DNA from: Bacillota bacterium
GTDB taxonomy: Bacteria; Bacillota; UBA994; UBA5500
Assembly (NCBI GenBank): GCA_041686915.1
Contig: JAWLDB010000002.1
Coordinates: 1 to 63,365, forward strand
Length of the DNA: 63,365 nt
Direction: 5' to 3'
Shown: in pieces, positions 1 to 63,365 of the stretch
How positions within the stretch are numbered: position 1 is the first letter of the stretch
Layout of the letters: every line of letters starts with the position of its first letter
Notes under the pieces: model-generated
What the model saw: the letters and a program-made list of their open reading frames with translations, nothing else
The model's database searches: none
Told to the model about the DNA's origin: nothing
Made by a program: the position numbers and the translations under genes

Positions 1-797
1 TCGTATTCGGACAGAGTGTAACAGTCGGCCCTAACGAAATAGCCAAAGACGTAGTTATCATAGGTGGCTCTGCGAACATTCTAGGCAGCACCACCGGCGA
101 TGTGGTCGTCGTTGGCGGAAGTGCTACTGTTTCCGGTCGGGTCGGTAAAGACCTGATTGTGGTCGGAGGAACGGCCAAGCTGATGGATGGTGCCGAAGTC
201 ATGGGAGATGTTGTTGCAGTTGGTGGAGGCATCGACCGCGTGGGCAACCCGATCATCCATGGTGACACTAAATCTGGTCCTTGGCACTGGACTGGCTGGT
301 ACGGAGATGTGAACTTCTTCCGCTTCCGCCCGCACTTCGACGGCGGCGGTTTCTGGGGTGTCATCTGGATAACTTTCCTGGGCTGGCTGATTTTCAGTAT
401 CTTACCAAACCATGTTAAGGTCACGAGCGCAGCTGTGCAAGCAGACCCTGCCAAAGCAGCCATCTTTGGGCTTCTCGGATACATCGCCTTCGTTCCATTG
501 CTCATCGTGTTGGCAGTGACCCTAATAGGCATACCCTTGATCCCAGTTCTGGCGTTGGCTCTGGTTGCCGCTCGTGTGCTTGGTCAAGTAGCCCTGGGAG
601 TGCTTGCTGGAGAGTGGCTTAGCCCTAAGCTTAACCTACAGACAACACCGGTTACGAGCCTGCTGCTTGGCCTAGTCGCACTCGGACTGCTGACCATGGT
701 ACCGTTCGTCGGTTTCCTCGCAAGCATGTTCTATGGCTTGATTGGCTTTGGCGCAGTGCTCCGTACTCGCTTTGGTACCCGGCCGTTGAGTATGTAG
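1..797 (+). CDS. Beta-helix-repeat / C-terminal polytopic membrane protein, paralog 1 of 3 (5' end outside window)
   Basis: The frame is open from nt 3 (VFGQSVTVGPNEIAKDVVIIGGSANILGSTTGDVVVVGG...), so ORF 102..797 is only the 3' part. It has degenerate V-x-G-D-V-V-x-x-G-G rungs followed by about 4 hydrophobic helices. The C-terminal block DPAKAAIFGLLGYIAFVPL...LIGFGAVLRTRFGTRPLS is shared with 952..1938 and 3232..4083. Confidence 0.7.
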   Translation, partial: VFGQSVTVGPNEIAKDVVIIGGSANILGSTTGDVVVVGGSATVSGRVGKDLIVVGGTAKLMDGAEVMGDVVAVGGGIDRVGNPIIHGDTKSGPWHWTGWYGDVNFFRFRPHFDGGGFWGVIWITFLGWLIFSILPNHVKVTSAAVQADPAKAAIFGLLGYIAFVPLLIVLAVTLIGIPLIPVLALALVAARVLGQVALGVLAGEWLSPKLNLQTTPVTSLLLGLVALGLLTMVPFVGFLASMFYGLIGFGAVLRTRFGTRPLSM

Positions 798-818
798 TTA
801 TCCAACACAAGCAACAAC

Positions 819-846
819 AAGCGGGGCTCCCCTGCCCCGCTTTCCT
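819..846 (+). terminator. Rho-independent terminator after paralog 1
   Basis: GCGGGGC-TCCCCT-GCCCCGC hairpin flanked by AA/TT and followed by TTTCCTTAT. Confidence 0.75.
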
Positions 847-951
847 TATGCGGAAAAACTGATTGTTCGTATCTAACATAAGCCTGGATAATGCGTTATA
901 GCAGATGTAGTACGCGAAGTCCAGGAAGAAGTATGAAGGAGGATCTTTGCG

Positions 952-1938
952 ATGAGAAGAGTTTTCTTGCTAATGATACTGCTGGTCCTGCTAATTCCAG
1001 CCCAGGCTCTAGCCGCTGATGCCGGCAGAGATATCGTGTTGTTTGGCAATAGCGCAGTAATTGAAGCTGACGAAACAGTAGGTGACGTGATCGTGTTTGG
1101 TGGCAGCGCCACGATCCATGGAACTGCCACAGGCGACGTCCTGGTGTTTGGTGGCGGAACGTCAATTACCGGCAGCGTTTTCGGCAATGTGATTGCCTTC
1201 GGTGGCGGCCCTCGTCTGGAGTCAGGCGAAGTCAAAGGTGATGTCGTAGGTTTCGGCGGCGGCGCAACTGTTGATAGCCAGGTGGGCGGAAACATCCTTT
1301 GTCTTGGTGGTAGCACCAGCTTACTGGCTAATGCCGTAGTCAATGGTGATATCTTTACTGCTGGCGGCGCACTTAACCGCAGTACTGGGTCGGTGGTAAA
1401 CGGCAGTATCAACTCACCCCTGAATATGAGTTTCGGATGGACGGGTAGCCTGCTTCCCGGTCTAACCTTCTTTGGGTTTAACCTGTTCAGGCTTTGGAGC
1501 CTGCTGATGGTAGTACTCTTCGGATGGCTGCTGTATGCCCTGCTACCCAAGCACGTTGCCCAGGTAGCAAACACAGCGTCGGTAGACCCAGCCAAAGCAG
1601 TTATCTTCGGCATACTCGGTTACCTGGCGATTGTGCCTTTGATGATCCTTTTGGTTGTCACTATTGTGGGTATTCCACTAGTGCCCGTCCTGTTCCTAGC
1701 GGTTGCCATCGGTCGTCTGCTCGGACAGATTGCTCTTGGCTTGATTGCGGGCCAGTGGTTGGCAGGCAGGCTTAACCTGGAGACAGCACCGGCAGCCGTT
1801 GTGCTACTTGGCCTGACCATACTCGGACTCCTCAGCCTCGTACCTGGAGTTGGTTTCGCTTTCAGCCTGTTCTATGCTTTGATTGGTTTCGGAGCTGTGC
1901 TACGCAGCAGGTTCGGCACCAGGCCTCTCAGTGCTTAG
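952..1938 (+). CDS. Signal-peptide beta-helix-repeat / polytopic membrane protein, paralog 2 of 3
   Basis: GAAGGAGG lies 8 nt upstream of the ATG. The N-terminus MRRVFLLMILLVLLIPAQALA looks like a signal peptide. Repeated GDV[IV]VFGG[SG][AT]xIxG rungs are followed by the conserved C-terminal membrane block (DPAKAVIFGILGYLAIVPL...LIGFGAVLRSRFGTRPLS). Confidence 0.8.
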   Translation: MRRVFLLMILLVLLIPAQALAADAGRDIVLFGNSAVIEADETVGDVIVFGGSATIHGTATGDVLVFGGGTSITGSVFGNVIAFGGGPRLESGEVKGDVVGFGGGATVDSQVGGNILCLGGSTSLLANAVVNGDIFTAGGALNRSTGSVVNGSINSPLNMSFGWTGSLLPGLTFFGFNLFRLWSLLMVVLFGWLLYALLPKHVAQVANTASVDPAKAVIFGILGYLAIVPLMILLVVTIVGIPLVPVLFLAVAIGRLLGQIALGLIAGQWLAGRLNLETAPAAVVLLGLTILGLLSLVPGVGFAFSLFYALIGFGAVLRSRFGTRPLSA

Positions 1939-2178
1939 CCACTGATTTTTATGCGGGGATTGGGTTGGACTGGGTCAGCCAGCGCCTGACCCCTACGACT
2001 ACTGTGTACGCTATGGTTAACGCCCTTTCCCCGCACCGCTTAGTATGATAAGCTATGGCAGTGAATTAGCCCAGAAATTACCTGACAGTTCTTTCAGACA
2101 AAGTGCGTTTATAGGCGTCTTTGTATATGAGACGATGATGAGTCGTGCTTGCTGAACTGATTGTAGAAGGAGGTGCCT

Positions 2179-2760
2179 ATGCAAGACCAGGAGTTGGTTG
2201 CTTTATGCCGCCAAGGTGATGTTGAAAAGTATGCTTTGCTCGTAGAACGCTATCAACGCTTGGTCTTCGGTCTAGCGCTGCACCTCTTGCGCTCCAAGGA
2301 GGAAGCGGAGGATGTCGCCCAGGAAGCGTTCCTCAGAGTATATAAGCAGATCAGCAAACAGCAGGACGATCTCGACTTTCTGCCGTATATAAAACGAGTC
2401 ACCTCAAACCTGTGCATGGACCGGCTGAGGCGTCGTAGGACGGAAAACAAGTATCTCGAACATAACCAAGAGATTGAGGTTCCTGACTACCATACCCCGG
2501 AGCAAGAAGCTGTGAAGCACGCGGAACGGGCAACTCTGCGGCAGGCGCTACAAGAACTCCCCGAGATGTATCGGGAGGTCCTGGTGATGCATTACGCTGG
2601 AGGAATGACATACGAGAAGATTGCGGCTGCTTTGCATCAGCCGATGTCCATAGTGAAGAACCGGATATATCGGGGCAAGAAACTACTGAAAGACATATAC
2701 GTCAAAATGGAAGGAGGCGGACCGGATGAAATGCGAGGATATCAAACGTCAGTTGGATGA
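2179..2760 (+). CDS. ECF-type RNA polymerase sigma-70 family factor
   Basis: Region 2 (EDVAQEAFLRVYK) and region 4 HTH (MTYEKIAAALHQPMSIVKNRIYRGKKLL) are present. The ATG at 2179 lies 5 nt after GGAGG; the listed GTG at 2173 overlaps the SD. Confidence 0.9.
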   Translation: MQDQELVALCRQGDVEKYALLVERYQRLVFGLALHLLRSKEEAEDVAQEAFLRVYKQISKQQDDLDFLPYIKRVTSNLCMDRLRRRRTENKYLEHNQEIEVPDYHTPEQEAVKHAERATLRQALQELPEMYREVLVMHYAGGMTYEKIAAALHQPMSIVKNRIYRGKKLLKDIYVKMEGGGPDEMRGYQTSVG

Positions 2761-3235
2761 TTATCTCAATGGAGCACTAGCAACACCAAACGCCATGTTG
2801 GTGGAACACCACCTTGAGAACTGCTTATCCTGTATGGACCTACTGCTCCCGTCTGATCCAGAACTCGAGAGCTTGCTCGCGGCTGACTGGTACGCAGCTG
2901 ATCCGTCGCCTGATTTCGCATCAAAGGTTATGTCAAAGTTGAAGCCCCGCTTGTCCTGGCAGCGCGTCTTCTTCCTGGTAGTAGGGTGGTCTGGTTACAT
3001 GGCCGTATGGATGACAGTTGCACTCTACTGGCTGTTCCCTGGCTTATTCTCCACGATCTTCACAAGGTTTGGCTGGGTACTGCGATTAGGTCGAGCTGGC
3101 TACGTAACCATTAGCACCTTGGTGCAAACAGCGTCCAGGTTCAGCTTAAGTACTGCGGGCGTAGTCATCCTGTTTGCGTTCACGGCGCTGATCTTTCTAA
3201 CAATTAACAAGATAGAAAAGGAGGGTCTGGCATGA
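2726..3235 (+). CDS. Anti-sigma factor, zf-HC2 type, membrane-anchored
   Basis: The N-terminal MKCEDIKRQLDDYLNG...HLENCLSCMD matches the H-x3-C-x2-C anti-sigma zinc finger, followed by hydrophobic helices. It overlaps the sigma gene by 35 nt, and its stop overlaps the next start. Confidence 0.85.
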   Translation: MKCEDIKRQLDDYLNGALATPNAMLVEHHLENCLSCMDLLLPSDPELESLLAADWYAADPSPDFASKVMSKLKPRLSWQRVFFLVVGWSGYMAVWMTVALYWLFPGLFSTIFTRFGWVLRLGRAGYVTISTLVQTASRFSLSTAGVVILFAFTALIFLTINKIEKEGLA

Positions 3236-4083
3236 GGAGAGTATTTGCCACCCTGATTATCATAGCAATGTTGCTGGTACCGACTGCGGTTTACGCTCTC
3301 GGCGCAGCCCCGGACAGCATAGTGGTATCCGGCGAAGACGTTCATGTAGCCAAAGATAAGGAAGTTAGCAGCGTAGTAGTAATTGGCGGGAGTGCGACAA
3401 TTGAAGGCCGGGTAACGGATGCAGTAGTAGCTATTGCCGGCAGCATCTACCTTAAGCCTGGTGCTGTTGTTGATGGCGATGTAGTCGCCGTTGGTGGCAC
3501 TGTCCATAAGGAAGGCGAGGTCCGGGTAGGTGGAGAACAAGTCAGCCTGGGTATCCCTTCTCTCGGCAATCTGCGTTTTGGTGGGCTGCCGCTCCTCGGT
3601 GGCAACTGGATGCGGTTCAACTTCTCTGTTTGGCGCATTATGGCGATAGTATTCTTAGGTTGGGTGACTTACTGGTTGTTCCCCAAGCACGCAAACCAGG
3701 TAACAGCAGCCATTGCAGCTGACCCTGCCAAGTCTGTGCTGTTTGGACTCTTAGGTTATCTGGCACTCATCCCCCTGTCAATCATGTTCGTTATCAGCTT
3801 GGTGGGCATACCATTGGTGCCAGTGCTCTGGTTGGCTGTTTTCGCTGCCCGCTTCCTGGGTCAGGTGGCACTGGGCCTCGTTACGGGTAGTTTCCTGGCA
3901 GAGCGACTAAACCTTCAGACCAGTGAGATCTACCAGGTGTTACTCGGCTTGTTCGCCCTGGGTTTGCTCGTCGCCTTGCCGGTCGTAGGTGGGCTCGCCT
4001 CCCTCTTCTATGGCATGGTCGGCTTCGGCGCTGTAATTTGGACCCGCTTTGGTACCAAGTCTGTACCAACGGTAAAGGAGTGA
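3232..4083 (+). CDS. Signal-peptide beta-helix-repeat / polytopic membrane protein, paralog 3 of 3
   Basis: AAGGAGGG SD is present. The N-terminus MRRVFATLIIIAMLLVPTAVYALG looks like a signal peptide. VVVIGGSATIEGRVTDAVVAIAGS rungs are followed by the same C-terminal block (DPAKSVLFGLLGYLALIPL...MVGFGAVIWTRFGTK). Confidence 0.8.
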   Translation: MRRVFATLIIIAMLLVPTAVYALGAAPDSIVVSGEDVHVAKDKEVSSVVVIGGSATIEGRVTDAVVAIAGSIYLKPGAVVDGDVVAVGGTVHKEGEVRVGGEQVSLGIPSLGNLRFGGLPLLGGNWMRFNFSVWRIMAIVFLGWVTYWLFPKHANQVTAAIAADPAKSVLFGLLGYLALIPLSIMFVISLVGIPLVPVLWLAVFAARFLGQVALGLVTGSFLAERLNLQTSEIYQVLLGLFALGLLVALPVVGGLASLFYGMVGFGAVIWTRFGTKSVPTVKE

Positions 4084-4089
4084 TAAGAA

Positions 4090-4920
4090 ATGTCTAAATG
4101 GGTAAAAGCACTCTTGATAGTGTCAGCTATTTGGTTAGTCGTTTTCGGTGCTGGAGGCATGCTCTTCTCGGCGGGACTGAACCTGCTGCCCCGGTTCGTA
4201 AATATCGGTGATTCGTCCCATAGGGCTGAGCATATGGAGACATATACAGGTGATATGACAAACATCGAACAGATCGACGTCCAGACGCGCAACGGACGCA
4301 TCCGCCTGGTCGGCGATAACGCCGCCACCCAGATCACCGTTACAGCTACTTACGTGGCACGCGACAGTAGCGAAGCCAAAGCAGAGGAAAGGCTTTCTAA
4401 CATGAAAACGGTAATTACTACCGAAGGGGATACTTTGCGCGTGAAAGCCGATTTTGGCGCTGAAAGAGTCAACAACCAGTCTATTAGCTACGAGATTACG
4501 TTGCCGACTAACGCGAGCGCAATAGCCGACACATCAAACGGTAGTATCGAAGTCAGTGAACTGACTGGCGACCTGCAGCTGGAGACCAGCAACGGTGAGA
4601 TCAATATACAGTCGACTGAAGGACCAAGCGGGATTGACGCTGAGACCTCCAATGGACGCATCGTAGTCAGCGCAAACCCCACCGATGGACGTTACCAGCT
4701 CAATACATCAAATGGGTCTATCACAGTTCGTTTGCCTGAGGAGCTAGGAGTCGATGTTACAGCCAGCACCAGCAACGGCTCTGTAGACCTGGGACCAGGC
4801 CAATGGGCTATTACTGGTGGCAAGATCTCAACCAAGAACGTTAGTGCACAGCGAGGCGATGGAAGCCTGGAGTTGCGTATGGATACTTCCAACGGCAGCA
4901 TTACCATAGAGAAGCGCTAG
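4090..4920 (+). CDS. DUF4097-family (LiaG/YvlB-like putative adhesin) membrane-anchored protein
   Basis: An N-terminal TM helix is followed by six rungs of the type [DENS]TSNG[SER][IV] (DTSNGSIEV, ETSNGEINI, ETSNGRIVV, NTSNGSITV, STSNGSVDL, DTSNGSITI), typical of DUF4097. Confidence 0.8.
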   Translation: MSKWVKALLIVSAIWLVVFGAGGMLFSAGLNLLPRFVNIGDSSHRAEHMETYTGDMTNIEQIDVQTRNGRIRLVGDNAATQITVTATYVARDSSEAKAEERLSNMKTVITTEGDTLRVKADFGAERVNNQSISYEITLPTNASAIADTSNGSIEVSELTGDLQLETSNGEINIQSTEGPSGIDAETSNGRIVVSANPTDGRYQLNTSNGSITVRLPEELGVDVTASTSNGSVDLGPGQWAITGGKISTKNVSAQRGDGSLELRMDTSNGSITIEKR

Positions 4921-4928
4921 AGACACAC

Positions 4929-4960
4929 AAGACCCGCGGATTTCCGCGGGTCTTCAATCT
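4929..4960. terminator. Hairpin terminator between convergent genes
   Basis: GACCCGCGGA-TT-TCCGCGGGTC followed by TTCAATCTT on the plus strand. On the minus strand it is followed by TTGTGTGT. Confidence 0.75.
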
Positions 4961-4970
4961 TCGCTGGACG

Positions 4971-5001
4971 TGAGACAGATGGGACTGTCCCATCTGTCTC
5001 A
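4971..5001. repeat. 31-nt perfect palindrome (15-bp arms)
   Basis: TGAGACAGATGGGAC-T-GTCCCATCTGTCTCA. It contains the stop codon of the minus-strand gene 4999..5895. Confidence 0.9.
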
Positions 5002-5895
5002 GTCCAGCGTACTTTCGTGCTCGTAGACGAACACATCCGGCTCGGGAGTATCAAGCTCTTTGCGGAGGCCCTTCTGAAGATAGACTGCAAGCAATGTCTC
5101 ATCCTGAGGGCACATGACCAGCATATTCTGACGCAGCTCTGCGGCAGTCGCGATGGCGTAGTCAGTCAGCAGCTCCAGGTCTGCGCGAGTATCGCCCTGC
5201 ATATAGCTGATGCTCAATTCGCTACCTTTGGAGTGACGCGTGGTCAGGGCCATCAGGCCACGGATCTTCCCGTCGCGACGGATCCCCACTATACTGCCCT
5301 CCGCAAGGAGCTCATTCAGCAACTCTTCACTCACTTCCTCGAAGGTGAAATCAAAGCTCAGTAAGCTGCTGCGCTTGGCTAGTATACTCTTGTCCAACTC
5401 CTGTAAAACCTCTGAAAACGACTGAAGTACCTCTACCGCTTCCGGTTTCAGCTTGACAGGTCCGTGTTCGGCCATCATCAGCTTAAAGCTGGCGATGCGT
5501 CTAAAGCCATGGGTCTCGATGATATGCAGGCTCTCGTAGTTTTCAACAAAGGTGCTCAGACGCAGGCTGTTCACACCTCGTTCTGCACACAAATCGATGT
5601 AGTAGCGTGTCAGCAGCTTGGCCAGGCCTAGTCCTCTATATCCACCACCCATGCGTAAACCTTCCAGCCAGGCATGGCGGCCAGTTAGCATGGTTAGTTT
5701 GCCGAAGCCAGCCACCTCGCCGTCAACACAAACGAGTGTAAACTCACCCTCGTTATCTGCCACCCATTTGTCAAACACGTTGGGTACGTAGTCGTGTCCT
5801 TCCCAGATCTGCGCAGAGATCTGCTCCACTGCCGTACGATCCTTTAAGCTGGCGCGACGTATTTCGATTGTCTTCGCTTTTACCTCTGTCCGCAT
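4999..5895 (-). CDS. GNAT-family N-acetyltransferase with extra C-terminal domain
   Basis: Acetyl-CoA-binding-type motif GGGYRGLGLAKLLTRYYIDLCAERG. The start lies 2 nt after the stop of the upstream lyase gene. Confidence 0.8.
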   Translation of the reverse strand: MRTEVKAKTIEIRRASLKDRTAVEQISAQIWEGHDYVPNVFDKWVADNEGEFTLVCVDGEVAGFGKLTMLTGRHAWLEGLRMGGGYRGLGLAKLLTRYYIDLCAERGVNSLRLSTFVENYESLHIIETHGFRRIASFKLMMAEHGPVKLKPEAVEVLQSFSEVLQELDKSILAKRSSLLSFDFTFEEVSEELLNELLAEGSIVGIRRDGKIRGLMALTTRHSKGSELSISYMQGDTRADLELLTDYAIATAAELRQNMLVMCPQDETLLAVYLQKGLRKELDTPEPDVFVYEHESTLD

Positions 5896-5896
5896 G

Positions 5897-7117
5897 CTAT
5901 CTTTCCTCGCTCTCTACTATCAATGCTTCCGGCAGAGCGTACTTACCCTTCCAGACCACATCGAGATAATTGTCCGGGTCGGTATCCCCTTCTGTGCTGA
6001 AAACCAGTACTGTGGAGTCCAGTCCTAGCTGCATCTGCTGTCTTAGGCGCGCCAACTCCGGCGCTTGCATTAGCACAGCTAATAATCCGACCCCTATTGC
6101 CCCGGACTCTCCAGCTATGACTACTGCATCTCCAGGCTGGGGCCGTCCTAGTATTCGCATCCCGAGGGCTGCCAGATAATCGGGGCAGCTGAAGCAGCTG
6201 GATGCGTGATCGCGCAAGACAGGCCAAGCCAGGTGATTAGGTTCGCCACAGGCGAGCCCTGCCATGATGGTCTGTAGATCGCCGCTCACAACATGGGGCT
6301 GGCCATCAGCTACAGCAATTGACTGATAAACACAAGCTGCGTTAGTTGGCTCCATGATGCTAGCCTGAAGCTTGTCCCCCAGCTTATCCTTAAAGAACCC
6401 CAGCATTGCACCAGCCAAAGAGCCGACACCAGCCTGTAGCAACAGGTGGGAGGGCGGTTCCACCCCCATCTCCCCTATCTGCTCCCAGGCTTCATGCGCC
6501 ATGGTAAGGTAGCCCTGCATGATCCAGGTAGGGATTTGCTCATACCCTGGCCATCCAGTGTCCTGTACCAGAAGCCAACCGTACTCTTCCGCTTGCCTAG
6601 CAGCATAGCGTACAGCTTCGTCATAGTTCAGCTCCAGCACCTGGGCCTCAGCCCCTAGACTGCGGATTGCTTCCACCCTACTCGTTGCGCTTCCCTTCGG
6701 CAGATAGACTACGGCCCGCTGGCCCAGCATCTTTGCCGCCCAGGCTACGCCGCGTCCGTGATTACCATCAGTGGCCGTAACGAAGGTAAGGGGTTCAATT
6801 TGAAGACACTGCAGTTGTTCGAAAGTGGGGTCCCCGAGTCCCAAGCGCTCACCCAAGATTCGGGCTATCGCGTAAGAGCCGCCTAAGGCTTTGAAGGCAT
6901 TCAGTCCGAAGCGTTTAGACTCATCTTTGACCAGAATGTGTCCCACTCCCAGGTGTTCCGCCAACGCTTCTAAATCTACCAGTGGCGTAGGATGATAGCC
7001 TGGTATGCCTTCATGGAAAGCACGCACTGCTGAAGCGGCATTAGCCGTTAGCCAGTCCGGCACTGTTATTACACCTTGGACTCTCTGCTTGTGAATGTAA
7101 CGCATGGTATTGCTCAT
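5897..7117 (-). CDS. dpaL: Diaminopropionate ammonia-lyase (PLP-dependent)
   Basis: KDESKRFGLNAFKALGGSYAI is the characteristic PLP-lysine region of YgeX/DpaL-type enzymes. AAGGGGAGA SD lies 7 nt upstream of the ATG. Confidence 0.8.
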   Translation of the reverse strand: MSNTMRYIHKQRVQGVITVPDWLTANAASAVRAFHEGIPGYHPTPLVDLEALAEHLGVGHILVKDESKRFGLNAFKALGGSYAIARILGERLGLGDPTFEQLQCLQIEPLTFVTATDGNHGRGVAWAAKMLGQRAVVYLPKGSATSRVEAIRSLGAEAQVLELNYDEAVRYAARQAEEYGWLLVQDTGWPGYEQIPTWIMQGYLTMAHEAWEQIGEMGVEPPSHLLLQAGVGSLAGAMLGFFKDKLGDKLQASIMEPTNAACVYQSIAVADGQPHVVSGDLQTIMAGLACGEPNHLAWPVLRDHASSCFSCPDYLAALGMRILGRPQPGDAVVIAGESGAIGVGLLAVLMQAPELARLRQQMQLGLDSTVLVFSTEGDTDPDNYLDVVWKGKYALPEALIVESEER

Positions 7118-7279
7118 ATATTCATCTCCCCTTGTGCCGCTCTCTTTTGGCTGAGTTGGCCATTTTCACCCAAATACCTTCTGACTGATGGGTTGTTGTA
7201 CCATGGATTAACTTGGGATATAATAGCGTTTGCTTTCAGGTTTGTCCAGAGGGACACCCGGCATGAGGAGGTAATAGTT

Positions 7280-8344
7280 GTGTTTTCGTTTCCTGCCGTA
7301 TGTATGAGCGAGGAGTATGCAAACAAAATTTGGGAGTACCGTCCCTTTGTGGATCGTGTGGAGAGGCTGCTCAGCGGAATATGGGAGAGCAGCGGCAAGG
7401 GTTACCGCTTCATGCACAGCTACCGGGTATTTCAGCTGATAGACCAAATGCGCCACTATACCGAACTGGAGCATGCGACAGACATCAACTGGCCATTGCT
7501 GCGGATTGCCGGGCTCTGCCATGACCTTGGCCTGATAAAGGTTGAGCGCGAGATGGGCAGGTTGGATATTTTTGATGATCGAGTGATAACGGCTTGGATT
7601 GACAAACACGCAGGTTATGCCACAGAGATAATCCGGGCTGAGTTCGCTGATCTGCTTACTGAAGAAGAGCTTGAGCAAGTTTGCTTCCTTGCCGCTCAGC
7701 ACTCCAACCCGGATGTAACAGACAATATCGTATTGCGGATCCTGCAGGATGCCGATAACCTTGATGAACGCGGGCTAATTCTGCTCTGGCGGATGAGCGC
7801 TGTTGCCAGCAACCACGACCTTAGTATTGGCTCCCAGTTCAACTTCTACTTCCAGAACAGACAGGCTATGTGGCAGGAGACGATGGGGAAGCTGCACTTT
7901 GAAAGCTCGCGTCAAACTGCTCTCAGGCGGATGCAAAACATGGACCAAGCGATGCTTACCTTTGCTGCCCAGTTTCATGCCCTCGATTTGCCCTACACAG
8001 CCGAGACCTTCCCTTGGCTACTATGGCAGAGCAGGATTGAAGAGGCAGGCTGGGAAATTGACCGGCCCAAGGGGTCAGCCCACCCAACGCGCGCGGATAT
8101 CATCTACCCGTTGGATTATGGCTATGTCCCTGGACACCTGGGATGGGATGGCATGGAGCAGGACATCTTTGTCGGAGATCGGAAAGGTCCCCTAACAGGG
8201 ATTCTGCTGTCAGCTGATTTTCGTAAAGGAGACCGGGAGTTCAAGCTGCTTTGGGGAATGAGTGACCGGCAAATGCAGCAAGCCTTAGACTTCTATAACA
8301 CCCGCCCTACCGAAATGGTGGCTTGGCTGGTTAGGAGACCTTGA
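7280..8344 (+). CDS. HD-domain protein fused to an inorganic-pyrophosphatase-like C-terminal domain
   Basis: HD motif LLRIAGLCHDLGL. The C-terminus WEIDRPKGSAHP...YPLDYGYVPGHLGWDGMEQDIFVG resembles family I PPase (EIDK..., YPxNYGFIPxT..DGDPxDVLV). The start is taken as the GTG 8 nt after GAGGAGG. The ATG at 7304 is an alternative, and the listed 7076 start overlaps dpaL and is unlikely. Confidence 0.7.
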   Translation: MFSFPAVCMSEEYANKIWEYRPFVDRVERLLSGIWESSGKGYRFMHSYRVFQLIDQMRHYTELEHATDINWPLLRIAGLCHDLGLIKVEREMGRLDIFDDRVITAWIDKHAGYATEIIRAEFADLLTEEELEQVCFLAAQHSNPDVTDNIVLRILQDADNLDERGLILLWRMSAVASNHDLSIGSQFNFYFQNRQAMWQETMGKLHFESSRQTALRRMQNMDQAMLTFAAQFHALDLPYTAETFPWLLWQSRIEEAGWEIDRPKGSAHPTRADIIYPLDYGYVPGHLGWDGMEQDIFVGDRKGPLTGILLSADFRKGDREFKLLWGMSDRQMQQALDFYNTRPTEMVAWLVRRP

Positions 8345-8440
8345 CGAGGACAAGATGTATTCTGTGTCGTTTTTGATTTCTGTGGAGGAAAGAAGCGCCC
8401 ACTTCCGTAATAGAGAGTAAAGAGAAGGAGGAATGGCTAG

Positions 8441-9121
8441 ATGAAGTATGAAGTCATTGGCGGAAATCTACCAGCTGTTACCCTGGAACTAGACAGGGGC
8501 GAGCAGGTTTTCTCGGAGACTGGCGGCATGGCCTGGATGACAGAAGGCGTTTCCATGGAAACCAATATGGAGGGCGGGTTGTTTGCGGGACTGGCGCGCG
8601 CTGTATCTGGGGAGTCAATGTTCCTGGTCACCTATAGTGCACAGAAGAACGGTAGCAAAATCACCTTTACCTCGAGCTTCCCTGGATCGATCATGCCCAT
8701 GCATCTGAAGGCTGGTCAGTCAATTATCTGTCAGAAGCAGGCGTTCCTTTGCGCGGAGCGCTCTGTGACACTGAACGTACACTTGCAGCGGCGGTTGGGT
8801 TCCGGCCTGTTTGGTGGCGAAGGTTTTGTGCTGCAGAAGCTAACCGGCCCAGGAGTCGTCTTCCTGGAAGTCGACGGCTCGGTGGTTGAGCAGGATTTGC
8901 AGCCCGGAGAAGTGTTGAAGGTGGATAACGGACACGTAGCTATGTTTGAGCCTTCGGTGGACTTCTCATTGGAGACAGTTTCCGGCTTCAAGAATGTGCT
9001 ATTTGGTGGCGAAGGCCTGTTCCTAGCCAAACTAAGGGGGCCGGGAAAGGTCTGGCTACAGACAATGCCGGTAGTCAATCTGGCACAACGGATTGTCCCA
9101 TTTGTACCCCAGAAGAAATAA
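8441..9121 (+). CDS. AIM24 / TIGR00266-family protein
   Basis: MKYEVIGGNLPAVTLELDRGEQVFSETGGMAWM...GESMF has the typical N-terminal pattern of this family. Confidence 0.75.
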   Translation: MKYEVIGGNLPAVTLELDRGEQVFSETGGMAWMTEGVSMETNMEGGLFAGLARAVSGESMFLVTYSAQKNGSKITFTSSFPGSIMPMHLKAGQSIICQKQAFLCAERSVTLNVHLQRRLGSGLFGGEGFVLQKLTGPGVVFLEVDGSVVEQDLQPGEVLKVDNGHVAMFEPSVDFSLETVSGFKNVLFGGEGLFLAKLRGPGKVWLQTMPVVNLAQRIVPFVPQKK

Positions 9122-9136
9122 CACAAATTGCACTCT

Positions 9137-9168
9137 AAAGGGGCAGCCTCGCTGCCCCTTACAGTTTT
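9137..9168. terminator. Bidirectional hairpin terminator
   Basis: AAA-GGGGCAGC-CTC-GCTGCCCC-TT between convergent genes. Confidence 0.75.
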
Positions 9169-9178
9169 GCACCAACTC

Positions 9179-11107
9179 TCACGGCAAGAACTTGACCTGG
9201 TTCTTGCCTGCGGCTTTTGCCTGATACAGGGCTTGGTCAACTGTCAAGAATAAATCCCGAGGTGTGCTGTCCCTGGATGGAATCCTGGAAGTCACTCCAA
9301 TGCTGACTGTTACCCAGGGGCTAACCGATGAGTACTCATGCCGCAGGCGCATCTCCTCAATAGTCTGTTGGAGCACAGCAGCCATTTGCATTGCCTCGTC
9401 TCTTGACAGGCCTGGAAGTGCCACGATGAACTCCTCGCCACCGAAGCGGGCAACCAGGTCACTAGCGCGATTGAAGAGGCTGTGCATGATCTGGGCAACC
9501 TGTATTAGGCAGTTATCGCCTGCCTGATGGCCATAGGTATCATTGTATGCCTTGAAATCATCAACATCCAGTAGCAACAGCGAGATCGGGGTTCCATGCC
9601 GCAACGCGCGATTCCACTCAAGCTTAATCACGTTGTCATAGTGTCGCCTGTTCCACAAGTCAGTTAAAGGGTCTTTCAGCGAAATTAGGTTTAGAACCCG
9701 ATTTGCTTCCTCCAGCTCTAGTTTTTGTTGCTCTATCTCCTTTTTGGATTGCTCCAAAGCCTTGGTGCGTTCTGTTACCAACTCATCCAAGCCTGCATTC
9801 AGTACCTTTAGCTGTGCAGTCATCACCTCTTCCTGCTCCAGGGCGGTAGAGAACCTCTGGGCCAAAACTAGAGCGTTGGCGAACACAAAGATCAGTTGAC
9901 CCACAGATGAAAGGTTGCCTGTTGTAAAGATAGAACGCAGCTGCGGTGACCCGCTGTCACTCATCCAGATGCTGAGAAATACCATGTCGTTTAGGGTAGT
10001 TATGATTATCGCAAGCGCACCCATCATTATCAGCTTGACTCCCACATCCTTATGAAGCAGAGCCTGGACGAGCGCATAGAGGGTATATACCATTACCAGC
10101 AGAGTGAACAGCTGATACGCTGGATTAACTACTGTAAAGGCTCGTGCATTGGTGAACAGCACTATTGCTGCAAAGGCACCAGCAACTCCTTGCACTAGTC
10201 TGACTACGCTAGCGTGGAATCTTGCCGGGAAAACAGATTGGAAGAACATTACTATGATCGGCACACCGAGGTAAAATGCAAGCGTTTGCAGTTTGTGAGC
10301 GAGTTCCCAGCTGAAGCCAGGATACAGATATATTAGAAATCGTTCTCCCAGCAGCAAGGTTCTTATGCCGACTAGCAGGCAGAAAGTACCAAAATAGAAC
10401 GCAGATTTATTCGTGCGCCGATAGAGAAACAGGGCAAGATGATAAGCGCCTATTACAAAGAGACTGCCAAACAGGAACAGCTCGCCGGCTATCCGCCTGT
10501 CGCGAAGTCCGGTGACTAACCCTTCACTACCAATGAGCAGGCTCTCGAGCAGACCACCACTACGGTGATAGAAATTGGATAGCTGCATCACTATCTCGTT
10601 AGTGCCAGTTTGTGGATCAAACAAGGCGACTTGTGGTAAATACTGCGGAATAACCGCAGCCTTACTTTGGCCTACGGTACCTGCAGAGGCAACTAGCTCT
10701 CCATTAACCCACAGTCTGTAGGACGTAAATACCCTGGGCACCTTTAGTCCCAGCCGCCCTCCTCCCGTGGTTTCAAAGAGCAACCGGTAAGTCGCGTAAC
10801 CTTCGCCCGATAACTCCCTACCATCGACTATGTAATGATTCCACGAGCCTGGAACGTCTATATATCCGGTCTGCGGCGGACTCATTCTCTTGAAATCCTG
10901 AGGTGTTAGTAGCTGCTCCCAGTACAACTCCCACTGTCCGTCCAATCTGACTACCCGCTCACTTAACTTAGAAGAAGCCAGGTCCAGAACTCCCGCCTTT
11001 GCCTTTGGCTGACGCAGCTCCACATCGGAAGCACTGTATCCTGCCGCAAGCAGAGACAGCAATGCCGCTGCCAAGGCGAGTGAAAGCAATGCTTTGCGTT
11101 TATGCAT
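9179..11107 (-). CDS. Diguanylate cyclase with 7TMR-DISM-type extracellular and 7-TM sensor region
   Basis: The order is signal peptide, large N-terminal extracytoplasmic domain, about 7 hydrophobic helices, coiled coil, then a GGDEF domain with intact GGEEF and an RxxD I-site five residues upstream (RASDLVARFGGEEF). Confidence 0.9.
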   Translation of the reverse strand: MHKRKALLSLALAAALLSLLAAGYSASDVELRQPKAKAGVLDLASSKLSERVVRLDGQWELYWEQLLTPQDFKRMSPPQTGYIDVPGSWNHYIVDGRELSGEGYATYRLLFETTGGGRLGLKVPRVFTSYRLWVNGELVASAGTVGQSKAAVIPQYLPQVALFDPQTGTNEIVMQLSNFYHRSGGLLESLLIGSEGLVTGLRDRRIAGELFLFGSLFVIGAYHLALFLYRRTNKSAFYFGTFCLLVGIRTLLLGERFLIYLYPGFSWELAHKLQTLAFYLGVPIIVMFFQSVFPARFHASVVRLVQGVAGAFAAIVLFTNARAFTVVNPAYQLFTLLVMVYTLYALVQALLHKDVGVKLIMMGALAIIITTLNDMVFLSIWMSDSGSPQLRSIFTTGNLSSVGQLIFVFANALVLAQRFSTALEQEEVMTAQLKVLNAGLDELVTERTKALEQSKKEIEQQKLELEEANRVLNLISLKDPLTDLWNRRHYDNVIKLEWNRALRHGTPISLLLLDVDDFKAYNDTYGHQAGDNCLIQVAQIMHSLFNRASDLVARFGGEEFIVALPGLSRDEAMQMAAVLQQTIEEMRLRHEYSSVSPWVTVSIGVTSRIPSRDSTPRDLFLTVDQALYQAKAAGKNQVKFLP

Positions 11108-11265
11108 TAACAGCCCTCCTTCTGCCCGCGTCTGCCATTACTATACCAGTTTTGTAGCCGAAGTTAGTAGTCCTAATTGTGTCATCAATGAGCTAGAATG
11201 ACACGATTTCGTAACAAAAAAGGGCAGCCTGTAGCCACCCTTTCGTGGTTTCCCTTGCCTGCCTT

Positions 11266-12240
11266 TTACTCTCGCCCTACTGCTCCCGCTACCATTTCCA
11301 CAAAGTCCAATCCAGCTACAGGATTGGCCGGTTGCATTCCTTGCAGCACCCGCCAGACATCTTCGACTACTGTTTGACAGACCGCAGCCTGCGCTTCCAC
11401 CGTTAACCCGGCCAGATGCGGACTAAGAACTACGTTGCCGAGCTGCCGGAAGGGGTCATTCGCCTGAGGGGGTTCAGAGTGCCTTACGTCCAATGCAGCC
11501 CCAGCGATCCTATGCTCCTTCAGGCAACTGTAAAGGGCTTGCTCATCCACCACTTCCCCGCGGGCTGTATTCAGTATGAAGGCATGAGGTCGCATCATCG
11601 CCAGTTCTGCTGTTCCAATCAGCCCTTTCGTCTGCGGGGTTAGGGGGACGTTCAGGGAAACGAAGTCTGACTCAGCGAGCAGAGTATGTAGGCTTACCGT
11701 ATCGTAGTCCTGTGCTGGCTGCAGATTGGATATCAGTACGCGACAACCCATTGCCTTGCACATTCGCGCGAGCAGGCTACCGACCGCGCCAAACCCGACT
11801 ATCCCCACCGTCTTGCCATAAAGCTCATTACCGGTTAGCTTGACCCGCTCCCACAGGCCGCTGCGCACAGAAACATCTGCCTGAAGCAATCGCTTAGACT
11901 GAGCCAGCATCAACATGAGACAGAACTCTGCCACTGAGCGGGCACTGGCACCTGGGGCATATACAGTTGTGATACGACGTTCGGCCAGAGCGGAGCAATC
12001 AAGATTATCCAGACCTACCCCCAAACGGCCTACTACCTGGAGGTTACAACCCTTCTTTAGCAATTCTCTATCTACGACAGTCCGGTTACGGACAATCAAC
12101 CCCTGCATCTGCGGCATCAGGGCAGCAAGGCGTTCCGGTTGTCGATATAGTTCCGGCTCATAGAAACAGGCAACCCTCTGCTGCAACCACTGTAGAGCCT
12201 GCTCTTCAATAAACTCACTGACTAAGATCACTAGCACCAC
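11266..12240 (-). CDS. D-isomer-specific 2-hydroxyacid (phosphoglycerate-type) dehydrogenase
   Basis: NAD fold GKTVGIVGFGAVGSLLARMCKAMGCRV and a C-terminal SPHLAGLT motif. The start is uncertain. A GTG near 12240/12231 gives a typical family length, while the ORF is open to an ATG at 12378 that overlaps the upstream stop (TGATG). Confidence 0.75.
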   Translation of the reverse strand: MVLVILVSEFIEEQALQWLQQRVACFYEPELYRQPERLAALMPQMQGLIVRNRTVVDRELLKKGCNLQVVGRLGVGLDNLDCSALAERRITTVYAPGASARSVAEFCLMLMLAQSKRLLQADVSVRSGLWERVKLTGNELYGKTVGIVGFGAVGSLLARMCKAMGCRVLISNLQPAQDYDTVSLHTLLAESDFVSLNVPLTPQTKGLIGTAELAMMRPHAFILNTARGEVVDEQALYSCLKEHRIAGAALDVRHSEPPQANDPFRQLGNVVLSPHLAGLTVEAQAAVCQTVVEDVWRVLQGMQPANPVAGLDFVEMVAGAVGRE

Positions 12241-12377
12241 TCCCAAATTTGATTCCTGTTGCACAATATGGCACAACGGGTGGATGGGTGCGCGTAGTCG
12301 TGGTAAAGCGAAAGCCACCCGACAGGTGGCTTCTATCTCATTTTCTGTTCCTGGGGCAGACGCATGTTTATACCTCA

Positions 12378-13034
12378 TCAGCGGCTTAGGCCATCATTTA
12401 TGTGCGTCAGCTGTCCCTCTTCCTCAACTTCCCACTGTGCGTAAAGCGCGTTCACCAGGTTGGTCCGGTGGTCCAGCTCGGCCACAGACAGAGCGTAATT
12501 CATACTGGTCCGAGCTTCCTTGCGCCACTCCGCGTCCTGTCCATAATACCAGTCGCGGGCGACGTGCTGGTTGTGATGTTTAAACGCCGTATAATGAAAG
12601 TGGATCCAGATGCTGTTGACTCCGTAGTGATCAAGCGTATCGGCATCCTGTACCAACAGCACTTCCGGCGGGTAGTCCTGCACTTGTTGACTGCGCATAT
12701 ACTTGCTCTTTGGTCGCATGTAATGATGCCCCACAATCAGGGTAACGACTTCCAGTTCCTCTGAGGTTAACAGATGAGGAATCTCCTGCCGGATTATCTG
12801 TGCCCCGCGCGGCCCGTGGTCTGGCCCCTTAAACCCGGCTTTGCCTAGGTCATGCAAGAACCCGCCTATGTAGAGGATGTCACGGTTGACTGATAACTGT
12901 TGTTTCTCCGCCAGCTGCAGCGCAAGCTTGGCTACCCGCAACCCATGATAGTAGCGGTATCCAGGCTCAAGCGGCGACTCATCCGTACCTTTCATCTTCT
13001 CTGTGCCCCATGCGATAACCTCGTCAAATCTCAT
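12378..13034 (-). CDS. HD-domain phosphohydrolase
   Basis: GGFLHDLGKAGF and VGHHY motifs. The ATG at 13034 lies 7 nt after GGGGAGGAG. Confidence 0.75.
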   Translation of the reverse strand: MRFDEVIAWGTEKMKGTDESPLEPGYRYYHGLRVAKLALQLAEKQQLSVNRDILYIGGFLHDLGKAGFKGPDHGPRGAQIIRQEIPHLLTSEELEVVTLIVGHHYMRPKSKYMRSQQVQDYPPEVLLVQDADTLDHYGVNSIWIHFHYTAFKHHNQHVARDWYYGQDAEWRKEARTSMNYALSVAELDHRTNLVNALYAQWEVEEEGQLTHINDGLSR

Positions 13035-13102
13035 CCTGTCACTCCTCCCCATACTCTGCCGAACGGGTCAACCACATTCGTTTAAGGAAGTTCGGCAAAC
13101 GA

Positions 13103-13879
13103 CTAGAGTTTAATCTTCAGTCTGCCAAAATCATGCATTCCACTGCCATGGCAAAGCAGACCATGCTCACGAAGCTGACCAAACGCAGTGTTTGCCCGCC
13201 CCAGAAGTGCTACAGGCACGTCCAGCTCGTTGTGTCCCGGCAACAGTCTGCATACCCCCTGCATCGCAGCCAGCCGGGCTATGGAGGCTGCATAAGCTAC
13301 GGGATCAGTACTGGGGTAGAAGGCATAGAGCGTTCCCTGATATAGCAGGTCTCCAGTGAACAGGTAGCCCTGTTCAGGGTCAAAGAAGCAGAGATGACCT
13401 GGTGAGTGTCCAGGAGTGTGCAGCGCAACCAACCTCCTTTTACCCAACTCAATTGTTTCGCCGTCCTGCAACAACCCGGTTGGCTGCTCGGTATAGGGAA
13501 CGTATTTGTCCGGATCAAACTCCGGCGGAGCTGGTCTGGTCAATGGGTCGCGCATCAGTCCGGCACGGATGACTGATAACGGCATAGGCAATCCGTGCAC
13601 CAGCCAATCTAGATCTCCCGCATGAACATATGTCTGATCATAGAGACTATGTCCGCCGATGTGATCCCAGTGAACATGCGTAGTTAGTACCTTGATAGGC
13701 AGGTCAGTTAGTTGATCAGTCACTAGCCTGATGTTAGCGATGCCAAGGCCCGTATCTATCAGGGCAGCGGACATACTCCCTATCACCAGGTATGAAATAC
13801 ATCTCTCCCAGTGACCAGGCTCACTTATTGCATAGGTAGTGTCATCTATTCTCGTTACGTCAAACCAAGAGTGTGTCAT
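13103..13879 (-). CDS. MBL-fold metallo-hydrolase
   Basis: THVHWDHIGG (HxHxDH) and downstream His/Asp ligands (HTPGHSPGH). The ATG at 13879 follows GGAGGG. Confidence 0.85.
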   Translation of the reverse strand: MTHSWFDVTRIDDTTYAISEPGHWERCISYLVIGSMSAALIDTGLGIANIRLVTDQLTDLPIKVLTTHVHWDHIGGHSLYDQTYVHAGDLDWLVHGLPMPLSVIRAGLMRDPLTRPAPPEFDPDKYVPYTEQPTGLLQDGETIELGKRRLVALHTPGHSPGHLCFFDPEQGYLFTGDLLYQGTLYAFYPSTDPVAYAASIARLAAMQGVCRLLPGHNELDVPVALLGRANTAFGQLREHGLLCHGSGMHDFGRLKIKL

Positions 13880-13938
13880 GCTTACCCTCCATTTCAACCT
13901 GGCTTCCATGAGGCATGGGTTATGTAGGTCTGTTTACA

Positions 13939-14778
13939 TTACAGGGTCAGACAAGCCAATAGCTGCTGCTTAGGCAGTGTGTAATAACCGTATTCTGCCG
14001 TTACCATAAAGCCAAGCGACTGATACAAATCCAGCGCCGTTGCATTTTTGCTAGCCACTTCCAACGTAAAATGCGTGGCGCCGGCTGATGCCAGTTTGTC
14101 CATAATTAGCATGAGTATCTGCCTACCGTATCCCTTTCTGCGGCGCTCGGGAAGCACGCCCAGACCGTAGATAAAGGCATGCCCTTTCTGCAGCCTGGCT
14201 TCTACCTTGCCAACAGGGCAATCGTTCATCTCGGCCAGCCAGACACCTGCAACGTTCACTGGTATGTCCCCACTATCTCCAAAGTAAATGGCGTTCTGCC
14301 TTGCAATCTCTGGCCGGTCCGCTTGAGCCGCCTCCCGGAGAGAGAAGGATTGCTTACCACCACTACCGGGAACATATTGCTTTTCCATACGATACTCGTT
14401 ATGGTCATGGTTTGCGCTCAGTGCTTTGAGCAGCTTCAGACCCGGTTCCGAGCCAGGAGCGCAGATTAACACCAAGGTTTCGACTTGGGTATTGACTGGC
14501 TCCTGAACAGCCAGTTTCAGCAGGCGGGAGAAGATACCCTGGCACCTATTCGCAGGATTCACCATACCCGAGAGCTCCACTTCGCCGGGCATCATCTGGG
14601 TGACACCAAGATAGCCAACCAGAGAACCTGCGTCATCACGGGCAGCGTGACTCCGTTGTCCAGCTATCAGACGCGGGGCAGAACCATCCGTCTTCCTGCA
14701 CTCATCAGCGAGCCGTTGCACTTCTCGCCATTCAGATCCGCCCCGCAGAAACTGGCCTGCCAGAAACTTATAAACCAC
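13939..14778 (-). CDS. GNAT-family acetyltransferase (two GNAT-like halves)
   Basis: The C-terminal half has RRRKGYGRQILMLIMDKLASAGA. The GTG at 14778 lies 6 nt after GGGGGAG; the listed ATG at 14793 has no SD. Confidence 0.7.
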   Translation of the reverse strand: MVYKFLAGQFLRGGSEWREVQRLADECRKTDGSAPRLIAGQRSHAARDDAGSLVGYLGVTQMMPGEVELSGMVNPANRCQGIFSRLLKLAVQEPVNTQVETLVLICAPGSEPGLKLLKALSANHDHNEYRMEKQYVPGSGGKQSFSLREAAQADRPEIARQNAIYFGDSGDIPVNVAGVWLAEMNDCPVGKVEARLQKGHAFIYGLGVLPERRRKGYGRQILMLIMDKLASAGATHFTLEVASKNATALDLYQSLGFMVTAEYGYYTLPKQQLLACLTL

Positions 14779-15082
14779 TTTGCACTCCCCCATTCTATCT
14801 CATTGTTACATTTCGAACTTATGGTTTACAAGCACAATCTGTCAGCATCCACCGACAGCATTACCGGTGCTGCTTCACTTTTCACAGGGTAAAATATGGT
14901 TATGTCTTAAGGTGAGTCTAGCGGTTAACACCAGTTTAGTGGCACAATCTTCTTTGAAAAGCAAAACCAGCTGAGGCTTCGTTGATACGGGCTGCCGGGA
15001 AGCAGAATTGACACGGGGATAGGAATGCTCATACTTTGACAGAACGATAGACGATAATGGAAGTTTGAGAGGAGGAACACAT

Positions 15083-16258
15083 ATGGTACAAGATAAGGAG
15101 CAGACAGCCGTAAGGTCAGTGTTACAGAGGTTTCAGGATGGATACACAGCGCGTGATACAGCTGCTTTAGACCAGTTTATGGCCGACCTCTGGGTGACTG
15201 ATGAGGAACAGTTTATTATTGGTACAGGCCATGGAGAGTGGTCATTCGGCCCGGCGGAGGTACGGAAGTTAATCGAACTGGATTGGCTGCACTGGGGAGA
15301 TATGGCGCTGGACGTATCAAACGCAACCATTGCTGTTACCGGTGAAGTGGCGTGGCTTTCAGCAACAGCCACTGTCAGCAAGGAAGGTAATGCGGAGCAG
15401 GACTGCCAGCAGCTGCTGGCGATTACCAAGGACGACTTAAACAGCGACCTACCAGGCTACCGCAAACTGCTGTTCTTGAACGCCGGCATCAGCCAACCCC
15501 TATGGGAGCTCGCACGTGGCACTGAGTTTGCATGGCCCCTGCGGTTTACAGCGTCCTTGGTGAAACGTGCAGGGAAGTGGTTATTCAATCACATGCATTT
15601 CTCCTTTGATACCAGCGATTATCCGGACAACCGGTTGGGCGTTGCCAAGGTTGAGCCTTGGGACATCGACCAGGTGCAGCGCAAGCTGGCAGGGAAAGTG
15701 AAACAGCACTGTACAGCCGGGCACGAAGATGTCAGGTCATTGCTTGAAGCTTTAGGCACTGCTTTTACTACCAAGGATGGGGAGAGGCTGTACACCTTAC
15801 TGGGAGATCAGCCCGTGTTCATTGGAACAGCCCCGGCACAACGCGCTACCGGCGCAGAGGAAGTCGTAAACGCAATGCTGGCACAGGCAACTCAGGACAG
15901 GTTTTGGGGCGAGTTGAAGCTGAACGCAGCGGACGCCCTCGTTTACAGCAGCGATGACGTGGCCTGGATCGGCGCTATCGGTACAGTAACACGCACTATC
16001 ACGGCTTCCGAGGTTTACGAAGCACACATTCAGCGCATACAGCAGCTGATGGACGCACAACTAAGCGTACAGGCCAAACTGTTGGGGATTGTCCGGCATA
16101 ACTCGTTCACTTTGATGGAGCTGGAAAAGGGAGAGCTAAACGTTTGGCCGGTGCGTCTATCTGCAGTGGCAGTGAAGAAAGGAAATGATTGGCGGATCCA
16201 ACAGCTGCATTTCTCTTACCCTACCGTTTGGGGCTCGGATGAGCGTATACTGCCGTAG
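15083..16258 (+). CDS. Tandem SnoaL/NTF2-like (DUF4440-type) two-domain protein
   Basis: Two similar halves each begin with an ...F..G[YF]T..D...L......  pattern (VLQRFQDGYTARDTAALDQFM; LLEALGTAFTTKDGERLYTLL). The ATG at 15083 lies 6 nt after GGAGGA. Confidence 0.6.
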   Translation: MVQDKEQTAVRSVLQRFQDGYTARDTAALDQFMADLWVTDEEQFIIGTGHGEWSFGPAEVRKLIELDWLHWGDMALDVSNATIAVTGEVAWLSATATVSKEGNAEQDCQQLLAITKDDLNSDLPGYRKLLFLNAGISQPLWELARGTEFAWPLRFTASLVKRAGKWLFNHMHFSFDTSDYPDNRLGVAKVEPWDIDQVQRKLAGKVKQHCTAGHEDVRSLLEALGTAFTTKDGERLYTLLGDQPVFIGTAPAQRATGAEEVVNAMLAQATQDRFWGELKLNAADALVYSSDDVAWIGAIGTVTRTITASEVYEAHIQRIQQLMDAQLSVQAKLLGIVRHNSFTLMELEKGELNVWPVRLSAVAVKKGNDWRIQQLHFSYPTVWGSDERILP

Positions 16259-16290
16259 CCGCAGTATTCAAAGCCTGGGCTAGATATGCT

Positions 16291-16323
16291 AAAGCCCCCT
16301 TCGCAGGGGGCTTTGCTGTTCTT
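16291..16323. terminator. Bidirectional hairpin terminator
   Basis: AAAGCCCCCT-TCGC-AGGGGGCTTT between convergent genes. Confidence 0.8.
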
Positions 16324-16355
16324 ATGGTGCGGATAAGACAGAGACTGCCTTTGTC

Positions 16356-17807
16356 TTATTTGGCGCGGCTGCGGCGCCGTTCCCAATAGCGCTTAGCAAT
16401 TGCAGCATCTGAGAACGGGATGGAGGTCTTGCCAATTTTCAAGGTATCCTCGTGTCCTTTACCCAGCACTAGCACCACGTCCTCCGGACCCGCCATGCCT
16501 ATGGCAGCCTCAATCGCTTTTTCACGGTCCAACTGCACAAGGTGCGGCTTATAGATACCACGCAGCGTCTCACGAGCTATGACCTCAGGGTCTTCGTCTT
16601 CAGGATTATCGTTGCTCAAAATCACGTACTCGCTGTAGCGACTGGCAATTTCACCCATAAGCGGGCGCTTCTCGCGGTCACGGTTACCGGTACAGCCAAA
16701 AAGTGTGATCACTTGACCCTTGGCGATGCGGCGGGCATGCTGCAACACTTGCTCCATGCCATCCGGTGTATGCGCGTAATCAACGATGACGGTGGGGGCC
16801 GTTCCGACTACTTCCCACCGCCCCTTCGGCAAGGTTAGATGAGGAATGCCTCTTAGGAAGTGGAAGGGGTCTTGCCCGATGCAGATGATACCGCCGAGAG
16901 CAGATAATAGATTATAGAGGTTATGCAGACCAGCCAAAGGTGTTGTTACCTGGGCGGTGCGGCCATCTATATCCAGCTCGAAGCTGAACCCATCGTGGTT
17001 AATCATGATATTGCGCGCCTGAATGCGAGCACGGCGCATAGTACTGATTGTCAGGGCACCCTCGAACTCGTCAGCCAAGCGGGCACCGTATGGGTCATCG
17101 ATATTGATCACCGCCTGCTTGTGTGGCATCAGAAACAGCTTGCGCTTGGCCTGAAAATACGCCTCAAAAGTCTTATGATAATCCAGATGATCCTGGGTCA
17201 GGTTGGTGAAGATCACACCGGCAAAATCCATTCCACGCGCCCGGTCCTGCTCCAGAGAGATGGAAGAGATCTCAACACCCACCACCTTAGCATTCTGCTG
17301 GTGCAGATTCGCTAAGATGCGTGCCATTTCCAGCGCATCGGGGGTCGTGTTTACAGTCTCTTCAAGTTTCTGATCTTCGGGAAAGAACACACCAAGTGTA
17401 CCGATGGTAGCAGTAGGCACGCCACCATGGTTAAGCAGGCTGGCGATCAGATGGCAGGTCGTAGATTTGCCGTTGGTCCCTGTTATCCCGAGTTGTCGCA
17501 ACTGCTTGCTATAGTCTCCGTAAAACGCATACGCCAAGTCGGCCAAAGCCTGATTGCTGCTCTCCACCTGAATGTAGTTGGCGTATGGCAGGTCACGCTC
17601 ACCTACTATCCAGGCAGCTCCATTGGCCAATACCTGGGCAGCAAAATTGTGCCCATCAACGCGCTCGCCTACTTTGCAGACGAAGACGCATCCGGGCCTG
17701 ACCTGGCGCGAATCATGGTATATACCTTGTACTTTTATGGCACCAGTCTTGATGTCTTCAATCAACCGATTAAACTCCAACTTACAGCCCCTCCCAAGGA
17801 ACCCCAT
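16356..17807 (-). CDS. murE: Mur ligase, MurE-like (UDP-MurNAc-L-Ala-D-Glu : diamino acid ligase paralog)
   Basis: Motifs align colinearly with MurE: GITGTNGKSTT P-loop, GCTGNRDREKRPLMG, NDNPEDEDP, GKGHED. The start is ambiguous between TTG/ATG at 17810/17807 and a TTG at 17780 behind GGGAGGGG. Confidence 0.85.
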   Translation of the reverse strand: MGFLGRGCKLEFNRLIEDIKTGAIKVQGIYHDSRQVRPGCVFVCKVGERVDGHNFAAQVLANGAAWIVGERDLPYANYIQVESSNQALADLAYAFYGDYSKQLRQLGITGTNGKSTTCHLIASLLNHGGVPTATIGTLGVFFPEDQKLEETVNTTPDALEMARILANLHQQNAKVVGVEISSISLEQDRARGMDFAGVIFTNLTQDHLDYHKTFEAYFQAKRKLFLMPHKQAVINIDDPYGARLADEFEGALTISTMRRARIQARNIMINHDGFSFELDIDGRTAQVTTPLAGLHNLYNLLSALGGIICIGQDPFHFLRGIPHLTLPKGRWEVVGTAPTVIVDYAHTPDGMEQVLQHARRIAKGQVITLFGCTGNRDREKRPLMGEIASRYSEYVILSNDNPEDEDPEVIARETLRGIYKPHLVQLDREKAIEAAIGMAGPEDVVLVLGKGHEDTLKIGKTSIPFSDAAIAKRYWERRRSRAK

Positions 17808-17816
17808 CAACTTCCG

Positions 17817-18905
17817 TTATTTCTCAGAATCCTCTTCTGTTGTTTCTTTATGTTTGCGACCACGTAGGAATGCACTGAAGCGTCTCCACAGCTTTAGAGC
17901 CCATGGAGAGAAATTGCGCCACAGCCAGAACGGGAACCTCCGGATTGGCAGCTCATATTCACCCACAAACTCAATCAACTCACCGCCAAAGCTCTTCTTG
18001 AACTGATATAACCCATGAAGTGGTGACTCTTCTGAGTAGTCTACCGGCACACCGAAGAAGTCGAATACTTCAGCTCCGCGCGATTTGGCCCAAAGCATGC
18101 GGCGCCAGTTAAGGCCGTAATAGCCACGCAGATTAGCGAACTCGCGCACCATTCCACCGTAGACAGCCCAGCCGATTTTCCCGGTAACAACGGTCACGCC
18201 GGCGGCGACTACTTGTCCCTCGTGAAGCGCCAACATCAATGAAGCCTGATCTCCCATGGAATCAAGCAATCGCTCGTAGTACTCCGGGCCGCGCTCGAGG
18301 AATTTCTTACGGCGACTGGTATCTCGTAATGCTTCCATCAAGAGCGGAATATCCTCTTTAGTGCCAAGCCTGAAATCCACACCGTTCTTCTCTGGGTAAC
18401 GAATGCTGTAGCGGGTCTTCTTGGGCATCGTCGCCAACAGTTCTTCCTCATCAGCAGAAATGTCGAGACGAAAAGTTAGGCGCGGCTGCGTTCCCCCAAA
18501 GGGGTGATCCGAAACGACTCTCTCGAAACCGATTTCCTCCAGCGTTTTGGCCCGCTGTTTACTAGTCCAAGCCGGGTCAATCTTCAGTGCAAAGACCCCT
18601 TGCCTCCTCATTTCCTCCCGCAGTTGCTCCAGAAAGTGAGGGAGGTACTGTGCCGCATCATCAACCAACAATACTGGTCCGCGGGGCGCATAACCCAGGG
18701 ACCAAGGTAGCAAAGGCGGCTTGCGCAACCAGACTGTAACCGCTATCACCGGCCCACCACCCTGGTCATACGAGTAATGCACGGGCCTCCAGCTGACTGA
18801 CTTCAGCTTTGCCCAAACGGCAGTCTGCGCAAAGTCAGGTTCTGGTGAGCTTTGTATCAGTTTATCAAATTGGCCGGCGTCATCCGGACCTACTCTTCTC
18901 AGCAT
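17817..18905 (-). CDS. FemAB-family peptidyltransferase (aminoacyl-tRNA-dependent peptidoglycan branch formation)
   Basis: The length and sequence pattern (FAQTAVWAKLK..., two GNAT-like lobes, C-terminal helical region) fit the FemX/FemAB family. The second ATG has proper SD spacing after GGAGGA. Confidence 0.7.
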   Translation of the reverse strand: MLRRVGPDDAGQFDKLIQSSPEPDFAQTAVWAKLKSVSWRPVHYSYDQGGGPVIAVTVWLRKPPLLPWSLGYAPRGPVLLVDDAAQYLPHFLEQLREEMRRQGVFALKIDPAWTSKQRAKTLEEIGFERVVSDHPFGGTQPRLTFRLDISADEEELLATMPKKTRYSIRYPEKNGVDFRLGTKEDIPLLMEALRDTSRRKKFLERGPEYYERLLDSMGDQASLMLALHEGQVVAAGVTVVTGKIGWAVYGGMVREFANLRGYYGLNWRRMLWAKSRGAEVFDFFGVPVDYSEESPLHGLYQFKKSFGGELIEFVGEYELPIRRFPFWLWRNFSPWALKLWRRFSAFLRGRKHKETTEEDSEK

Positions 18906-18961
18906 CAGCATAGTCCTCCGTTCGCGGGCAACAGGTAATAGCCCGTCCGCCCCTTCCTCTA

Positions 18962-18990
18962 ATTATAGGATTGACAAAAATAGGCGTCAA
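18962..18990 (-). promoter_or_regulatory. Sigma-A-type promoter for the femAB-like/murE-like operon
   Basis: On the minus strand, TTGACG - 17 nt - TATAAT. Confidence 0.6.
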
Positions 18991-19099
18991 GTTAACTCCC
19001 TGGACAGTTCCTGACGCGAAAATTTGGTCTGACTAAGCAGGTTTTGACAAAACAATGCTGAAATTCTACTTTAGGCAATTCCACCAAGGAGGGATCTGA

Positions 19100-20746
19100 T
19101 TGGCTCGTAAAGTCGACGTCGTGTTCAACAAGTACTACCGCTATGACGAAATCACCGCTTATTTACAGGCAGTTGCTGCAGCTTATCCCGAGATCGCCAG
19201 GCTGGAGTCGGCTGGCAAGAGTTATGAGGGCCGCGACATTTGGGTAATGACCCTCACTAACCAGGCTACCGGCCCCGACCTCGAAAAGCCGGGCATATAT
19301 GTAGATGGCAACATTCATGCTGGCGAAGTGACTGCCGCCATGGTCTGTTTGTCTGCCATAGACTACCTGGTCTCCAACTATGGTGAGGATGAGGAAGTCA
19401 CTCATCTGCTGAACACTCGCTCCTTCTACATCCTTCCCCGCGTAAACCCGGACGGAGCCGAGAAGTATTTGACGACGCCGTTTATGCTGCGCAGCAGTGT
19501 AAAACCATATCCACATCCGTTTGAAGAGTTCGATGAAATGCCCGGATTACATCCTTACGATGTGGATGGCGACGGCTGGATATTGACGATGCGCGTGCGT
19601 GACGACAAGAAGGGTGAGTGGAAAGCATCGGACAAAGATGCCCGCCTGATGCTACCACGGCGACCAGGCGAACGCAAAGGTCCCTTCTATCGCATCTATA
19701 CTGAAGGTGTAATCAAGGAGTTTGAGGGAGAACCGTTTACAGTACATCGCAGCCCCTTTGGTCTGGACCTAAACCGCAACTTCCCACACAATTGGGACTT
19801 AACGGTAAACGGCGGCGGCGTATACCCGAGTTCTGAGCCGGAAGCAAAGACGATAATCGACTTCTTGCTAGCACACCGTAATGTCAGTTTGCTTAACGCC
19901 TTCCATACTTCAGGCGGGTTCTTCTTCCGCAATCCGTATCAGTATGGTGAGGACAAAATGGACCAGGATGACCTGAGGGCCACCAAGGAAATCGCCCTCG
20001 AAGGCACCTATGTCACCGGTTATCCGGATGTTAAGTCGAACAACAAAGCCACTCTCACCGAGTGGGCTTATGAGCAACATGGCATCATCGGCTATACCAC
20101 AGAGCTCTGGGACCGTATGAGCCGCGCAGGTATCGACCGCAACGATTACCTGAAGGCTGATACGCCCGAGAAGCGCGAAGCGCTGCAGCTCAAGCTGCTT
20201 GAGTGGAATGACCGGGAACTCATGGGTAAGGGCTTTTTTGACTGGCGCGCCTTTGAGCATCCCCAACTAGGCTGGGTGGAGATCGGTGGATGGAACCCGA
20301 AGTTTGTGTTGCAAAATCCACCGCCACAGCTACTGGAACCGGAATGTTACAAGAACACCCAGTGGGTATTGCGCCAAGCGTCCGCTTTGCCGCAAGTTGC
20401 CATCGATGACGTACAGGTTGAGCAGGTGGAAGCCGGTGTGTTTAAAGTTACTGCCACGTTTGAGAACCTGGGATACCTGCCTACCTATACCACCAACAAG
20501 GGCAAGCAGGCGGGTGCTATCAAGCAGGACCGCGCAAGACTAAGCGGCGAGTTTAACCTACTCGCTGGGAAGCCGGAGATGGAAATCGGTTATCTGGAAG
20601 GCTACATGAACGGCCACCATGGCAACCCAGCCAAGTCAACTGCGCGCGTAAGCTGGTTACTGCAAGCCAAGTCGGGCGCTGACGTCAGGATCGAGCTGAT
20701 TAGCCAGCGCGGTGGCGTTGCCCGCACCTCCGTCTGCCTGAACTAG
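19100..20746 (+). CDS. M14-family zinc carboxypeptidase, no signal peptide (paralog 1)
   Basis: Zn ligands and catalytic residues are in order: GNIHAGEV (HxxE), DLNRNF, AFHTSGG, YTTELWD. The TTG start lies 6 nt after GGAGGG. Confidence 0.85.
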   Translation: MARKVDVVFNKYYRYDEITAYLQAVAAAYPEIARLESAGKSYEGRDIWVMTLTNQATGPDLEKPGIYVDGNIHAGEVTAAMVCLSAIDYLVSNYGEDEEVTHLLNTRSFYILPRVNPDGAEKYLTTPFMLRSSVKPYPHPFEEFDEMPGLHPYDVDGDGWILTMRVRDDKKGEWKASDKDARLMLPRRPGERKGPFYRIYTEGVIKEFEGEPFTVHRSPFGLDLNRNFPHNWDLTVNGGGVYPSSEPEAKTIIDFLLAHRNVSLLNAFHTSGGFFFRNPYQYGEDKMDQDDLRATKEIALEGTYVTGYPDVKSNNKATLTEWAYEQHGIIGYTTELWDRMSRAGIDRNDYLKADTPEKREALQLKLLEWNDRELMGKGFFDWRAFEHPQLGWVEIGGWNPKFVLQNPPPQLLEPECYKNTQWVLRQASALPQVAIDDVQVEQVEAGVFKVTATFENLGYLPTYTTNKGKQAGAIKQDRARLSGEFNLLAGKPEMEIGYLEGYMNGHHGNPAKSTARVSWLLQAKSGADVRIELISQRGGVARTSVCLN

Positions 20747-20751
20747 CAGCA

Positions 20752-21258
20752 ATGGCCATCAAACCTATTCGCCAGCTAGGCGACCCGGTATTACGGCAGG
20801 TTTCTCAACCAGTAGTGCAGTTTGAAACGAATGAACTCAGACAGCTGGTGGACGACCTGCGAGATACACTCCACTCCTTCCAAGCCAAACATGGCACAGG
20901 TCGCGGCATCGCAGCACCACAGATTGGCGTGCCACTAAGAGTGGTTTATCTGGAGTTTGCGGGAACACCGCATACGCTGATCAACCCTAGTTTCACTCAG
21001 CTAAGTGAAACCCTGTTCTCGGTTTGGGACTCCTGCTTCAGTTACTTCTGCATAGCCTTTGAGGTTATCCGGCATAGACACGTAACACTGAAGTACTATG
21101 ATATCTCCGGACGGGAGCATATCCTGGAAGCCTCCGACGACCTGGCTGAGCTGCTGCAGCATGAACTTGAACACCTGGATGGTATATTGGCCATCGATCA
21201 ACTGGTGCCTGCGGGGAAAATCATGGAGCAGTACGAGTTCCTCAAAGGTAATAAGTAA
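20752..21258 (+). CDS. def: Peptide deformylase-like metallohydrolase
   Basis: Motif 1 GIAAPQIG and motif 3 QHELEHLDG are canonical. Motif 2 is WDSCFS instead of EGCLS (the Cys is kept). The start lies 5 nt after the M14 stop. Confidence 0.75.
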   Translation: MAIKPIRQLGDPVLRQVSQPVVQFETNELRQLVDDLRDTLHSFQAKHGTGRGIAAPQIGVPLRVVYLEFAGTPHTLINPSFTQLSETLFSVWDSCFSYFCIAFEVIRHRHVTLKYYDISGREHILEASDDLAELLQHELEHLDGILAIDQLVPAGKIMEQYEFLKGNK

Positions 21259-21306
21259 CCACGCACCTCCCAACCGGCATAATCTGCTGGGAAGGAGGTG
21301 TTTTTT

Positions 21307-21981
21307 GTGCAACGAGATCCACGAGTACCCAAGTCTTGTCCTGGTGGGTTCCTGGGTCATTACCGGGTTGTCACGGGAGATACCATGTTTAACATTGCCC
21401 AGTTCTTCAGAGTTAGACCGATCACCCTGATCATGGCCAATCCACACATCGAGAACCCGGATGTGATCTATCCAGGAGACATCCTTTGCATTCCGGGGCT
21501 TGTCCCCTACCCCTGCTGTTTAGTGCTTCAACCGCGGGAGGAGGTACCCACTGGGACTAGCGCATCCGCGCTGCTGCACGTCGAGTTCCGGGGAGGTCAG
21601 GCTGTTTCAGTTGTGGCGGCGCTCCCCCCACCTGAGACTTGGGGTGAGTTTGACCTATACCTGGCAGAGGTACTAATCAACCCAGAGGTTGGCGGTTTTG
21701 GCAATCAGTTATTCCCCACACCGGAAGATCCACCGACTTGGTCGACCACCATCAACTTGCCAACGGTTGTAGAGGTTGCACCGGAAAGCTTCGTCGTGCT
21801 TCGTCCGGCCAACTCTGAGTCAGGAATCTCTGGTCCGGCCATTCTCCAGGGCAGCATGCGTGACTGCTTCGATAGTGCCACCTGCGCCGATAGTAGAGAA
21901 GAACAACTAGCGACAAAGGCAAGGACTGGGATTCGGCGTAGACTGCGCAGGCGACGTCGAAACCGTAAGCCCCGTAGATAG
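21307..21981 (+). CDS. LysM-domain protein with unknown middle domain and poly-Arg C-terminus
   Basis: LysM signature YRVVTGDTMFNIAQFF...NPDVIYPGDILCIPG. No signal peptide. The tail is RTGIRRRLRRRRRNRKPRR. The GTG at 21307 lies 8 nt after GGAGG. Confidence 0.75.
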   Translation: MQRDPRVPKSCPGGFLGHYRVVTGDTMFNIAQFFRVRPITLIMANPHIENPDVIYPGDILCIPGLVPYPCCLVLQPREEVPTGTSASALLHVEFRGGQAVSVVAALPPPETWGEFDLYLAEVLINPEVGGFGNQLFPTPEDPPTWSTTINLPTVVEVAPESFVVLRPANSESGISGPAILQGSMRDCFDSATCADSREEQLATKARTGIRRRLRRRRRNRKPRR

Positions 21982-22059
21982 CATAAAAGGTGCAGTCTGC
22001 AGGAATGTCTCATCTCTCCCGCCAATACACATACTGGCATTTGATCGGAGGGATAGAGC

Positions 22060-23712
22060 ATGAGCAAAGCGCTAGTCTCCTTTAACCACTATTGGCTGTA
22101 TGACGAGTTAGAGAGCTATTTGCACAGCATCTCCAGCGATTACCCGCGATTAGTCGACCTGCAGTCGGTTGGAACGAGCTATGAGGGACGCGACATCTGG
22201 GCAGTAACACTTACCGATACGGAGACAGGAGAGCATCATGAGAAAGCGGCCATCTACATTGATGGCAGCATCCATGCTGTTGAGGTTGCAGCCAGTATGA
22301 TCTGTCTTTACCTGATTGACTACCTGCTGAGCAGTTACGGCCTGGACGATGACGTAACCCACCTACTGAAAACCCGTACCTTCTACATACTACCCCGGGT
22401 TAACCCTGACGGTACAGAGAAGTACCTAACAACGCCATACATACTGCGCAGCAGTGTTCGGCCTTGGCCAAAGTCCATGAATGAGCATGCCAGTCTGTCT
22501 GGTCTCCATCCTGAGGACCTCAACGGCGACGGATATATTCTGAACATGCGGCAACGCGACGATAAGGTTGGCGAGTGGAAACTCTCCAGTCGCGACCCAC
22601 GCATCATGGTTCCCCGCAGGCCGGGAGACAGGTTTGGACCGTTTTACCGTATGTTCTCCTGGAGTGAGGGCTTGGTGCGCGATTATGAGGGCTGGCCCTT
22701 CGAGATTCACCATTCGCCTTGGGGAGTTGACCTAAACCGCAACTTCCCGCAGAGCTGGGACCCGAAACTTCTTGGTGCCGCAGATTACCCGGGTTCAGAG
22801 CCTGAGAGCCGGGCTGTGATGGACTTCATTCTCACCCACCGCAATATCAATTTGCTGAACGCCATTCATACCGCGGGCGGGCTGTTTTTCCGCAATCCCT
22901 ATCAGTATCAAGATGACAGGATGAACCCCGATGACTTGCGCTTCACCCGTGAAATAGCCTATGAAGGTACTGCATTAACCGGCTACCCGGATGTGAAATC
23001 AAACGGACGCGCTACCCTACCCGAATGGGCCTACGAACAGCTTGGGATTATTGGCTACACAACCGAAGCATGGGACAGACTGGGGCAAGCTGGCCTGCCC
23101 TACGATGCCTTCAGCAGGGCGAATACTTCTGCTGATCGGGAGCAGCTGCAGCTCCGACTGCTGCAATGGAATGACCGGGAGCTCATGGGCAAAGGTTTCT
23201 TCAACTGGAAGCCGTTTGATCATCCGCAGCTTGGGACAGTGGAGATTGGGGGCTGGAACCCGAAGTTCAACATGGCTAACCCGCCACCACAACTGCTGGC
23301 TGCCGAATGCCATAAAGTAAGCAAGTGGGCTGTCAGACAAGCTTCCGCCCTGCCGGAGGTTTCGCTAGGGGGCATGTTGGTAGAGCAAATCAGCGATGAC
23401 ACATGGAAGCTCGTGGCCACCTTTGAAAACGGTGGCTATCTCCCCACCTGCACGAGCAATAAAGCACGGGAGGTGCAGGCAGTCAGGCAGGACATTGTAT
23501 CACTGTCTGGCCCTGTGACTATTCTATCGGGCACACAGGTGCAGGATGCAGGATTTCTCGAAGGCTACGGACAGGGCCATGGGGGTCGGCCGGCACAATC
23601 TGCCGCACGGGTATGTTGGCTGCTGCGCGGTGAGGCAGGAACAGAGGTACAGGTTACCTATCAGAGCCAGCGTGGTGGCTTAGTCAGGGCTAACGTTAGA
23701 TTGGACAACTGA
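22060..23712 (+). CDS. M14-family zinc carboxypeptidase, no signal peptide (paralog 2)
   Basis: GSIHAVEV, DLNRNF, AIHTAGG and YTTEAWD are present. It is colinear with 19100..20746 over the full length, including the C-terminal extension (ELMGKGFF.W..F.HPQLG.VEIGGWNPKF). Confidence 0.85.
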   Translation: MSKALVSFNHYWLYDELESYLHSISSDYPRLVDLQSVGTSYEGRDIWAVTLTDTETGEHHEKAAIYIDGSIHAVEVAASMICLYLIDYLLSSYGLDDDVTHLLKTRTFYILPRVNPDGTEKYLTTPYILRSSVRPWPKSMNEHASLSGLHPEDLNGDGYILNMRQRDDKVGEWKLSSRDPRIMVPRRPGDRFGPFYRMFSWSEGLVRDYEGWPFEIHHSPWGVDLNRNFPQSWDPKLLGAADYPGSEPESRAVMDFILTHRNINLLNAIHTAGGLFFRNPYQYQDDRMNPDDLRFTREIAYEGTALTGYPDVKSNGRATLPEWAYEQLGIIGYTTEAWDRLGQAGLPYDAFSRANTSADREQLQLRLLQWNDRELMGKGFFNWKPFDHPQLGTVEIGGWNPKFNMANPPPQLLAAECHKVSKWAVRQASALPEVSLGGMLVEQISDDTWKLVATFENGGYLPTCTSNKAREVQAVRQDIVSLSGPVTILSGTQVQDAGFLEGYGQGHGGRPAQSAARVCWLLRGEAGTEVQVTYQSQRGGLVRANVRLDN

Positions 23713-23755
23713 ACGCATGCAGACAGGGGAGGCTGTATTAGCCTCCCCTGACCAC

Positions 23756-24907
23756 TTACGTTTGCGATTTCCTTTTCTTCCTGAACAGGTACCAAGTGTA
23801 GTCCATAATACACGAGTATAACTTGGGAACTTGCTCCTGCCTCTCACCTGGCAAGAGCACTTTTGCAGGCTTAGCATTAGCTTCCAGCATCCATAGTCGT
23901 AGGTCTCGGTCGTAAGCTAGGTCAACGCCAACCTCCCCCATGGTACCAAATGCTTTGTCTATGTGACGACAAATGATGTCCGCTACAAAATGGGCTTGTT
24001 TCTTCAACCACAGCGCCTTGGTAACAGAACCCGTAATCTGTTTCAGCGCATCGTACAACTCAAAATGCTCAGCACCCAGATGAAAATTAGTGGCAAACTG
24101 GCCTGACTGGCCAACTCGCATACGCGAAGATACTGGCACCCATCTGCCTGACTCATCTTTACCCATGTAGATCCTGATGTCACAGTTTCTACCTTCCATC
24201 TGCATCAGCGGTATCCGCTGCTGTACTATACTCTCCTGCCTACTCGAATTCTTCCTGACCAGCTTGGCTACCTGCGAAAACCTTAGACTCGTACGACGTT
24301 TCCCGGTATCTGAGCTTTGCCATCCATAGCGACGCCGACGCATCAACCAGACTAGCGAAATGCTGTCTCCCCCACTTCCGCTCACAGGCTTCACTAACAC
24401 TGATTTGTGCCGCGACAGCATCGTGCGTAAGTCACTGGAATCCCGGTAGATGACAGTGGCAGGCAGATATTTGGCTGTATCCGGGTATGCACGTAAGCGC
24501 GAATGGCAGTTCCACTTACCCAAAATATTGGTGCTGTTGATTAGCTTGGCAGTGCTGCGCATTTTGCGCCGGACTTTTAATAGAGGCCGTCTTTTCCCAG
24601 GCGGGCAACGGTAAATCCGGTCATAGAGCACATCTGGCCACGGCACGCGTTTACGGTACCATCGACCGTCTGAGCCCAGTACCCAGCCGTAAATCCTTTT
24701 CGCCCCCGGCTCAACATCGTCAAGCCCAAAGTAGTACGCCAGGATGCCAGCCGCCTGGGCAGCTTGCATATTGAGTATTGCCTCTTCCACTCTCTCCTGA
24801 TGTGACAGTTTATGTATGAACGTGACGTGGGTGAAGATGGCAAGTACAGGTCTTGCCCTGCGCCGTCGACGTTTCTTGCTGTTCTTGCGCCTTGGCTTGT
24901 TAGGCAT
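23756..24907 (-). CDS. YheC/YheD-family ATP-grasp protein (paralog 1), Arg-rich N-terminus
   Basis: The pattern GILAYYFGLDDV...RVPWPDVLYDR...EVGVDLAYDRDLRLWMLEANAKP fits the YheC/D ATP-grasp family (E-x-N Mg site). The ATG at 24907 follows GAGAGGGGGTGA. The N-terminus is MPNKPRRKNSKKRRRRRARP. Confidence 0.75.
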   Translation of the reverse strand: MPNKPRRKNSKKRRRRRARPVLAIFTHVTFIHKLSHQERVEEAILNMQAAQAAGILAYYFGLDDVEPGAKRIYGWVLGSDGRWYRKRVPWPDVLYDRIYRCPPGKRRPLLKVRRKMRSTAKLINSTNILGKWNCHSRLRAYPDTAKYLPATVIYRDSSDLRTMLSRHKSVLVKPVSGSGGDSISLVWLMRRRRYGWQSSDTGKRRTSLRFSQVAKLVRKNSSRQESIVQQRIPLMQMEGRNCDIRIYMGKDESGRWVPVSSRMRVGQSGQFATNFHLGAEHFELYDALKQITGSVTKALWLKKQAHFVADIICRHIDKAFGTMGEVGVDLAYDRDLRLWMLEANAKPAKVLLPGERQEQVPKLYSCIMDYTWYLFRKKRKSQT

Positions 24908-24928
24908 CGACGCATCACCCCCTCTCTC

Positions 24929-24956
24929 TATGCTATGGAGTTGAGGCAATCTCTGT
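24929..24956 (-). promoter_or_regulatory. Sigma-K-like promoter candidate
   Basis: On the minus strand, AC - 17 nt - CATAGCATA (consensus AC-N16/17-CATANNNTA), 21 nt upstream of the start codon. Confidence 0.45.
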
Positions 24957-25008
24957 GAAAAGCAATCCCGGTCATCACTCAGCTTGAGTGGTGTTCTAAA
25001 CTGCCCGA

Positions 25009-25042
25009 TATGAAAGAGACCCTCTGACTTGAAATCAGAGGG
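25009..25042 (-). terminator. Rho-independent terminator after ATP-grasp paralog 2
   Basis: On the minus strand, CCCTCTGA-TTTCAAG-TCAGAGGG followed by TCTCTTTCAT. Confidence 0.7.
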
Positions 25043-25044
25043 CG

Positions 25045-26142
25045 TTAGTCTTTGTGGCGATATAGGTACTTCGCGTACTGCATTGTCCTGGTGAACTTCT
25101 CCGGCACATAACCTTTATCGGTGCTTTGGTCTTTGTCAGGCCTCGCATTGGCTTCGACTATCCATAGCCGAAAATCCCGATCGAACGCCAGGTCGAGACC
25201 AACCTCGCCCATGCGCCCAACCCCTGCCTCCAGACGCTGCACTACCAACTCCGCCGTCTCCTTGACCTGCTGCATCAATTCTTCCACCCGGAAAACGTCC
25301 TTAAGGATCTTTAACAACTCTTGGTCCAGGTCGGCTGCCTGAGCACCCTGGTGGGTATTTGAGACTATCGACCCAGGTTCGCCGATACGTAATCTGAAGG
25401 AGTAAGGAATCCATTTACCCTGCAGTTCTTTCTGCATCAGTACACGGATATCCGCCTTTCTCTTGCCAATGGTCAGTATAGGGATTTCCTGCTGAACAAC
25501 TGAGTGCCTGCCTGAGATACGGAGTACTTTCCTATATAGTCTGCGGAATGACAGTCCCAGGTGTGGAGTGTTGTTTCCGGACTGTTGAAGGGCGTAGCTC
25601 CTGCCTGCTCTCCATGCGCGACAAACTCCCCGCCCACGGCTCCCTGTATCCGACTTGATGAACACCGCTGGATGTTGTCTCAACATTAGCCGCAGCTGCT
25701 TTGGGCCTCGATGCCGGACGGTATGGGGTAGAAGATCTCGGGTATCCGAATATCGTGTGAGTACGACGTGGCAGCGCCACTTCGCAAGCATCACGTCTGT
25801 ATTTATGGAGATAGTACTGCTGCGCAGCAGTCTATAGACTACCCTCGCCCTACTAGCTGCAGGGGGACGGCGCTGCACATACAGCACGTCAGGCCAGGGA
25901 AGATCCTGCTCCACCCAACGTCCATCAACCCGCAGCCATCCACGAATACGGCGCTGAGGCCAGTTTACCCCACGCAGGCCGAAGTGGTAAGCTGTGACAC
26001 CTTCCTGCTTAGCCGCAGCCGCATACAGATTGGCCTTGTCCAATGGCCCCTGTTTGGGCAGTCCATCAAGATATGCGTCTACCACCAGGATGCCCAAAAC
26101 TGGTACCCGTTTCTGACTTCTTTCAGTTTGCTCATCGATCAT
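25045..26142 (-). CDS. YheC/YheD-family ATP-grasp protein (paralog 2)
   Basis: GVTAYHFGLRGV...DLPWPDVLYVQR...EVGLDLAFDRDFRLWIVEANARP. GGAGGTGA SD is present. Confidence 0.75.
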   Translation of the reverse strand: MIDEQTERSQKRVPVLGILVVDAYLDGLPKQGPLDKANLYAAAAKQEGVTAYHFGLRGVNWPQRRIRGWLRVDGRWVEQDLPWPDVLYVQRRPPAASRARVVYRLLRSSTISINTDVMLAKWRCHVVLTRYSDTRDLLPHTVRHRGPKQLRLMLRQHPAVFIKSDTGSRGRGVCRAWRAGRSYALQQSGNNTPHLGLSFRRLYRKVLRISGRHSVVQQEIPILTIGKRKADIRVLMQKELQGKWIPYSFRLRIGEPGSIVSNTHQGAQAADLDQELLKILKDVFRVEELMQQVKETAELVVQRLEAGVGRMGEVGLDLAFDRDFRLWIVEANARPDKDQSTDKGYVPEKFTRTMQYAKYLYRHKD

Positions 26143-26179
26143 GCAATCACCTCCAAGCAGTCTGCATGATTAGCTATAC

Positions 26180-26207
26180 TAGTATATGCATTGGAGTTAT
26201 AGCACGT
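26180..26207 (-). promoter_or_regulatory. Sigma-K-like promoter candidate
   Basis: On the minus strand, AC - 17 nt - CATATACTA. It shares AACTCCA just upstream of the -10 with the 24929..24956 candidate. Confidence 0.45.
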
Positions 26208-26235
26208 GAGCCACTCTTGAAGAGCAAAGACGAGC

Positions 26236-28080
26236 CTATGGCCCGCCCTTAAACCTCTGCCTATGTAGTCCTAGTCCCATCAACCTGCCCATGTAGCTGC
26301 CGAACGAAATGTCCCTAAACCTAGACAACTGCTGATCACATCCGCACAAGTCCTGTTCAGCCATTGCCAGCCGTTCAAACTGCCTGGAAAGGGCTGCCTG
26401 AACCTTGCCAGTAGGCACCGCAAACTTTTCCTGCCGCTGCTTCAGCCAGCGCAGTGCCTTGTCCGTCTGGCCGCGTAATCTTTTGCTTGCTACGCTTCTG
26501 CGCTTTGCTGCGCGAGCCTCCTGGTCGGTAGCACTCTCATCCAACAACCGATACAGGCCCCCATATTTCCGTGTGATTAGAGTAGCTTCCCGGCCATATG
26601 CCAGAGAGGCCTGTGCCAGTTCCCTCACTTCGTTCAGGCGATAGTTTTGGCGACGCTCCTCTAGCTCTAGCAATGCTTCATCCAGCTCGCTATCAATGCT
26701 TTGCAGTGCCCGACGCTCCTGCTCTAGGGCGTTTTCGAACCGATCTTTGAAGAGAGACCTGTCAGCTTCTTCAGCACGCTTGTATCTGGCCCGCCGAGCC
26801 TCCAGGCGGTGCATACGCCAACCCTCTAGCCGCAATCTCCATCTGAGAGATTGCCTTTCCTGTTGGAGTAAACGTTTGTGGCGCACCACTGGCTGCATCT
26901 GGTATCTGCACCAGAGGCCAACCAAAGCCAGAAAGCTGCTTCCTCCTGCCAGGTATCCGGCCGTGGTGAGGACGAGAGTTCCCTGTACGGCTGAAGACGC
27001 AACTGCCGCGTTAAATAACAACCAAAGCCCAGCCAACAGGCGTTCTTTCAGCAATCCGCCCTGCCATCCGGATGGCTGTTCGGGGGTAAGGTGATCCAAC
27101 ACCCAACTTGGTCCAGCAAAGGCTGAATGGGTGGTCATTGCCTGCTCTCGCAGGTTTGTACGGGTCTTAAAGATGCGCATTCGTTGCCGACGCTTGGCCA
27201 ACCGCTCAACCTCTGCAGGCTCTGGCGCTGGCACCTTAGCAGGGTCAAGCTTGAGGAAGTCGCACAGGCCAGCCGCCAGTGCCGGTATGCTCTCCTTGCA
27301 TCCGGCGAGCAGCTTCCAGACTTCTGTTCGACCAGGTTGTTCCAGGTCGTCCTTGCGGAGCAAAAGGTGCTCATCACCGGAAAGCTGCCAGAGTGCAGGC
27401 TCGTAGCTAAAAGCAAGTAGAGATAGATAGACCAACCACCCTGAGAAATTGTCCAGCCAGGGGCCAAAGTGCTGGCTGTCTCGCAAAGGATGTTGGTAGT
27501 TGCGGTGACCCAACTCATTGCTGCCCACATTGTTCAGGGCAGGGACGTACATCCCATCATAGTCAATCAGAGAGAGCTTCCCCTCGTTCACCAGTACGTT
27601 TCCGTGCTGCAGATCTCCATGCGCTACTCCCTGTCGACGCAGGTCCTGCAACATCCTCAGCCAGTCGTCAGCCAACGTCTTGAGCTTCTCTGGTCGTGAA
27701 AGGTTTTGCTGGATATAGGTGTTTAGCGGTAGCCCGGGCACCCAGTCCATCTTTAGCACAGGGTACCAGCGGCCCTGCACTTTGATGCCTTGCTCCAGGT
27801 ATTGAAAACCCGCTGTATAGGGCAGGCCAACCGTGCTCAGGTGCTGGCTGATTGCTTCATAGCGCCGCTGTTGGTCCGCTACCTGGCGTAGAAAACAACG
27901 GACCGCCCAATCGCTTCCACCATAGGAAATGCGATAGACACTGGCAAAGCCTCCGGTTACCGCCCGTGGCAACCCAAGGGGGGTTAGTTCAGGGCGACCT
28001 CCTCTAAGCTCGGGCAAGCTAAAACAGAGGGCTGGGCCCTGTACCGCTTCGTTATAGTCTTGTGGAGTAGGCCAGGGCAT
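26236..28080 (-). CDS. Ser/Thr-kinase-fold protein with two TM helices and a long Arg/Glu-rich helical tail (YegI-like)
   Basis: G-loop TGGFASVY, catalytic loop HGDLQHGNVLV, IDYDG at the DFG position. Hydrophobic hairpin LLAGLWLLFNAAVASSAV / AGYLAGGSSFLALVGLWC. The ATG at 28080 lies 5 nt after GGGGGGA. Confidence 0.8.
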   Translation of the reverse strand: MPWPTPQDYNEAVQGPALCFSLPELRGGRPELTPLGLPRAVTGGFASVYRISYGGSDWAVRCFLRQVADQQRRYEAISQHLSTVGLPYTAGFQYLEQGIKVQGRWYPVLKMDWVPGLPLNTYIQQNLSRPEKLKTLADDWLRMLQDLRRQGVAHGDLQHGNVLVNEGKLSLIDYDGMYVPALNNVGSNELGHRNYQHPLRDSQHFGPWLDNFSGWLVYLSLLAFSYEPALWQLSGDEHLLLRKDDLEQPGRTEVWKLLAGCKESIPALAAGLCDFLKLDPAKVPAPEPAEVERLAKRRQRMRIFKTRTNLREQAMTTHSAFAGPSWVLDHLTPEQPSGWQGGLLKERLLAGLWLLFNAAVASSAVQGTLVLTTAGYLAGGSSFLALVGLWCRYQMQPVVRHKRLLQQERQSLRWRLRLEGWRMHRLEARRARYKRAEEADRSLFKDRFENALEQERRALQSIDSELDEALLELEERRQNYRLNEVRELAQASLAYGREATLITRKYGGLYRLLDESATDQEARAAKRRSVASKRLRGQTDKALRWLKQRQEKFAVPTGKVQAALSRQFERLAMAEQDLCGCDQQLSRFRDISFGSYMGRLMGLGLHRQRFKGGP

Positions 28081-28099
28081 AGTTGTCCCCCCATCACAC

Positions 28100-28843
28100 T
28101 CAAGCAAGCTCTACCCGTATTACCGTTACATCGTCGTTCCTGATCTTGCGCCGCGACCGCAAGTCCCCGACAAAAGCCTGGAAGGTACCAGCTGACAGCG
28201 CAGCATCAAGCAGTTCCCATGGCCGGCCACCTGCGCAAGCATCCTTCAGCATCCAGGCAGCAACAGCATCTGTTAACAGATAGAAACGGTCTCCCGCCAA
28301 CCACTCTCCGGATGTGCAAATGCGTCCATGCTTTGCCTTTTTAACCAGATCAGGTCGACTACCGATCAGTTGCGGATTACTGCCAAACTGTGCTGCATCA
28401 ACGACTGGAAAACTACCAGCCCACTCACCACCGCTCACCTGTACCAGTAGACAATCACCCACCACCATTGCATGCCAGCGACCTCGGCACACGCCTCTCT
28501 CCCTCAGGCGTAAGCCCAGTAGCGTAGCAAACGCACCCTGCGCCAGTTTCATCTCGGCGTACCAGGGAAGCTGGTCGGTATTCACGGTTTCCAGCCACCT
28601 CTGCTGTAGCTTGGGCAGGTATTGATCAATTCGCTTCTCGCTTAGCCAGCCTTTACACCAGGCGCGGGTCAGCATGCGAGCCCAGAGTCCGGAAAAGGAA
28701 GCCTCGGTTGCGCCATCAGCTATAGCAAAGCTAAAGGCATCAGCGGAGCAAACAACGTCTTGGATGGGCCAGAAGGCATCTTCATATTCGTCAGGCTCAC
28801 ATCCTGCCTTAGGCAACCAGGCAACTTGTGACTTGATCTGCAT
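28100..28843 (-). CDS. PP2C-like protein phosphatase
   Basis: FAIADGATEAS, LLTDAVAAW and NDDVTVIRV match the metal-binding Asp blocks of bacterial PP2C_2-type phosphatases. Confidence 0.7.
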   Translation of the reverse strand: MQIKSQVAWLPKAGCEPDEYEDAFWPIQDVVCSADAFSFAIADGATEASFSGLWARMLTRAWCKGWLSEKRIDQYLPKLQQRWLETVNTDQLPWYAEMKLAQGAFATLLGLRLRERGVCRGRWHAMVVGDCLLVQVSGGEWAGSFPVVDAAQFGSNPQLIGSRPDLVKKAKHGRICTSGEWLAGDRFYLLTDAVAAWMLKDACAGGRPWELLDAALSAGTFQAFVGDLRSRRKIRNDDVTVIRVELA

Positions 28844-28851
28844 GTATTGTC

Positions 28852-29694
28852 CTAGCGCAGATTGCTGTCAGCAACCCGGGTGCCGATATCCAGGAAGTTG
28901 ATTAAGGATACCATGTCGGCGTTGAACACAAATCCACGCGCGCCCTGAAGCACCCGTTTGCCATCCTGCTCGGCCATACCACGCATTTGGTCTGGCAGCT
29001 CACTGGACAGATTGAACAGTACCTTGGCATACTGGTCCGGCAGCTCATCCGGGCTGCTTGGGAACTCGACCGGGGTTGACGGGGTAGAAGAAATGTGAAT
29101 GTTAAATAACAGCACGGGGCCATCGCTGGACCGCATCTCTCGCAGGTTTTGGGCCGCCTGCTCTGGATTGCCGTCGGTTGACTCGCCATCCGTGATGTTG
29201 ATAACGATGGGCGGATAGCAGTCGGGGTGCTGCGTCAACCAGCCTTGCAGGATGCGTTCGACAGTTGAAAGTGCCTTGCACATAGGCGTGCCACCTTTGG
29301 CTACTGCATCAAACCAAACCGGGAATTTGATAGTCTGAGTGACTAGCCCGCCGGCGCCGTCATCAATCTTACGGGTACGTTCCTCAATGCGCGCAGGCGA
29401 GTTAGCGATCTCGCTGATTGGAACGAGTTCTCTGCCAGCAATGCTTCCAGCAAAGGCAGGACTGACTTTGCCACCATAGCCAATTATGCCAATGTGATAA
29501 TAGTCACGCACCCCTTCGGACTTGGCGCACTTCAATACGAGATTTTGCAGCAGTCGATTGATGACAGTAGCCAGGCTGTCTGCCTTCTTTCTCCTAGTTT
29601 CATCTGGTAGCTCGTCCTGCATCGAGCCTGACTGGTCCAGACAAAACAGAATACAGGATGGGTTGGTGCGGCTGATCTCAGCAGAATACGGCAT
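28852..29694 (-). CDS. von Willebrand factor A (vWA) domain protein, cytoplasmic (TerY/YegL-like)
   Basis: MIDAS start ILFCLDQSGSM, later ...GGTPM... and ITDGESTDG blocks. No signal peptide. Confidence 0.85.
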   Translation of the reverse strand: MPYSAEISRTNPSCILFCLDQSGSMQDELPDETRRKKADSLATVINRLLQNLVLKCAKSEGVRDYYHIGIIGYGGKVSPAFAGSIAGRELVPISEIANSPARIEERTRKIDDGAGGLVTQTIKFPVWFDAVAKGGTPMCKALSTVERILQGWLTQHPDCYPPIVINITDGESTDGNPEQAAQNLREMRSSDGPVLLFNIHISSTPSTPVEFPSSPDELPDQYAKVLFNLSSELPDQMRGMAEQDGKRVLQGARGFVFNADMVSLINFLDIGTRVADSNLR

Positions 29695-29811
29695 AACTTT
29701 ACCTCCTTAAGGTCTGGTCTATAGAATATAGCATGAAACTTTAAGAATATCACCCTTCGAATTCTTGTTCTCTATAAAGGTATAGTTTTCCTGCCTGTAC
29801 CAATATTCACT

Positions 29812-29858
29812 TTTGCACAAAACAAGAACCCTCCACAGGTGGTTCCTGCGGAGGGTTA
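29812..29858 (-). terminator. Rho-independent terminator after cysS
   Basis: On the minus strand, AACCCTCC-(15 nt)-GGAGGGTT followed by CTTGTTTTGTG. Confidence 0.7.
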
Positions 29859-29862
29859 TCTC

Positions 29863-31266
29863 TTATGCCCTAGTTATTTCCATTCCTTTTACTGTATCCT
29901 TAACAGCGTAGCCCATTTGTCGCAGATGGTCGCGCAGTTCGTCGGAGCGCGCCCAGTTTTTGGACTCACGAGCGGCCTGACGCTCAGCAAGCAACTGTTG
30001 CACTTCGTCCGGAAGCTGTGCTAGGTCGAGCTTTGGCTCTTCTTCCACCTGTCCGGCGGTCAAATCAAGAGCTACCACCCGGTCCAAGTCTTTCGCCAGC
30101 GAGAACAGCTCAGGGCCTAGGTTGGCGCGAGTAGCTTCCCACAGCACTGCGATAGCCTTCGGCATATTCAGGTCATCGTTGATTGCATTCAAGAAGTCTG
30201 CCTTAACCTGCTCCCTGCGCTCAGCCGCGCCTTCAACCTTTGCCTGACCGGCACTCCTCTGTATCACCTTACGCAGGGAAAGTAGGCCTTTTTGAGCACC
30301 TTCCAGGGCTGACCACGTAAAGTTCAGCTGCTTCCCATAATAGGCGTTCAAGCAGAAATAGCGATAGGCCAGCGGCTCAAACCCCTTCTTGACCAGATCA
30401 TTAATTACATAGGCATTACCTAAGCTCTTCGACATCTTACCGCCATCAACCAGGAGGAATTCGCCATGCATCCAGTAGCGCGCCCCTGGAGCACCAGTGC
30501 AGGCTGCTGTTTGAGCGATCTCGTTCTCGTGATGGATGGGGATATGGTCTACACCGCCGGTATGGATGTCGAACAGGTCACCGAGATACTTCCTACCCAT
30601 GGCCGAGCACTCGATATGCCACCCCGGATAACCCATACCCCACGGGCTCTCCCACTGCATGATATGCTCCTTGGGGGCCTTCTTCCAGACGGCAAAGTCA
30701 GCCGGATGACGCTTCTCATCATTCACAGCAACGCGAGCACCAGCCTTTTGCTCTTCCAGCTTGATACCGGATAGCTGGCCATACTCCGGGTACTTACTAA
30801 TGTCGTAGTAGATGCCATCGCTGGTCTCATAAGCGTAGCCACGTTCGATCAGCTCCTGGACCATTTCAATCATTTCTTTGATATGCGTTGTAGCCGGGCT
30901 AGAGATAGTAGGCGGCTTGATGTTCAGGCGCTTGATATCCTCGGTGAACACTTCTGTATAGTAGGCAGCAATTTCCCAAGGCGACTTTTGCTCCTTCTGG
31001 GCAGTGACCAGCATTTTGTCCTCGCCCTCATCCTCATCGGACACTAGATGGCCTACATCGGTGATATTCATCACCATTTTCACTTTTAATCCGTTGTACT
31101 CAAGGGTGCGACGCAGGCTATCTGCAAAGATATATGCGCGCATGTTACCGATATGAGCGTACTGATAGACAGTGGGGCCGCAGACATACATTCCCACATG
31201 CCCGGGTTTAATAGGCTCAAAGCGTTCCTTTTTTCTGGTCATCGTGTTGTACAGCTGAATATCCAT
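29863..31266 (-). CDS. cysS: Cysteine--tRNA ligase
   Basis: HIGN (HIGH) and KMSKS motifs. The ATG at 31266 follows AAGGAGG. The upstream part of the listed ORF covers the T-box leader. Confidence 0.95.
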   Translation of the reverse strand: MDIQLYNTMTRKKERFEPIKPGHVGMYVCGPTVYQYAHIGNMRAYIFADSLRRTLEYNGLKVKMVMNITDVGHLVSDEDEGEDKMLVTAQKEQKSPWEIAAYYTEVFTEDIKRLNIKPPTISSPATTHIKEMIEMVQELIERGYAYETSDGIYYDISKYPEYGQLSGIKLEEQKAGARVAVNDEKRHPADFAVWKKAPKEHIMQWESPWGMGYPGWHIECSAMGRKYLGDLFDIHTGGVDHIPIHHENEIAQTAACTGAPGARYWMHGEFLLVDGGKMSKSLGNAYVINDLVKKGFEPLAYRYFCLNAYYGKQLNFTWSALEGAQKGLLSLRKVIQRSAGQAKVEGAAERREQVKADFLNAINDDLNMPKAIAVLWEATRANLGPELFSLAKDLDRVVALDLTAGQVEEEPKLDLAQLPDEVQQLLAERQAARESKNWARSDELRDHLRQMGYAVKDTVKGMEITRA

Positions 31267-31287
31267 TTCAGAACCTCCTTCTTGGCA

Positions 31288-31527
31288 AATAAAAAACGAC
31301 TCAAATCGTCTCAGAGACGATCGAGCCGTGGTTCCACTCTGTTTGAAGCCCAAAGGCTTCCACTCTACGGTTATAACGTAACCACCGGCCATGACCTACT
31401 AACATTAGCGTTCGGTTGGCAGCTCGAGGGGGCACGCATCAAAAGTAGCACGGGAGCTGTTGCAGCCTGGCAGCCCCTCTCTAAACGTGCCTGCACTATG
31501 ACACCATCCCTGTCATCGCCTGTACTT
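31288..31527 (-). promoter_or_regulatory. T-box leader (tRNA-sensing riboswitch) of cysS
   Basis: On the minus strand: GCGATGA (GA motif), TTTAGAGAGG (AG box), a T-box core AGAGTGGAACCACGG (about 31326..31340), then a terminator hairpin and T-run (GAGACGATTTGAGTCGTTTTTTATTT) just before the SD. Confidence 0.7.
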
Positions 31528-31533
31528 ACTATG

Positions 31534-31561
31534 ATTATAGCCACTTGGCAGGCAATGTCAA
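31534..31561 (-). promoter_or_regulatory. Sigma-A-type promoter of the cysS leader
   Basis: On the minus strand, TTGACA - 16 nt - TATAAT. Confidence 0.65.
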
Positions 31562-31633
31562 CCACAGGGTGAAAGAATTGCCCTGCGGGTTCATGCTATA
31601 ATTAGCATGCAATACATAACCGGAGGTGTCACT

Positions 31634-32209
31634 ATGAATCTTTATCAGGCCATTAAGGAACGCAGGAGCATCCGTAGGTACAAGCCTGACCAGGTTGATC
31701 GCGATTTGCTAATGAAAGTGCTGGACGCCGCTAATTGGGCCCCCTCAGGCCAGAACCTGCAACAGTGGAAGTTCTACATCGTATCAGGTGAGAAGCGTGA
31801 CCTAATAGCCAAAAGCTACGGCGATATGGTGGAGAAGAACTATCCACCTGCCGGCGAACGGACCAAACAGCAGGAGTTCTTCTCAAACTGGGCCAAGACG
31901 TACGGTGGAGCCCCGTTGATTATCGTTGCCACCATGCCGGTCGACGAAAACCCAAGGCGCCACAAAATGCACCTCGAAAGCGTATCAGCTGCCTTCCAGA
32001 ACTTATTACTTGCGGCTCATGCAGAAGGCTTGGGTACCTGCTGGATGACTGGTCCTCTGGGAGACGAAGCAACTATCCGTGCCATTCTTAACTTGCACGA
32101 GACCGAGGAACTGGTAGCGCTGACCCCACTGGGATATCCTGACCAAACAGTCAGTGACAAGCCACGCCTTGACCCATATCTGCAGGAGAAATTTATCTGG
32201 ATTGAATAG
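31634..32209 (+). CDS. Nitroreductase-family protein
   Basis: MNLYQAIKERRSIRRYK N-terminus and ...GLGTCWM... are typical of the family. The ATG at 31634 follows GGAGG. Confidence 0.85.
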   Translation: MNLYQAIKERRSIRRYKPDQVDRDLLMKVLDAANWAPSGQNLQQWKFYIVSGEKRDLIAKSYGDMVEKNYPPAGERTKQQEFFSNWAKTYGGAPLIIVATMPVDENPRRHKMHLESVSAAFQNLLLAAHAEGLGTCWMTGPLGDEATIRAILNLHETEELVALTPLGYPDQTVSDKPRLDPYLQEKFIWIE

Positions 32210-32211
32210 TC

Positions 32212-32238
32212 AAAGGGCCCGTCTGGGCCCTTTTTTTT
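32212..32238 (+). terminator. Rho-independent terminator
   Basis: AAAGGGCCC-GTCT-GGGCCC followed by T8. Confidence 0.85.
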
Positions 32239-32320
32239 ATTACCGAATGTCTGATGTATAAGCCAGCCCACAATTAGGTAACATAGTTGAACGAACAGAT
32301 ATCCGAGAGGATGATCCAAA

Positions 32321-32638
32321 ATGACCCCGCGTGACGGGCGACTAATTCTGGGTTTGGCGGTCTTAACTCTCACTTTGTTAGCTTTGCATGGCACAAACCC
32401 ATCCAGCGACGAGTTCCTGAGCTACGTACTGCAGTCTCCCTACACTGGCGATACGGACAACAAGTGGTCCAGCTCCCTGTGTGAACTGCTCTCCAATCGC
32501 TCCTTCGACTCGGTATGCACGCGCAAGGACTACGGCTTTTTTAGCACCTATCGGGTAGTCGATGGGCACAACAAAACAGATATATTGGGTATTGGCAATA
32601 TGTTCTTCAGACTTGGCGATGAGAGAATAGGGCGATAA
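32321..32638 (+). CDS. Small membrane-anchored hypothetical protein
   Basis: An N-terminal hydrophobic helix (LILGLAVLTLTLLAL) is followed by an ~80-aa domain. The resemblance to DUF4359-type proteins is only a guess. Confidence 0.5.
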   Translation: MTPRDGRLILGLAVLTLTLLALHGTNPSSDEFLSYVLQSPYTGDTDNKWSSSLCELLSNRSFDSVCTRKDYGFFSTYRVVDGHNKTDILGIGNMFFRLGDERIGR

Positions 32639-32646
32639 GGCCTTTC

Positions 32647-32677
32647 GGGCAGTCCGCGCGGACTGCCCTTTTGCTTT
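32647..32677. terminator. Bidirectional hairpin terminator
   Basis: GGGCAGTCC-GCGC-GGACTGCCC followed by TTTTGCTTTG. Confidence 0.8.
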
Positions 32678-32683
32678 GCTCAG

Positions 32684-33433
32684 TTACATCAGGCTCCATC
32701 CACCGTCAACTACCAACGTCTGCCCTGTCACATAACCGGCATCGCCCACCAAATAGAGCACAGCCCGTGCAATGTCCTCTGGCTGGGCGAATTTGCGCAG
32801 TGGGATCTTGCTGAGCCAGCGCTCACGTTCCGCATCGTCATCAAGCTGAAACCGTTCAACTACTTCATCGGTCAGCACAAAACCAGGAGCAACACTGTTT
32901 ACGCGAATTGTGGGCCCAAGTTCAAGAGCCAAACACTTAGTTAACATGATGATACCGGCTTTGGCGGAGCAGAAGTTTGACCCATTGGCTCGTGCGTCAA
33001 TACCTGTCCTTGAGGAGATGTTGATAATGGCTCCTCCTTGCTGCATTATGCGGGCAGCGGCCTGGGAGCAGAGAAAAGTGCCTTTAAGGTTTGTCTCGAT
33101 AACGTCATCCCACATCTCTTCAGTCATTTCCAGGATTGAAGCGTCACGGTTAACTCCGGCATTGTTCACCAGAATATCCAGCCTACCAGCCTGGTTGCGA
33201 ATGAGTTCGAACATTTTGTTGACATCTTTCGATTTCCCCACATTTGCCTGCAGGATTTCGCACCTGATGCCTAGACCACGCAGCTCATCCCGGGCATTCA
33301 GGGCCTCCCCCCGGCTGCGATTGTAGTTAAGAAACACAAATGCCCCTTGCTTGCCAAGCTCCTTGGCGATTGCCTTGCCCAAACCCCGGCTGCCGCCGGT
33401 CACGAGCGCTACTTTCCCGTTAAATTCTGTCAC
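32684..33433 (-). CDS. SDR-family oxidoreductase (FabG-like)
   Basis: TGGSRGLGKA cofactor motif, NNAG, and a catalytic S...F/YxxxK region (FCSAKAG). The GTG start lies 8 nt after AGGAGG. Confidence 0.85.
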   Translation of the reverse strand: MTEFNGKVALVTGGSRGLGKAIAKELGKQGAFVFLNYNRSRGEALNARDELRGLGIRCEILQANVGKSKDVNKMFELIRNQAGRLDILVNNAGVNRDASILEMTEEMWDDVIETNLKGTFLCSQAAARIMQQGGAIINISSRTGIDARANGSNFCSAKAGIIMLTKCLALELGPTIRVNSVAPGFVLTDEVVERFQLDDDAERERWLSKIPLRKFAQPEDIARAVLYLVGDAGYVTGQTLVVDGGWSLM

Positions 33434-33438
33434 TAATT

Positions 33439-34581
33439 CTACCTCCTGGCTGGATATTCTGATAGCACTTCCAACACCCGCTCAACATCTTGCAGCGAGT
33501 TATAAGCGTGCAGCCCCATCCTTAGACCAAACCTGCGTGCACTAGCCTTCACATTGTTAGCGGCTAGATGCTTGACCAAAGCATAACCATTCTGCATTCG
33601 TACACAAATGATATGCCGACGCTGCCGTTCATCCTGTGGCGTATCAATAGTATATCCCAGCTTGATCAGACCGCGCACCAGCTCTTGTGTAAGGTCGCAG
33701 ACATGCTGTTCTATCTTCTCAACCCCAAGACTGAGAATTAAGTCCAGGGCCTTGTCCATCTGAGCGAGAACTGCCAGGCTCTCTGCCCCCTGTTCGAGCA
33801 CCTCAGCACTCCTGGTATAGGTGTAGCTAGAACTGGTGTACTTTCCCCCAATAATTCCATGTTCACCTTCAACGTTCCCCAAGTACAGTTGCTGCGGCTT
33901 AAGGCGCGGAATCAGCTCCTTGCGCACGTAGAGGAAGCCACTACCATGAGCTGACAGCAAGCCCTTGTAGGCGGCAGCCGCTACAACGTCTGCCCCGAGC
34001 TGCCTTGGGTAAACCGGAAGAACACCTACAGCTTGGACAGCGTCAACCGCTAATAATGCACCAGCGTTATGAGCAATTCTGGAAAGCTCGCGGGCATCAA
34101 GCAGGGCCCCTGGGTAGAACGAGACCAGGGATGCAGCGACCACGCGGGTACGCTCGTCAATGTAGGGCTGATATGCTTCCGGTCGCAGTATCCCATCAGG
34201 ACAGGCCACCAGGCGCACATCTACCCCGCGCTCACGCAAATGCGTCCATGGATAGAAGTTGCTGGCGTGTTCAGCGTCTACAAGGACAACGTTATCTCCA
34301 GGCTGCCAATCGAGAGCACCAGCGAAGATATTAAGGCCGTTGCCTGTACTGCTTGTTAGAGCAAGCTCTTCGGCTTCAGCCCTTAACAGGGTAGCCAGCT
34401 TATGTTTGACTTGGTCAGGCAACACGCGGCTAATACGGTCAGGGTCAAGATTTTCCCACGCCTGCATGATGCCGCAGGCTGCCTCAGTCGCTACGCTCGG
34501 AGTTAGCCCCCTCTGAGCCGAGTCAAGATAAGTGTAATTCTTTAGTATAGGAAACAATTCCCGGAACTCGGTGAACAGCAT
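33439..34581 (-). CDS. Class V aminotransferase / cysteine desulfurase-family PLP enzyme
   Basis: The fold-type I class V pattern is present (YLDSAQRGLTP..., ...AAAAYKGLLSAHGSGFLYV with the PLP lysine). It sits 5 nt upstream of the SDR gene. Confidence 0.75.
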   Translation of the reverse strand: MLFTEFRELFPILKNYTYLDSAQRGLTPSVATEAACGIMQAWENLDPDRISRVLPDQVKHKLATLLRAEAEELALTSSTGNGLNIFAGALDWQPGDNVVLVDAEHASNFYPWTHLRERGVDVRLVACPDGILRPEAYQPYIDERTRVVAASLVSFYPGALLDARELSRIAHNAGALLAVDAVQAVGVLPVYPRQLGADVVAAAAYKGLLSAHGSGFLYVRKELIPRLKPQQLYLGNVEGEHGIIGGKYTSSSYTYTRSAEVLEQGAESLAVLAQMDKALDLILSLGVEKIEQHVCDLTQELVRGLIKLGYTIDTPQDERQRRHIICVRMQNGYALVKHLAANNVKASARRFGLRMGLHAYNSLQDVERVLEVLSEYPARR

Positions 34582-34713
34582 CTTCATGCCACCTTTCTTT
34601 ACGTCTCTTAGTTTTATGGTTAGGCATCCCTTTACGCTTTTCCTGCCCTCACTATGTCAAGTAGGGAGGCAGTTGCATAAAACATTGTAGAGGGACTATT
34701 TGGAGGGATGAGA

Positions 34714-35358
34714 ATGCCTGAAACGCGACAACAACAGCGCACACGGTATAGCAGACGGCGTGCGGCTAGCTTTGCCCTTTATCGCTATGACAACCCCAGC
34801 CCCCTAGTGGCAAACATGGATACTATGGGTGGCGGAGGTGATTGCACCAACTTTACTTCCCAGTGTCTGTATTATGGCGGCTTTCGGATGGACTACCGCG
34901 AGGCTGGTCAAGCGACCGAATGGTGGTATCGAAGGATTGGAGAAGAGCCGTTTGACCAGAACAATGATGACTGGTGGTCCTGTACCTGGTCTCTACCCGA
35001 AACTCAATTTCAATACTTGAGGGAGAACCATGGCCAGGCAGTTGACCTGCTTGAACGGCCTGAACTAGCCAGGCGACTACTCTTAGGAGACCTAATCTAC
35101 TACGATTGGTACGGGGAAGATAGATTCGGTCACAGCGCTATCATAACCGCTTTTAACCGTTATCACGTACCTTATGTTACATACCGGACATTAGCGCCAC
35201 TTGAGCCGCAGCGGAATGTTCACTGGTCCTTACGGTTCCGCCGCGAGGCCAAGCGCATTTGGGCTATACACCTGGACGATAGACCGGTGGTTTACCCGGC
35301 TGAGCCTGATTGGGAGCAGCTAATACCCTGCGACCAGCTTCGCAAAACGAGCAAATAA
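34714..35358 (+). CDS. Putative amidase-domain (NlpC/P60-like Cys-His) protein
   Basis: GGGGDCTNFTSQCLYYGG (catalytic Cys region) and GHSAIIT (His) match the 'putative amidase domain' family of Firmicutes. Confidence 0.6.
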   Translation: MPETRQQQRTRYSRRRAASFALYRYDNPSPLVANMDTMGGGGDCTNFTSQCLYYGGFRMDYREAGQATEWWYRRIGEEPFDQNNDDWWSCTWSLPETQFQYLRENHGQAVDLLERPELARRLLLGDLIYYDWYGEDRFGHSAIITAFNRYHVPYVTYRTLAPLEPQRNVHWSLRFRREAKRIWAIHLDDRPVVYPAEPDWEQLIPCDQLRKTSK

Positions 35359-35362
35359 GATT

Positions 35363-35390
35363 AAGGGCGGTCTCTGATCCGCCCTTTTTC
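35363..35390 (+). terminator. Rho-independent terminator
   Basis: GGGCGG-TCTCTGAT-CCGCCC followed by TTTTTC. Confidence 0.8.
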
Positions 35391-35473
35391 TCTTGCCCGG
35401 CAGGTAGACGACGGAAATCCGTCGAAATGAAATGGGAAAACCAGCAGTTCGGGGCAGGGGGAAGTTAGACAAA

Positions 35474-36088
35474 ATGATGACTGGCTACTTAGAGATAATC
35501 ACTGGCGGAATGTTTAGCGGCAAATCCAGTGAACTAATCAGGCGGGTGAAACGGGCACAGTATGCCAAGAAACGCATACAACTGTTCAAACCGGTAATTG
35601 ATAATCGCTATAGCAACAACGAGATCGTGTCACATGACCGGCATTCTTTGGCTGCCGAAAACGTGGCTAACATCGAAGACATTCTATTGATGGTCAAGCC
35701 GGATACTGATGTGGTTGCAATCGATGAGCTACATTTCTTTGATCCTGAGCAGACTATCCGAACGGTCCAGGCACTGATAGTAGGCGGGAAAAAGGTAATT
35801 GGAGCCGGGCTTGATATCGATTTCGCCGGCAGGCCATTTGGAGCGATGCCACATTTGATGGCTATAGCTGACGAAGTGGACAAGATCAAGGCTATCTGCA
35901 TTCGCTGCGGAGGCAAGGCATACATAAGCCAACGTTTGGTGAACGGCAAACCTGCATCTTCCACCGACCAGCAGATTGAGGTTGGCGGTGTCGAGCGCTA
36001 TGAGGCGCGCTGCCGGCGCTGCTGGGAACTGTCGGACATGCCTAACCAAGCAGCGAAAGAAGCGGCTGCTGGAAAGGAAACTGATTAA
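35474..36088 (+). CDS. tdk: Thymidine kinase
   Basis: ITGGMFSGKSSELIRR P-loop, IDELHFF, and C-terminal zinc cysteines (CIRCG...CRRC). Confidence 0.9.
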   Translation: MMTGYLEIITGGMFSGKSSELIRRVKRAQYAKKRIQLFKPVIDNRYSNNEIVSHDRHSLAAENVANIEDILLMVKPDTDVVAIDELHFFDPEQTIRTVQALIVGGKKVIGAGLDIDFAGRPFGAMPHLMAIADEVDKIKAICIRCGGKAYISQRLVNGKPASSTDQQIEVGGVERYEARCRRCWELSDMPNQAAKEAAAGKETD

Positions 36089-36173
36089 ATACACTGTGTA
36101 CTATCCATTTGCGTCGGAAATGCTTTATTAGGAATAGAGAAGTAGGCTAGCGCCAGGCGCTGGGAGGGCACTT

Positions 36174-36797
36174 ATGGCCAGAAATCTTCCGTACGTTGTA
36201 GCAGTTGCTGGAGGCACCGGTTCAGGTAAATCAACGCTTTCAGAGCGCATATGCGAGGCACTACAGGGCGAGGTAGCCTTGATCCGGCACGACAATTACT
36301 ATCGGGATCAAAAGCACCTGCCTTTTTCGGAGCGAGTCAGCAACAATTACGATCACCCGTTAGCCTTCGAGACAGATCTGCTGATTCAGCATTTGGATCA
36401 CCTTAAGCAGGGAGCAGCCATTTACATGCCAGAATACGATTTCACCCAGCATGTACGGCGTCCAACGGAAGTGCGCGTCGAACCGAAGCGCATTATTGTC
36501 GTAGAAGGTATTCTGATTCTAGAACACGCGGAATTACGCAGACGCTTTGACCTGAAGCTGTTTGTGGATACGGACTCAGACATTCGCATCCTGCGCCGCC
36601 TGATGCGCGATATCAATGAACGGGGGCGTTCTGTTGAGTCTGTGGTTGAGCAGTATCTAGGCACAGTCAAGCCAATGCATGAGCAGTTCATTGAACCGAG
36701 CAAGCGTTACGCCGATATCATCGTCCCCGAGGGTGGACGCAATCAGGTAGCGATCGATATGATAGTCTCCCGCTTACGGGCAGCCATCGGCGTGTAA
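36174..36797 (+). CDS. udk: Uridine kinase
   Basis: VAVAGGTGSGKST P-loop, YDHPLAFE and RDINERGR motifs. Confidence 0.9.
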   Translation: MARNLPYVVAVAGGTGSGKSTLSERICEALQGEVALIRHDNYYRDQKHLPFSERVSNNYDHPLAFETDLLIQHLDHLKQGAAIYMPEYDFTQHVRRPTEVRVEPKRIIVVEGILILEHAELRRRFDLKLFVDTDSDIRILRRLMRDINERGRSVESVVEQYLGTVKPMHEQFIEPSKRYADIIVPEGGRNQVAIDMIVSRLRAAIGV

Positions 36798-36811
36798 AGC
36801 AAGGCAAACTC

Positions 36812-36846
36812 AAGACTCCTGGCCGTTGCGGTCTGGAGTCTTTTTC
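36812..36846 (+). terminator. Rho-independent terminator after udk
   Basis: GACTCC...GGAGTC stem followed by TTTTTC. Confidence 0.7.
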
Positions 36847-36920
36847 GCGTTGCGCTCAGATTAATCGCCCTTATGAAGCTGTCACTAGATATAAACTATA
36901 GTCATAGTAAATAAGAGTCA

Positions 36921-36950
36921 TTGACACATATTATTACCCAAACTTATAAT
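36921..36950 (+). promoter_or_regulatory. Sigma-A-type promoter
   Basis: TTGACA - 18 nt - TATAAT, 33 nt upstream of the ATG at 36984. Confidence 0.6.
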
Positions 36951-36983
36951 CGTATCTGCAAGATTGTAAAGGAGGTAACAACT

Positions 36984-37442
36984 ATGACTACTACAAACAG
37001 ACAAGAGATAGTTGACTGCGCCCGGGCAAAGGCTGAGGAATACTTCCGCTCTGGGGGCTATTTCTGTTCTGAGGCAATCGTCGCCACTATCAATGAATTG
37101 CTGGACTCCCCCTTCACGCCTGAGATCGTCCGAATGGCTTCTGGCTTCCCTATCGGCATCGGCAGGTCCGGGTGCGTCTGCGGAGCCATCAGCGGCGGAA
37201 TCATGGCCCTCGGCATGAAGTATGGCCGTACCGAGCCAGGTGCTCCTATGCCAGAGAGCTTCCCGGCGGCGGCTGCATTGCACGACTATGTCATCGAGCA
37301 GTATGGCGCTACCTGCTGCCGTGTAATTACCGCCAAGTTCCCTGAGTTCAACAGTCCCGAGCGTAAGGCTCATTGCATCCAGATCACCGGCGAGGTTGCC
37401 GCCTGGGTAATGGACCGTTTCCTCAGCGCCGAGGAGAAGTAG
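36984..37442 (+). CDS. C_GCAxxG_C_C-family redox-active protein
   Basis: YFCSEAI ... SGCVCGAISGG ... CCRV ... HCIQ cysteine pattern. The ATG follows AAGGAGG. Confidence 0.75.
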   Translation: MTTTNRQEIVDCARAKAEEYFRSGGYFCSEAIVATINELLDSPFTPEIVRMASGFPIGIGRSGCVCGAISGGIMALGMKYGRTEPGAPMPESFPAAAALHDYVIEQYGATCCRVITAKFPEFNSPERKAHCIQITGEVAAWVMDRFLSAEEK

Positions 37443-37445
37443 ACT

Positions 37446-38594
37446 ATGACACCGACTCAACTCGGGCCGGTACAAACACTGGCGATCGCACTTATTGCAC
37501 TGCAACTGGGGTATTTCCTGACAAAGAAAGTAGACTCGCTGAGAAAGCTCTACATACCTGCCCCGGTGGTAGGGGGTCTGCTGGTCGCGCTTGTCACCTT
37601 CTTGATGAGTTCAGCGGGCTTCTCGGCAATTAAGTTTGACCCTACCCTGCAGCCGCTGTTCTTTGCCGGTTTCTTCGCTTCAATTGGCTTTCGCGCCGGC
37701 ACACAATTGCTAAGAGAGGGATTGCCCAAGGCATCAGTCTTCCTAGGTATCACCATCATTGTGGCAGCTCTGCAGAAACTGCTGGCTCTGTTCCTGGCCC
37801 CAGCTTTAGGCTTGTCCAAGGCAGCTGGCCTACTCGTTGGCAGTGGGCATATGGGCGGAGTGGCGTTACAGTCGTTAGCCGTCCCGGTCATGACCAACCA
37901 AGGCAGTGTTGAGCTGATGCCCATCTTGGGGGGCGTCGCGACCTTGGGGTTGTTGCTTGGTGGCTTCCTGGGTGGGCCCTTGTATGCCCTACTGACCAAG
38001 GGGGTACGCAACAAGCCAGCTAATCCACCTGCTATGCCACCGGTCAATCCGCCAGCTATGCTAAAGCATCTTTGCGCCTACTTTGTGGTAGTGGCCCTGG
38101 GCCTAGTCATCGGACCGAAGCTCGCTCCCGGGACACCGTTCTTCGCAGTAGCCCTGGTTGCGGCCAGCATTTGGCGCATCACAGATGACTCTTTTAAGCA
38201 TACGAAGCTGGAACTGCAATGGGTCAACGTCCTGGGTAACGTTTCGCTCTCCATCTGCCTGGTAGTGGCCTTCATGAACCTGGACTTTGGTAAACTGGCG
38301 GTTCTGCCCGCAGGAGCATACCTGTTGGTTGCTGTGCAGATAGCATTGGTATTAGCTGTTTCCGGCCTGCTGGTCTACCGTGTGTTTGGTCACTCTACGT
38401 TCAGCGCCATGGTGGCCGCCGGTCTTCCTGGCTTTGCCATCGGGATGCCGCCAAACACCATGGCCACTCTGCAGAACATTCAGGAGCAAAACTCACCAAT
38501 GCCGCTGGTCACGTTCGTAGTACCGTTTGTAGGCGCTTGGATCATCACCTTCATCAACCCCTGGATCTTCAACTGGGTAGCAAGCCTGCTATAA
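37446..38594 (+). CDS. gltS: Sodium/glutamate symporter (GltS/ESS family)
   Basis: The N-terminus ...LGYFLTKKVDSLRKLYIPAPVVGGLLVALV parallels E. coli GltS (LLGRKLV..FLKKYTIPEPVAGGLLVAL). The protein is polytopic throughout. Confidence 0.75.
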   Translation: MTPTQLGPVQTLAIALIALQLGYFLTKKVDSLRKLYIPAPVVGGLLVALVTFLMSSAGFSAIKFDPTLQPLFFAGFFASIGFRAGTQLLREGLPKASVFLGITIIVAALQKLLALFLAPALGLSKAAGLLVGSGHMGGVALQSLAVPVMTNQGSVELMPILGGVATLGLLLGGFLGGPLYALLTKGVRNKPANPPAMPPVNPPAMLKHLCAYFVVVALGLVIGPKLAPGTPFFAVALVAASIWRITDDSFKHTKLELQWVNVLGNVSLSICLVVAFMNLDFGKLAVLPAGAYLLVAVQIALVLAVSGLLVYRVFGHSTFSAMVAAGLPGFAIGMPPNTMATLQNIQEQNSPMPLVTFVVPFVGAWIITFINPWIFNWVASLL

Positions 38595-38737
38595 AAATGA
38601 GTGAGTGGATGGGACTGTCGCATCCGCTCATTCGCCCCAACTGGACCCGCCCCCATTTTCTCTGCCTTACGCGCAGGTAAAGGTGACCAGGGTGTCAAAC
38701 TCTTGGAAGATAGGATTACGGGTCGAGGAGGAATGAC

Positions 38738-39469
38738 ATGAGAGTTGCATTGATATCCGATATCCACGGCAACGCCACAGCGCTGGAAGCAGTGCTAGCC
38801 GATATTGCCCAGGAACAGGTGGACCAAATCATCTGCCTGGGTGATGTCATCACAGGCGGCCCACAGCCCCAGAGAGTGGTTGCTTTGTTGCGTGATGTGC
38901 AGGTAGTTCTGGTGTTAGGCAACGGTGACCACCGCCTGCATAACCCGATTTCACCAGAAGGCCTGGAAGACCACCTTAGAATCCTGGTTGACACGGAAGC
39001 GTGGGCCAGGCAGGTGCTGCCTGAAGTTGATCTGGCATGGCTGCGGCAGGCTAGCCTGACACATGAGACACAGCTTATAGGCAAGCGCTTGCTATGCTGC
39101 CACGCTTCACCCAGAAGGGTGAGTGAGGGCATTGTAGCCGAACTAACTGACGCAGAACTATCGGAAATACTGCAAGGATACAGCTTTGATATACTGGCTG
39201 CCGGCCACACACACGTACCCATGCTCCGCAAGTACGGCAACAGCGTGCTGATTAACCCAGGAGCGGTAGGCTCACCTACGGGCGAGGGCTCGGTGGCTAG
39301 GTATGCAATGGTATCAATTGCAGACGGGCGCATAGACGTCGATTTCCGCTCAATGAACTATGATATCGCGCCGGCTATCGGACAGGCCTTGACCAACGGT
39401 ATGCCTCACGCAGCATGGTGGGCTAGCAGGTGGAACATTGACTGCACGGGTTTATCAGGTCTGGGTTAA
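38738..39469 (+). CDS. Metallophosphoesterase (YfcE/MJ0936-like)
   Basis: Ordered motifs SDIHGN, GDVITGG, GNGD, GHTH. Confidence 0.85.
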   Translation: MRVALISDIHGNATALEAVLADIAQEQVDQIICLGDVITGGPQPQRVVALLRDVQVVLVLGNGDHRLHNPISPEGLEDHLRILVDTEAWARQVLPEVDLAWLRQASLTHETQLIGKRLLCCHASPRRVSEGIVAELTDAELSEILQGYSFDILAAGHTHVPMLRKYGNSVLINPGAVGSPTGEGSVARYAMVSIADGRIDVDFRSMNYDIAPAIGQALTNGMPHAAWWASRWNIDCTGLSGLG

Positions 39470-39484
39470 TCTGCGACCTAAGCG

Positions 39485-39524
39485 AACGAGACGAAGGGAC
39501 ACTGTCCCTTCGTCTCGTTTTCTC
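39485..39524 (+). terminator. Rho-independent terminator
   Basis: CGAGACGAAGGGACA / TGTCCCTTCGTCTCG long hairpin followed by TTTTCTCTT. Confidence 0.8.
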
Positions 39525-40982
39525 TTATAGCGCAGAGATGGCGCGTTCCAGGCGAACCAGACACTTCTCCTTACCGAGCACTTCCATCGTCGGGAAGATG
39601 GGTGGAGAAACTTTGCCGCCCGAAAGAATTAGGCGCAGGCTCATGAACAGCTCCTTGTTACCCCAGCCTAGCTCTTCCTGCACCTTGTGCAGACCAGCTT
39701 CCAGCTCAGCTTCCTGCCAGTCCATTTCCTGCAGAGCATTAAGAATAGCCTCGAGTCCGGCCTTGCCGTTCTCCTGCTTTTTCAAGGTCTTCTGAATCTC
39801 TTCTACTGGTACTGCCGGCTCCTGGAAGAAGTAGTGCAACCACTGCGATGCCTCGTCCAGGCGGTTGAGACGTTCATGCACAAGTGCAGCCATCTTGGTT
39901 AGCCAATGACCGTCGACGTCACCTTCCACCAAGCCAGCCTTCTGCAGGAAGGGCAGGATGCGGCTGCCCAAATCCTCAGCGCTGATCTTGCGGATCCACT
40001 GACCATTCAGCCAATCCAGCTTCTTGATGTCAAAGATGGCGTTGCTGGCAGTACATTGCTCTAGCGAGAACTTCTCAAGTAAATCATCGATAGTTAGAAT
40101 CTCATTGTCTACCTCGCCGCCCGGGCTCCAACCCAGGAACGCCAGGAAGTTGATCATCGCCTCAGGCAGGTAGCCCATCTCGGCATACTGGCCGATGTAG
40201 GTGGCGCCTTTGCGCTTACTCATCTTGGTGCGGTCCTCATTCAGCATGGTGCTAAAGTGAGCAAACTGCGGCGGTTCCCAACCGAGCGCCTCGTAAATCA
40301 AAATCTGAGGTGGAGTGTTAGCTATATGTTCAGCCGCACGGGTTACGGGGTTGATCTTCATCATATGGTCGTCGATAACCGTAGCGAAGTTATAGACCGG
40401 GATGCCGCTTGACTTAAGGATGACAAAGTCACCCATCAGCGTGGTGTCCACCTCAATCCAACCGCGCACTAAGTCCTGGAATCCAACCTTCTTGTCCGGG
40501 GTCAGCAACCGCACGGTCGGCACCCGACCCTCAGCCCGCAGGCGGTCCTTATCCGCGGAAGGCAAACAACGGCACTTCCCGCTATACTTGATATCCTCTT
40601 TGGCTGCTTGTTGTGCCTCGCGCTCGGCTGCCAATTCTTCCGTCGTGCAGAAGCACTCGTATGCCTTGCCTTCGCTAAACAGCTGGTCCACATACTTACG
40701 ATAGATATCCAAGCGCTCGCTTTGGCGGTAAGGACCGTTCGGGCCGGGCTTATCCGGTCCCTCATCCCAGTCGAGTCCCAACCAGTGTAGTCCACGGAAT
40801 ACGCCTTCCTCGGCCTCTTCCACGTGACGCTTGGTATCGGTATCGTCGATACGCATGATGAAGGTGCCGCCATGTTGTTTGGCGATTAGGTAGTCATAAA
40901 GAGTGGTGCGGGCATGGCCCACATGTGCGTCACCGGTGGGACTTGGTGCCATCCGCACGATAACCGGTGTCTTGAGTTCCAT
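39525..40982 (-). CDS. gltX: Glutamate--tRNA ligase
   Basis: APSPTGDAHVGHARTTLY (HIGH) and KMSKRKG (KMSKS). The ATG at 40982 follows AAAGGAGGA. Confidence 0.95.
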   Translation of the reverse strand: MELKTPVIVRMAPSPTGDAHVGHARTTLYDYLIAKQHGGTFIMRIDDTDTKRHVEEAEEGVFRGLHWLGLDWDEGPDKPGPNGPYRQSERLDIYRKYVDQLFSEGKAYECFCTTEELAAEREAQQAAKEDIKYSGKCRCLPSADKDRLRAEGRVPTVRLLTPDKKVGFQDLVRGWIEVDTTLMGDFVILKSSGIPVYNFATVIDDHMMKINPVTRAAEHIANTPPQILIYEALGWEPPQFAHFSTMLNEDRTKMSKRKGATYIGQYAEMGYLPEAMINFLAFLGWSPGGEVDNEILTIDDLLEKFSLEQCTASNAIFDIKKLDWLNGQWIRKISAEDLGSRILPFLQKAGLVEGDVDGHWLTKMAALVHERLNRLDEASQWLHYFFQEPAVPVEEIQKTLKKQENGKAGLEAILNALQEMDWQEAELEAGLHKVQEELGWGNKELFMSLRLILSGGKVSPPIFPTMEVLGKEKCLVRLERAISAL

Positions 40983-41026
40983 TGCTATGTTCCTCCTTTT
41001 ACTTGAGCGCTGGTGCCGCGACAATA

Positions 41027-41285
41027 GAAAACGCTCACCCCTGGTTCAGGGGTGAGCGCATGCTCACGGTACCACCCTTGGCTCATACAAGTATCAGCCT
41101 AGCTCTTTCCCAGGCAGTTATCTGCCTGCCCCAAGGTAACGGTAGGGGTTCCGTCACGGCCTAGTTTACTTTCAGCCAGCGGCTCTAGGGCCTCTTCCCC
41201 GTCTGCCTGGTACCGGGCTTACACCATCCCCGGCTCGCTTCAACCTGCTCTGACGAATACTAGCTCCCTGTTCAACGCCTTTACA
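41027..41285 (-). promoter_or_regulatory. T-box leader of gltX
   Basis: On the minus strand: GCGTTGAACAGGGAGCTAGTA (stem I base/GA motif), the near-consensus T-box core GGGTGGTACCGTG (41065..41077), and a terminator GCGCTCACCCCTGAACCAGGGGTGAGCG + TTTTCT. Confidence 0.8.
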
Positions 41286-41369
41286 CAATCTACCCATTAA
41301 GGTAATGCAAACATGTCCAAAAGTCAAGCCGGAAGCGAAAAGCCAAGCAGCAGCCTGCCTGGCCAGTTC

Positions 41370-42596
41370 TTAGACCAGTTTCACCAGGTGGTAGTCTTTC
41401 TTGCCCTTGCGCAGCTCGATAACCCCATCCTTGGCATCATCTCTGGTGAGTGCCCGGCCGATGTCAGTCACGCGCTGACCATTTACATAAGCCCCACCCT
41501 GCTGAATGGAGCGGCGTGCCTCACTCTTGGATGAAACTAGCCCAACCTGCACCATAGCATCAAGCAAGCTGAGGCCATCCCCAAACTCGGACACGCCGAT
41601 TTCGGTACTCGGGGTAGCTTCCGTCAGGCCACCACCACTGAAGAGCGCCTTGGCTGCCTCCTCTGCCTTCTTAGCCTCTGCCTCACCATGTACCAGCTTG
41701 CTGATCTCGTAAGCCAAGACTTGCTTGGCTTGGTTAATCTCTGCGCCTTCCAGCGCACCCAATCTCCTGACCTCGTCCATTGGCAGGAAGGTAAAGATTG
41801 CTAGCAGCTTTTCAACGTCGGCGTCATCTATGTTACGCCAATACTGGTAGAACTCGTAAGGCGATGTACGGTTTGCATCGAGCCAAACTGCTCCTGACTC
41901 GGTCTTCCCCATCTTCTTGCCGCTGCTAGTCATCAGAAGCGGTGCGGTGAGAGCGTATGCTTCCTGGCGCTCCAACCGGCGAATCAAATCGGCTCCAGCC
42001 AAGATGTTCGACCACTGATCGTCCCCACCATACTGCAAACGGCAGCCGTATTTGCGGTTTAGCACCAGGAAGTCATAGGCCTGCAGCAGCATATAGTTGA
42101 ACTCGATGAAAGACAGACCTTTTTCCATGCGGCTCCTGAAGCACTCAGCCGTTAACATGCGATTCACCGAGAAGTGAACACCCACTTCCCGCAAGAACTC
42201 GACGTAGTTCATGGGTTTAATCCAATCAGCATTGTTAACAATGATGGCCTTGCCGTCGCTGAAATCCAGGAAGCGGGACAACTGCCCCTTAATACCTTGA
42301 ATGTTCTGCTCGATCTGTTCCATCGTTAGCATCTGGCGCATTTCAGTCTTGCCGCTGGGATCTCCAATCAGGCCTGTGCCCCCGCCAACCACTGCGATCG
42401 GCCGGTGACCATGCCGCTGCATGTGGGCCAGGGCCATGACCGTGACTAGATGCCCTACATGAAGACTGTCAGCAGTAGGGTCATAACCTACATATACAGT
42501 TACCTGCTCCTTCTGCAAAAGTTCAATCAGCGGCTCTTCATGGCTCATCTGCTGCACGAATCCGCGTTCCTTAAGTACATCAAATACGTTGTTCAT
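41370..42596 (-). CDS. tyrS: Tyrosine--tRNA ligase
   Basis: HVGHL (HIGH), KMGKT (KMSKS) and a C-terminal S4-like domain. Confidence 0.95.
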
Positions 42597-42715
42597 AGCC
42601 TACCTCCTCTAGATGCAGCTTGCGTCTGACTGCATCTCCAGAAGCAGCCAGAGTTTATTTCCCGTGTATATAGATGTTTATACACTATCATAAGCAGGCA
42701 GCGCTCTGCAATGCC

Positions 42716-43033
42716 TCACCCTGCCCGAGTCCTCTCGCGCCGGCGCACCTGGCTTAACCGGTAGAAAAGCGCCACTGCAGAGATAGCCGGGCCCCAAAGG
42801 GAAGTAGCCAACACCACATCAGCAACCCCATATCCACCCGCCAAGAAGACCATGATAGCCCAGGTAACTACATGGCCCAGTGTGATAATGCCCACGACCA
42901 CAAACAGCTCGGCCAGCAAATCTCGACGGTGAACGAAAGCTGCGCCTACGCTGAACATGGCAGCAACCCCTAGCGCCGTAACAGCTATTACATACAAGTT
43001 CCAAAGCACCCCCTTGTCTCGTTGCCACTCCAT
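42716..43033 (-). CDS. Small hydrophobic membrane protein, unknown function
   Basis: Three predicted TM helices. No recognisable family. Confidence 0.5.
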   Translation of the reverse strand: MEWQRDKGVLWNLYVIAVTALGVAAMFSVGAAFVHRRDLLAELFVVVGIITLGHVVTWAIMVFLAGGYGVADVVLATSLWGPAISAVALFYRLSQVRRRERTRAG

Positions 43034-43119
43034 ATTTCCAGATGTTTAGTTCCCTTTCCTCCCTGTCCTTTGGGTCATTTGAGACCTGTTAACGAATAGC
43101 ATGTATGGGGGTGTTCAGC

Positions 43120-44451
43120 ATGAAGTTGCTAATAAAGCACGGTCAGATTATCACCATGAACCCGTTGGAAGAGATTGTGATAGGCGACATACTGATTGAA
43201 GATGGCCGGATAGCCGGCATCGGCAGATTTGAAGCATCTGAAGTAGATGAAGTGATTGATGCACGAGACAGGACTATTATACCTGGGTTCGTGCAAACCC
43301 ACGTGCATCTCTGCCAGACGCTGTTTAGAGGGCAGGCTGATGACCTGCAGCTGCTACCATGGCTGCGCGAGCGGATTTGGCCTTTAGAAGCCGCACATGA
43401 CCCGGACTCGGTCTTTAACTCGGCCGTGCTGGGCATCGCTGAGCTGATTAAGGGCGGCACTACGACTATCCTGGACATGGAAACGGTGCATCACACTGAA
43501 GCCGCCCTGGAAGCGATAGCTGCGACCGGCATACGTGCGGTGACCGGTAAAGTGATGATGGATGCCGGGGAGCATTTACCGCCTGGGTTACGGGAGACGA
43601 CGGCTGGTTCTTTGCAGGAAAGCGTCGACTTGTTGGAACGTTGGCACCTAAGGTGCAACGGTCGCATGCATTACGCCTTTTCTCCCCGCTTTGTCCTGTC
43701 CTGCAGCGAAGAACTGCTGCTCTCGATAAGTGACTTGGCCGCCAAATACGGTGTCCTGATACATACCCATGCAGCTGAGAGCCTGATTGAAGTCGGGACG
43801 GTGCAAGCTCTGACTGGAAGGCGTAACGTGCACTATCTGGACCACTTGGGATTGACCGGTCCGAATCTTGTATTGGCCCACTGTATCTGGTTGGATGAGC
43901 AGGAAAAGCAGCTGCTGGCCAAACGCGGTGTGAAGGTTGCCCACTGTCCAAGCAGCAATCTCAAACTCGCATCCGGGATAGCAGATATCCCTGGGCTTTG
44001 CCATTTGGGAGTAGCAATTGGGCTAGGAGCAGACGGCGCTCCCTGCAATAACAATCTCAGCATGCTGCAGGAGATGCGACTGGCAGCCTTACTGCACAAA
44101 CCTGCTTACGGACCGACCGCCATGGACGCCCGCACCGTGCTACGCATGGCTACGATAGAAGGTGCCAAAGCCCTAGGTTTGGAAAACGAGATCGGCAGCA
44201 TTGAAGCAGGCAAGAAGGCTGACCTGGCAATCCTCAACCTGAACAAGCTGCATACGTTCCCCTCAGCGGGGGCAGACCCTGTCTCCGGCATCGTCTATGC
44301 AGCCCGCGACACTGACGTAGAAGCAGTATTTGTTGACGGACAGATGGTGATGAGAAATCACGCGTTAACCACTATCGATGAGGAGCAAGTTTTGTTGACG
44401 AGCAACCGCAGCATCAACCGGCTGTTGACCAGTTGCGGTCTCAAGGCATAG
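43120..44451 (+). CDS. Amidohydrolase, MTA/SAH- or 5'-deoxyadenosine-deaminase-like
   Basis: GFVQTHVHLCQTLFRGQADDLQLLPWL (HxH metal site), HTHAAES, AHC, and the GADGAPCNN Asp site are typical of the MtaD/DadD/chlorohydrolase group. Confidence 0.8.
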   Translation: MKLLIKHGQIITMNPLEEIVIGDILIEDGRIAGIGRFEASEVDEVIDARDRTIIPGFVQTHVHLCQTLFRGQADDLQLLPWLRERIWPLEAAHDPDSVFNSAVLGIAELIKGGTTTILDMETVHHTEAALEAIAATGIRAVTGKVMMDAGEHLPPGLRETTAGSLQESVDLLERWHLRCNGRMHYAFSPRFVLSCSEELLLSISDLAAKYGVLIHTHAAESLIEVGTVQALTGRRNVHYLDHLGLTGPNLVLAHCIWLDEQEKQLLAKRGVKVAHCPSSNLKLASGIADIPGLCHLGVAIGLGADGAPCNNNLSMLQEMRLAALLHKPAYGPTAMDARTVLRMATIEGAKALGLENEIGSIEAGKKADLAILNLNKLHTFPSAGADPVSGIVYAARDTDVEAVFVDGQMVMRNHALTTIDEEQVLLTSNRSINRLLTSCGLKA

Positions 44452-44485
44452 AGCAAAAGAGGGCATCCCCCGCGGGATGCCCTCT
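44452..44485 (-). terminator. Hairpin terminator (T-run on minus strand, after copZ-like gene)
   Basis: AGAGGGCATCCC-CCGC-GGGATGCCCTCT. On the minus strand it is followed by TTTTGCTC. Confidence 0.75.
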
Positions 44486-44502
44486 TGCGATGCATATGTA
44501 TC

Positions 44503-44724
44503 TCAGCCCTTGATCACATCGTAACCAATCTCAGCAATAGCTCCTTCCAAGGTATCCTGAGACAGCTTGCTCTCGTCAAACAGAATTTTGACCTGCTTGG
44601 TATCCAGATTAACGTCCACCGACTTTACGCCGTCAAGGCCCGATAGAGCCTTGGTGACGTTCATTTTGCAATGCCCGCAGGACATGCCGTCCACTATCAT
44701 AGTAACTTCCTTCACCAGTTGCAC
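44503..44724 (-). CDS. copZ: Heavy-metal-associated (HMA) domain metallochaperone
   Basis: GMSCGHCKMNV metal-binding motif in a ~70-aa ferredoxin-like protein. Confidence 0.85.
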   Translation of the reverse strand: MQLVKEVTMIVDGMSCGHCKMNVTKALSGLDGVKSVDVNLDTKQVKILFDESKLSQDTLEGAIAEIGYDVIKG

Positions 44725-44844
44725 CCCCTTAACTATATGAGAATTCCTCTCATATTTATGTTACTGGATAAAGCAATGGAATGTCAATATCCAACGCTGC
44801 CACTATTTTGCACCAGTAGCAGGGGATGTATAACACCCAACGTT

Positions 44845-46761
44845 CTAGCGTACCCCGCCACCGCCACCGCCGCCACCAAAACCTCCTCCACCGGAGAAAC
44901 CGCCTCCGCGCCCGGCTCCAGAGGATTTGGGCGTTGTGGCCGCTCGTAAAGAGGACTGCATAGTACTGGTGATGGAGTTTAGGCCATGACTGAGGCCTAG
45001 CACGCCCATGTGACCATGATGGAAATAGAACCAACCGTAGGCAAAGCGATAGTTGCCCTGCTGCAGATTGGGATACACCAGCTCCAACTGCTTGAGCACT
45101 TCTTTGGCTACACCGAGGCTGATAGCATAAACCAGATAGTGCTCCCAGATAACGAGGGACGGTATGCCATGCTGATCTAGTTGCGAGAAGTGCTGCAGGA
45201 AGCGTTTGAAGGCCTGCCAGCGAACATAGTCCTCCTCGCCCCGCCTAGACCGACGGCGCAAACCAACAGCTGCCAACAGGATGAAGATGCCTGCCAGGAA
45301 GAAGCCAATACCGCTGAAGACCACGCCGGATCTCGCGGTAAAGAAGAGGATGCCAAAACCGAGCAGAAACGAAGCCACGCCTGAGACCGTAAGAATGGTA
45401 GCACCGCGCGTAATCTCTGGTCCGTTGTCAAAGAACCCAAGCTCGTCGCCGCGGAAGCGCACGATACCGGACCAGCCGTCCCAGAAGGTCTTGAAACGTT
45501 GGGGGCTGCGCTTGGCAAAGCGTTCAATGTCAGCAAAGCTGAGCCCGTCGCCCTCCTTATCGACAGTTTCAAACAGAAACTCAAGTAGATCCTGCTCATG
45601 CTTGCTCAGCCCATCATTCTTATCCAGCCTGGTCAGCTGGTAACCCACCTCTTCCTTGCCAAACAAACCACGCCGCTCCACTGAATACTCTTCAATCCGC
45701 ATGTAGCCCCGGCGGGCTAGGTCGACGATGGTAGCCGTCAGGTCATCAAAGTTTGGCAATCCGAACCGCCAGAGCACACCCATCTCTGCTGGGCTGTAAT
45801 CTCCGGGCAGTTCACGGTAGTAGTCTCCATCAAACATAGTTTCATGCCTGCGCCCATATCTGCGCCGAGTATTCAACGCCAGGAAGAGACCAACCAGGGG
45901 GATTAGAGCCCCCATGGCCAAATCAATGCGGCTTAACCATCTACTTCTGTTAGCTTCCTCTGCCAAGGCCCCCTCTTCACGCAGGATAGTATCGAGGGCA
46001 TCCATGTTGGTGTACCGAGCATTCTGGCCGGTAATCAGGCGGGTAGGGAAGGTAACCCGTCCCTCCAGGAACGTACGGGCGGGCAAGGGACTAATGTCCC
46101 AAGTGACTTCCTTTCCGGATGGAATGTCCACCACGCCACTCAACGGACCATGCCCCCAGGCTCGCACCTGCTCTTGTGTTGCACCGTTTGGCAGCGTCAG
46201 GCGCACGGAGACGTTATCAACGCTCTGGTCCCACTCGGCCCCGACCCATTGCCAATAAAGCTCAGCCACGTCGTTATGTACTTTGACCTGATTTAGGACG
46301 CGGTAACTGATGGTGAATGTCTTTGTCTCGTTAATCGCCGAAAAGCTCCAGTCGACATATAGGCGACTGCTCTGCTCCTGGGTGTAGAAGGTACCAGCGG
46401 GACCAAAATCAGTGGCTCCCGGACGGTAGGTTAAAGGCTTACCATTCTCCGCAACGGTGACATCGACAATTGAGACCCCAGGGTCCCTGTTGATCCATTG
46501 ATACATACCGCTGAACGTTCCGCTAAACTCTGCAGTGCGTTGCTCCACAATCTGCAGTGAACCGTCGGGCAGAACTTCTGCGTCAAGCTGCAGGTTAGTG
46601 AAGCGGAAGGAGCGGGCTTCTGCCTCCCCTGGAACCAGCAGAAAGCTAGCAGCCAGGACAAGGGAAAGAATAGCGAGAGCTACCCACCGGAGCTTGCCTG
46701 GCTTCAACGCAGCTTTACTTGAAATCCACATTGACGGGACCACGGGCTGCAGGCTCGCCAT
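44845..46761 (-). CDS. DUF2207-family membrane protein with poly-Gly C-terminus
   Basis: The order is signal/TM, a large N-terminal domain, several TM helices, and the characteristic tail GAGRGGGFSGGGGFGGGGGGGGVR. The start is uncertain: the listed start overlaps the lemA stop by 47 nt and has no clear SD. Confidence 0.75.
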   Translation of the reverse strand: MASLQPVVPSMWISSKAALKPGKLRWVALAILSLVLAASFLLVPGEAEARSFRFTNLQLDAEVLPDGSLQIVEQRTAEFSGTFSGMYQWINRDPGVSIVDVTVAENGKPLTYRPGATDFGPAGTFYTQEQSSRLYVDWSFSAINETKTFTISYRVLNQVKVHNDVAELYWQWVGAEWDQSVDNVSVRLTLPNGATQEQVRAWGHGPLSGVVDIPSGKEVTWDISPLPARTFLEGRVTFPTRLITGQNARYTNMDALDTILREEGALAEEANRSRWLSRIDLAMGALIPLVGLFLALNTRRRYGRRHETMFDGDYYRELPGDYSPAEMGVLWRFGLPNFDDLTATIVDLARRGYMRIEEYSVERRGLFGKEEVGYQLTRLDKNDGLSKHEQDLLEFLFETVDKEGDGLSFADIERFAKRSPQRFKTFWDGWSGIVRFRGDELGFFDNGPEITRGATILTVSGVASFLLGFGILFFTARSGVVFSGIGFFLAGIFILLAAVGLRRRSRRGEEDYVRWQAFKRFLQHFSQLDQHGIPSLVIWEHYLVYAISLGVAKEVLKQLELVYPNLQQGNYRFAYGWFYFHHGHMGVLGLSHGLNSITSTMQSSLRAATTPKSSGAGRGGGFSGGGGFGGGGGGGGVR

Positions 46762-47272
46762 CGAGGTTGAAGTACTCTACTTCGTGGAAGCCAAACATGC
46801 CTGCCACCAGATTGTTTGGGAACACCTGCACTGTTGTATTGAACCGCTGCACGGTATCATTGTAGAACTGGCGAGAGAAAGCTATCTTGCTTTCGGTGTT
46901 GCTTAGTTCTTCCTGCAGTTGGCGGAAGTTGCTGTCTGCTTTCAACTGGGGATAGTTTTCTGCCACAGCGAACAAGGTCTTCAGGGCACCTGTGAGCTGA
47001 TGCTCAGCACCTGCATGTTCAGCCACGCTACCGGCGCTCATGGCCCGGGTGCGAGCGTTGGTGACACTCTCAAGCGTTTCACGCTCGTGGGTCATGTAGC
47101 CTTTAACTGTGTTTACCAGGTTAGGAATCAGATCATAACGACGCCTGAGCTGCACGTCGATCTGTGACCAGGCATTCTTCACCCTCTGCCTAAGCTGTAC
47201 CAAACGGTTGTAAACACTCATCAGGAAAAGACCAACCACCGCAATCAGACCAATACCGATTAACCAAGGCAT
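46715..47272 (-). CDS. lemA: LemA-family protein
   Basis: An N-terminal TM helix is followed by NRLVQLRQRVKNAWSQIDVQLRRRYDLIPNLV...NYPQLKA...F.QLQ.EL..TE..IA..R..YN, the LemA pattern. The ATG at 47272 follows GGAGGTGGAG. Confidence 0.9.
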   Translation of the reverse strand: MPWLIGIGLIAVVGLFLMSVYNRLVQLRQRVKNAWSQIDVQLRRRYDLIPNLVNTVKGYMTHERETLESVTNARTRAMSAGSVAEHAGAEHQLTGALKTLFAVAENYPQLKADSNFRQLQEELSNTESKIAFSRQFYNDTVQRFNTTVQVFPNNLVAGMFGFHEVEYFNLDGEPAARGPVNVDFK

Positions 47273-47484
47273 TTTACTCCACCTCCCGGAATAATTGACC
47301 ACACCTGTACAGTAGATTGATACGCAGGCTATTGCACAAAGTTTCTTTGTCTCTTATAGAGTGCGCAAAAACCCGGTCAGACTATCTCTCCTGTACAAGC
47401 GCACTTTGGGCATCTTACACTTATTTCTTAAGAAACGGTGATGTTCCCTGCCTGACGGTTGAGTTCGTGACAGGAAACAACCCC

Positions 47485-47513
47485 GACAAAAGACGCCACG
47501 GCATGCCGTGGGG
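47485..47513 (-). terminator. Candidate terminator after the M1-like peptidase gene
   Basis: CCACGGCATGCCGTGG palindrome. On the minus strand it is followed by CGTCTTTTGTC. Confidence 0.5.
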
Positions 47514-47547
47514 CTACGAGTGGGTGGATGTCAATCCGCAAGAAGAG

Positions 47548-48771
47548 TTATGCCCGTAGCCAGCTGTCAAACTGCTGCGCTACCTGCGTGCCCCCTACGT
47601 TGTCCAGCAAATTCAGGAAACCATTGGTAGTGATGACTTTTTCGCTAAATCTTCTCTTAAGCACCTCATCCATCTTCTCCGGGCCGATCAGCTGCGCCAG
47701 GTCCCAAAGCAGCAGTGCTCCCTTGGTGTAGAGCACGCCATGAGCGGACTCGTCATTGCGCGAGAGGCCCCGGATTGGCGGAAGCCCGGCAGCCTTTGCA
47801 CGCATCGTAGTCACCAGTTGCCCTACTTCGGCTTGTCCGTACCTGCTCTCAAACGCTTTCATCGAAGAGTACTCAGCAAATGACTCATTCAACCAATCTT
47901 CCCAGCTATCTATCCTCGCACCTGTCCACCAGAGATGGGCGAATTCGTGCGCAATAAACCGGAATAAGCGGTTCCCGCTGGCCGCCTGGTAGCCCTGGAG
48001 GTCAGAAAGCATGACCATGCCTGGGCGAACATACCCGCCACCTCGTTTGCGCGGGGCTATGATTACATCCAGATGGCGGTCCTGGTCATCCTTGAACCAG
48101 TTCTGGTAAAAGTCCAAAATCCATTCTCCGTCTGCGAGAATAGCCCGAATGCCTTCCTGGTTCTCACCTGCAGTGTGGTGAATGGCCATGCTCGCCCGAC
48201 CGGAGCACCCCGTGGCTTGCTGCAAGTCAGGAGCAGCAGCTATAGTGATATCCATGGTCGGCAGCTCAGAGGAGAGTGTCCACTTACCGTCACTCCCGGC
48301 AACTTTTCCAGTTCCGGTAACGCGATACTCAGGGTTAATCTCCAGGTCAACCTGGTATGTAAACAAGCCACCGTGCGGATCCCACGGGAACCAAGGTGTG
48401 TAAAGGCCTAGCTCTGTCCACTCAGGGGTTAGCCGGTTTACATCCCATTCATCGAAGATCAGATGAGGCAGCCGGCCTGAGTAGTCAAAAGTCAGCTCAG
48501 TTTCCTGACCTGGTTGGAGCATCTCCTTAAACACCAGTTCCCAAGCATCTGCCTCGCCGGCAAACTGATATCCGGCGTTACCCTGATGGATGTACTCCTG
48601 CAGGAGCGCACCGCTAATGGACTTCACCTTCAAATCCTGATGTAATAACACAGTCAGTTTATCCGTCATCTCTTGGGCCTTGAACAAGATTCTTACTCTG
48701 GCGGCTACCGATTGCTCAATCGGGTCCAGTTTGAGTTTGATGTCATAAAAAGAACAATTACCCACGGTCAT
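47548..48771 (-). CDS. M1-family (gluzincin) metallopeptidase-like protein
   Basis: HEFAHLWW-x18-NESFAEY (HExxH-x18-E). The GAMEN exopeptidase motif is not evident. The start is approximate. Confidence 0.7.
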   Translation of the reverse strand: MTVGNCSFYDIKLKLDPIEQSVAARVRILFKAQEMTDKLTVLLHQDLKVKSISGALLQEYIHQGNAGYQFAGEADAWELVFKEMLQPGQETELTFDYSGRLPHLIFDEWDVNRLTPEWTELGLYTPWFPWDPHGGLFTYQVDLEINPEYRVTGTGKVAGSDGKWTLSSELPTMDITIAAAPDLQQATGCSGRASMAIHHTAGENQEGIRAILADGEWILDFYQNWFKDDQDRHLDVIIAPRKRGGGYVRPGMVMLSDLQGYQAASGNRLFRFIAHEFAHLWWTGARIDSWEDWLNESFAEYSSMKAFESRYGQAEVGQLVTTMRAKAAGLPPIRGLSRNDESAHGVLYTKGALLLWDLAQLIGPEKMDEVLKRRFSEKVITTNGFLNLLDNVGGTQVAQQFDSWLRA

Positions 48772-48941
48772 TCCCCTCCCAGTAAAATCCATTCGAAACA
48801 TATATCTTATTTATAAAGGTTTCCCTTAATATTGTCAATCTAACAGGGCATTATCTTCTGCTATTCGTTTAAACCGCGGATTTACCAATATTGACGCTCA
48901 AGGAGAGGCAGGATGGTAACTCCCAGATCCCCTTCTAAGGG

Positions 48942-48973
48942 TAAAAAGCAGCGGCGGCCAATAGGCCGCCGCT
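48942..48973 (-). terminator. Rho-independent terminator
   Basis: GCGGCGGCC-TATT-GGCCGCCGC on the minus strand, followed by TGCTTTTTAC. Confidence 0.85.
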
Positions 48974-48989
48974 TCGCTCAGCAATGGGA

Positions 48990-50444
48990 CTACAGACGCA
49001 ACCAGGCAGCTGGCTTGGTAGGCGACTCCCCTCTATGTCTAAACTCATTAGTCCTTCCGTCATATAGATAGTCGCCTCGCAATCTGTCTATGTTCGCTAC
49101 TGTCTGTTTGAAAGCCGCCACAATGCACTCTATCTCGCTATCTGTGGTTACAGGGTGAAGCGATACCCTTACCCAACCAGGCTTTGCGGAGAGGTCCCCT
49201 TTGTCGATATTGTTGGTTATTTTCGCCGACTGTTCTCTTCCTACACCTAACAGGTAATGACCATATGTGCCTGCGCAGGAGCATCCCCCCCTCACCTGTA
49301 TGCCAAAGCGGTCATTCAGGACCTTCACCAGCAGGTTATAGTGAATCCCGTCTACGTAGACTGAGACAATCCCCAGGCGTTCTCGCATTTCTCCCTCCAA
49401 AATATGCAGACTGGGGATGGTATCTAACCCAGAGAACAGCCGGCGCAGCAGCTCGTGTTCCCTTGCCAACATCAGATCGCTGGACATCTTTTCTTTCAAC
49501 TGAACGCTCAGCGCGGCCCTGATCGCCTGCAGAAACCCGGGTGTACCGCCATCTTCCCGCAGTTCAATATCGTGTATATACTTGTGCCCCCAGGGACTGG
49601 TCCAATCAACGGTTCCACCCCCGGGATTGTCCGGTATCGCGTTGTCATGTATATTGCGGTTAAATATCAACACCCCTGAGGAGCCGGGCCCTCCCAAGAA
49701 CTTGTGGGGTGAGAAATAGACGGCGTCCAAATACGCCAACGGGTCCGCAGGATGCATATCAATGTCAACGTAGGGAGCGCTGGCGGCAAAGTCAACAAAG
49801 CATAGCCCGTCATGCTGGTGCATCAATTTGGCCATAGCATGGTAGGGGGTAACGATACCAGTAACGTTTGAACACGCTGTGAAGGCGCCTATCTTCAACC
49901 TGCGCCCGCGATAACGTTGCAATTGGTGCTCTAAGCGGTTTAGATCTATCAAGCCGTCCGGCCCTGGCTCGAGACAGACTACGTCTGCGCAGGTCTCGCG
50001 CCAGGAGATATGATTGGAGTGGTGTTCCATATGAGTTACAAAGACAACAGGACGGTCATCCTCTGGCAGCCTGAGAAATGGTTTCATACGCTCGCAGATG
50101 CGTAATCCCATAATTCTCTGCAGTTTGTTGACGACGCCAGTCATGCCAGCTTCTGCGGTAATGATCACATCATTTAGCCCTGCGTTGACATGCCGTTTCA
50201 GCAGCTGATGCGCCTGGTGGTAAAGCCTGGTCATGGCCATTCCAGTTTCACTGGACTCAGAATGCGTGTTGCCCACATATGGGCCTACCTGTTCCAGCAT
50301 GGCCTGCTCGATCGGCCTGTATAGTCTCCCGCTTGCTGTCCAGTCAGCATAAAGCATGCGCACCTCGCCGTAAGGGGTTCGAAAGACCTGCCCATTGCCA
50401 ACGACGTTGTCCCTGTACACGCTAAACCGCTGCTCTAAGTTCAT
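48990..50444 (-). CDS. Class V-fold PLP-dependent enzyme (cysteine desulfurase/selenocysteine lyase-like)
   Basis: FSPHKFLGGPGSSGVL (PLP lysine) and HMEHHSN motifs. The ATG at 50444 lies 7 nt after GGAGG. Confidence 0.75.
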   Translation of the reverse strand: MNLEQRFSVYRDNVVGNGQVFRTPYGEVRMLYADWTASGRLYRPIEQAMLEQVGPYVGNTHSESSETGMAMTRLYHQAHQLLKRHVNAGLNDVIITAEAGMTGVVNKLQRIMGLRICERMKPFLRLPEDDRPVVFVTHMEHHSNHISWRETCADVVCLEPGPDGLIDLNRLEHQLQRYRGRRLKIGAFTACSNVTGIVTPYHAMAKLMHQHDGLCFVDFAASAPYVDIDMHPADPLAYLDAVYFSPHKFLGGPGSSGVLIFNRNIHDNAIPDNPGGGTVDWTSPWGHKYIHDIELREDGGTPGFLQAIRAALSVQLKEKMSSDLMLAREHELLRRLFSGLDTIPSLHILEGEMRERLGIVSVYVDGIHYNLLVKVLNDRFGIQVRGGCSCAGTYGHYLLGVGREQSAKITNNIDKGDLSAKPGWVRVSLHPVTTDSEIECIVAAFKQTVANIDRLRGDYLYDGRTNEFRHRGESPTKPAAWLRL

Positions 50445-50629
50445 TGGCTCGCCTCCTCGCATGCTTTCCCAGAGAGTTCGATTTCAGCGCAATCTCATTC
50501 CTGTAACTAGGTCTAAAGCTTACATTAAATATCTATGCCAGTGGATAGATAAAGGGAACAGAAGAGGGCACGCCTCGTACGGCGTGCCCTGGGGTTGTGC
50601 TATACCCGACTTACCCGGAAGCGCAACCT

Positions 50630-50672
50630 CATAAAGATACATCCCCGCGGACAACGTCCGCGGGGATGTATC
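50630..50672 (-). terminator. Rho-independent terminator after asd
   Basis: GATACATCCCCGCGGAC-GTT-GTCCGCGGGGATGTATC on the minus strand, followed by TTTAT. A second hairpin lies at about 50566..50589. Confidence 0.8.
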
Positions 50673-50676
50673 ATAC

Positions 50677-51762
50677 TTACTTAGCGCTTAGATATCCCTC
50701 TGCCTTGAGCAGCTCTGCCATTAAGACTGCACCGCCGGCAGCGCCGCGCAGTGTGTTGTGTGACAGGCAGACGAACTTGTAATCAAAGATACTGTCTTCC
50801 CGCAGTCTGCCTACGGTGATACCCATGCCACCTTGGAAGTCTCGATCCAGGCCGGTCTGGGGCCGGCCCTCGTCATGGAAGTACCTGATGAAAGGCTGAG
50901 GAGCACTGGGTAGCTCCAAACGTTGTGGCTTCCCTTTAAAGCTCTCCCACCGGGTCAGTATTTCCTCGATGGATGGCTTCTTCTCAAAGCTCACAAAGGT
51001 AGCAGCCATATGGCCATCACTAACAGGCACTCGAATGCACTGTGTGGTAATCAGAGGGAACTGAGCTTTGACGATTTTGTCCCCCACAATGCGACCCCAG
51101 ATTCTGAGCGGCTCTTGCTCGCTCTTCTCCTCTTCACCAGGAATTAGCGGAATAACGTTATCGACCATCTCGGGCCAACTGGCAAAGGTCTTGCCTGCGC
51201 CCGAAATCGCCTGGTAAGTGCAGGCCAGTACCTGCTTCGGGTGAAACTCCATTAGTGGATGCAATGCAGGAACGTAGCTTTGAATGGAACAGTTAGGCTT
51301 GACTGCAATGAAGCCCCTCTTGGTGCCAAGCCTCTTCTGCTGCACTGGAATGATGTCCAGATGGGCGTGGTTGATCTCCGGAATTAACGCGGGGACGTCA
51401 GGGGTCCAGCGATGCGCGGAGTTGTTAGAAACTACAGGAGTCTCCGTTTTTGCATACGCCTCTTCCAGGGCTCTAATCTGCTCCTTCTTCATGTCGACAG
51501 CACAAAAGACAAAGTCTACGCCACCGGCAACCTGATCCACATTGCCTGCATCCTGCACTATCAGGGATGAGATGGACGTGGGAACCTGCACCTCAAACGC
51601 CCACCGTCCATCGACCGCCTCTTCGTATGTTTTGCCCGCCGAGCGACTGCTGGCAGCAACCGCAACCACCTGAAACCATGGGTGGTCTGACAGTAAAGAG
51701 ATGAACCTCTGGCCCACCATACCGGTGGCACCGATGACACCAACTCTTAACTTGCTTGACAA
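50677..51762 (-). CDS. asd: Aspartate-semialdehyde dehydrogenase (archaeal/asd_EA type)
   Basis: [18 protein letters not shown] fold, active-site PNCSIQ, QAISGAG. The TTG at 51762 lies 5 nt after AGGAGGTGA. Confidence 0.85.
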
Positions 51763-51915
51763 ATATGTCACCTCCTGATGAAATGCACACCATTTCCTTC
51801 TTGTATATCTATTCAAGCTAGACGCCAATGTTGTTATACTTGCAGTGTTTCGGCAAGGTATTAACGGCGACTAGTAGAACTATTATATGAGCCCAATAAG
51901 AGAGGATGAACTGCG

Positions 51916-52284
51916 ATGTCTACTATGGAGATTATTGTCGGGAATGGTAAAGCCGATGCTCACTGCAAGGGATTGATAATTGAGACGGGCGCTGGCGCCC
52001 CGTCACCTTATGACCTGTTCCTGGCTTCCCTAGGCACCTGTGCCGGTTTGACAGCCGTTGGCTATTGCCAAGAGAAGGGCTTGTCGACAGATGGAATGAA
52101 AATCCTGATGGACGTAGATCGTGACCCAGACAGCCGCTTAGCGAGCAAGGTTAAAATGCAGTTGATGCTGCCGGCAGGTTTCCCCGAAGGGGAGAAAGCT
52201 GGCCTGGTCGAGGCAGCCGGGCACTGTTTCGTCAAACGCCACTTGGAGACGCCACCAGAGTTTGAAATGACTATTATTGAATAG
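51916..52284 (+). CDS. OsmC-family protein
   Basis: About 120 aa with the ...SPYDLFLASLGTCAG... and ...AAGHCFVKRHL... cysteine pattern of the OsmC/Ohr fold. Confidence 0.7.
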   Translation: MSTMEIIVGNGKADAHCKGLIIETGAGAPSPYDLFLASLGTCAGLTAVGYCQEKGLSTDGMKILMDVDRDPDSRLASKVKMQLMLPAGFPEGEKAGLVEAAGHCFVKRHLETPPEFEMTIIE

Positions 52285-52292
52285 GAATCAAG

Positions 52293-52325
52293 AGAGGAGC
52301 CTTCCGGGCTCCTCTTGTTTTTATT
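52293..52325 (+). terminator. Rho-independent terminator
   Basis: AGAGGAGCC-TTCCG-GGCTCCTCT followed by TGTTTTTATT. Confidence 0.85.
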
Positions 52326-52520
52326 GGAGTCGTGGCTTTAGGCTGTTTATTCTGCTGCGATCATCGTCTGCATGCTCCTAATCAACTCAGCTTCCATGAC
52401 CGCCTGCCCCTTCAAAGGGAAGCAGTCCGCTACTGCCAGTCTATCAAGATTTACAGTATCTGTATAGATTTGTGGCCCGTAAGAAAACGGGTCCCACTCA
52501 AACGTTGGGACCCATTCATT

Positions 52521-53714
52521 TTACAGCGAGTTGACAGCCTGCTCAAGGCGCCTCAGAGCTTCTTCCACTACACTCCGCGGGCAGGCCAGATTGAAACGTT
52601 GGAAGCCTTCTCCCCCAGGACCAAAAGCGAAGCCATCATCCAATGCAAGACGAGCCTGTTCACGCATAAACTTCTGCAACTCACCTGTGCTCATGCCCAA
52701 GGCGCGCATATCGACCCATGCCAGGTAGGTACCTTCAGATTCTATTACTTTAAGGCGGGGAACATGAGTGCGAACATAGTCATAGAAGTAGGTGCGATTG
52801 GCGTTCAGATACTCAACCAACTGCTCCAGGTATTCCTCACCATCACGCAGGGCTGCTTCTGTGGCAACCAGGCCGAAGATATTGCCGCTGTTGTGACCAG
52901 CGCGCAGATGGATATACTGCTTGCGCCAGGCGTCATTGGGAATGATCACGAAAGAAGTCGCCAGTCCGGCCAGGTTGAAGGTCTTGCTAGCCGACAGGAA
53001 AGTTATGGTATGCTGCTCAATTTCCTGGGAAATACTCGACGTTGCCGTGTGCTTGACACCCTTCGCCAGCAAATCACAGTGAATCTCATCAGAAATGATC
53101 ATGCAGTCATGCTTGATACAGATTTGAGAAAGGCGAGTCAACTCCTCTTTGGTCCAGACTCTTCCTACGGGGTTATGCGGGCTACAGAGGATTAGGGCCT
53201 TAATGCGCGGCACCCGGACCGGGAATGATGTGCTGCCTTCAAACAGCCTTTCCAGTCCTTCGAAGTCCATCTCATAACGTCCATTTACCAGCTTAAGAGG
53301 GTTGTGCACTATCTGGCAGCCGTTGTGTTTGATGGCGGTATAGAAAGGATAATAGACGGGAGGCTGGACTATCACCTCATCGCCAGGATGAGTAAAGGCT
53401 TCAATTGCAGAGTAGAGGCCATTCACTACACCTGCATTGAATACTATCCACTCCTTCTTAATCTTCCACCCATAACGGTCGTCTACCCAGTTGACGATCG
53501 CATCGTAGAGCGAAGCCGGCGGGAATGTGTACCCGTACACCGGGTGTTCAGCCCGTTCCTTAATGGCGTCAACTACAGGCTGCGGAACCGGGAGATCCAT
53601 ATCCGCCACCCACATATCCAGCACGTCTTCCCTGCCAAACATGATAGCATTCATGTCATGCTTGGTACTGTTGGTATTCTTCCTCTCGATTGACCGATCA
53701 AAGTTGTACTTCAC
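52521..53714 (-). CDS. patB: MalY/PatB-family PLP-dependent C-S lyase (cystathionine beta-lyase type aminotransferase)
   Basis: KYNFDRSIERKNTNSTKHD N-terminus, LILCSPHNPVGRVW and SASKTFNLAGL (PLP lysine). The GTG at 53714 lies 7 nt after AAGGAGG. Confidence 0.85.
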   Translation of the reverse strand: MKYNFDRSIERKNTNSTKHDMNAIMFGREDVLDMWVADMDLPVPQPVVDAIKERAEHPVYGYTFPPASLYDAIVNWVDDRYGWKIKKEWIVFNAGVVNGLYSAIEAFTHPGDEVIVQPPVYYPFYTAIKHNGCQIVHNPLKLVNGRYEMDFEGLERLFEGSTSFPVRVPRIKALILCSPHNPVGRVWTKEELTRLSQICIKHDCMIISDEIHCDLLAKGVKHTATSSISQEIEQHTITFLSASKTFNLAGLATSFVIIPNDAWRKQYIHLRAGHNSGNIFGLVATEAALRDGEEYLEQLVEYLNANRTYFYDYVRTHVPRLKVIESEGTYLAWVDMRALGMSTGELQKFMREQARLALDDGFAFGPGGEGFQRFNLACPRSVVEEALRRLEQAVNSL

Positions 53715-53859
53715 ACTCTTACCTCCTTGCCGTAGCAAATCCTTAGCTTAATTGTAGCACAATTCACTATTATTCACCGGCTGAATTAAACTTGCTGCCT
53801 TAGAACCACCCCTACACTGCTGCGATAGAGCAAGATCCTACGAAATCTGTTTTGGGCAT

Positions 53860-53889
53860 TTGACAATATTGGGCTGTAGGCATTATAAT
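53860..53889 (+). promoter_or_regulatory. Sigma-A-type promoter of the NifX/MinD cassette
   Basis: TTGACA - 18 nt - TATAAT. Confidence 0.6.
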
Positions 53890-53948
53890 TAATTGGGCAT
53901 ATGACCAAAACGATTTAGCTACGTACATAATGGAAGGGGTTGTTAACA

Positions 53949-54332
53949 GTGCGAGTATGTGTCTCCAGCACAGGACCTAATGCAGCAGCCAAAGTGGACA
54001 GCCGCTTTGGCAGAGCCCCCTATTTGGTATTCTTTGACACCGAAGAACAGACTTACGATTTCATGGAGAACCCGGGACTAGGCTCGGCTCACGGAGCGGG
54101 CATTGCAGCTGCGCAAGAGGTCGTCAACCAAAAGGCCGAAGTGCTCGTTACAGGGAATCTAGGCCCGAACGCCAAGGCAGTGCTCGACGCAGCAGGAATT
54201 GCTGTCTATCAGACTGATGGGCGTACCGTGAGTGACGAACTCACAGCGTATAAAAAAGGAGAGCTATTACCCCTTGACAGGGTGTCTGCTCCCCATACAG
54301 GACTTGGCCAGCAGCAACGGAGAGCACGGTAA
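53949..54332 (+). CDS. NifB/NifX-family (dinitrogenase FeMo-cofactor-binding fold) protein
   Basis: RVCVSSTG......VDSRFGRAPYLVFFD...GAGIAAAQEVVNQKAEVLVTGNLGPNA...GI.VY is the typical Nitro_FeMo-Co domain pattern. A GTG start is preferred over the TTG at 53940, which abuts the SD. Confidence 0.75.
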   Translation: MRVCVSSTGPNAAAKVDSRFGRAPYLVFFDTEEQTYDFMENPGLGSAHGAGIAAAQEVVNQKAEVLVTGNLGPNAKAVLDAAGIAVYQTDGRTVSDELTAYKKGELLPLDRVSAPHTGLGQQQRRAR

Positions 54333-54337
54333 ACACT

Positions 54338-55168
54338 ATGGAGGTTGCCGTACTAAGTGGTAAAGGCGGGACTGGTAAGACGACAGTCGCTACTAACCTG
54401 GCCCGGATGCTCGGATGGAACTATGCAGACTGTGACGTAGAAGAGCCAAATGGTTTCCTTTTTCTGAAGCCCGAGATTACGCTTAGCGAGACAGTGACGG
54501 TGAAATCACCACAGATAGATGGCAGTCTGTGCGTTTCTTGCCAGCGATGCGTGCAATCCTGCCAGTTTAATGCACTGGCCTATGCCGGACAGCGAATTAT
54601 GCTATTCTCCAAGCTCTGTCACGGCTGCGGGGCATGCATGTACTCCTGCCAGACAGGCGCCATCAAGGAGGTGCCTCGCCCTGTAGGTCATGTTGATATC
54701 GGAAGCAGCGCGGGCCTGCGTTTGGTGCAAGGCGTCCTGGACATCGGTGAACCGATGGCAGGACCGGTCATCTCAAAGGTAAAACAAATGCTTAACGAAG
54801 GAGATTGGCTGGTAGATTGTTCGCCTGGCAGCTCGTGCAATGTTGTAAAAGCGATTGACGGCGCAGATTTTGCCCTGTTGGTGACGGAACCCACTCCCTT
54901 TGGCCTGCACGACCTGGATATAGCCGCACGGCTGGCTGAACAGATGGGCATTCCTCATGCAGTGATTATCAACCGGTCAGATAGCATGGATGGAATAATC
55001 CACAGGTACTGCCAAGACAATGACATATCGGTCGTAGGGTCCATCCCCTTCAGTCGGAAGGCAGCTTTGCTCTACTCACAGGGCAATATGCTGTTGGATG
55101 ACAGCGAGTATGCAGCTGTGTTCGAACGACTGGGAAGCGCCCTGAAGGAGGCCATAAAATGCAGCTAG
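54338..55168 (+). CDS. MinD/ParA-superfamily P-loop ATPase with inserted 2x[4Fe-4S] ferredoxin domain
   Basis: GKGGTGKTT deviant Walker A, then CVSCQRCVQSC and CHGCGACMYSC CxxCxxCxxxC clusters. Confidence 0.85.
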   Translation: MEVAVLSGKGGTGKTTVATNLARMLGWNYADCDVEEPNGFLFLKPEITLSETVTVKSPQIDGSLCVSCQRCVQSCQFNALAYAGQRIMLFSKLCHGCGACMYSCQTGAIKEVPRPVGHVDIGSSAGLRLVQGVLDIGEPMAGPVISKVKQMLNEGDWLVDCSPGSSCNVVKAIDGADFALLVTEPTPFGLHDLDIAARLAEQMGIPHAVIINRSDSMDGIIHRYCQDNDISVVGSIPFSRKAALLYSQGNMLLDDSEYAAVFERLGSALKEAIKCS

Positions 55169-56040
55169 TTATCATCAGCGGAAAAGGCGGTACCGGCAAA
55201 ACGACGATTGCCGCGGCGTTCTCTTGGCTGGCTGGTACCAGCATTAAGGCTGATTGCGACGTTGATGCAGCCAATCTGCACCTGCTGCTCGGCGGCAAGG
55301 ACCAGACGGCAACGCCCTTTATCGGCGCCAAGGTTGCCCAGGTCAATAACGAGCTATGCACTGAGTGCGACCGATGCACGATGGCCTGCCGATATAACGC
55401 GATTTCCGGACATGTCATCGATGAACTAAGATGCGAAGGCTGTGGAGCATGTGCAGTTGTCTGCCCCGTACAGGCGATCAGCCTGGTTGATCAGGTGACT
55501 GGAAGCACTATTATCACCAGCACTGACAAGGGTTTACTCTCTCGCGCTGAGATGGAGATAGGTGCTGAGGGATCGGGTAAGCTGGTGACTGAGGTAAGAA
55601 AGAACGTCCACCTTCATCGTACTGGTGACCAAATGGTAATCCTGGACGGTTCTCCCGGTGTTGGCTGCACAGTGATGGCCTCACTAACTGGTGTCGACGT
55701 AGCCCTGATTGTGGGTGAACCGACAGTTTCAGGCATAGCTGATTTCAAACGAGTGGCCGATCTGGCAGAACAACTCGGAGTACCCACCCTCGTCTGCGTC
55801 AACAAGTACGATTTGAACCCCGACCTGAGTGAGCAGTTGCATTCACACTGTGTTCAGCGGAATATCCCCCTGGTGGGCAGGATACCTTTTGACCCGCTGG
55901 TTAATAGGGCTCTACACGAGCTGCAGCCAATCGTGGCTTACCCTGCCTCCCCAGCTGCCAAGGAAATAGTTGCAATGTGGGAGAAAATAATCGGTCTAGT
56001 TAAGGAGGAAGCGCTAGATGAAAATTGCAGTAGCAAGTGA
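55159..56040 (+). CDS. MinD/ParA-superfamily P-loop ATPase with inserted 2x[4Fe-4S] ferredoxin domain (paralog)
   Basis: GKGGTGKTT, CTECDRCTMAC, CEGCGACAVVC. It overlaps the upstream gene by 10 nt. Confidence 0.85.
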   Translation: MQLVIISGKGGTGKTTIAAAFSWLAGTSIKADCDVDAANLHLLLGGKDQTATPFIGAKVAQVNNELCTECDRCTMACRYNAISGHVIDELRCEGCGACAVVCPVQAISLVDQVTGSTIITSTDKGLLSRAEMEIGAEGSGKLVTEVRKNVHLHRTGDQMVILDGSPGVGCTVMASLTGVDVALIVGEPTVSGIADFKRVADLAEQLGVPTLVCVNKYDLNPDLSEQLHSHCVQRNIPLVGRIPFDPLVNRALHELQPIVAYPASPAAKEIVAMWEKIIGLVKEEALDENCSSK

Positions 56041-56377
56041 CGGTGTGCATGTGTCATCACACTTTGGCCATTGCGAGGGCTGGAAAACCTGGGAACTTAA
56101 AGACGGCAAGCTGGGTAGCCCAAGTTTTTTGGAAAACCCAGGCCACCAGAGGGGCTTTTTGCCCAAGTATCTGGCGGAGCATGGGGTGCGCGTCATTATC
56201 GCCGGTGGCATGGGTGCTAACGCCCAACAGTTATTCAGACAACACGGCGTGCAGATTGTAACGGGTGCTACAGGTTTGGTAGAAGATGCAGCCCAAGAGT
56301 TCGCTGCAGGCCAGCTCAAATCCGAGGATGTTGTCTGTAACGAGCATGCTCACGCAGGGGAGTGCCATCAAGAATAA
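56018..56377 (+). CDS. NifB/NifX-family (FeMo-cofactor-binding fold) protein
   Basis: MKIAVASDG..VSSHFGHCEGW...VRVIIAGGMGANAQQLFRQHGVQIV pattern. It overlaps the upstream gene by 23 nt. Confidence 0.75.
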   Translation: MKIAVASDGVHVSSHFGHCEGWKTWELKDGKLGSPSFLENPGHQRGFLPKYLAEHGVRVIIAGGMGANAQQLFRQHGVQIVTGATGLVEDAAQEFAAGQLKSEDVVCNEHAHAGECHQE

Positions 56378-56390
56378 CGCTTAATGAAAC

Positions 56391-56424
56391 AAATCCCCGG
56401 CGTTTGCCGGGGATTTGACTTCTT
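56391..56424. terminator. Hairpin terminator between convergent genes
   Basis: AAATCCCCGGC-GTTT-GCCGGGGATTT. Confidence 0.8.
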
Positions 56425-57801
56425 TTATACCTTGACCGTCTTCCACTTGCCTCTCTTAACCCAATAGGCTAAGAGGCCTCCGCGTACAAGCCAATCGATA
56501 AGAACTGCCAGGTATGCGCTCCATAGGCCCCAACGGAGGACAATTACAAACAAATATGAGAGACCTAGGCGCAAAACTACGTTACCGACCAAGCCTATCC
56601 CGAGTACTGCTCTGGTGTCACCTGATCCACGCAGAATGCCACTAGTAACAAAGCCGACTGCTTGTGGCACCTGCGCCAGGCCAACAATCCGCAGCACCGC
56701 CTTCGCAGGTTCTATCACGGTCGGATCCGCTGTGAAGATGCGGATGAACAAAGTCGGCACTAGCACGAAGAGCAGGCCCATCGTTCCCATGAACAAAGAA
56801 CAAAGTCGCACAGCTCCCCAGCCGCTCCGTTCAGCCTCTTCGGGCTGTTTGGCACCGAGATTCTGCCCCACCAGGGTGGAGGCTGCCACCGCAAAGCCGA
56901 TACTGGGCATAAAGGATATCTGCTCCACATTACCACTCAGGGTAGAAATGGCTACAGCGGTGGTTCCGAGAGTAGCCAGTATCTTGAGGTGCAACATCAT
57001 ACTAATAGACTGTACGAACCGCTCGAGCGCAGCTGGAATACCGATCTTGAACAGCCTGGTGATCATGTCCCAATCAAGCGTAGCGAAGTCCCGCCAGTTG
57101 AGATGCAGACCACCCTTGCCGCGCAGCAGGGCCATAAACATGATCCCGGCAGCAACTACGCGGGAGAAACTGGTGGCGATGGCAGCACCCAATACCCCCA
57201 GGGCAGGGAAACCAAACATTCCAAAGATCAGTACATAGTTACCGACCACGTTCACAACGTTGGAGATTGCGCCGGCATAGAATGGAGTTTTGGTATCGCC
57301 TGAAGCTCGCAGTGCGGAGGTCATAATCGTCGCGAGCATCAGGAAAAAGAGACCAGGGCTAAAACCTCTGAGATAGGTTGTCCCTAAGCCCACTACATCA
57401 GCCTCTGCACCCATGAACACCGTGATTTGACGCGCAGCAAGATATCCGAAAGCTGCTAAAGCAAGAGCCAATACCGACGTTGTGAGCAAGGATTGTTCCG
57501 CAGCTCTTGTGGCCTTCGCCCTGTCCCCAGCACCTATGAACCTGGCAACCAGCGCCGTGGTAGCTACCCCTAAACCCAGGAAGATAGCTTGTCCCACAAA
57601 GAGAGGCCGGAAGCTCAAGCCCACAGCCGCAATGGATGCCTTGCCCAGACGCCCCACCATAGCCATATCTACAATCTGAGCCAAGGTCTGCAGCATCATC
57701 TCGGCCATCACAGGCCAGGCCAGTAGCAGTATTGTGTTGGTCAACGACTTGTTCGTTCTAAGCAGGCTCTGTTCACGCCTGCTGATAGCTTGCTCCGCCA
57801 T
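56425..57801 (-). CDS. MATE-family efflux transporter
   Basis: About 12 TM helices with the typical N-terminus ...ILLLAWPVMAEMMLQTLAQIVDMAMVGRLG. Confidence 0.9.
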   Translation of the reverse strand: MAEQAISRREQSLLRTNKSLTNTILLLAWPVMAEMMLQTLAQIVDMAMVGRLGKASIAAVGLSFRPLFVGQAIFLGLGVATTALVARFIGAGDRAKATRAAEQSLLTTSVLALALAAFGYLAARQITVFMGAEADVVGLGTTYLRGFSPGLFFLMLATIMTSALRASGDTKTPFYAGAISNVVNVVGNYVLIFGMFGFPALGVLGAAIATSFSRVVAAGIMFMALLRGKGGLHLNWRDFATLDWDMITRLFKIGIPAALERFVQSISMMLHLKILATLGTTAVAISTLSGNVEQISFMPSIGFAVAASTLVGQNLGAKQPEEAERSGWGAVRLCSLFMGTMGLLFVLVPTLFIRIFTADPTVIEPAKAVLRIVGLAQVPQAVGFVTSGILRGSGDTRAVLGIGLVGNVVLRLGLSYLFVIVLRWGLWSAYLAVLIDWLVRGGLLAYWVKRGKWKTVKV

Positions 57802-57919
57802 CTTCTTCCCCCTGCAATCATTTAATAGATGAAACTATTGTAGCACACCAATCTGCCGTTGAGGTCTAAACATCCGAAGATGCCATTCCAACGTATCAAA
57901 TCAATACGAACGGAGTACA

Positions 57920-57952
57920 CAAAAAAGGCAGGATCCCGTATCCTGCCTTTTC
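57920..57952 (-). terminator. Rho-independent terminator after the DtxR-family gene
   Basis: On the minus strand, AGGCAGGAT-ACGGG-ATCCTGCCT followed by T6. Confidence 0.85.
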
Positions 57953-57982
57953 TGATTCTAACTTGCCTATGTGCAATTGCCA

Positions 57983-58489
57983 TCACTGCTCCTCATTAGC
58001 TGCACCTGTATCGCCACTCTGTGCCCTAAAATCCTCAAACTGCTGTAACACCTCAGGATAAGCAGCGTGGAAGCTATTCAGCATCTCCAGCAGCCTTACT
58101 GTCTTGCGACTAAGATGATGCTCAATCAGCTCCGCGTCCACAAATAGACCATCACCTACACCGAGGTTCTTGAGAAACAGCTCCACGGTCTCATGCCTTG
58201 CCAATAGATAGCTACCTGTACCCCGGCCCCTTTCCGTAAGCTGGATAATACCGTATTTGTGGTTTTTTACAAACCCCAAGTCACTCAGCTTCCGGATGAC
58301 CCTCGACACGGACGGCGCCTGTACGTTTAACTCGTCCGCCAGATTGTTCACCCGCGTATAACCCTCTTCCAAGCAGAGGCGATAGATCATCTCCAAGTAG
58401 TCTTCCATACTCGGGGTGAGCGCCTTACTGCCCTGCTTCAGCATCTGATATCCCCGGACCGTTCTAAACTCCTTGCCGTTCTTCGGCAT
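57983..58489 (-). CDS. DtxR/MntR/IdeR-family metal-dependent transcriptional repressor
   Basis: TPSMEDYLEMIYRL...VNNLADELNVQAPSVSRVIRKLSDLGFV (wHTH) plus a dimerisation/metal-binding region. The start is ambiguous among Met codons at 58534, 58489 and 58444. Confidence 0.85.
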   Translation of the reverse strand: MPKNGKEFRTVRGYQMLKQGSKALTPSMEDYLEMIYRLCLEEGYTRVNNLADELNVQAPSVSRVIRKLSDLGFVKNHKYGIIQLTERGRGTGSYLLARHETVELFLKNLGVGDGLFVDAELIEHHLSRKTVRLLEMLNSFHAAYPEVLQQFEDFRAQSGDTGAANEEQ

Positions 58490-58558
58490 AAGCTCACCCT
58501 TCTCTCCAGAGTTTTTTACCCGCGAGTAACACATCTACTCTCCGCACCATATATTGCT

Positions 58559-58577
58559 GGTAAGAAAAAGACTTACC
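58559..58577. promoter_or_regulatory. 19-bp inverted repeat, candidate operator in the dtxR-like/feoA divergent region
   Basis: GGTAAG-AAAAAGA-CTTACC has perfect 6-bp arms with the same overall length as DtxR/IdeR boxes. Confidence 0.4.
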
Positions 58578-58632
58578 CACTGCTAACTTATGAGTTTAAG
58601 CAGTGAAGATAGCACTGAAAGGGGGGTTATCA

Positions 58633-58869
58633 GTGAATAAGACTGTACTGCCACTGCATGAACTACCCATGGGCAAGTGCGGCAAGGTCACAGAATTGCT
58701 GGCCAAAGACAGGGCCAGGCGCCGGATGCTTGACCTTGGCTTGATAGAAGACACCACCGTCGAGGCGCTGCGTAAGAGCCCGTCGGGAGACCCAGTCGCT
58801 TATGAAATACGGGGAGCTGTGATTGCTCTTCGTTCTGAAGAGGCCTGCAATATCCTGGTCGAAATGTGA
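58633..58869 (+). CDS. feoA: FeoA-family ferrous iron transport protein A
   Basis: LHELPMGKCGKVTEL......RRRMLDLGLIEDTTVEALRKSPSGDPVAYEIRGAVIALRSEEA is the FeoA SH3-like pattern. The GTG at 58633 lies 6 nt after AAAGGGGGG. Confidence 0.85.
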   Translation: MNKTVLPLHELPMGKCGKVTELLAKDRARRRMLDLGLIEDTTVEALRKSPSGDPVAYEIRGAVIALRSEEACNILVEM

Positions 58870-58886
58870 GATTGTTAGGAGAGGAG

Positions 58887-61043
58887 ATGATCAACTTGGG
58901 GCTGACCAGCCAATCCACCGGGCTTGGCGCGCTAAAGGAGATGTTCCAGGTAAGAGTAGAGTCACCAGACGACCTGGTAATTGCTTTAGCAGGGAACCCA
59001 AATGTCGGGAAGAGCACCGTTTTTAACAGCTTGACCGGCTTAAAACAGCACACAGGCAACTGGCCTGGCAAAACAGTAACTAACGCACAGGGCAGATACA
59101 ATCACCGTGATAGGGACTTTGTCCTGGTTGATCTGCCGGGCACTTACTCAATTCTGGCCAACTCAGTAGAGGAGGAAGTCGCGCGAGACTTCATCTGCTT
59201 TGGTCAACCGCATGCCACCGTAATCGTCACCGACGCAACTTGCCTGGAGCGCAACCTTAACCTGGTTCTGCAGATAATGGAAATTACCAGGAACGTGGTG
59301 ATCTGCGTCAACCTACTGGATGAAGCAAAACGCAAGCAGATGCAGGTCGACCTGGACAAACTATCCGGCCTGCTAGGTGTGCCAGTTGTCGGCACCAATG
59401 CCCGCGATGGAGTTGGGCTGGGTCAGCTCAAACAGGCAGTTTACGAGGTAGCCAGCGGTGCTCTGCAACCTACACCAATGCAGGTCGAGTATGACGAGAC
59501 GGTGGAAAAAGCTATCAGCCTGGTGCAGCCAGCGGTTGAAGAACTGACCAAGGGCAAGGTAGACGACCGCTGGACCGCCCTGCGCCTGCTGGACAATGAC
59601 AGCACCCTGGTAGCTTCCTTGGAAAAACACCTGGAGTTTGACCTTTCTGAACATCCTGACGTTATCGGAAAGCTGAATGAAGCCAAGGAGCTGTTGGCAA
59701 AGCGTCGCGTGGACCCCGACAAGCTGCGTGACCGCATAGTGACCTGCCTGGTCAAGACTGCCGAGGACAAAGCCGGCAAAGCGGTAACCATTGGGAACAA
59801 ACAACACAACGCACTGGACAGGAAGATTGATAACATCCTGACTTCCCGGCTATTGGGCATTCCCATCATGCTAGCCCTGCTGGGCGCAGTGTTCTGGCTT
59901 ACCATCGAAGGGGCGAATGTGCCCTCCGGAATGCTGGCTGACGGGTTTTTCTGGATAGAAGACAGACTGACAGAGCTTTTCATGACCAACGGTTGGCCGG
60001 AGTGGTTGCATAGCATTCTAGTTCTCGGGGTCTACCGCACCCTGGCTTGGGTGATTTCCGTAATGCTACCACCAATGGCCATCTTCTTCCCAATGTTCAC
60101 ATTGTTGGAAGATCTCGGGTACTTACCCCGTGTAGCCTTTAACCTTGATAACTTCTTCAAGCGAGCATGCGCGCATGGCAAGCAGGCACTGACCATGTGC
60201 ATGGGCTTTGGGTGTAACGCCGCCGGCATTATCGCCTGCCGCATCATCGACTCGCCGCGTGAACGGTTGATTGCCATGATTACGAACAACTTCGTGCCCT
60301 GTAACGGCCGCTTCCCGACATTGATTGCCTTGGTATCAATCTTCATTGCTGGATCGGTTACCCGCTTCCAGTCGCTAGTGGCTACACTGGCTATGCTGGC
60401 AGTGATCGTGCTTGGAGTATTGCTGACGCTGGTTATCTCAAGACTATTATCCAAGACGATACTAAAAGGCTTGCCCTCATCCTTCACTCTTGAGTTGCCG
60501 CCTTACCGCAAACCCCAGGTAGGTCGCATCCTGGTCCGTTCGCTGTTGGACCGCACTCTGTTCGTCTTGGGTCGCGCCATCTCGGTGGCTGCGCCGGCTG
60601 GCGTTATTATCTGGGCAATGGCGAACGTGAATGTGGGAGGGGCTAGCCTGCTCTCGCAGTGTGCGGCGTTCCTGCAGCCCTTTGCTCACATGATCGGCCT
60701 GGATGGCTATATCTTACTGGCCTTCATCTTAGGTCTACCAGCGAATGAGATTGTGATCCCAATTCTCATCATGAGTTACATGCGCGCGGGTGCAATGCTG
60801 GAGCTGGATAGCCTGATGGAGCTACGCGAGCTACTGGTAGCCAACGGCTGGACCTGGTTGACAGCGGTCTGCACAATGTTGTTCTCACTGAACCACTGGC
60901 CATGCGGAACGACACTCTTGACCATCCGCAAGGAAGCTCAAAGCTGGAAATGGACAGCGGTCTCCTTCCTGGTGCCGACTATTACTGGTATTCTGGTCTG
61001 TTTCCTGGTTGCCCAGGGGGCCTATCTCTTTGGATTGGTCTAG
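58887..61043 (+). CDS. feoB: Ferrous iron transport protein B
   Basis: N-terminal G domain ALAGNPNVGKST...DLPG...NLLD followed by a polytopic permease domain. The ATG at 58887 follows AGGAGAGGAG. Confidence 0.95.
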   Translation: MINLGLTSQSTGLGALKEMFQVRVESPDDLVIALAGNPNVGKSTVFNSLTGLKQHTGNWPGKTVTNAQGRYNHRDRDFVLVDLPGTYSILANSVEEEVARDFICFGQPHATVIVTDATCLERNLNLVLQIMEITRNVVICVNLLDEAKRKQMQVDLDKLSGLLGVPVVGTNARDGVGLGQLKQAVYEVASGALQPTPMQVEYDETVEKAISLVQPAVEELTKGKVDDRWTALRLLDNDSTLVASLEKHLEFDLSEHPDVIGKLNEAKELLAKRRVDPDKLRDRIVTCLVKTAEDKAGKAVTIGNKQHNALDRKIDNILTSRLLGIPIMLALLGAVFWLTIEGANVPSGMLADGFFWIEDRLTELFMTNGWPEWLHSILVLGVYRTLAWVISVMLPPMAIFFPMFTLLEDLGYLPRVAFNLDNFFKRACAHGKQALTMCMGFGCNAAGIIACRIIDSPRERLIAMITNNFVPCNGRFPTLIALVSIFIAGSVTRFQSLVATLAMLAVIVLGVLLTLVISRLLSKTILKGLPSSFTLELPPYRKPQVGRILVRSLLDRTLFVLGRAISVAAPAGVIIWAMANVNVGGASLLSQCAAFLQPFAHMIGLDGYILLAFILGLPANEIVIPILIMSYMRAGAMLELDSLMELRELLVANGWTWLTAVCTMLFSLNHWPCGTTLLTIRKEAQSWKWTAVSFLVPTITGILVCFLVAQGAYLFGLV

Positions 61044-61109
61044 ACTGGGTGAATAGAAGCCACCAGCGACTTGCCGGTGGCTTCTCGAGTATGCCTGGCC
61101 TAGTTTAAT

Positions 61110-62243
61110 CTACTGATTGTTGGACAGATAGAAGAAAAGGGCAACAGCCGCAACGCCTAACAACACTGCAATCGCAACTTTTAGAGCACTTACCGGCGCT
61201 TCACCATGCACCTCTCCTGACTGACCATTAATCAAAAACCGGTATACTTTGTCGTTATAAGTATAGGCTGACATCCAGAGAGGCAGCAGGGTATGCTTGA
61301 ACCGCACCTGGTCGAACGAGGTGGTAAAACGTAGACCGCGCACTTCATCGCCATTGATCTGTCGAGTGATACCTTGCGAGATTTTGCTCTTTATGGAGTC
61401 TTTAGCACGCTCCCAACCCTCTTGCAGGCCTATGCTATACTTCTCCGCAGCGAAACCTGAGAGATACTCTGGCCGGTACTCCATCAACTTGCTTAGGTCA
61501 TATCTCCCGACCCTGCCTTGCAGGACGTCGTCCAAGCGCTTGGAAGCGTGGATCAACTCGTCATTATAGAACTGACCGTACGTGCCACTGACAAAACGCC
61601 AGCGGGTTCGGCGCACCCGACGTTGTTCGGTGACATGCTTGCCGTTCTTCATCACAGTTATGGGTTGTGTAACCCAGTAGTGCGTGCCACGTTCAGCTTT
61701 GTATAGTGAATAAGTGTCAGTGTCATATGTCCAGAAGGGGATATAGATACCGCGCAGCGGATTGGCTCTATAGCTGGTCTTAAGATCGCCAGGTGCGAAG
61801 AAGTGGCTGCCAATCCACTTATTGAAAGCCTGCTTCGCTGCGTCTACAGAGACTTGGAACGGAATGACTGTTTCGGGTCGGATACCAGCCATTGCGTCTT
61901 GTTGCATTACGTGTGAGGAACCGCAGAACGAGCAGCTCTGGGCTGCGCTATGCGCTTCCAAGATCGTCTGCGCTCCGCAACTCTCGCAGTGGATAACTTT
62001 GACCGTGTTGCCCCAATCGCTCGAGCACATGTCTTCTCCATCGGCCAAGTCGTACTCCTTGACCTCACTCACTTCTCCCTCAATCTCCACATGGTGCCCG
62101 CAATAAGCGCAGGCTAACGCCTGTTGCTCCACATTGAAGGTCATGTCCGCACCACACTGTGGACATGGAAAGCGGTCGGTTGCTACTGTTTCAGGTAGGT
62201 CAGTCAACACCGATTGTTCTTGAAAATTGTCCATAGCACTCAT
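61110..62243 (-). CDS. Double zinc-ribbon protein with C-terminal TM anchor (B. subtilis YdjG-like)
   Basis: CPQCG...CAYCG and CESCG...CSFCG ribbons, a ~250-aa middle domain, and a terminal helix ALKVAIAVLLGVAAVALFFYL. It sits 6 nt downstream of the SPFH gene. Confidence 0.6.
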   Translation of the reverse strand: MSAMDNFQEQSVLTDLPETVATDRFPCPQCGADMTFNVEQQALACAYCGHHVEIEGEVSEVKEYDLADGEDMCSSDWGNTVKVIHCESCGAQTILEAHSAAQSCSFCGSSHVMQQDAMAGIRPETVIPFQVSVDAAKQAFNKWIGSHFFAPGDLKTSYRANPLRGIYIPFWTYDTDTYSLYKAERGTHYWVTQPITVMKNGKHVTEQRRVRRTRWRFVSGTYGQFYNDELIHASKRLDDVLQGRVGRYDLSKLMEYRPEYLSGFAAEKYSIGLQEGWERAKDSIKSKISQGITRQINGDEVRGLRFTTSFDQVRFKHTLLPLWMSAYTYNDKVYRFLINGQSGEVHGEAPVSALKVAIAVLLGVAAVALFFYLSNNQ

Positions 62244-62249
62244 CCATTG

Positions 62250-63365
62250 CTATATAAGCTTCTGCCCACAGTCGGGGCAGAACTTCATATCCCTATCTGC
62301 TTCAAAGCCGCAGTTGCTGCATGTACGGGTAGTCGAAAAGCTAGTGCCGCATTGCCCACAGAACTTGAAGCCAGCCGGAGCGGCAGTACCGCACTCAGGA
62401 CAGAAACGGGTATCTGCATGAGCTGCGCTTGGGGTGGGGTCGGTCGGTTTGGCTGCCGACTCTTCGGGTTTCTCGCCAGCCGAACCACTATCGGGCGTGG
62501 TCTGTTTCGCCGCATTGACAGATTGTGCAAGCATTTGGCCGAGTGCAGCTCCTGCACCTAGTCCGACACCTGCGCCGGCGGCTCCCCCACCCTCATTTCT
62601 CGCAGCTTCCCTGATTGCTTCGGCTGCCTGATACTGGGCATAGCGACCGAGATCACCCAGGATACCCATACTGGTACGCTTATCGAGCACTTCTTCGACT
62701 TCCTTGGGCAGAGAAATATTCTCGATAGTAAATGAAGTAATATCCAGACCGTATTCCGAGAAGCGTGGTCGCAGCTTAGCCTCGGCTTGTCGGCTCAGCT
62801 CATCGTATTGGGATGACAGGTCAAGCGCAGGGATTTTCGACTCAGCAAGCAAATCACTCAGACCAGAGATTGAGATGGTTCGCAGCTGACTGACGATGTC
62901 TTCAGTGCTGAAGCTACCACTGGTCCCGAACAACTCCTTCAGCAGCTTGACCGGATCAACGGCTCTGAAGGCAAAGACGCCGTAAGCCCTGAGGCGAAGC
63001 ATACCGAACTCTCTATCTCGCAACATGATAGGATTGGCTGTTCCCCACTTCTGCTGTGTAAACTGCCTGGTGTTGATGAAGTAGACTTCCGCCTTAAATG
63101 GCGAGTTAAAGCCATATTTCCATGACTTCAGCGTAGTCAGCACTGGCATATTGGCGGTGGTGAGTTCATAACGTCCTGGGCTGAATACATCCGCAATCTG
63201 TCCCTCGTTTACAAACACAGCGGCTTGTGACTCTCTAACAGTCAACTGAGCTCCCATCTTGATTTCTTTGTTTGCTACTGGGAAGCGATAAACCAGAGTG
63301 TCACTTGTACCGTCAGTCCACTCAATAACCTCGATAAACTGGTTCCTAATCAGATTAAACAGCCC
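62250..63365 (-). CDS. SPFH/band-7 domain protein with C-terminal double zinc ribbon (YdjI / COG4260-like); start codon just outside window
   Basis: The frame stays open to the window edge (GLFNLIRNQFIEVIEWTDGTSDTLVYRFPVANKEIKMGAQLTVRESQ...), so the listed Met at 63257 is internal. The C-terminus is RFCPECG...FCGQCG...CSNCG...FCPDCG. Confidence 0.8.
   Translation of the reverse strand, partial: GLFNLIRNQFIEVIEWTDGTSDTLVYRFPVANKEIKMGAQLTVRESQAAVFVNEGQIADVFSPGRYELTTANMPVLTTLKSWKYGFNSPFKAEVYFINTRQFTQQKWGTANPIMLRDREFGMLRLRAYGVFAFRAVDPVKLLKELFGTSGSFSTEDIVSQLRTISISGLSDLLAESKIPALDLSSQYDELSRQAEAKLRPRFSEYGLDITSFTIENISLPKEVEEVLDKRTSMGILGDLGRYAQYQAAEAIREAARNEGGGAAGAGVGLGAGAALGQMLAQSVNAAKQTTPDSGSAGEKPEESAAKPTDPTPSAAHADTRFCPECGTAAPAGFKFCGQCGTSFSTTRTCSNCGFEADRDMKFCPDCGQKLI

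Follow-up and report, generated by a model that had tools for sequence, protein, structure and literature searches.

A femX-like-murE operon and its neighbours in an uncultured spore-forming Bacillota lineage: a probable mosaic of separable modules

Eight consecutive genes and their shared theme

The window, i.e., the whole 63,365-nucleotide (63-kb) stretch of DNA analysed here, carries eight consecutive genes between positions 16356 and 26142. Their coordinates, strands, order and families, as proposed in an initial annotation, were confirmed by an ORF check and by profile matches. These genes and the surrounding features are as follows:

16356..17810, minus strand: murE-like Mur ligase with a DNPE motif; three Mur-ligase domains; passes the NCBIfam MurE equivalog NF001126
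17817..18911, minus strand: FemX-like aminoacyl-tRNA-dependent transferase (Pfam FemAB, 1e-48)
18962..18990, minus strand: sigma-A-type promoter for femAB-murE
19100..20746, plus strand: M14a, carboxypeptidase-T-like zinc carboxypeptidase (Peptidase_M14, 6e-47)
20752..21258, plus strand: accessory peptide-deformylase paralogue (Pep_deformylase, 2e-40)
21298..21981, plus strand: LysM protein with a single LysM domain
22060..23712, plus strand: M14b, paralogue of M14a (Peptidase_M14, 3e-45)
23712..23762, no strand: inverted repeat (pair I3), a bidirectional terminator-like hairpin between the convergent M14b and YheC/D-1 genes
23756..24949, minus strand: YheC/D ATP-grasp ligase 1 (ATPgrasp_YheCD, 2e-60)
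24929..24956, minus strand: sigma-K-like motif, AC-N17-CATAGCATA, upstream of YheC/D-1
25019..25043, minus strand: terminator-like hairpin downstream of YheC/D-2
25045..26142, minus strand: YheC/D ATP-grasp ligase 2 (ATPgrasp_YheCD, 3e-55)
26180..26207, minus strand: sigma-K-like motif, AC-N17-CATATACTA, upstream of YheC/D-2
26236..29694, minus strand: TerY-P triad of kinase, PP2C phosphatase and TerY-like vWA protein (PADLOC TerY 3e-110, PP2C 8e-31, STK_OB 6e-75)
29863..31392, minus strand: cysS, the right-hand boundary of a variable slot, conserved in all related lineages

The initial annotation divided the eight genes into three units, namely femAB-murE (i), M14a through M14b (ii) and the two YheC/D genes (iii), and united them under one theme of amide-bond chemistry. 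All eight consecutive genes do fit this theme. However, M14a and M14b are local paralogues (59% identical), as are YheC/D-1 and YheC/D-2 (38%), and femAB-murE is one operon, so that only about five themed units are independent. We therefore attribute the shared theme largely to the breadth of the category and to local duplications. As judged by reading the translations, all eight proteins lack an N-terminal signal peptide. The "two poly-Arg tails" described previously turned out to be one poly-Arg C-terminal tail, on the LysM protein, and one basic N-terminus, on YheC/D-1.

The femX-like-murE operon

The genes femAB and murE are co-transcribed, lying 6-9 bp apart. The sigma-A-type promoter proposed for them is present at 18990-18962, with 11/12 matches to the consensus (TTGACG-17-TATAAT). 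This promoter block is invariant across the 8 related loci, and the conserved core of the M14a-femAB intergenic region holds a TTGAC-N10-GTCAA palindrome over the femAB promoter. The best solved relatives of the FemX-like protein are the FemX enzymes of S. aureus (6SNR) and Weissella. The murE-like gene lies outside any dcw cluster, and the database copy of its protein (P0121) starts one codon later.

The MurE-like protein scores 474 bits against the DAP-type profile NF001126 (cut-off 373) versus 259 bits against the Lys-type NF010628. Its DNPE motif aligns, as annotated, with the DNPR of E. coli, Glu replacing Arg416; within the clade, the motif is DNPA in deeper members and DNPE in closer ones. 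The Lys-adding MurE of S. aureus also has DNPA (PMC3829189). Given that the clade sequence is nearer the DAP-type enzymes, its Arg loss looks independent. Replacement of the mDAP-binding Arg by Glu or Ala suggests, on family knowledge, that this MurE would add a diamino acid without a distal carboxylate (Lys/Orn-type), to whose side-chain amine the FemX-like enzyme would then attach a tRNA-delivered residue. As such, the earlier proposal of a non-canonical muropeptide survives in part: the lost Arg and the co-transcribed FemX-like gene fit a non-DAP, branched stem peptide. The operon is probably an ordinary, housekeeping one for non-DAP (Lys/Orn-type) branched peptidoglycan.

It might instead be a specialised copy, kept beside a canonical DAP-type murE and making an alternative precursor for a certain wall layer, such as the spore cortex, the germ-cell wall or a stress wall. 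The location outside a dcw cluster would agree with this, as would the isolation of the clade MurE, which forms a single 50%-identity cluster followed by a gap to at most ~45% identity with any MurE outside the clade (as might also be seen with a diverged paralogue), and the predominance of DNPR-type sequences among the nearest representatives (at least 139 of 149). We nevertheless consider a second copy unlikely. The protein passes the MurE equivalog cut-off and has diverged in step with CysS (MurE/CysS identities across relatives of 87/85, 71/72, 68/72, 69/68 and 64/72%), the conserved promoter is of sigma-A consensus and not of sporulation type, and murE-femAB is present in 8/8 lineages. 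Moreover, staphylococci and streptococci likewise carry their Lys-type murE outside the dcw cluster, and the best 120 matches include no further MurE from the three annotated clade genomes, a weak test. Altogether, this murE is likely the only one in the genome.

M14 enzymes, synteny and the variable slot

The initial annotation assigned the M14 enzymes to the MpaA/endopeptidase I type, which would cleave the bond made by MurE. Sequence and fold matches instead place them with carboxypeptidase T, and with that the premise is lost. The nearest solved structures of M14a are carboxypeptidase T and CPA/CPB; MpaA was not hit when solved structures were searched by sequence (E 1e-3), nor is it among the top 50 fold matches. 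M14a keeps all active-site features (HxxE...H zinc ligands, NR carboxylate clamp and catalytic Glu) and carries in addition an insert of ~95 aa (residues about 125-217) and a beta-rich C-terminal extension of ~190 aa. Lacking a signal or pro-peptide, it is predicted to be cytosolic. The M14 genes are multi-copy in clade genomes; M14b is sister to the M14a clade and was found only in the window and in L081, an 89%-identical relative. The def-like gene starts 5 bp downstream of M14a. At 116 bits, its product stays short of the NCBIfam cut-offs (125 bits), with motif 2 reading DSCFS where EGCLS is usual.

We compared the locus across 8 non-redundant related lineages, with M14a identities of 67-89%. 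Both murE-femAB adjoining M14 and cysS at the right edge are found in 8/8. The other genes vary: def is present in 6/8 (missing in two), YheC/D in 4/8, M14b and TerY-P in 2/8 each, and LysM in the window only (1/8), being absent even from L081. Synteny extends past the island on both sides, to nitroreductase, Aminotran_5, thymidine kinase and uridine kinase genes on the right and to an ECF sigma/zf-HC2/DUF4097 set on the left. Since gene order is conserved this far outside the island, the adjacency of its genes mostly reflects common descent. The synteny test proposed in the initial annotation comes out mixed to negative: unit (i) and M14a do stay together, as do cysS and distant housekeeping genes, whereas unit (iii) is kept in only half of the lineages and is already scattered in GCA_050949055.1, where the nearest YheC/D lies on a separate contig.

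Still, the divergent femAB-murE/M14a pair persists in 8/8 lineages while both flanks change, and its intergenic core, with the palindrome, is invariant; co-regulation or a functional link is therefore possible. One could then envisage a smaller system in which femX-murE and M14a (with def), as a co-regulated pair, build a branched non-DAP peptidoglycan precursor in the cytoplasm and trim or recycle it. M14a might, for instance, clip a C-terminal residue from UDP-MurNAc-peptides or from imported muropeptides. Both sides would be cytosolic, and M14a is conserved to the same degree as MurE and CysS. We find this reading doubtful, because cysS and other unrelated genes show equal synteny and M14a does not resemble MpaA or LdcA-type recycling enzymes. 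In addition, the M14 family is broadly distributed across Bacillota, Chloroflexota, cyanobacteria and Armatimonadota, and adjoins murE/femAB in this single clade, with Mur, Fem, Def or YheC/D neighbours at 0/80 M14 loci from other lineages.

Sporulation-type signals are found in unit (iii). Across the whole 63-kb window, AC-N16-17-CATANNNTA has 4 matches against an expectation of 2.45, and two of the four lie directly upstream of the YheC/D genes, at 24956 and 26207, in agreement with the sigma-K-like motifs proposed there. The probable start codon of YheC/D-1 is an ATG at 24907, preceded by a GGAGG ribosome-binding site. YheC/D-2 is 73% identical to its L081 orthologue, and its model has a RimK/GshB/Ddl/TTL-like ATP-grasp fold. 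Given these motifs, the predicted fold and a SafA-like LysM protein without a signal peptide, a spore-envelope role is plausible for the YheC/D and LysM part, but not for all three units as one system. The separate YheC/D locus of GCA_050949055.1 is a coat-like cluster with SASP, a YutH-like kinase, glycosyltransferases and a GerE-type regulator. The YheC/D copies at the present locus (4 lineages) group together in a rough tree and so may be ancestral to it rather than a chance insertion. They share the variable slot with the TerY-P anti-phage triad, which falls outside the claimed theme and shows that the slot takes accessory cargo; in L026, unrelated cargo fills it.

There is precedent for the assembly of peptidoglycan side chains by ATP-grasp ligases, one example being Aslfm, a D-aspartate ligase from Enterococcus faecium. 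This precedent, the RimK/TTL-like amidoligase fold predicted for YheC/D, the presence of YheC/D in 4/8 lineages and the common theme speak for the initial model, in which a single ligase/peptidase writer-eraser made up of all three units would target either a non-canonical muropeptide or a spore-envelope component bearing a peptide tail. We regard this model as highly improbable. Four of the eight lineages keep murE-femAB-M14 without YheC/D, def occurs in 6/8, M14b in 2/8 and LysM in the window alone, and the defence triad is interleaved within the slot. Furthermore, a relative's nearest YheC/D sits in a coat-like cluster elsewhere, the promoters differ (sigma-A-type for units (i) and (ii), sigma-K-type motifs for unit (iii)), and M14 and YheC/D are adjacent at 0/80 other loci.

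The reading that we favour, with a probability of about 0.58, is that of a mosaic: separable modules set among syntenic housekeeping genes in an uncultured spore-forming member of the Bacillota. In this mosaic, the sigma-A-driven femX-like-murE operon would most likely make the lineage's ordinary peptidoglycan precursor. M14a would be a divergently transcribed cytosolic carboxypeptidase, usually co-transcribed with the accessory deformylase paralogue, that probably trims cytoplasmic peptides; it has been duplicated in this genus (M14b). The def-cysS slot would here hold the two YheC/D ligases with their sigma-K-like motifs, the SafA-like LysM gene and the TerY-P triad, the YheC/D and LysM genes being of sporulation type.

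Comparison with known systems

The M14 enzymes share their clan and cytosolic location with MpaA and endopeptidase I (M14C gamma-D-Glu-diamino-acid amidases). Endopeptidase I combines LysM with M14 and is sporulation-specific. Unlike these enzymes, the M14s here have no conserved link to wall-recycling genes (80 loci). Carboxypeptidase T of Thermoactinomyces vulgaris (PDB 1OBR; M14A/B type) is the best sequence and fold match of M14a, which differs in lacking its signal/pro-peptide, in its insert and extension and in being multi-copy. An ATP-grasp amidoligase beside an M14 carboxypeptidase recalls the tubulin-tail writer-eraser of TTL/TTLL and M14D (CCP), and TTL is among the fold matches of the YheC/D-2 model. 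However, the M14s are not CCP-type, M14 and YheC/D do not co-occur across genomes, and no tagged substrate is evident. All three TerY-P components (PADLOC TerY, PP2C, STK_OB) are present in canonical order with strong matches, as neighbours of the eight genes rather than as part of their theme.

With the spore-coat proteins YheC/YheD of B. subtilis (PMC7725329), the two ligases share Pfam PF14398, the arrangement as adjacent paralogues, sporulation-type promoter motifs and, in a relative, a coat-like cluster; they are nevertheless very divergent (25-38% identity even inside the clade), with poly-basic termini. The FemX-like protein belongs to the family and length class of FemX from Weissella viridescens (PDB 1NE9, 4II9) and S. 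aureus, lacks the FemA coiled-coil insert and conserves the FKKxFG segment in the alignment, although the similarity is weak (E 1e-26 to 1e-20) and the score of 95 bits lies far under the 500 bits that the NCBIfam FemX equivalog requires. Finally, the operon resembles the Lys-adding MurE (PDB 4C12; PMC3829189) of S. aureus paired with FemX-type branch transferases: a Mur ligase of three domains that keeps every ATP- and nucleotide-binding motif, encoded outside the dcw cluster and without the Arg of DNPR, together with a FemABX transferase for side-chain branching. It differs in its sequence, nearer the DAP-type MurEs, and in joining murE and femX in one operon.

Conserved and variable parts of the island

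All eight ORFs at 16356-26207 of the unannotated NCBI contig (63,365 bp) are present exactly as the initial annotation had them, and the family calls of all island genes were upheld by Pfam and NCBIfam. The annotation had gone on to propose that the whole island forms one ligase/peptidase writer-eraser system, akin to TTL and CCP enzymes. We hold that genes of one theme lying side by side in one genome are not enough to call a system; synteny from outside the family is needed as well. Synteny within the clade was read in eight non-redundant lineages, the window included; the relatives are metagenome-assembled genomes of uncultured Bacillota.

Table. Gene order in the window and in related loci (L-numbers), with M14a identity to the window in parentheses (<>, divergent; ><, convergent).
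Window: murE femAB <> M14a def LysM M14b >< YheC/D-1 YheC/D-2 kinase PP2C vWA cysS
L081 (89%): as the window, without LysM and with one YheC/D only
L001/L114, L120 and L082 (70-72%): murE femAB <> M14 def >< cysS, no genes between def and cysS
L026 (73%): def, then 9 kb of other genes, then cysS
L116/L117 (68%): murE femAB <> M14 >< YheC/D cysS; def absent
L084/L118/L088 (67-68%): like L116/L117, with a periplasmic-binding-protein gene where def would be

Within the clade, part of the proposed arrangement held: murE, femAB and M14 stand together in all eight lineages (as does cysS), and def is found in six of them. The remainder did not: YheC/D is at the locus in 4/8 lineages, M14b in 2/8 and LysM in 1/8, with the kinase triad in 2/8. 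In addition, no YheC/D lies near M14 in 80 other loci, so that the writer-eraser linkage was not borne out. Gene order is kept past the island: the window and its relatives alike have an ECF sigma/zf-HC2/DUF4097 set on the left and, on the right, nitroreductase, class-V aminotransferase, thymidine kinase and uridine kinase genes in matching order, which suggests that the conserved adjacency is largely synteny by descent.

Altogether, the best explanation of the island is a three-part mosaic. The first part would be a probably housekeeping femX-murE operon with a new motif variant, the second a cytosolic carboxypeptidase that is conserved and has an accessory deformylase beside it, and the third the YheC/D and LysM genes, of sporulation type, which occupy a variable slot together with a defence system. 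If this reading is right, our main result is a correction: common descent, local duplication and a cargo slot account for the run of amide-bond genes. As a caveat to the gene count, the M14 pair (59% identical) and the YheC/D pair (38%) are local paralogues.

The M14 peptidases and the deformylase paralogue

Both M14 peptidases of the window are about 550 aa long, and H73, E76, N225, R226, H269 and E335, which make up the HxxE...H zinc ligands, the Asn-Arg carboxylate clamp and the catalytic Glu, are invariant in 20 homologues, M14b included. Among solved structures, M14a aligns with carboxypeptidase T, and the top fold matches of its predicted model (pLDDT 84) are carboxypeptidase T, CPA and CPB. 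MpaA is absent both from the 54 sequence matches of M14a among solved structures, all of which are of carboxypeptidase T/A/B/D/M/N/O types, and from the top 50 fold matches of the model. The two enzymes, which had been assigned to the MpaA/endopeptidase I type, are thus carboxypeptidase-T-like instead, and since no MpaA-type enzyme was matched, the premise that they cleave the gamma-D-Glu bond made by MurE is without support.

The M14 family has many members and a wide distribution, occurring in Bacillota, Chloroflexota, Nostocales and Armatimonadota; M14b is sister to the M14a clade. We surveyed its context in 80 genome loci with 10-kb flanks, searched with all island proteins. The genes murE, femAB or def stand beside M14 only in loci of one narrow clade; in the surveyed loci outside it, there were no Mur, Fem, Def, LysM or YheC/D neighbours. 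De novo clustering of M14 neighbours in the 80 loci returned mostly generic families (ABC ATPases, ABC transporters, histidine kinases and ECF sigma factors) together with antisense artefacts. Specific neighbours recurred in two cases only: 7 loci had an M24-like aminopeptidase gene near M14 and 6 had one for a polysaccharide deacetylase; the window has neither. Other branches of the roughly 550-aa M14 peptidases occur as tandem triplets in Fermentithermobacillaceae, in divergent pairs with the M24-like aminopeptidase, or beside the polysaccharide deacetylase (loci L005, L006, L009, L010; L044, L045, L047, L053; and L029-L033). A metagenome scan with M14a yielded two useful loci. One modest lead from this work is the family itself, a widespread and highly conserved cytosolic carboxypeptidase of about 550 aa.

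M14a is followed by a gene of the peptide deformylase family:

20752-21258, plus strand: deformylase paralogue, starting 5 bp after the first M14 gene

Motif 1 (GRGIAAPQ; expected GxGxAAxQ) and motif 3 (HELEH; expected HExxH) are present in its product, whereas motif 2 reads DSCFS rather than the canonical EGCLS; the metal ligands, the Cys of motif 2 included, are kept. The protein scores under the NCBIfam cut-offs (116 vs 125 and 92 vs 104 bits), and the absence of def from two lineages marks it as an accessory paralogue.

The slot before cysS and the YheC/D genes

Between M14/def and cysS lies a variable slot for cargo. Beyond the genes of the island, its occupants are:

26236-29694, minus strand: TerY-P triad (Ser/Thr kinase, PP2C, vWA) of contiguous genes, flanked by cysS on one side and YheC/D on the other
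L026 12300-21300: genes for ArsR, a CapA-like PGA_cap protein, an M55 D-aminopeptidase, a PLP enzyme and an ECF sigma factor

The triad matches the PADLOC TerY-P models for the TerY-like vWA protein (PDLC02224, 3e-110), the PP2C phosphatase (PDLC02222, 8e-31) and the kinase (PDLC02223, 6e-75), and outside the window it occurs only in L081, the 89%-identical relative. The presence of this anti-phage triad supports the slot as an acceptor of accessory genes. Part of the L026 cargo is again peptide- or D-amino-acid-related. No Rfam family reaches its gathering score anywhere in the window, which argues against a T-box leader upstream of cysS, gltX or tyrS; ARAGORN found no tRNA genes in the window, and no repeats were found flanking the variable segment. 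Taken together, these results give no sign of a mobile-element boundary or a riboswitch. The rest of the window has the character of a housekeeping neighbourhood, containing asd and three aminoacyl-tRNA synthetase genes. In the gap between the convergent M14b and YheC/D-1 genes (23712-23762) there is an inverted repeat of 23 nt with a loop of 5 nt, probably a bidirectional terminator.

The two YheC/D proteins score 205 and 188 bits against PF14398, and their ATP/Mg residues K163, E330 and N332 are invariant in the family alignment. The predicted structure of YheC/D-2 (pLDDT 84) shows an ATP-grasp fold of the amidoligase kind, and the structures nearest to it are GshB, Ddl, RimK, ArgX and TTL. 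The protein probably works as a ligase of amino acids or peptides. A homologue search with YheC/D-2 gave 8 matches. The sole YheC/D of L081 is its orthologue (73% identical); those of L117 and L118 share only 30-36% identity with either of the two in the window, although the flanking genes there are 64-72% identical, and the locus-associated copies group together in a rough tree. The most economical account is that YheC/D is ancestral to the locus, fast-evolving and lost in half of the lineages.

Scatter of the units among related genomes, which the initial annotation had named as evidence against its own proposal, is found for the YheC/D unit. Specifically, GCA_050949055.1 has the murE-femAB-M14-def-cysS locus without YheC/D, and its nearest homologue of YheC/D-2, 37% identical, lies on another contig in a spore-coat-like cluster:

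L119 3800-13600, JBMNFA010000001.1: genes for SASP, a YutH-like coat kinase, two GT4 glycosyltransferases, two YheC/D proteins, an epimerase and a GerE-type regulator

The cluster shows that the lineage sporulates and places the YheC/D family in a spore-coat context, like that of YheC/D in Bacillus (PMC7725329). The sigma-K-like promoters of the initial annotation were confirmed as motifs directly upstream of both YheC/D genes: the pattern AC-N16-17-CATANNNTA occurs four times in the 63-kb window against 2.45 expected, and these sites account for two of the four. Expression in the mother cell would be a candidate reading of their placement. A third sigma-K-like motif (14890-14917, minus strand) lies about 100 bp upstream of a gene for a two-domain GNAT acetyltransferase (13939-14793). 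The LysM protein has a single generic LysM domain and a poly-Arg C-terminus, and does not reach the SafA-type cut-off of TIGR02899 (46.9 vs 67.85 bits). Its poly-basic C-terminus (21940-21981) is RRRLRRRRRNRKPRR, and YheC/D-1 has a poly-basic N-terminus (24850-24907), KPRRKNSKKRRRRRARP; such ends are also seen in the YheC/D proteins of L118 (12072-13208) and L117 (11937-13058).

The femX-murE operon and its possible partners

The murE-like product has the three Mur-ligase domains of MurE, the UDP-MurNAc-L-Ala-D-Glu:diamino acid ligase (PF01225, PF08245 and PF02875), and passes the MurE equivalog NF001126 with 474 bits (cut-off 373). A cyanophycin-synthetase-like or poly-amino-acid polymer system was ruled out by this match and by the N-terminal UDP-MurNAc-binding domain; the cyanophycin synthetase model gives 79 bits, with a cut-off of 850. 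Aligned with solved MurEs, those of E. coli and T. maritima among them, the protein has all of its catalytic motifs intact (P-loop GTNGK, DHLDYH and the conserved Lys after it, DYAHTPD and GKGHE). The DNPR motif of the meso-DAP-specific subgroup, whose Arg binds the distal carboxylate of mDAP, is absent from the window MurE. In its place is DNPE, as in the initial annotation, with the Glu aligned to Arg416 of E. coli MurE.

This change characterizes a clade of 18 clusters at 90% identity (57-100% to the query), in which closer members have DNPE and deeper ones DNPA; the next sequences follow after a gap, at about 43%, and at least 139 of the 149 nearest MurE representatives outside the clade have DNPR. 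In a 50% clustering of 1.84 billion proteins, the clade is reduced to one representative and a fragment, with next matches at 45% or less. The window MurE scores higher with the DAP-type than with the Lys-type equivalog (474 vs 259 bits), which makes the Arg loss look like an independent switch; on these comparisons, the mDAP-binding Arg appears to have been lost independently in the clade, from a DAP-type ancestor. MurE divergence across the relatives is in step with that of CysS, and, as a weak test, the 120 best matches included no further MurE from the three clade genomes with PGAP annotation.

The femAB gene lies on the minus strand, 6-9 bp upstream of murE. Its product belongs to the FemABX aminoacyl-tRNA transferases: it scores 166 bits for the FemAB domain (Pfam gathering score 24) and matches solved FemX (6SNR, 1e-26; FemX, 8e-21). 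It does not reach the NCBIfam FemX equivalog (UDP-MurNAc-pentapeptide-lysine N6-alanyltransferase; 95 bits, cut-off 500). The sigma-A-type promoter described before femAB is present as a TTGACG-17-TATAAT-like site (11/12 matches). This conserved consensus contains an embedded palindrome, TTGAC-N10-GTCAA, that overlaps the -35 box and the spacer, and it may be an operator for some regulator. The intergenic core is:

18955-18995: about 40 bp between femAB and M14a, invariant in 8 related loci (alignment A2 of the femAB/M14a intergenic regions)

This conserved control region with its palindrome is common to femX-murE and M14a(-def). We consider a functional coupling of femX-murE to M14a, in which YheC/D would take part optionally, unlikely. 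A fuller version is likewise unlikely: femX-murE and M14a(-def) would build and trim, in the cytoplasm, a branched non-DAP peptidoglycan precursor, to which YheC/D, ancestral to the locus, would add a further amino acid in late sporulation, on the same stem peptide or on a coat component. If true, it would be a reduced form of the writer-eraser idea. Within the mosaic, the simplest reading is that nothing sets femX-murE apart from an ordinary operon and that it serves a stem peptide of non-DAP type with a branched side chain.

The second modest lead is the apparent loss of the MurE Arg together with operon fusion to a FemX-like transferase in a narrow clade of uncultured Bacillota, which predicts a Lys/Orn-type branched wall in a lineage without a cultured member. 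Among known systems, the Lys-adding MurE of S. aureus has the motif DNPA and a negatively charged pocket (PMC3829189), and the window FemAB protein resembles FemX of S. aureus and of Weissella.

What the first reader, a model, noticed from the sequence alone, without database searches (positions are those of the whole stretch)
26236..29694. Cytoplasmic vWA - PP2C - Ser/Thr kinase triad (TerY-P / yegL-yegK-yegI type) of unknown function, here without ter genes
Three minus-strand genes are separated by 8 and 19 nt and start right after the cysS terminator. The first is a vWA protein with an intact MIDAS start (LDQSGSM) and no signal peptide. The second is a PP2C-like phosphatase (ADGATEAS, LLTDAV, NDDVTVIRV). 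The third is a ~614-aa kinase-fold protein (TGGFASVY, HGDLQHGNVLV, IDYDG). Its catalytic domain is followed by a two-helix membrane hairpin and a ~230-aa Arg/Glu/Gln-rich, probably coiled-coil, cytoplasmic tail. This three-gene architecture corresponds to the comparative-genomics 'TerY-phosphorylation triad' and to E. coli yegL-yegK-yegI, whose physiological role is still unresolved. Here it stands alone between a housekeeping aaRS gene and the sporulation-type ATP-grasp genes. A phospho-switch controlling a vWA interaction module, tethered to the membrane, is a plausible stress- or invasion-sensing device and a candidate conflict or defence system.
Basis: partly seen in the sequence, partly recalled or inferred. 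Interest (0 to 1): 0.7.

Follow-up and report, generated by a model that had tools for sequence, protein, structure and literature searches.

The report
TerY-P defence triad, tip-less membrane kinase
This is a genuine three-gene vWA / PP2C phosphatase / Ser-Thr kinase operon of the TerY-P family, a kind already shown elsewhere to protect bacteria from phages; the only unusual point is that its membrane-anchored kinase has lost the DNA-binding tip that most relatives carry.

Summary
Three tightly packed minus-strand genes follow the cysS terminator: 28852-29694, 28100-28843 and 26236-28080. PADLOC's TerY-P models hit all three: TerY 2.6e-110, PP2C 7.9e-31, STK_OB 5.6e-75 (kinase domain only). 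AlphaFold2 plus Foldseek confirm a PPM/PP2C fold and a eukaryotic-like kinase fold. The MIDAS, phosphatase and kinase catalytic residues are intact and family-invariant. The same gene order recurs in 12 of 23 related loci from about nine phyla.

TerY-P is an experimentally validated anti-phage system (Gao 2020; a P. aeruginosa variant), although its mechanism is unsolved. E. coli yegL-yegK-yegI is only an architectural analogue: the E. coli proteins do not hit the TerY-P models.

The kinase tail is a two-helix membrane hairpin followed by a roughly 95-residue antiparallel coiled-coil stalk. Relatives, and YegI, carry an (HhH)2 module at the stalk tip (profile vs YegI E 3.6e-13). The window protein has cleanly lost it (about 91 aa compared with a 63%-identical syntenic orthologue).

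The triad is absent from a more distant relative, so it is accessory, but it is not in a defence island. Verdict: a variant of a known kind, of moderate to low interest.

The parts
29827..29857 (-). Intrinsic terminator of the upstream cysS gene (13-bp stem followed by a T-run). It marks the 5' boundary of the triad transcription unit.
29725..29753 (-). Promoter-like site (GTGATA, 17-nt spacer, TG-TATATT extended -10) about 30 nt upstream of the vWA start. An AAGGAGG ribosome-binding site lies at about 29700-29706.
   Evidence: This is a consensus match only; it is not proof of function.
28852..29694 (-). TerY-like cytoplasmic vWA protein, 280 aa. The MIDAS is complete: D20-x-S22-x-S24 (29623-29637), T136 (within GGTPM, 29281-29295) and D169 (within TDGES, 29179-29193).
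   Evidence: PADLOC TerY 2.6e-110 over the full length. Pfam VWA 3.2e-6. The MIDAS residues are invariant in 15 triad-linked homologues from several phyla, whose alignment has 68% mean column identity. Identity to the syntenic orthologue is 87.5%, above CysS at 84.8%. No signal peptide.
28100..28843 (-). PPM/PP2C-fold Ser/Thr phosphatase, 247 aa. Metal-binding motifs: E21-D22, D43-G44 (ADGAT), G129-D130, D192 (TDA) and N236-D237-D238.
   Evidence: PADLOC PP2C 7.9e-31. Pfam PP2C_2 24.4 bits against a cutoff of 24. The listed residues are invariant in 60 homologues. AlphaFold2 pLDDT 94.3. Foldseek top hits are all PPM phosphatases: PBCP 6ae9 at 8.9e-10, then tPphA, RsbX, PppA and PstP.
27211..28080 (-). 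Eukaryotic-like (Hanks-type) kinase domain, residues 1 to about 290. Motifs: Gly-rich loop TGGFASVY (27934-27957); beta3 AVRCF with Arg61 at the usual Lys position (27892-27906); catalytic loop HGDLQHGN (27598-27621); DYDG in place of DFG (27553-27564).
   Evidence: PADLOC STK_OB 5.6e-75 over model positions 1-267 of 562. Pfam APH, Pkinase and RIO1 hits are weak. Foldseek gives more than 1300 PDB hits at E<=1e-3; the 50 best listed are all protein kinases, including Myt1 at 2.5e-8, JAK2, CaMKII and PknG. Among 120 family members, HGDLQHGN occurs in 114 and DYD in 116; the beta3 position is R in 84 and K in 19.
26896..27051 (-). Probable two-helix membrane hairpin, residues 344-395, with basic residues on both flanks, so both ends are predicted to be cytoplasmic.
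   Evidence: Hydropathy KD19 1.54-1.58, which is borderline. AlphaFold2 helices 344-365 and 371-395. A hydrophobic hairpin at the same position is found in 10 of the 11 triad-linked kinases whose C-terminal region could be examined. The analogous hairpin of E. coli YegI was shown experimentally to be two-pass with N-in and C-in topology (bioRxiv 10.1101/819920).
26323..26892 (-). Long antiparallel coiled-coil stalk (helices 397-491 and 496-586). The 4-residue turn at 26593-26610 (residues 491-496) is the site where relatives carry an (HhH)2 module; that module is deleted here.
   Evidence: AlphaFold2 pLDDT above 90 through the stalk. The alignment shows a gap of about 91-98 aa compared with P0002 and most family members. 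The family profile matches the E. coli YegI (HhH)2 region 483-614 with probability 97.9% and E 3.6e-13. Pfam HHH_5 hits are weak, below the gathering score, and occur in the relatives only.
26272..26304 (-). Conserved short C-terminal helix (FGSYMGRLMGL; family consensus F-x-x-Y-L-x-R). It brings the chain end back towards the membrane-proximal end of the stalk.
   Evidence: Its role is unknown.

Best explanation
The locus is a stand-alone TerY-P operon, a phospho-switch cassette of a family with demonstrated anti-phage activity.

Components:
- A soluble TerY-type vWA protein with a complete metal-ion-dependent adhesion site (MIDAS).
- A PP2C phosphatase.
- A Hanks-type Ser/Thr kinase held at the inner face of the membrane by a two-helix hairpin. 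It carries a long antiparallel coiled-coil stalk pointing into the cytoplasm.

Proposed mechanism (inferred):
1. In the resting cell the PP2C keeps the kinase and its targets dephosphorylated.
2. An infection-associated cue near the membrane promotes clustering or dimerisation of the kinase through its stalk.
3. The kinase autophosphorylates in trans and then phosphorylates TerY and/or other host or phage proteins.
4. The TerY MIDAS acts as the phospho- or acidic-ligand-binding adaptor that executes or relays the response.
5. The PP2C resets the switch.

In most relatives the stalk tip bears an (HhH)2 domain. This is a non-sequence-specific dsDNA-binding fold, so those versions plausibly sense DNA at the membrane, for example an entering phage genome. 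The window version has lost that tip, so it must be triggered differently or through TerY.

Shown here: gene order, folds, intact catalytic and MIDAS residues, family membership, co-conservation, accessory status and the domain loss.

Shown elsewhere for relatives or analogues: phage defence by TerY-P; YegI autophosphorylation and its reversal by PphC; the two-pass topology of YegI.

Inferred: every step of signal, substrate and effector in this organism.
For: Family membership:
- PADLOC TerY 2.6e-110, PP2C 7.9e-31, STK_OB 5.6e-75.

Folds:
- PP2C model pLDDT 94.3 with PPM-only Foldseek hits.
- Kinase model pLDDT 90.8 with protein kinases as the top Foldseek hits.

Intact active sites:
- MIDAS D20/S22/S24/T136/D169 invariant.
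- PP2C aspartates invariant.
- HGDLQHGN and DYDG near-invariant, and R/K interchange at the beta3 position.

Operon structure:
- Gaps of 8 and 19 nt, with an upstream terminator and promoter-like site.

Co-conservation:
- 12 of 23 kinase-related loci carry TerY-PP2C-STK in the same order. They come from Armatimonadota, Chloroflexia, Proteobacteria, Patescibacteria, Verrucomicrobia, Planctomycetes, Actinobacteria and KSB1.
- The triad also occurs on two cyanobacterial megaplasmids.

Accessory status:
- The triad is present in a syntenic relative (L025).
- It is absent between cysS and def/M14 in a more distant Bacillota MAG (L029).

Constraint:
- pN is 0.078 for TerY, 0.128 for the kinase domain, 0.273 for PP2C and 0.344 for the tail, against saturated pS of about 0.75.

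Literature:
- Defence against T7-like phages (PMC7699616; PMC11090510).
- P. aeruginosa variant active against Autographiviridae, with cells surviving (10.1101/2022.08.12.503731).
- YegI is a Mn2+-dependent, autophosphorylating, two-pass membrane kinase (10.1101/819920).
- PphC dephosphorylates YegI (10.1101/303594).
Against: - No experiment exists on this operon or on any member with this kinase tail.
- According to PMC11090510, the kinase of the tested Gao-type system carries a C-terminal OB fold. The window kinase matches only the first 267 of the 562 STK_OB model positions.
- The locus is not in a defence island: no other PADLOC system is convincing, and the neighbours are housekeeping or cell-wall-type genes.
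- There are no integrase genes or flanking repeats.
- No relatives were found in 2.9 million viral contigs.
- Loss of the (HhH)2 tip may mean partial loss of function.
- Arg at the beta3 Lys position is unusual for an active kinase.
- Hydrophobicity of the hairpin is borderline (KD19 about 1.55).
- dS is saturated, so dN/dS could not be properly estimated.
Confidence: 0.65

Rival explanations
1. It is a domesticated housekeeping or stress-signalling module rather than an immune system. A YegLKI-like phospho-switch would report on envelope, cell-wall or sporulation state, possibly acting with the adjacent YheC/D ATP-grasp and M14 carboxypeptidase genes.
For: - The chromosomal position is fixed between cysS and the YheC/D-M14 genes in two species with about 85% identical CysS.
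- TerY is more conserved (87.5%) than CysS.
- There is no defence island, mobile-element gene or flanking repeat.
- No terminator was detected between the kinase and the first YheC/D gene, a 93-nt gap.
- The presumed DNA-binding tip has been lost.
- A second tip-less triad (L026) also sits among ordinary genes.
Against: - None of the 12 other triad loci carries YheC/D, M14 or cysS nearby.
- The whole block is missing in the relative L029, so it is dispensable.
- The patchy distribution across about nine phyla and on megaplasmids is typical of horizontally moving accessory cassettes.
- All three proteins belong by sequence to the family with demonstrated defence activity.
Confidence: 0.17
2. 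It is a decaying remnant. The system has lost its sensor domain (the (HhH)2 tip) and is on the way to inactivation.
For: - About 91 aa are deleted at exactly the most conserved part of the tail.
- In the closest relative, P0002, the G-I-G hairpins of that module are already degenerate.
- The tail (47% identity) and the PP2C (62%) evolve much faster than their neighbours.
Against: - All three ORFs are intact, with good start contexts.
- Every catalytic and MIDAS residue is retained.
- The deletion is in frame and leaves a cleanly closed helical hairpin with pLDDT above 90.
- pN is far below pS in all parts.
- Tip-less kinases occur in at least one other intact triad of a distant lineage (L026, 37% identity), which suggests a viable architecture.
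Confidence: 0.08
3. The third protein is not a protein kinase. It would instead be a small-molecule phosphotransferase or another nucleotidyl-transferring enzyme on a kinase fold (APH, RIO or SelO-like chemistry).
For: - The best Pfam hit is APH (28.4 bits, above its cutoff), whereas Pkinase falls below its cutoff.
- The beta3 Lys is replaced by Arg in most family members.
- The alphaC Glu is not conserved; an invariant D69 is present instead.
- The family profile finds no PDB kinase at E<=1e-3 by sequence.
Against: - The APH hit covers only the catalytic-loop region 133-175.
- The 50 best-listed Foldseek hits are all protein kinases.
- The obligate pairing with a PP2C protein phosphatase argues for protein phosphorylation.
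- K and R interchange at the beta3 position within the family.
- YegI shares the unusual D-x-D motif in place of DFG (YegI DSD, here DYD; for YegI). It is an experimentally active protein kinase despite several non-canonical residues (10.1101/819920).
Confidence: 0.05

Closest known systems
TerY-P anti-phage system (Gao et al. 2020; PADLOC models TerY PDLC02224, PP2C PDLC02222, STK_OB PDLC02223)
   Same: - The three components are the same and adjacent on one strand.
- Sequence matches are strong for TerY (2.6e-110, full length), PP2C (7.9e-31, full length) and the kinase catalytic domain (5.6e-75).
- It stands alone, without ter genes.
   Different: - The kinase C-terminal half does not match the model; only positions 1-267 of 562 align.
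- Where PMC11090510 describes an OB fold, this kinase has a membrane hairpin plus a coiled-coil stalk.
- The host is an uncultured Bacillota bacterium.
- The locus is not in a defence island.
- Activity is untested.
E. coli YegL - PphC (YegK) - YegI
   Same: - The triad logic is the same: vWA, PP2C, kinase.
- The kinase architecture is the same: catalytic domain, two-pass membrane hairpin with both termini cytoplasmic, and a helical cytoplasmic tail.
- A D-x-D motif replaces DFG in both (DSD in YegI, DYD here).
- The (HhH)2 tip of YegI is homologous to that of the window kinase's relatives (hhalign probability 97.9%, E 3.6e-13).
   Different: - Pairwise similarity is at or below significance for all three proteins.
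- YegL and PphC hit no PADLOC model, and YegI hits no TerY-P model.
- The PP2C profile does not match PphC.
- YegI keeps the beta3 Lys (K39) but has VGDxxQxS in place of HGDxxxxN.
- The window kinase lacks the (HhH)2 module, which is the one clearly homologous tail element.
- The function of YegLKI is itself unknown.
TerY-P triads embedded in type II / III-A CoCoNuT (McrBC-related) systems, and the TerY-P triad as defined by Anantharaman, Iyer and Aravind 2012
   Same: A TerY-like vWA, a PP2C and an STK form a proposed phosphorylation-dependent switch (PMC11090510; PMC4978471).
   Different: - Those kinases carry a C-terminal zinc ribbon and sit beside helicase, nuclease or McrBC genes.
- Here there is no zinc ribbon (no CxxC pairs in the sequence) and there are no associated nuclease or helicase genes.
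Type VI secretion threonine-phosphorylation pathway (PpkA - PppA - Fha1); functional analogue only
   Same: - A membrane Hanks-type kinase is paired with a PP2C phosphatase as an on/off switch.
- PppA is among the Foldseek hits of the window PP2C model (6jkv, 7.8e-8).
- From general knowledge, not tested here: PpkA contains a vWA domain.
   Different: - There the vWA domain is part of the kinase and is periplasmic.
- The output is an FHA protein and T6SS assembly.
- No T6SS or FHA genes were seen in the annotated +/-10 kb around the triad.

Membership tests
TerY-P triad (sensu Anantharaman 2012 / Gao 2020 / PADLOC) | TerY-like vWA protein with an intact MIDAS (DxSxS...T...D) and no secretion signal | tested here: met
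   PADLOC TerY 2.6e-110, model positions 1-274 of 277. D20, S22, S24, T136 and D169 are invariant in 15 homologues. No hydrophobic N-terminus.
TerY-P triad (sensu Anantharaman 2012 / Gao 2020 / PADLOC) | PP2C/PPM phosphatase with metal-binding aspartates | tested here: met
   PADLOC PP2C 7.9e-31. AlphaFold2 pLDDT 94.3, with Foldseek hits to PPM phosphatases only. D22, D43, D130, D192 and D237/D238 are invariant.
TerY-P triad (sensu Anantharaman 2012 / Gao 2020 / PADLOC) | Ser/Thr kinase of the TerY-P kinase clade with catalytic-loop and metal-binding residues | tested here: met
   PADLOC STK_OB 5.6e-75 over the kinase domain. Kinase fold by Foldseek. HGDLQHGN and DYDG are present. Caveat: Arg, not Lys, at the beta3 position.
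TerY-P triad (sensu Anantharaman 2012 / Gao 2020 / PADLOC) | The three genes adjacent, co-directional and co-conserved | tested here: met
   Gaps of 8 and 19 nt. The same order occurs in 12 of 23 related loci, plus L025 and L026.
Gao-type tested TerY-P subtype (STK fused to an OB fold) | C-terminal OB-fold domain on the kinase | tested here: not met
   Only positions 1-267 of the 562-position STK_OB model align. The AlphaFold2 model of residues 340-614 is all-helical, with no beta barrel. The OB annotation itself is taken from PMC11090510; I could not read Gao et al. directly.
TerY-P triad (any subtype) | Confers phage resistance; depends on kinase, phosphatase and MIDAS residues | not testable with these tools
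   Requires expression and phage-challenge experiments.
E. coli YegL-PphC-YegI orthologous group | Detectable sequence homology of each of the three proteins to YegL, PphC and YegI | tested here: not met
   BLASTP best E-values: kinase 0.022, PP2C 2.4, and vWA 7e-05 over only 74 aa. The hhalign comparison of the PP2C profile with PphC gives probability 0.6%. YegL and PphC hit no PADLOC model, and YegI hits no TerY-P model.
YegI-type kinase architecture (kinase - 2TM hairpin - coiled coil - (HhH)2 - coiled coil) | Two-pass membrane hairpin after the kinase domain, with both termini cytoplasmic | tested here: inconclusive
   Predicted helices 344-365 and 371-395 have basic flanks, and the hairpin is conserved in 10 of 11 triad kinases whose C-terminal region could be examined. 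Hydropathy is borderline (1.54-1.58), and topology needs experiment.
YegI-type kinase architecture (kinase - 2TM hairpin - coiled coil - (HhH)2 - coiled coil) | (HhH)2 module at the tip of the coiled-coil stalk | tested here: not met
   The module is present in most relatives and homologous to that of YegI (weak Pfam HHH_5 hits). It is absent from the window protein: an alignment gap of about 91 aa and a 4-residue turn in the model.

The most novel reading that the evidence does not exclude
The kinase-2TM-coiled coil-(HhH)2 proteins of this TerY-P clade, and E. coli YegI, may act as inner-membrane 'DNA-at-the-gate' sensors. A DNA-binding tip, held on a stalk of roughly 95 residues per arm, would detect a phage genome while it is threaded through the membrane. 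That would fit the reported specificity of TerY-P for T7-like phages.

The window operon would then be a natural tip-deletion variant that is still under purifying selection. This would imply either that TerY, not the kinase tip, is the primary sensor, or that this lineage has re-purposed the switch for a non-DNA cue such as membrane or envelope perturbation.
Probability: 0.15. Interest if true: 0.6.

Novelty: new variant of a known kind. Interest (0 to 1): 0.35.

Why it matters
TerY-P is a validated anti-phage system whose trigger, substrates and effector step are unknown. No solved structure of a sequence-detectable relative of any component turned up.

This analysis contributes three points:
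1. The TerY-P sequence family includes a large clade in which the kinase is membrane-anchored and carries a long coiled-coil stalk tipped by an (HhH)2 module homologous to that of E. coli YegI. This links the orphan yegLKI genes to a defence family through one specific domain.
2. Tip-less variants occur naturally in otherwise intact operons. They are ready-made comparison material for testing whether DNA binding is the trigger.
3. TerY is the most strongly constrained component, more so than CysS between the two orthologous loci. That points to TerY as the functional core.

None of this changes the classification of the locus. It is a recognisable member or variant of a known system, so its value is as a lead for mechanism, not as a new kind of biology.

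Tried and rejected
- **Direct orthology to E. coli yegLKI.** Rejected. Only the (HhH)2 module of the wider family matches YegI.
- **Functional linkage to the neighbouring YheC/D ATP-grasp and M14 genes.** tblastn of those proteins against 23 related loci gave no hits, so linkage is not supported beyond the two syntenic species.
- **Defence-island context.** A PADLOC scan of the 55 other ORFs of the window gave only generic hits: class-V aminotransferases to SspA/DndA, plus single weak hits to Cas3, CasR, CARF and mad3 models. Rejected.
- **Mobile-element boundaries.** No meaningful direct or inverted repeats flank the triad, and G+C is not deviant.
- **Phage origin.** The viral-contig scan with the TerY alignment found no relatives.
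- **RNA elements.** Rfam and ARAGORN found nothing in the window.
- **Sequence search of the PDB.** Each protein and the kinase profile gave nothing useful. Folds were established by AlphaFold2 plus Foldseek instead.
- **dN/dS.** Synonymous sites are saturated (pS about 0.75), so only pN comparisons are reported.
- **Primary papers.** Gao et al. 2020 and Anantharaman et al. 2012 are not held in the library. Statements about them come from papers that cite them.
- **Contig look-ups.** Two look-ups (P0094, P0255) failed because the service was busy.

Full report
**1. Observation.**
The three minus-strand ORFs exist exactly as described:
- a 280-aa vWA protein (28852-29694);
- a 247-aa PP2C-like protein (28100-28843);
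- a kinase-fold protein (26236-28080), 614 aa from the ATG.

Homologues begin MPWPTPQDY, so the ATG is the true start. It lies 19 nt after the PP2C stop and is preceded by a G-rich Shine-Dalgarno sequence. The vWA stop and the PP2C start are 8 nt apart.

Upstream of the vWA start lie three signals:
- the cysS terminator (13-bp stem, 29857-29827);
- a promoter-like site with an extended -10 (29753-29725);
- an AAGGAGG ribosome-binding site.

No terminator-like site was found in the 93 nt between the kinase stop and the next gene.

**2. What the proteins are.**
Pfam gives only borderline hits: VWA 3.2e-6, PP2C_2 24.4 bits against a cutoff of 24, and APH or Pkinase for the third protein. PADLOC's models of the TerY-P defence system hit decisively:
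- TerY 2.6e-110 over the full length;
- PP2C 7.9e-31 over the full length;
- STK_OB 5.6e-75, but only over model positions 1-267 of 562.

NCBIfam has nothing specific. No solved structure is detectable by sequence, so I predicted structures from alignments of database homologues.

The middle protein folds with pLDDT 94.3. Its Foldseek hits are all PPM/PP2C phosphatases: PBCP at 8.9e-10, then tPphA, RsbX, PppA, PstP and SpoIIE. The third protein folds with pLDDT 90.8. It gives more than 1300 PDB matches at E<=1e-3, and the 50 best listed are all protein kinases.

Active-site residues are intact and conserved:
- TerY MIDAS residues D20, S22, S24, T136 and D169 are invariant in 15 triad-linked homologues.
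- PP2C residues D22, D43-G44, G129-D130, D192 and N236-D237-D238 are invariant in 60 homologues.
- The kinase motif HGDLQHGN occurs in 114 of 120 relatives, and D-Y-D in 116 of 120.

One oddity: the beta3 'VAIK' lysine is an arginine (R61). Across the family the position is R in 84 members and K in 19. This suggests that Arg is tolerated there, not that it marks a dead enzyme.

**3. The kinase tail.**
The model shows these elements in order:
- the catalytic domain (residues 1 to about 285);
- a low-confidence linker (307-332);
- two hydrophobic helices (344-365, 371-395) with basic flanks on both sides;
- an antiparallel helical hairpin of about 95 residues per arm (397-491, 496-586);
- a short conserved C-terminal helix.

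Hydropathy of the hairpin is borderline (KD19 1.54-1.58). A hairpin at this position recurs in 10 of the 11 triad-linked relatives whose C-terminal region could be examined.

Most family members carry a module at the tip of the stalk with two helix-hairpin-helix motifs. Their consensus is IPGIGxxLKxRLxxxGIxTAADI ... VxGIGxxKAxALxxWR, with weak Pfam HHH_5 hits, below the gathering score. The window protein lacks this module entirely; in the alignment a gap of about 91-98 aa falls at the turn.

Its closest relative, P0002 (63% identical overall, 705 aa), retains the module with degenerate G-I-G hairpins. A profile of the family matches E. coli YegI at exactly this module (YegI 483-614, probability 97.9%, E 3.6e-13). 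Tip-less kinases also occur in another intact triad from a distant lineage (L026).

**4. Relatives and context.**
A genome scan gave 23 loci with kinase relatives. Twelve have TerY-PP2C-STK in the same tight order. They come from Armatimonadota, Chloroflexia, Proteobacteria, Patescibacteria, Verrucomicrobia, Planctomycetes, Actinobacteria and KSB1. Two cyanobacterial megaplasmids also carry the triad.

Other relatives are tandem kinases without TerY or PP2C. The TerY family has about 894 representatives (50% identity clusters) at E<=1e-30. None of the related loci has YheC/D, M14 or cysS nearby.

The window comes from an uncultured Bacillota bacterium; the best named CysS hits are 'Bacillota bacterium' MAGs at 72-73% identity. 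A related metagenomic contig (L025) is syntenic: cysS-TerY-PP2C-STK-YheCD-M14-def. Identities to the window proteins are:

| Protein or region | Identity |
|---|---|
| CysS | 84.8% |
| TerY | 87.5% |
| PP2C | 61.9% |
| Kinase domain | 77% |
| Kinase tail | 47% |

In a more distant MAG (L029, CysS 73% identical), cysS is followed directly by def and M14, with no triad. The cassette is therefore accessory. The rest of the window has no convincing defence system, and the flanks are housekeeping or cell-wall-type genes. No flanking repeats, Rfam RNA families or tRNAs were found. No relatives were found in viral contigs. Synonymous sites are saturated, but pN is far below pS in every part.

**5. 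Comparison with what is known.**
TerY-P was defined by comparative genomics (Anantharaman et al. 2012, cited in PMC11090510 and PMC4978471). Gao et al. 2020 then showed that it is a stand-alone anti-phage system active against T7-like phages (PMC7699616; PMC11090510). A P. aeruginosa variant protects against Autographiviridae, with most cells surviving (10.1101/2022.08.12.503731). I found no paper on its mechanism.

Kinase C-terminal fusions described so far are an OB fold (the tested systems) and a zinc ribbon (CoCoNuT-embedded triads) (PMC11090510). E. coli YegI is an active, Mn2+-preferring, autophosphorylating, two-pass membrane kinase (10.1101/819920). PphC dephosphorylates it (10.1101/303594). 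Its biological role is unknown.

By sequence the window triad belongs to the Gao/PADLOC family and not to the yegLKI group. By kinase architecture it resembles YegI, minus the one tail module that is demonstrably homologous.

**6. Mechanism.**
The best-supported reading is a kinase/phosphatase switch acting with, or on, a MIDAS-bearing adaptor.
- The membrane-tethered kinase is activated by trans-autophosphorylation on clustering, by analogy with YegI's second-order kinetics (10.1101/819920).
- The PP2C resets the switch.
- TerY is the most constrained component. It binds an acidic or phosphorylated ligand through its MIDAS and relays or executes the response.
- In tip-bearing relatives the (HhH)2 module is expected to bind dsDNA near the membrane. 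This follows from established knowledge of the HhH fold.
- The window variant lacks the module and must respond to another cue.

All steps beyond fold, residues, family membership and context are inference.

**7. Verdict.**
It is a variant of a known kind: a TerY-P triad with a membrane-anchored, coiled-coil, tip-less kinase. Interest is moderate to low (0.35).

Noticed in passing
window 16356-26142: A cluster of peptide-ligase and carboxypeptidase-type genes lies next to the triad:
- Mur ligase (16356-17810);
- FemAB (17817-18911);
- two M14 carboxypeptidases (19100-20746 and 22060-23712);
- def;
- a LysM protein (21298-21981);
- two tandem YheC/D ATP-grasp genes (23756-24949 and 25045-26142), only 37% alike by proxy. 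The first has a polybasic N-terminus (PNKPRRKNSKKRRRRRARP).

Gene content varies among relatives: L025 has one YheC/D gene and L029 has none.
   Followed up: partly
window 27892-27906 (kinase residues 59-63) and homologues P0002-P0120: The kinase family has Arg at the beta3 'VAIK' lysine position in 84 of 120 members and Lys in 19. An invariant Asp (D69) is present where the alphaC Glu is not conserved. This is unusual for presumably active Hanks-type kinases.
   Followed up: partly
L001 (E. coli K-12 yegI, residues 483-614) vs alignment A2: The C-terminal (HhH)2 module of E. coli YegI is homologous to the stalk-tip module of the TerY-P-clade membrane kinases (hhalign E 3.6e-13), although the rest of YegI/PphC/YegL is not detectably related. 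YegI and this family also share a D-x-D motif in place of DFG.
   Followed up: partly
L009, L010, L011, L013 (Obscuribacterales and other MAGs); P0003, P0016: Close relatives of the kinase domain occur as tandem-kinase proteins (two catalytic domains, no membrane hairpin). Some loci hold several copies, and none of these has TerY or PP2C nearby. They account for 60 of the top 120 hits.
   Followed up: no
whole window 1-63365: Rfam found no RNA family at gathering score, and ARAGORN found no tRNA. The window carries three aminoacyl-tRNA synthetase genes (cysS, a class Ic gene and a Glu/Gln-type gene). In Bacillota such genes often have T-box leaders, from general knowledge.
   Followed up: no
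window 23712-23762: A 23-nt inverted repeat (78% complementary, 5-nt loop) lies between the convergent M14 and YheC/D genes. It is probably a bidirectional terminator.
   Followed up: no
L026 (ENA ERZ27247713 k141_50371) 2036-5531: A second, independent tip-less TerY-P triad (kinase 618 aa, 37% identical to the window kinase) sits next to YlbF, ArsP and flavodoxin-type genes. As in the window, it is not in a defence island.
   Followed up: partly
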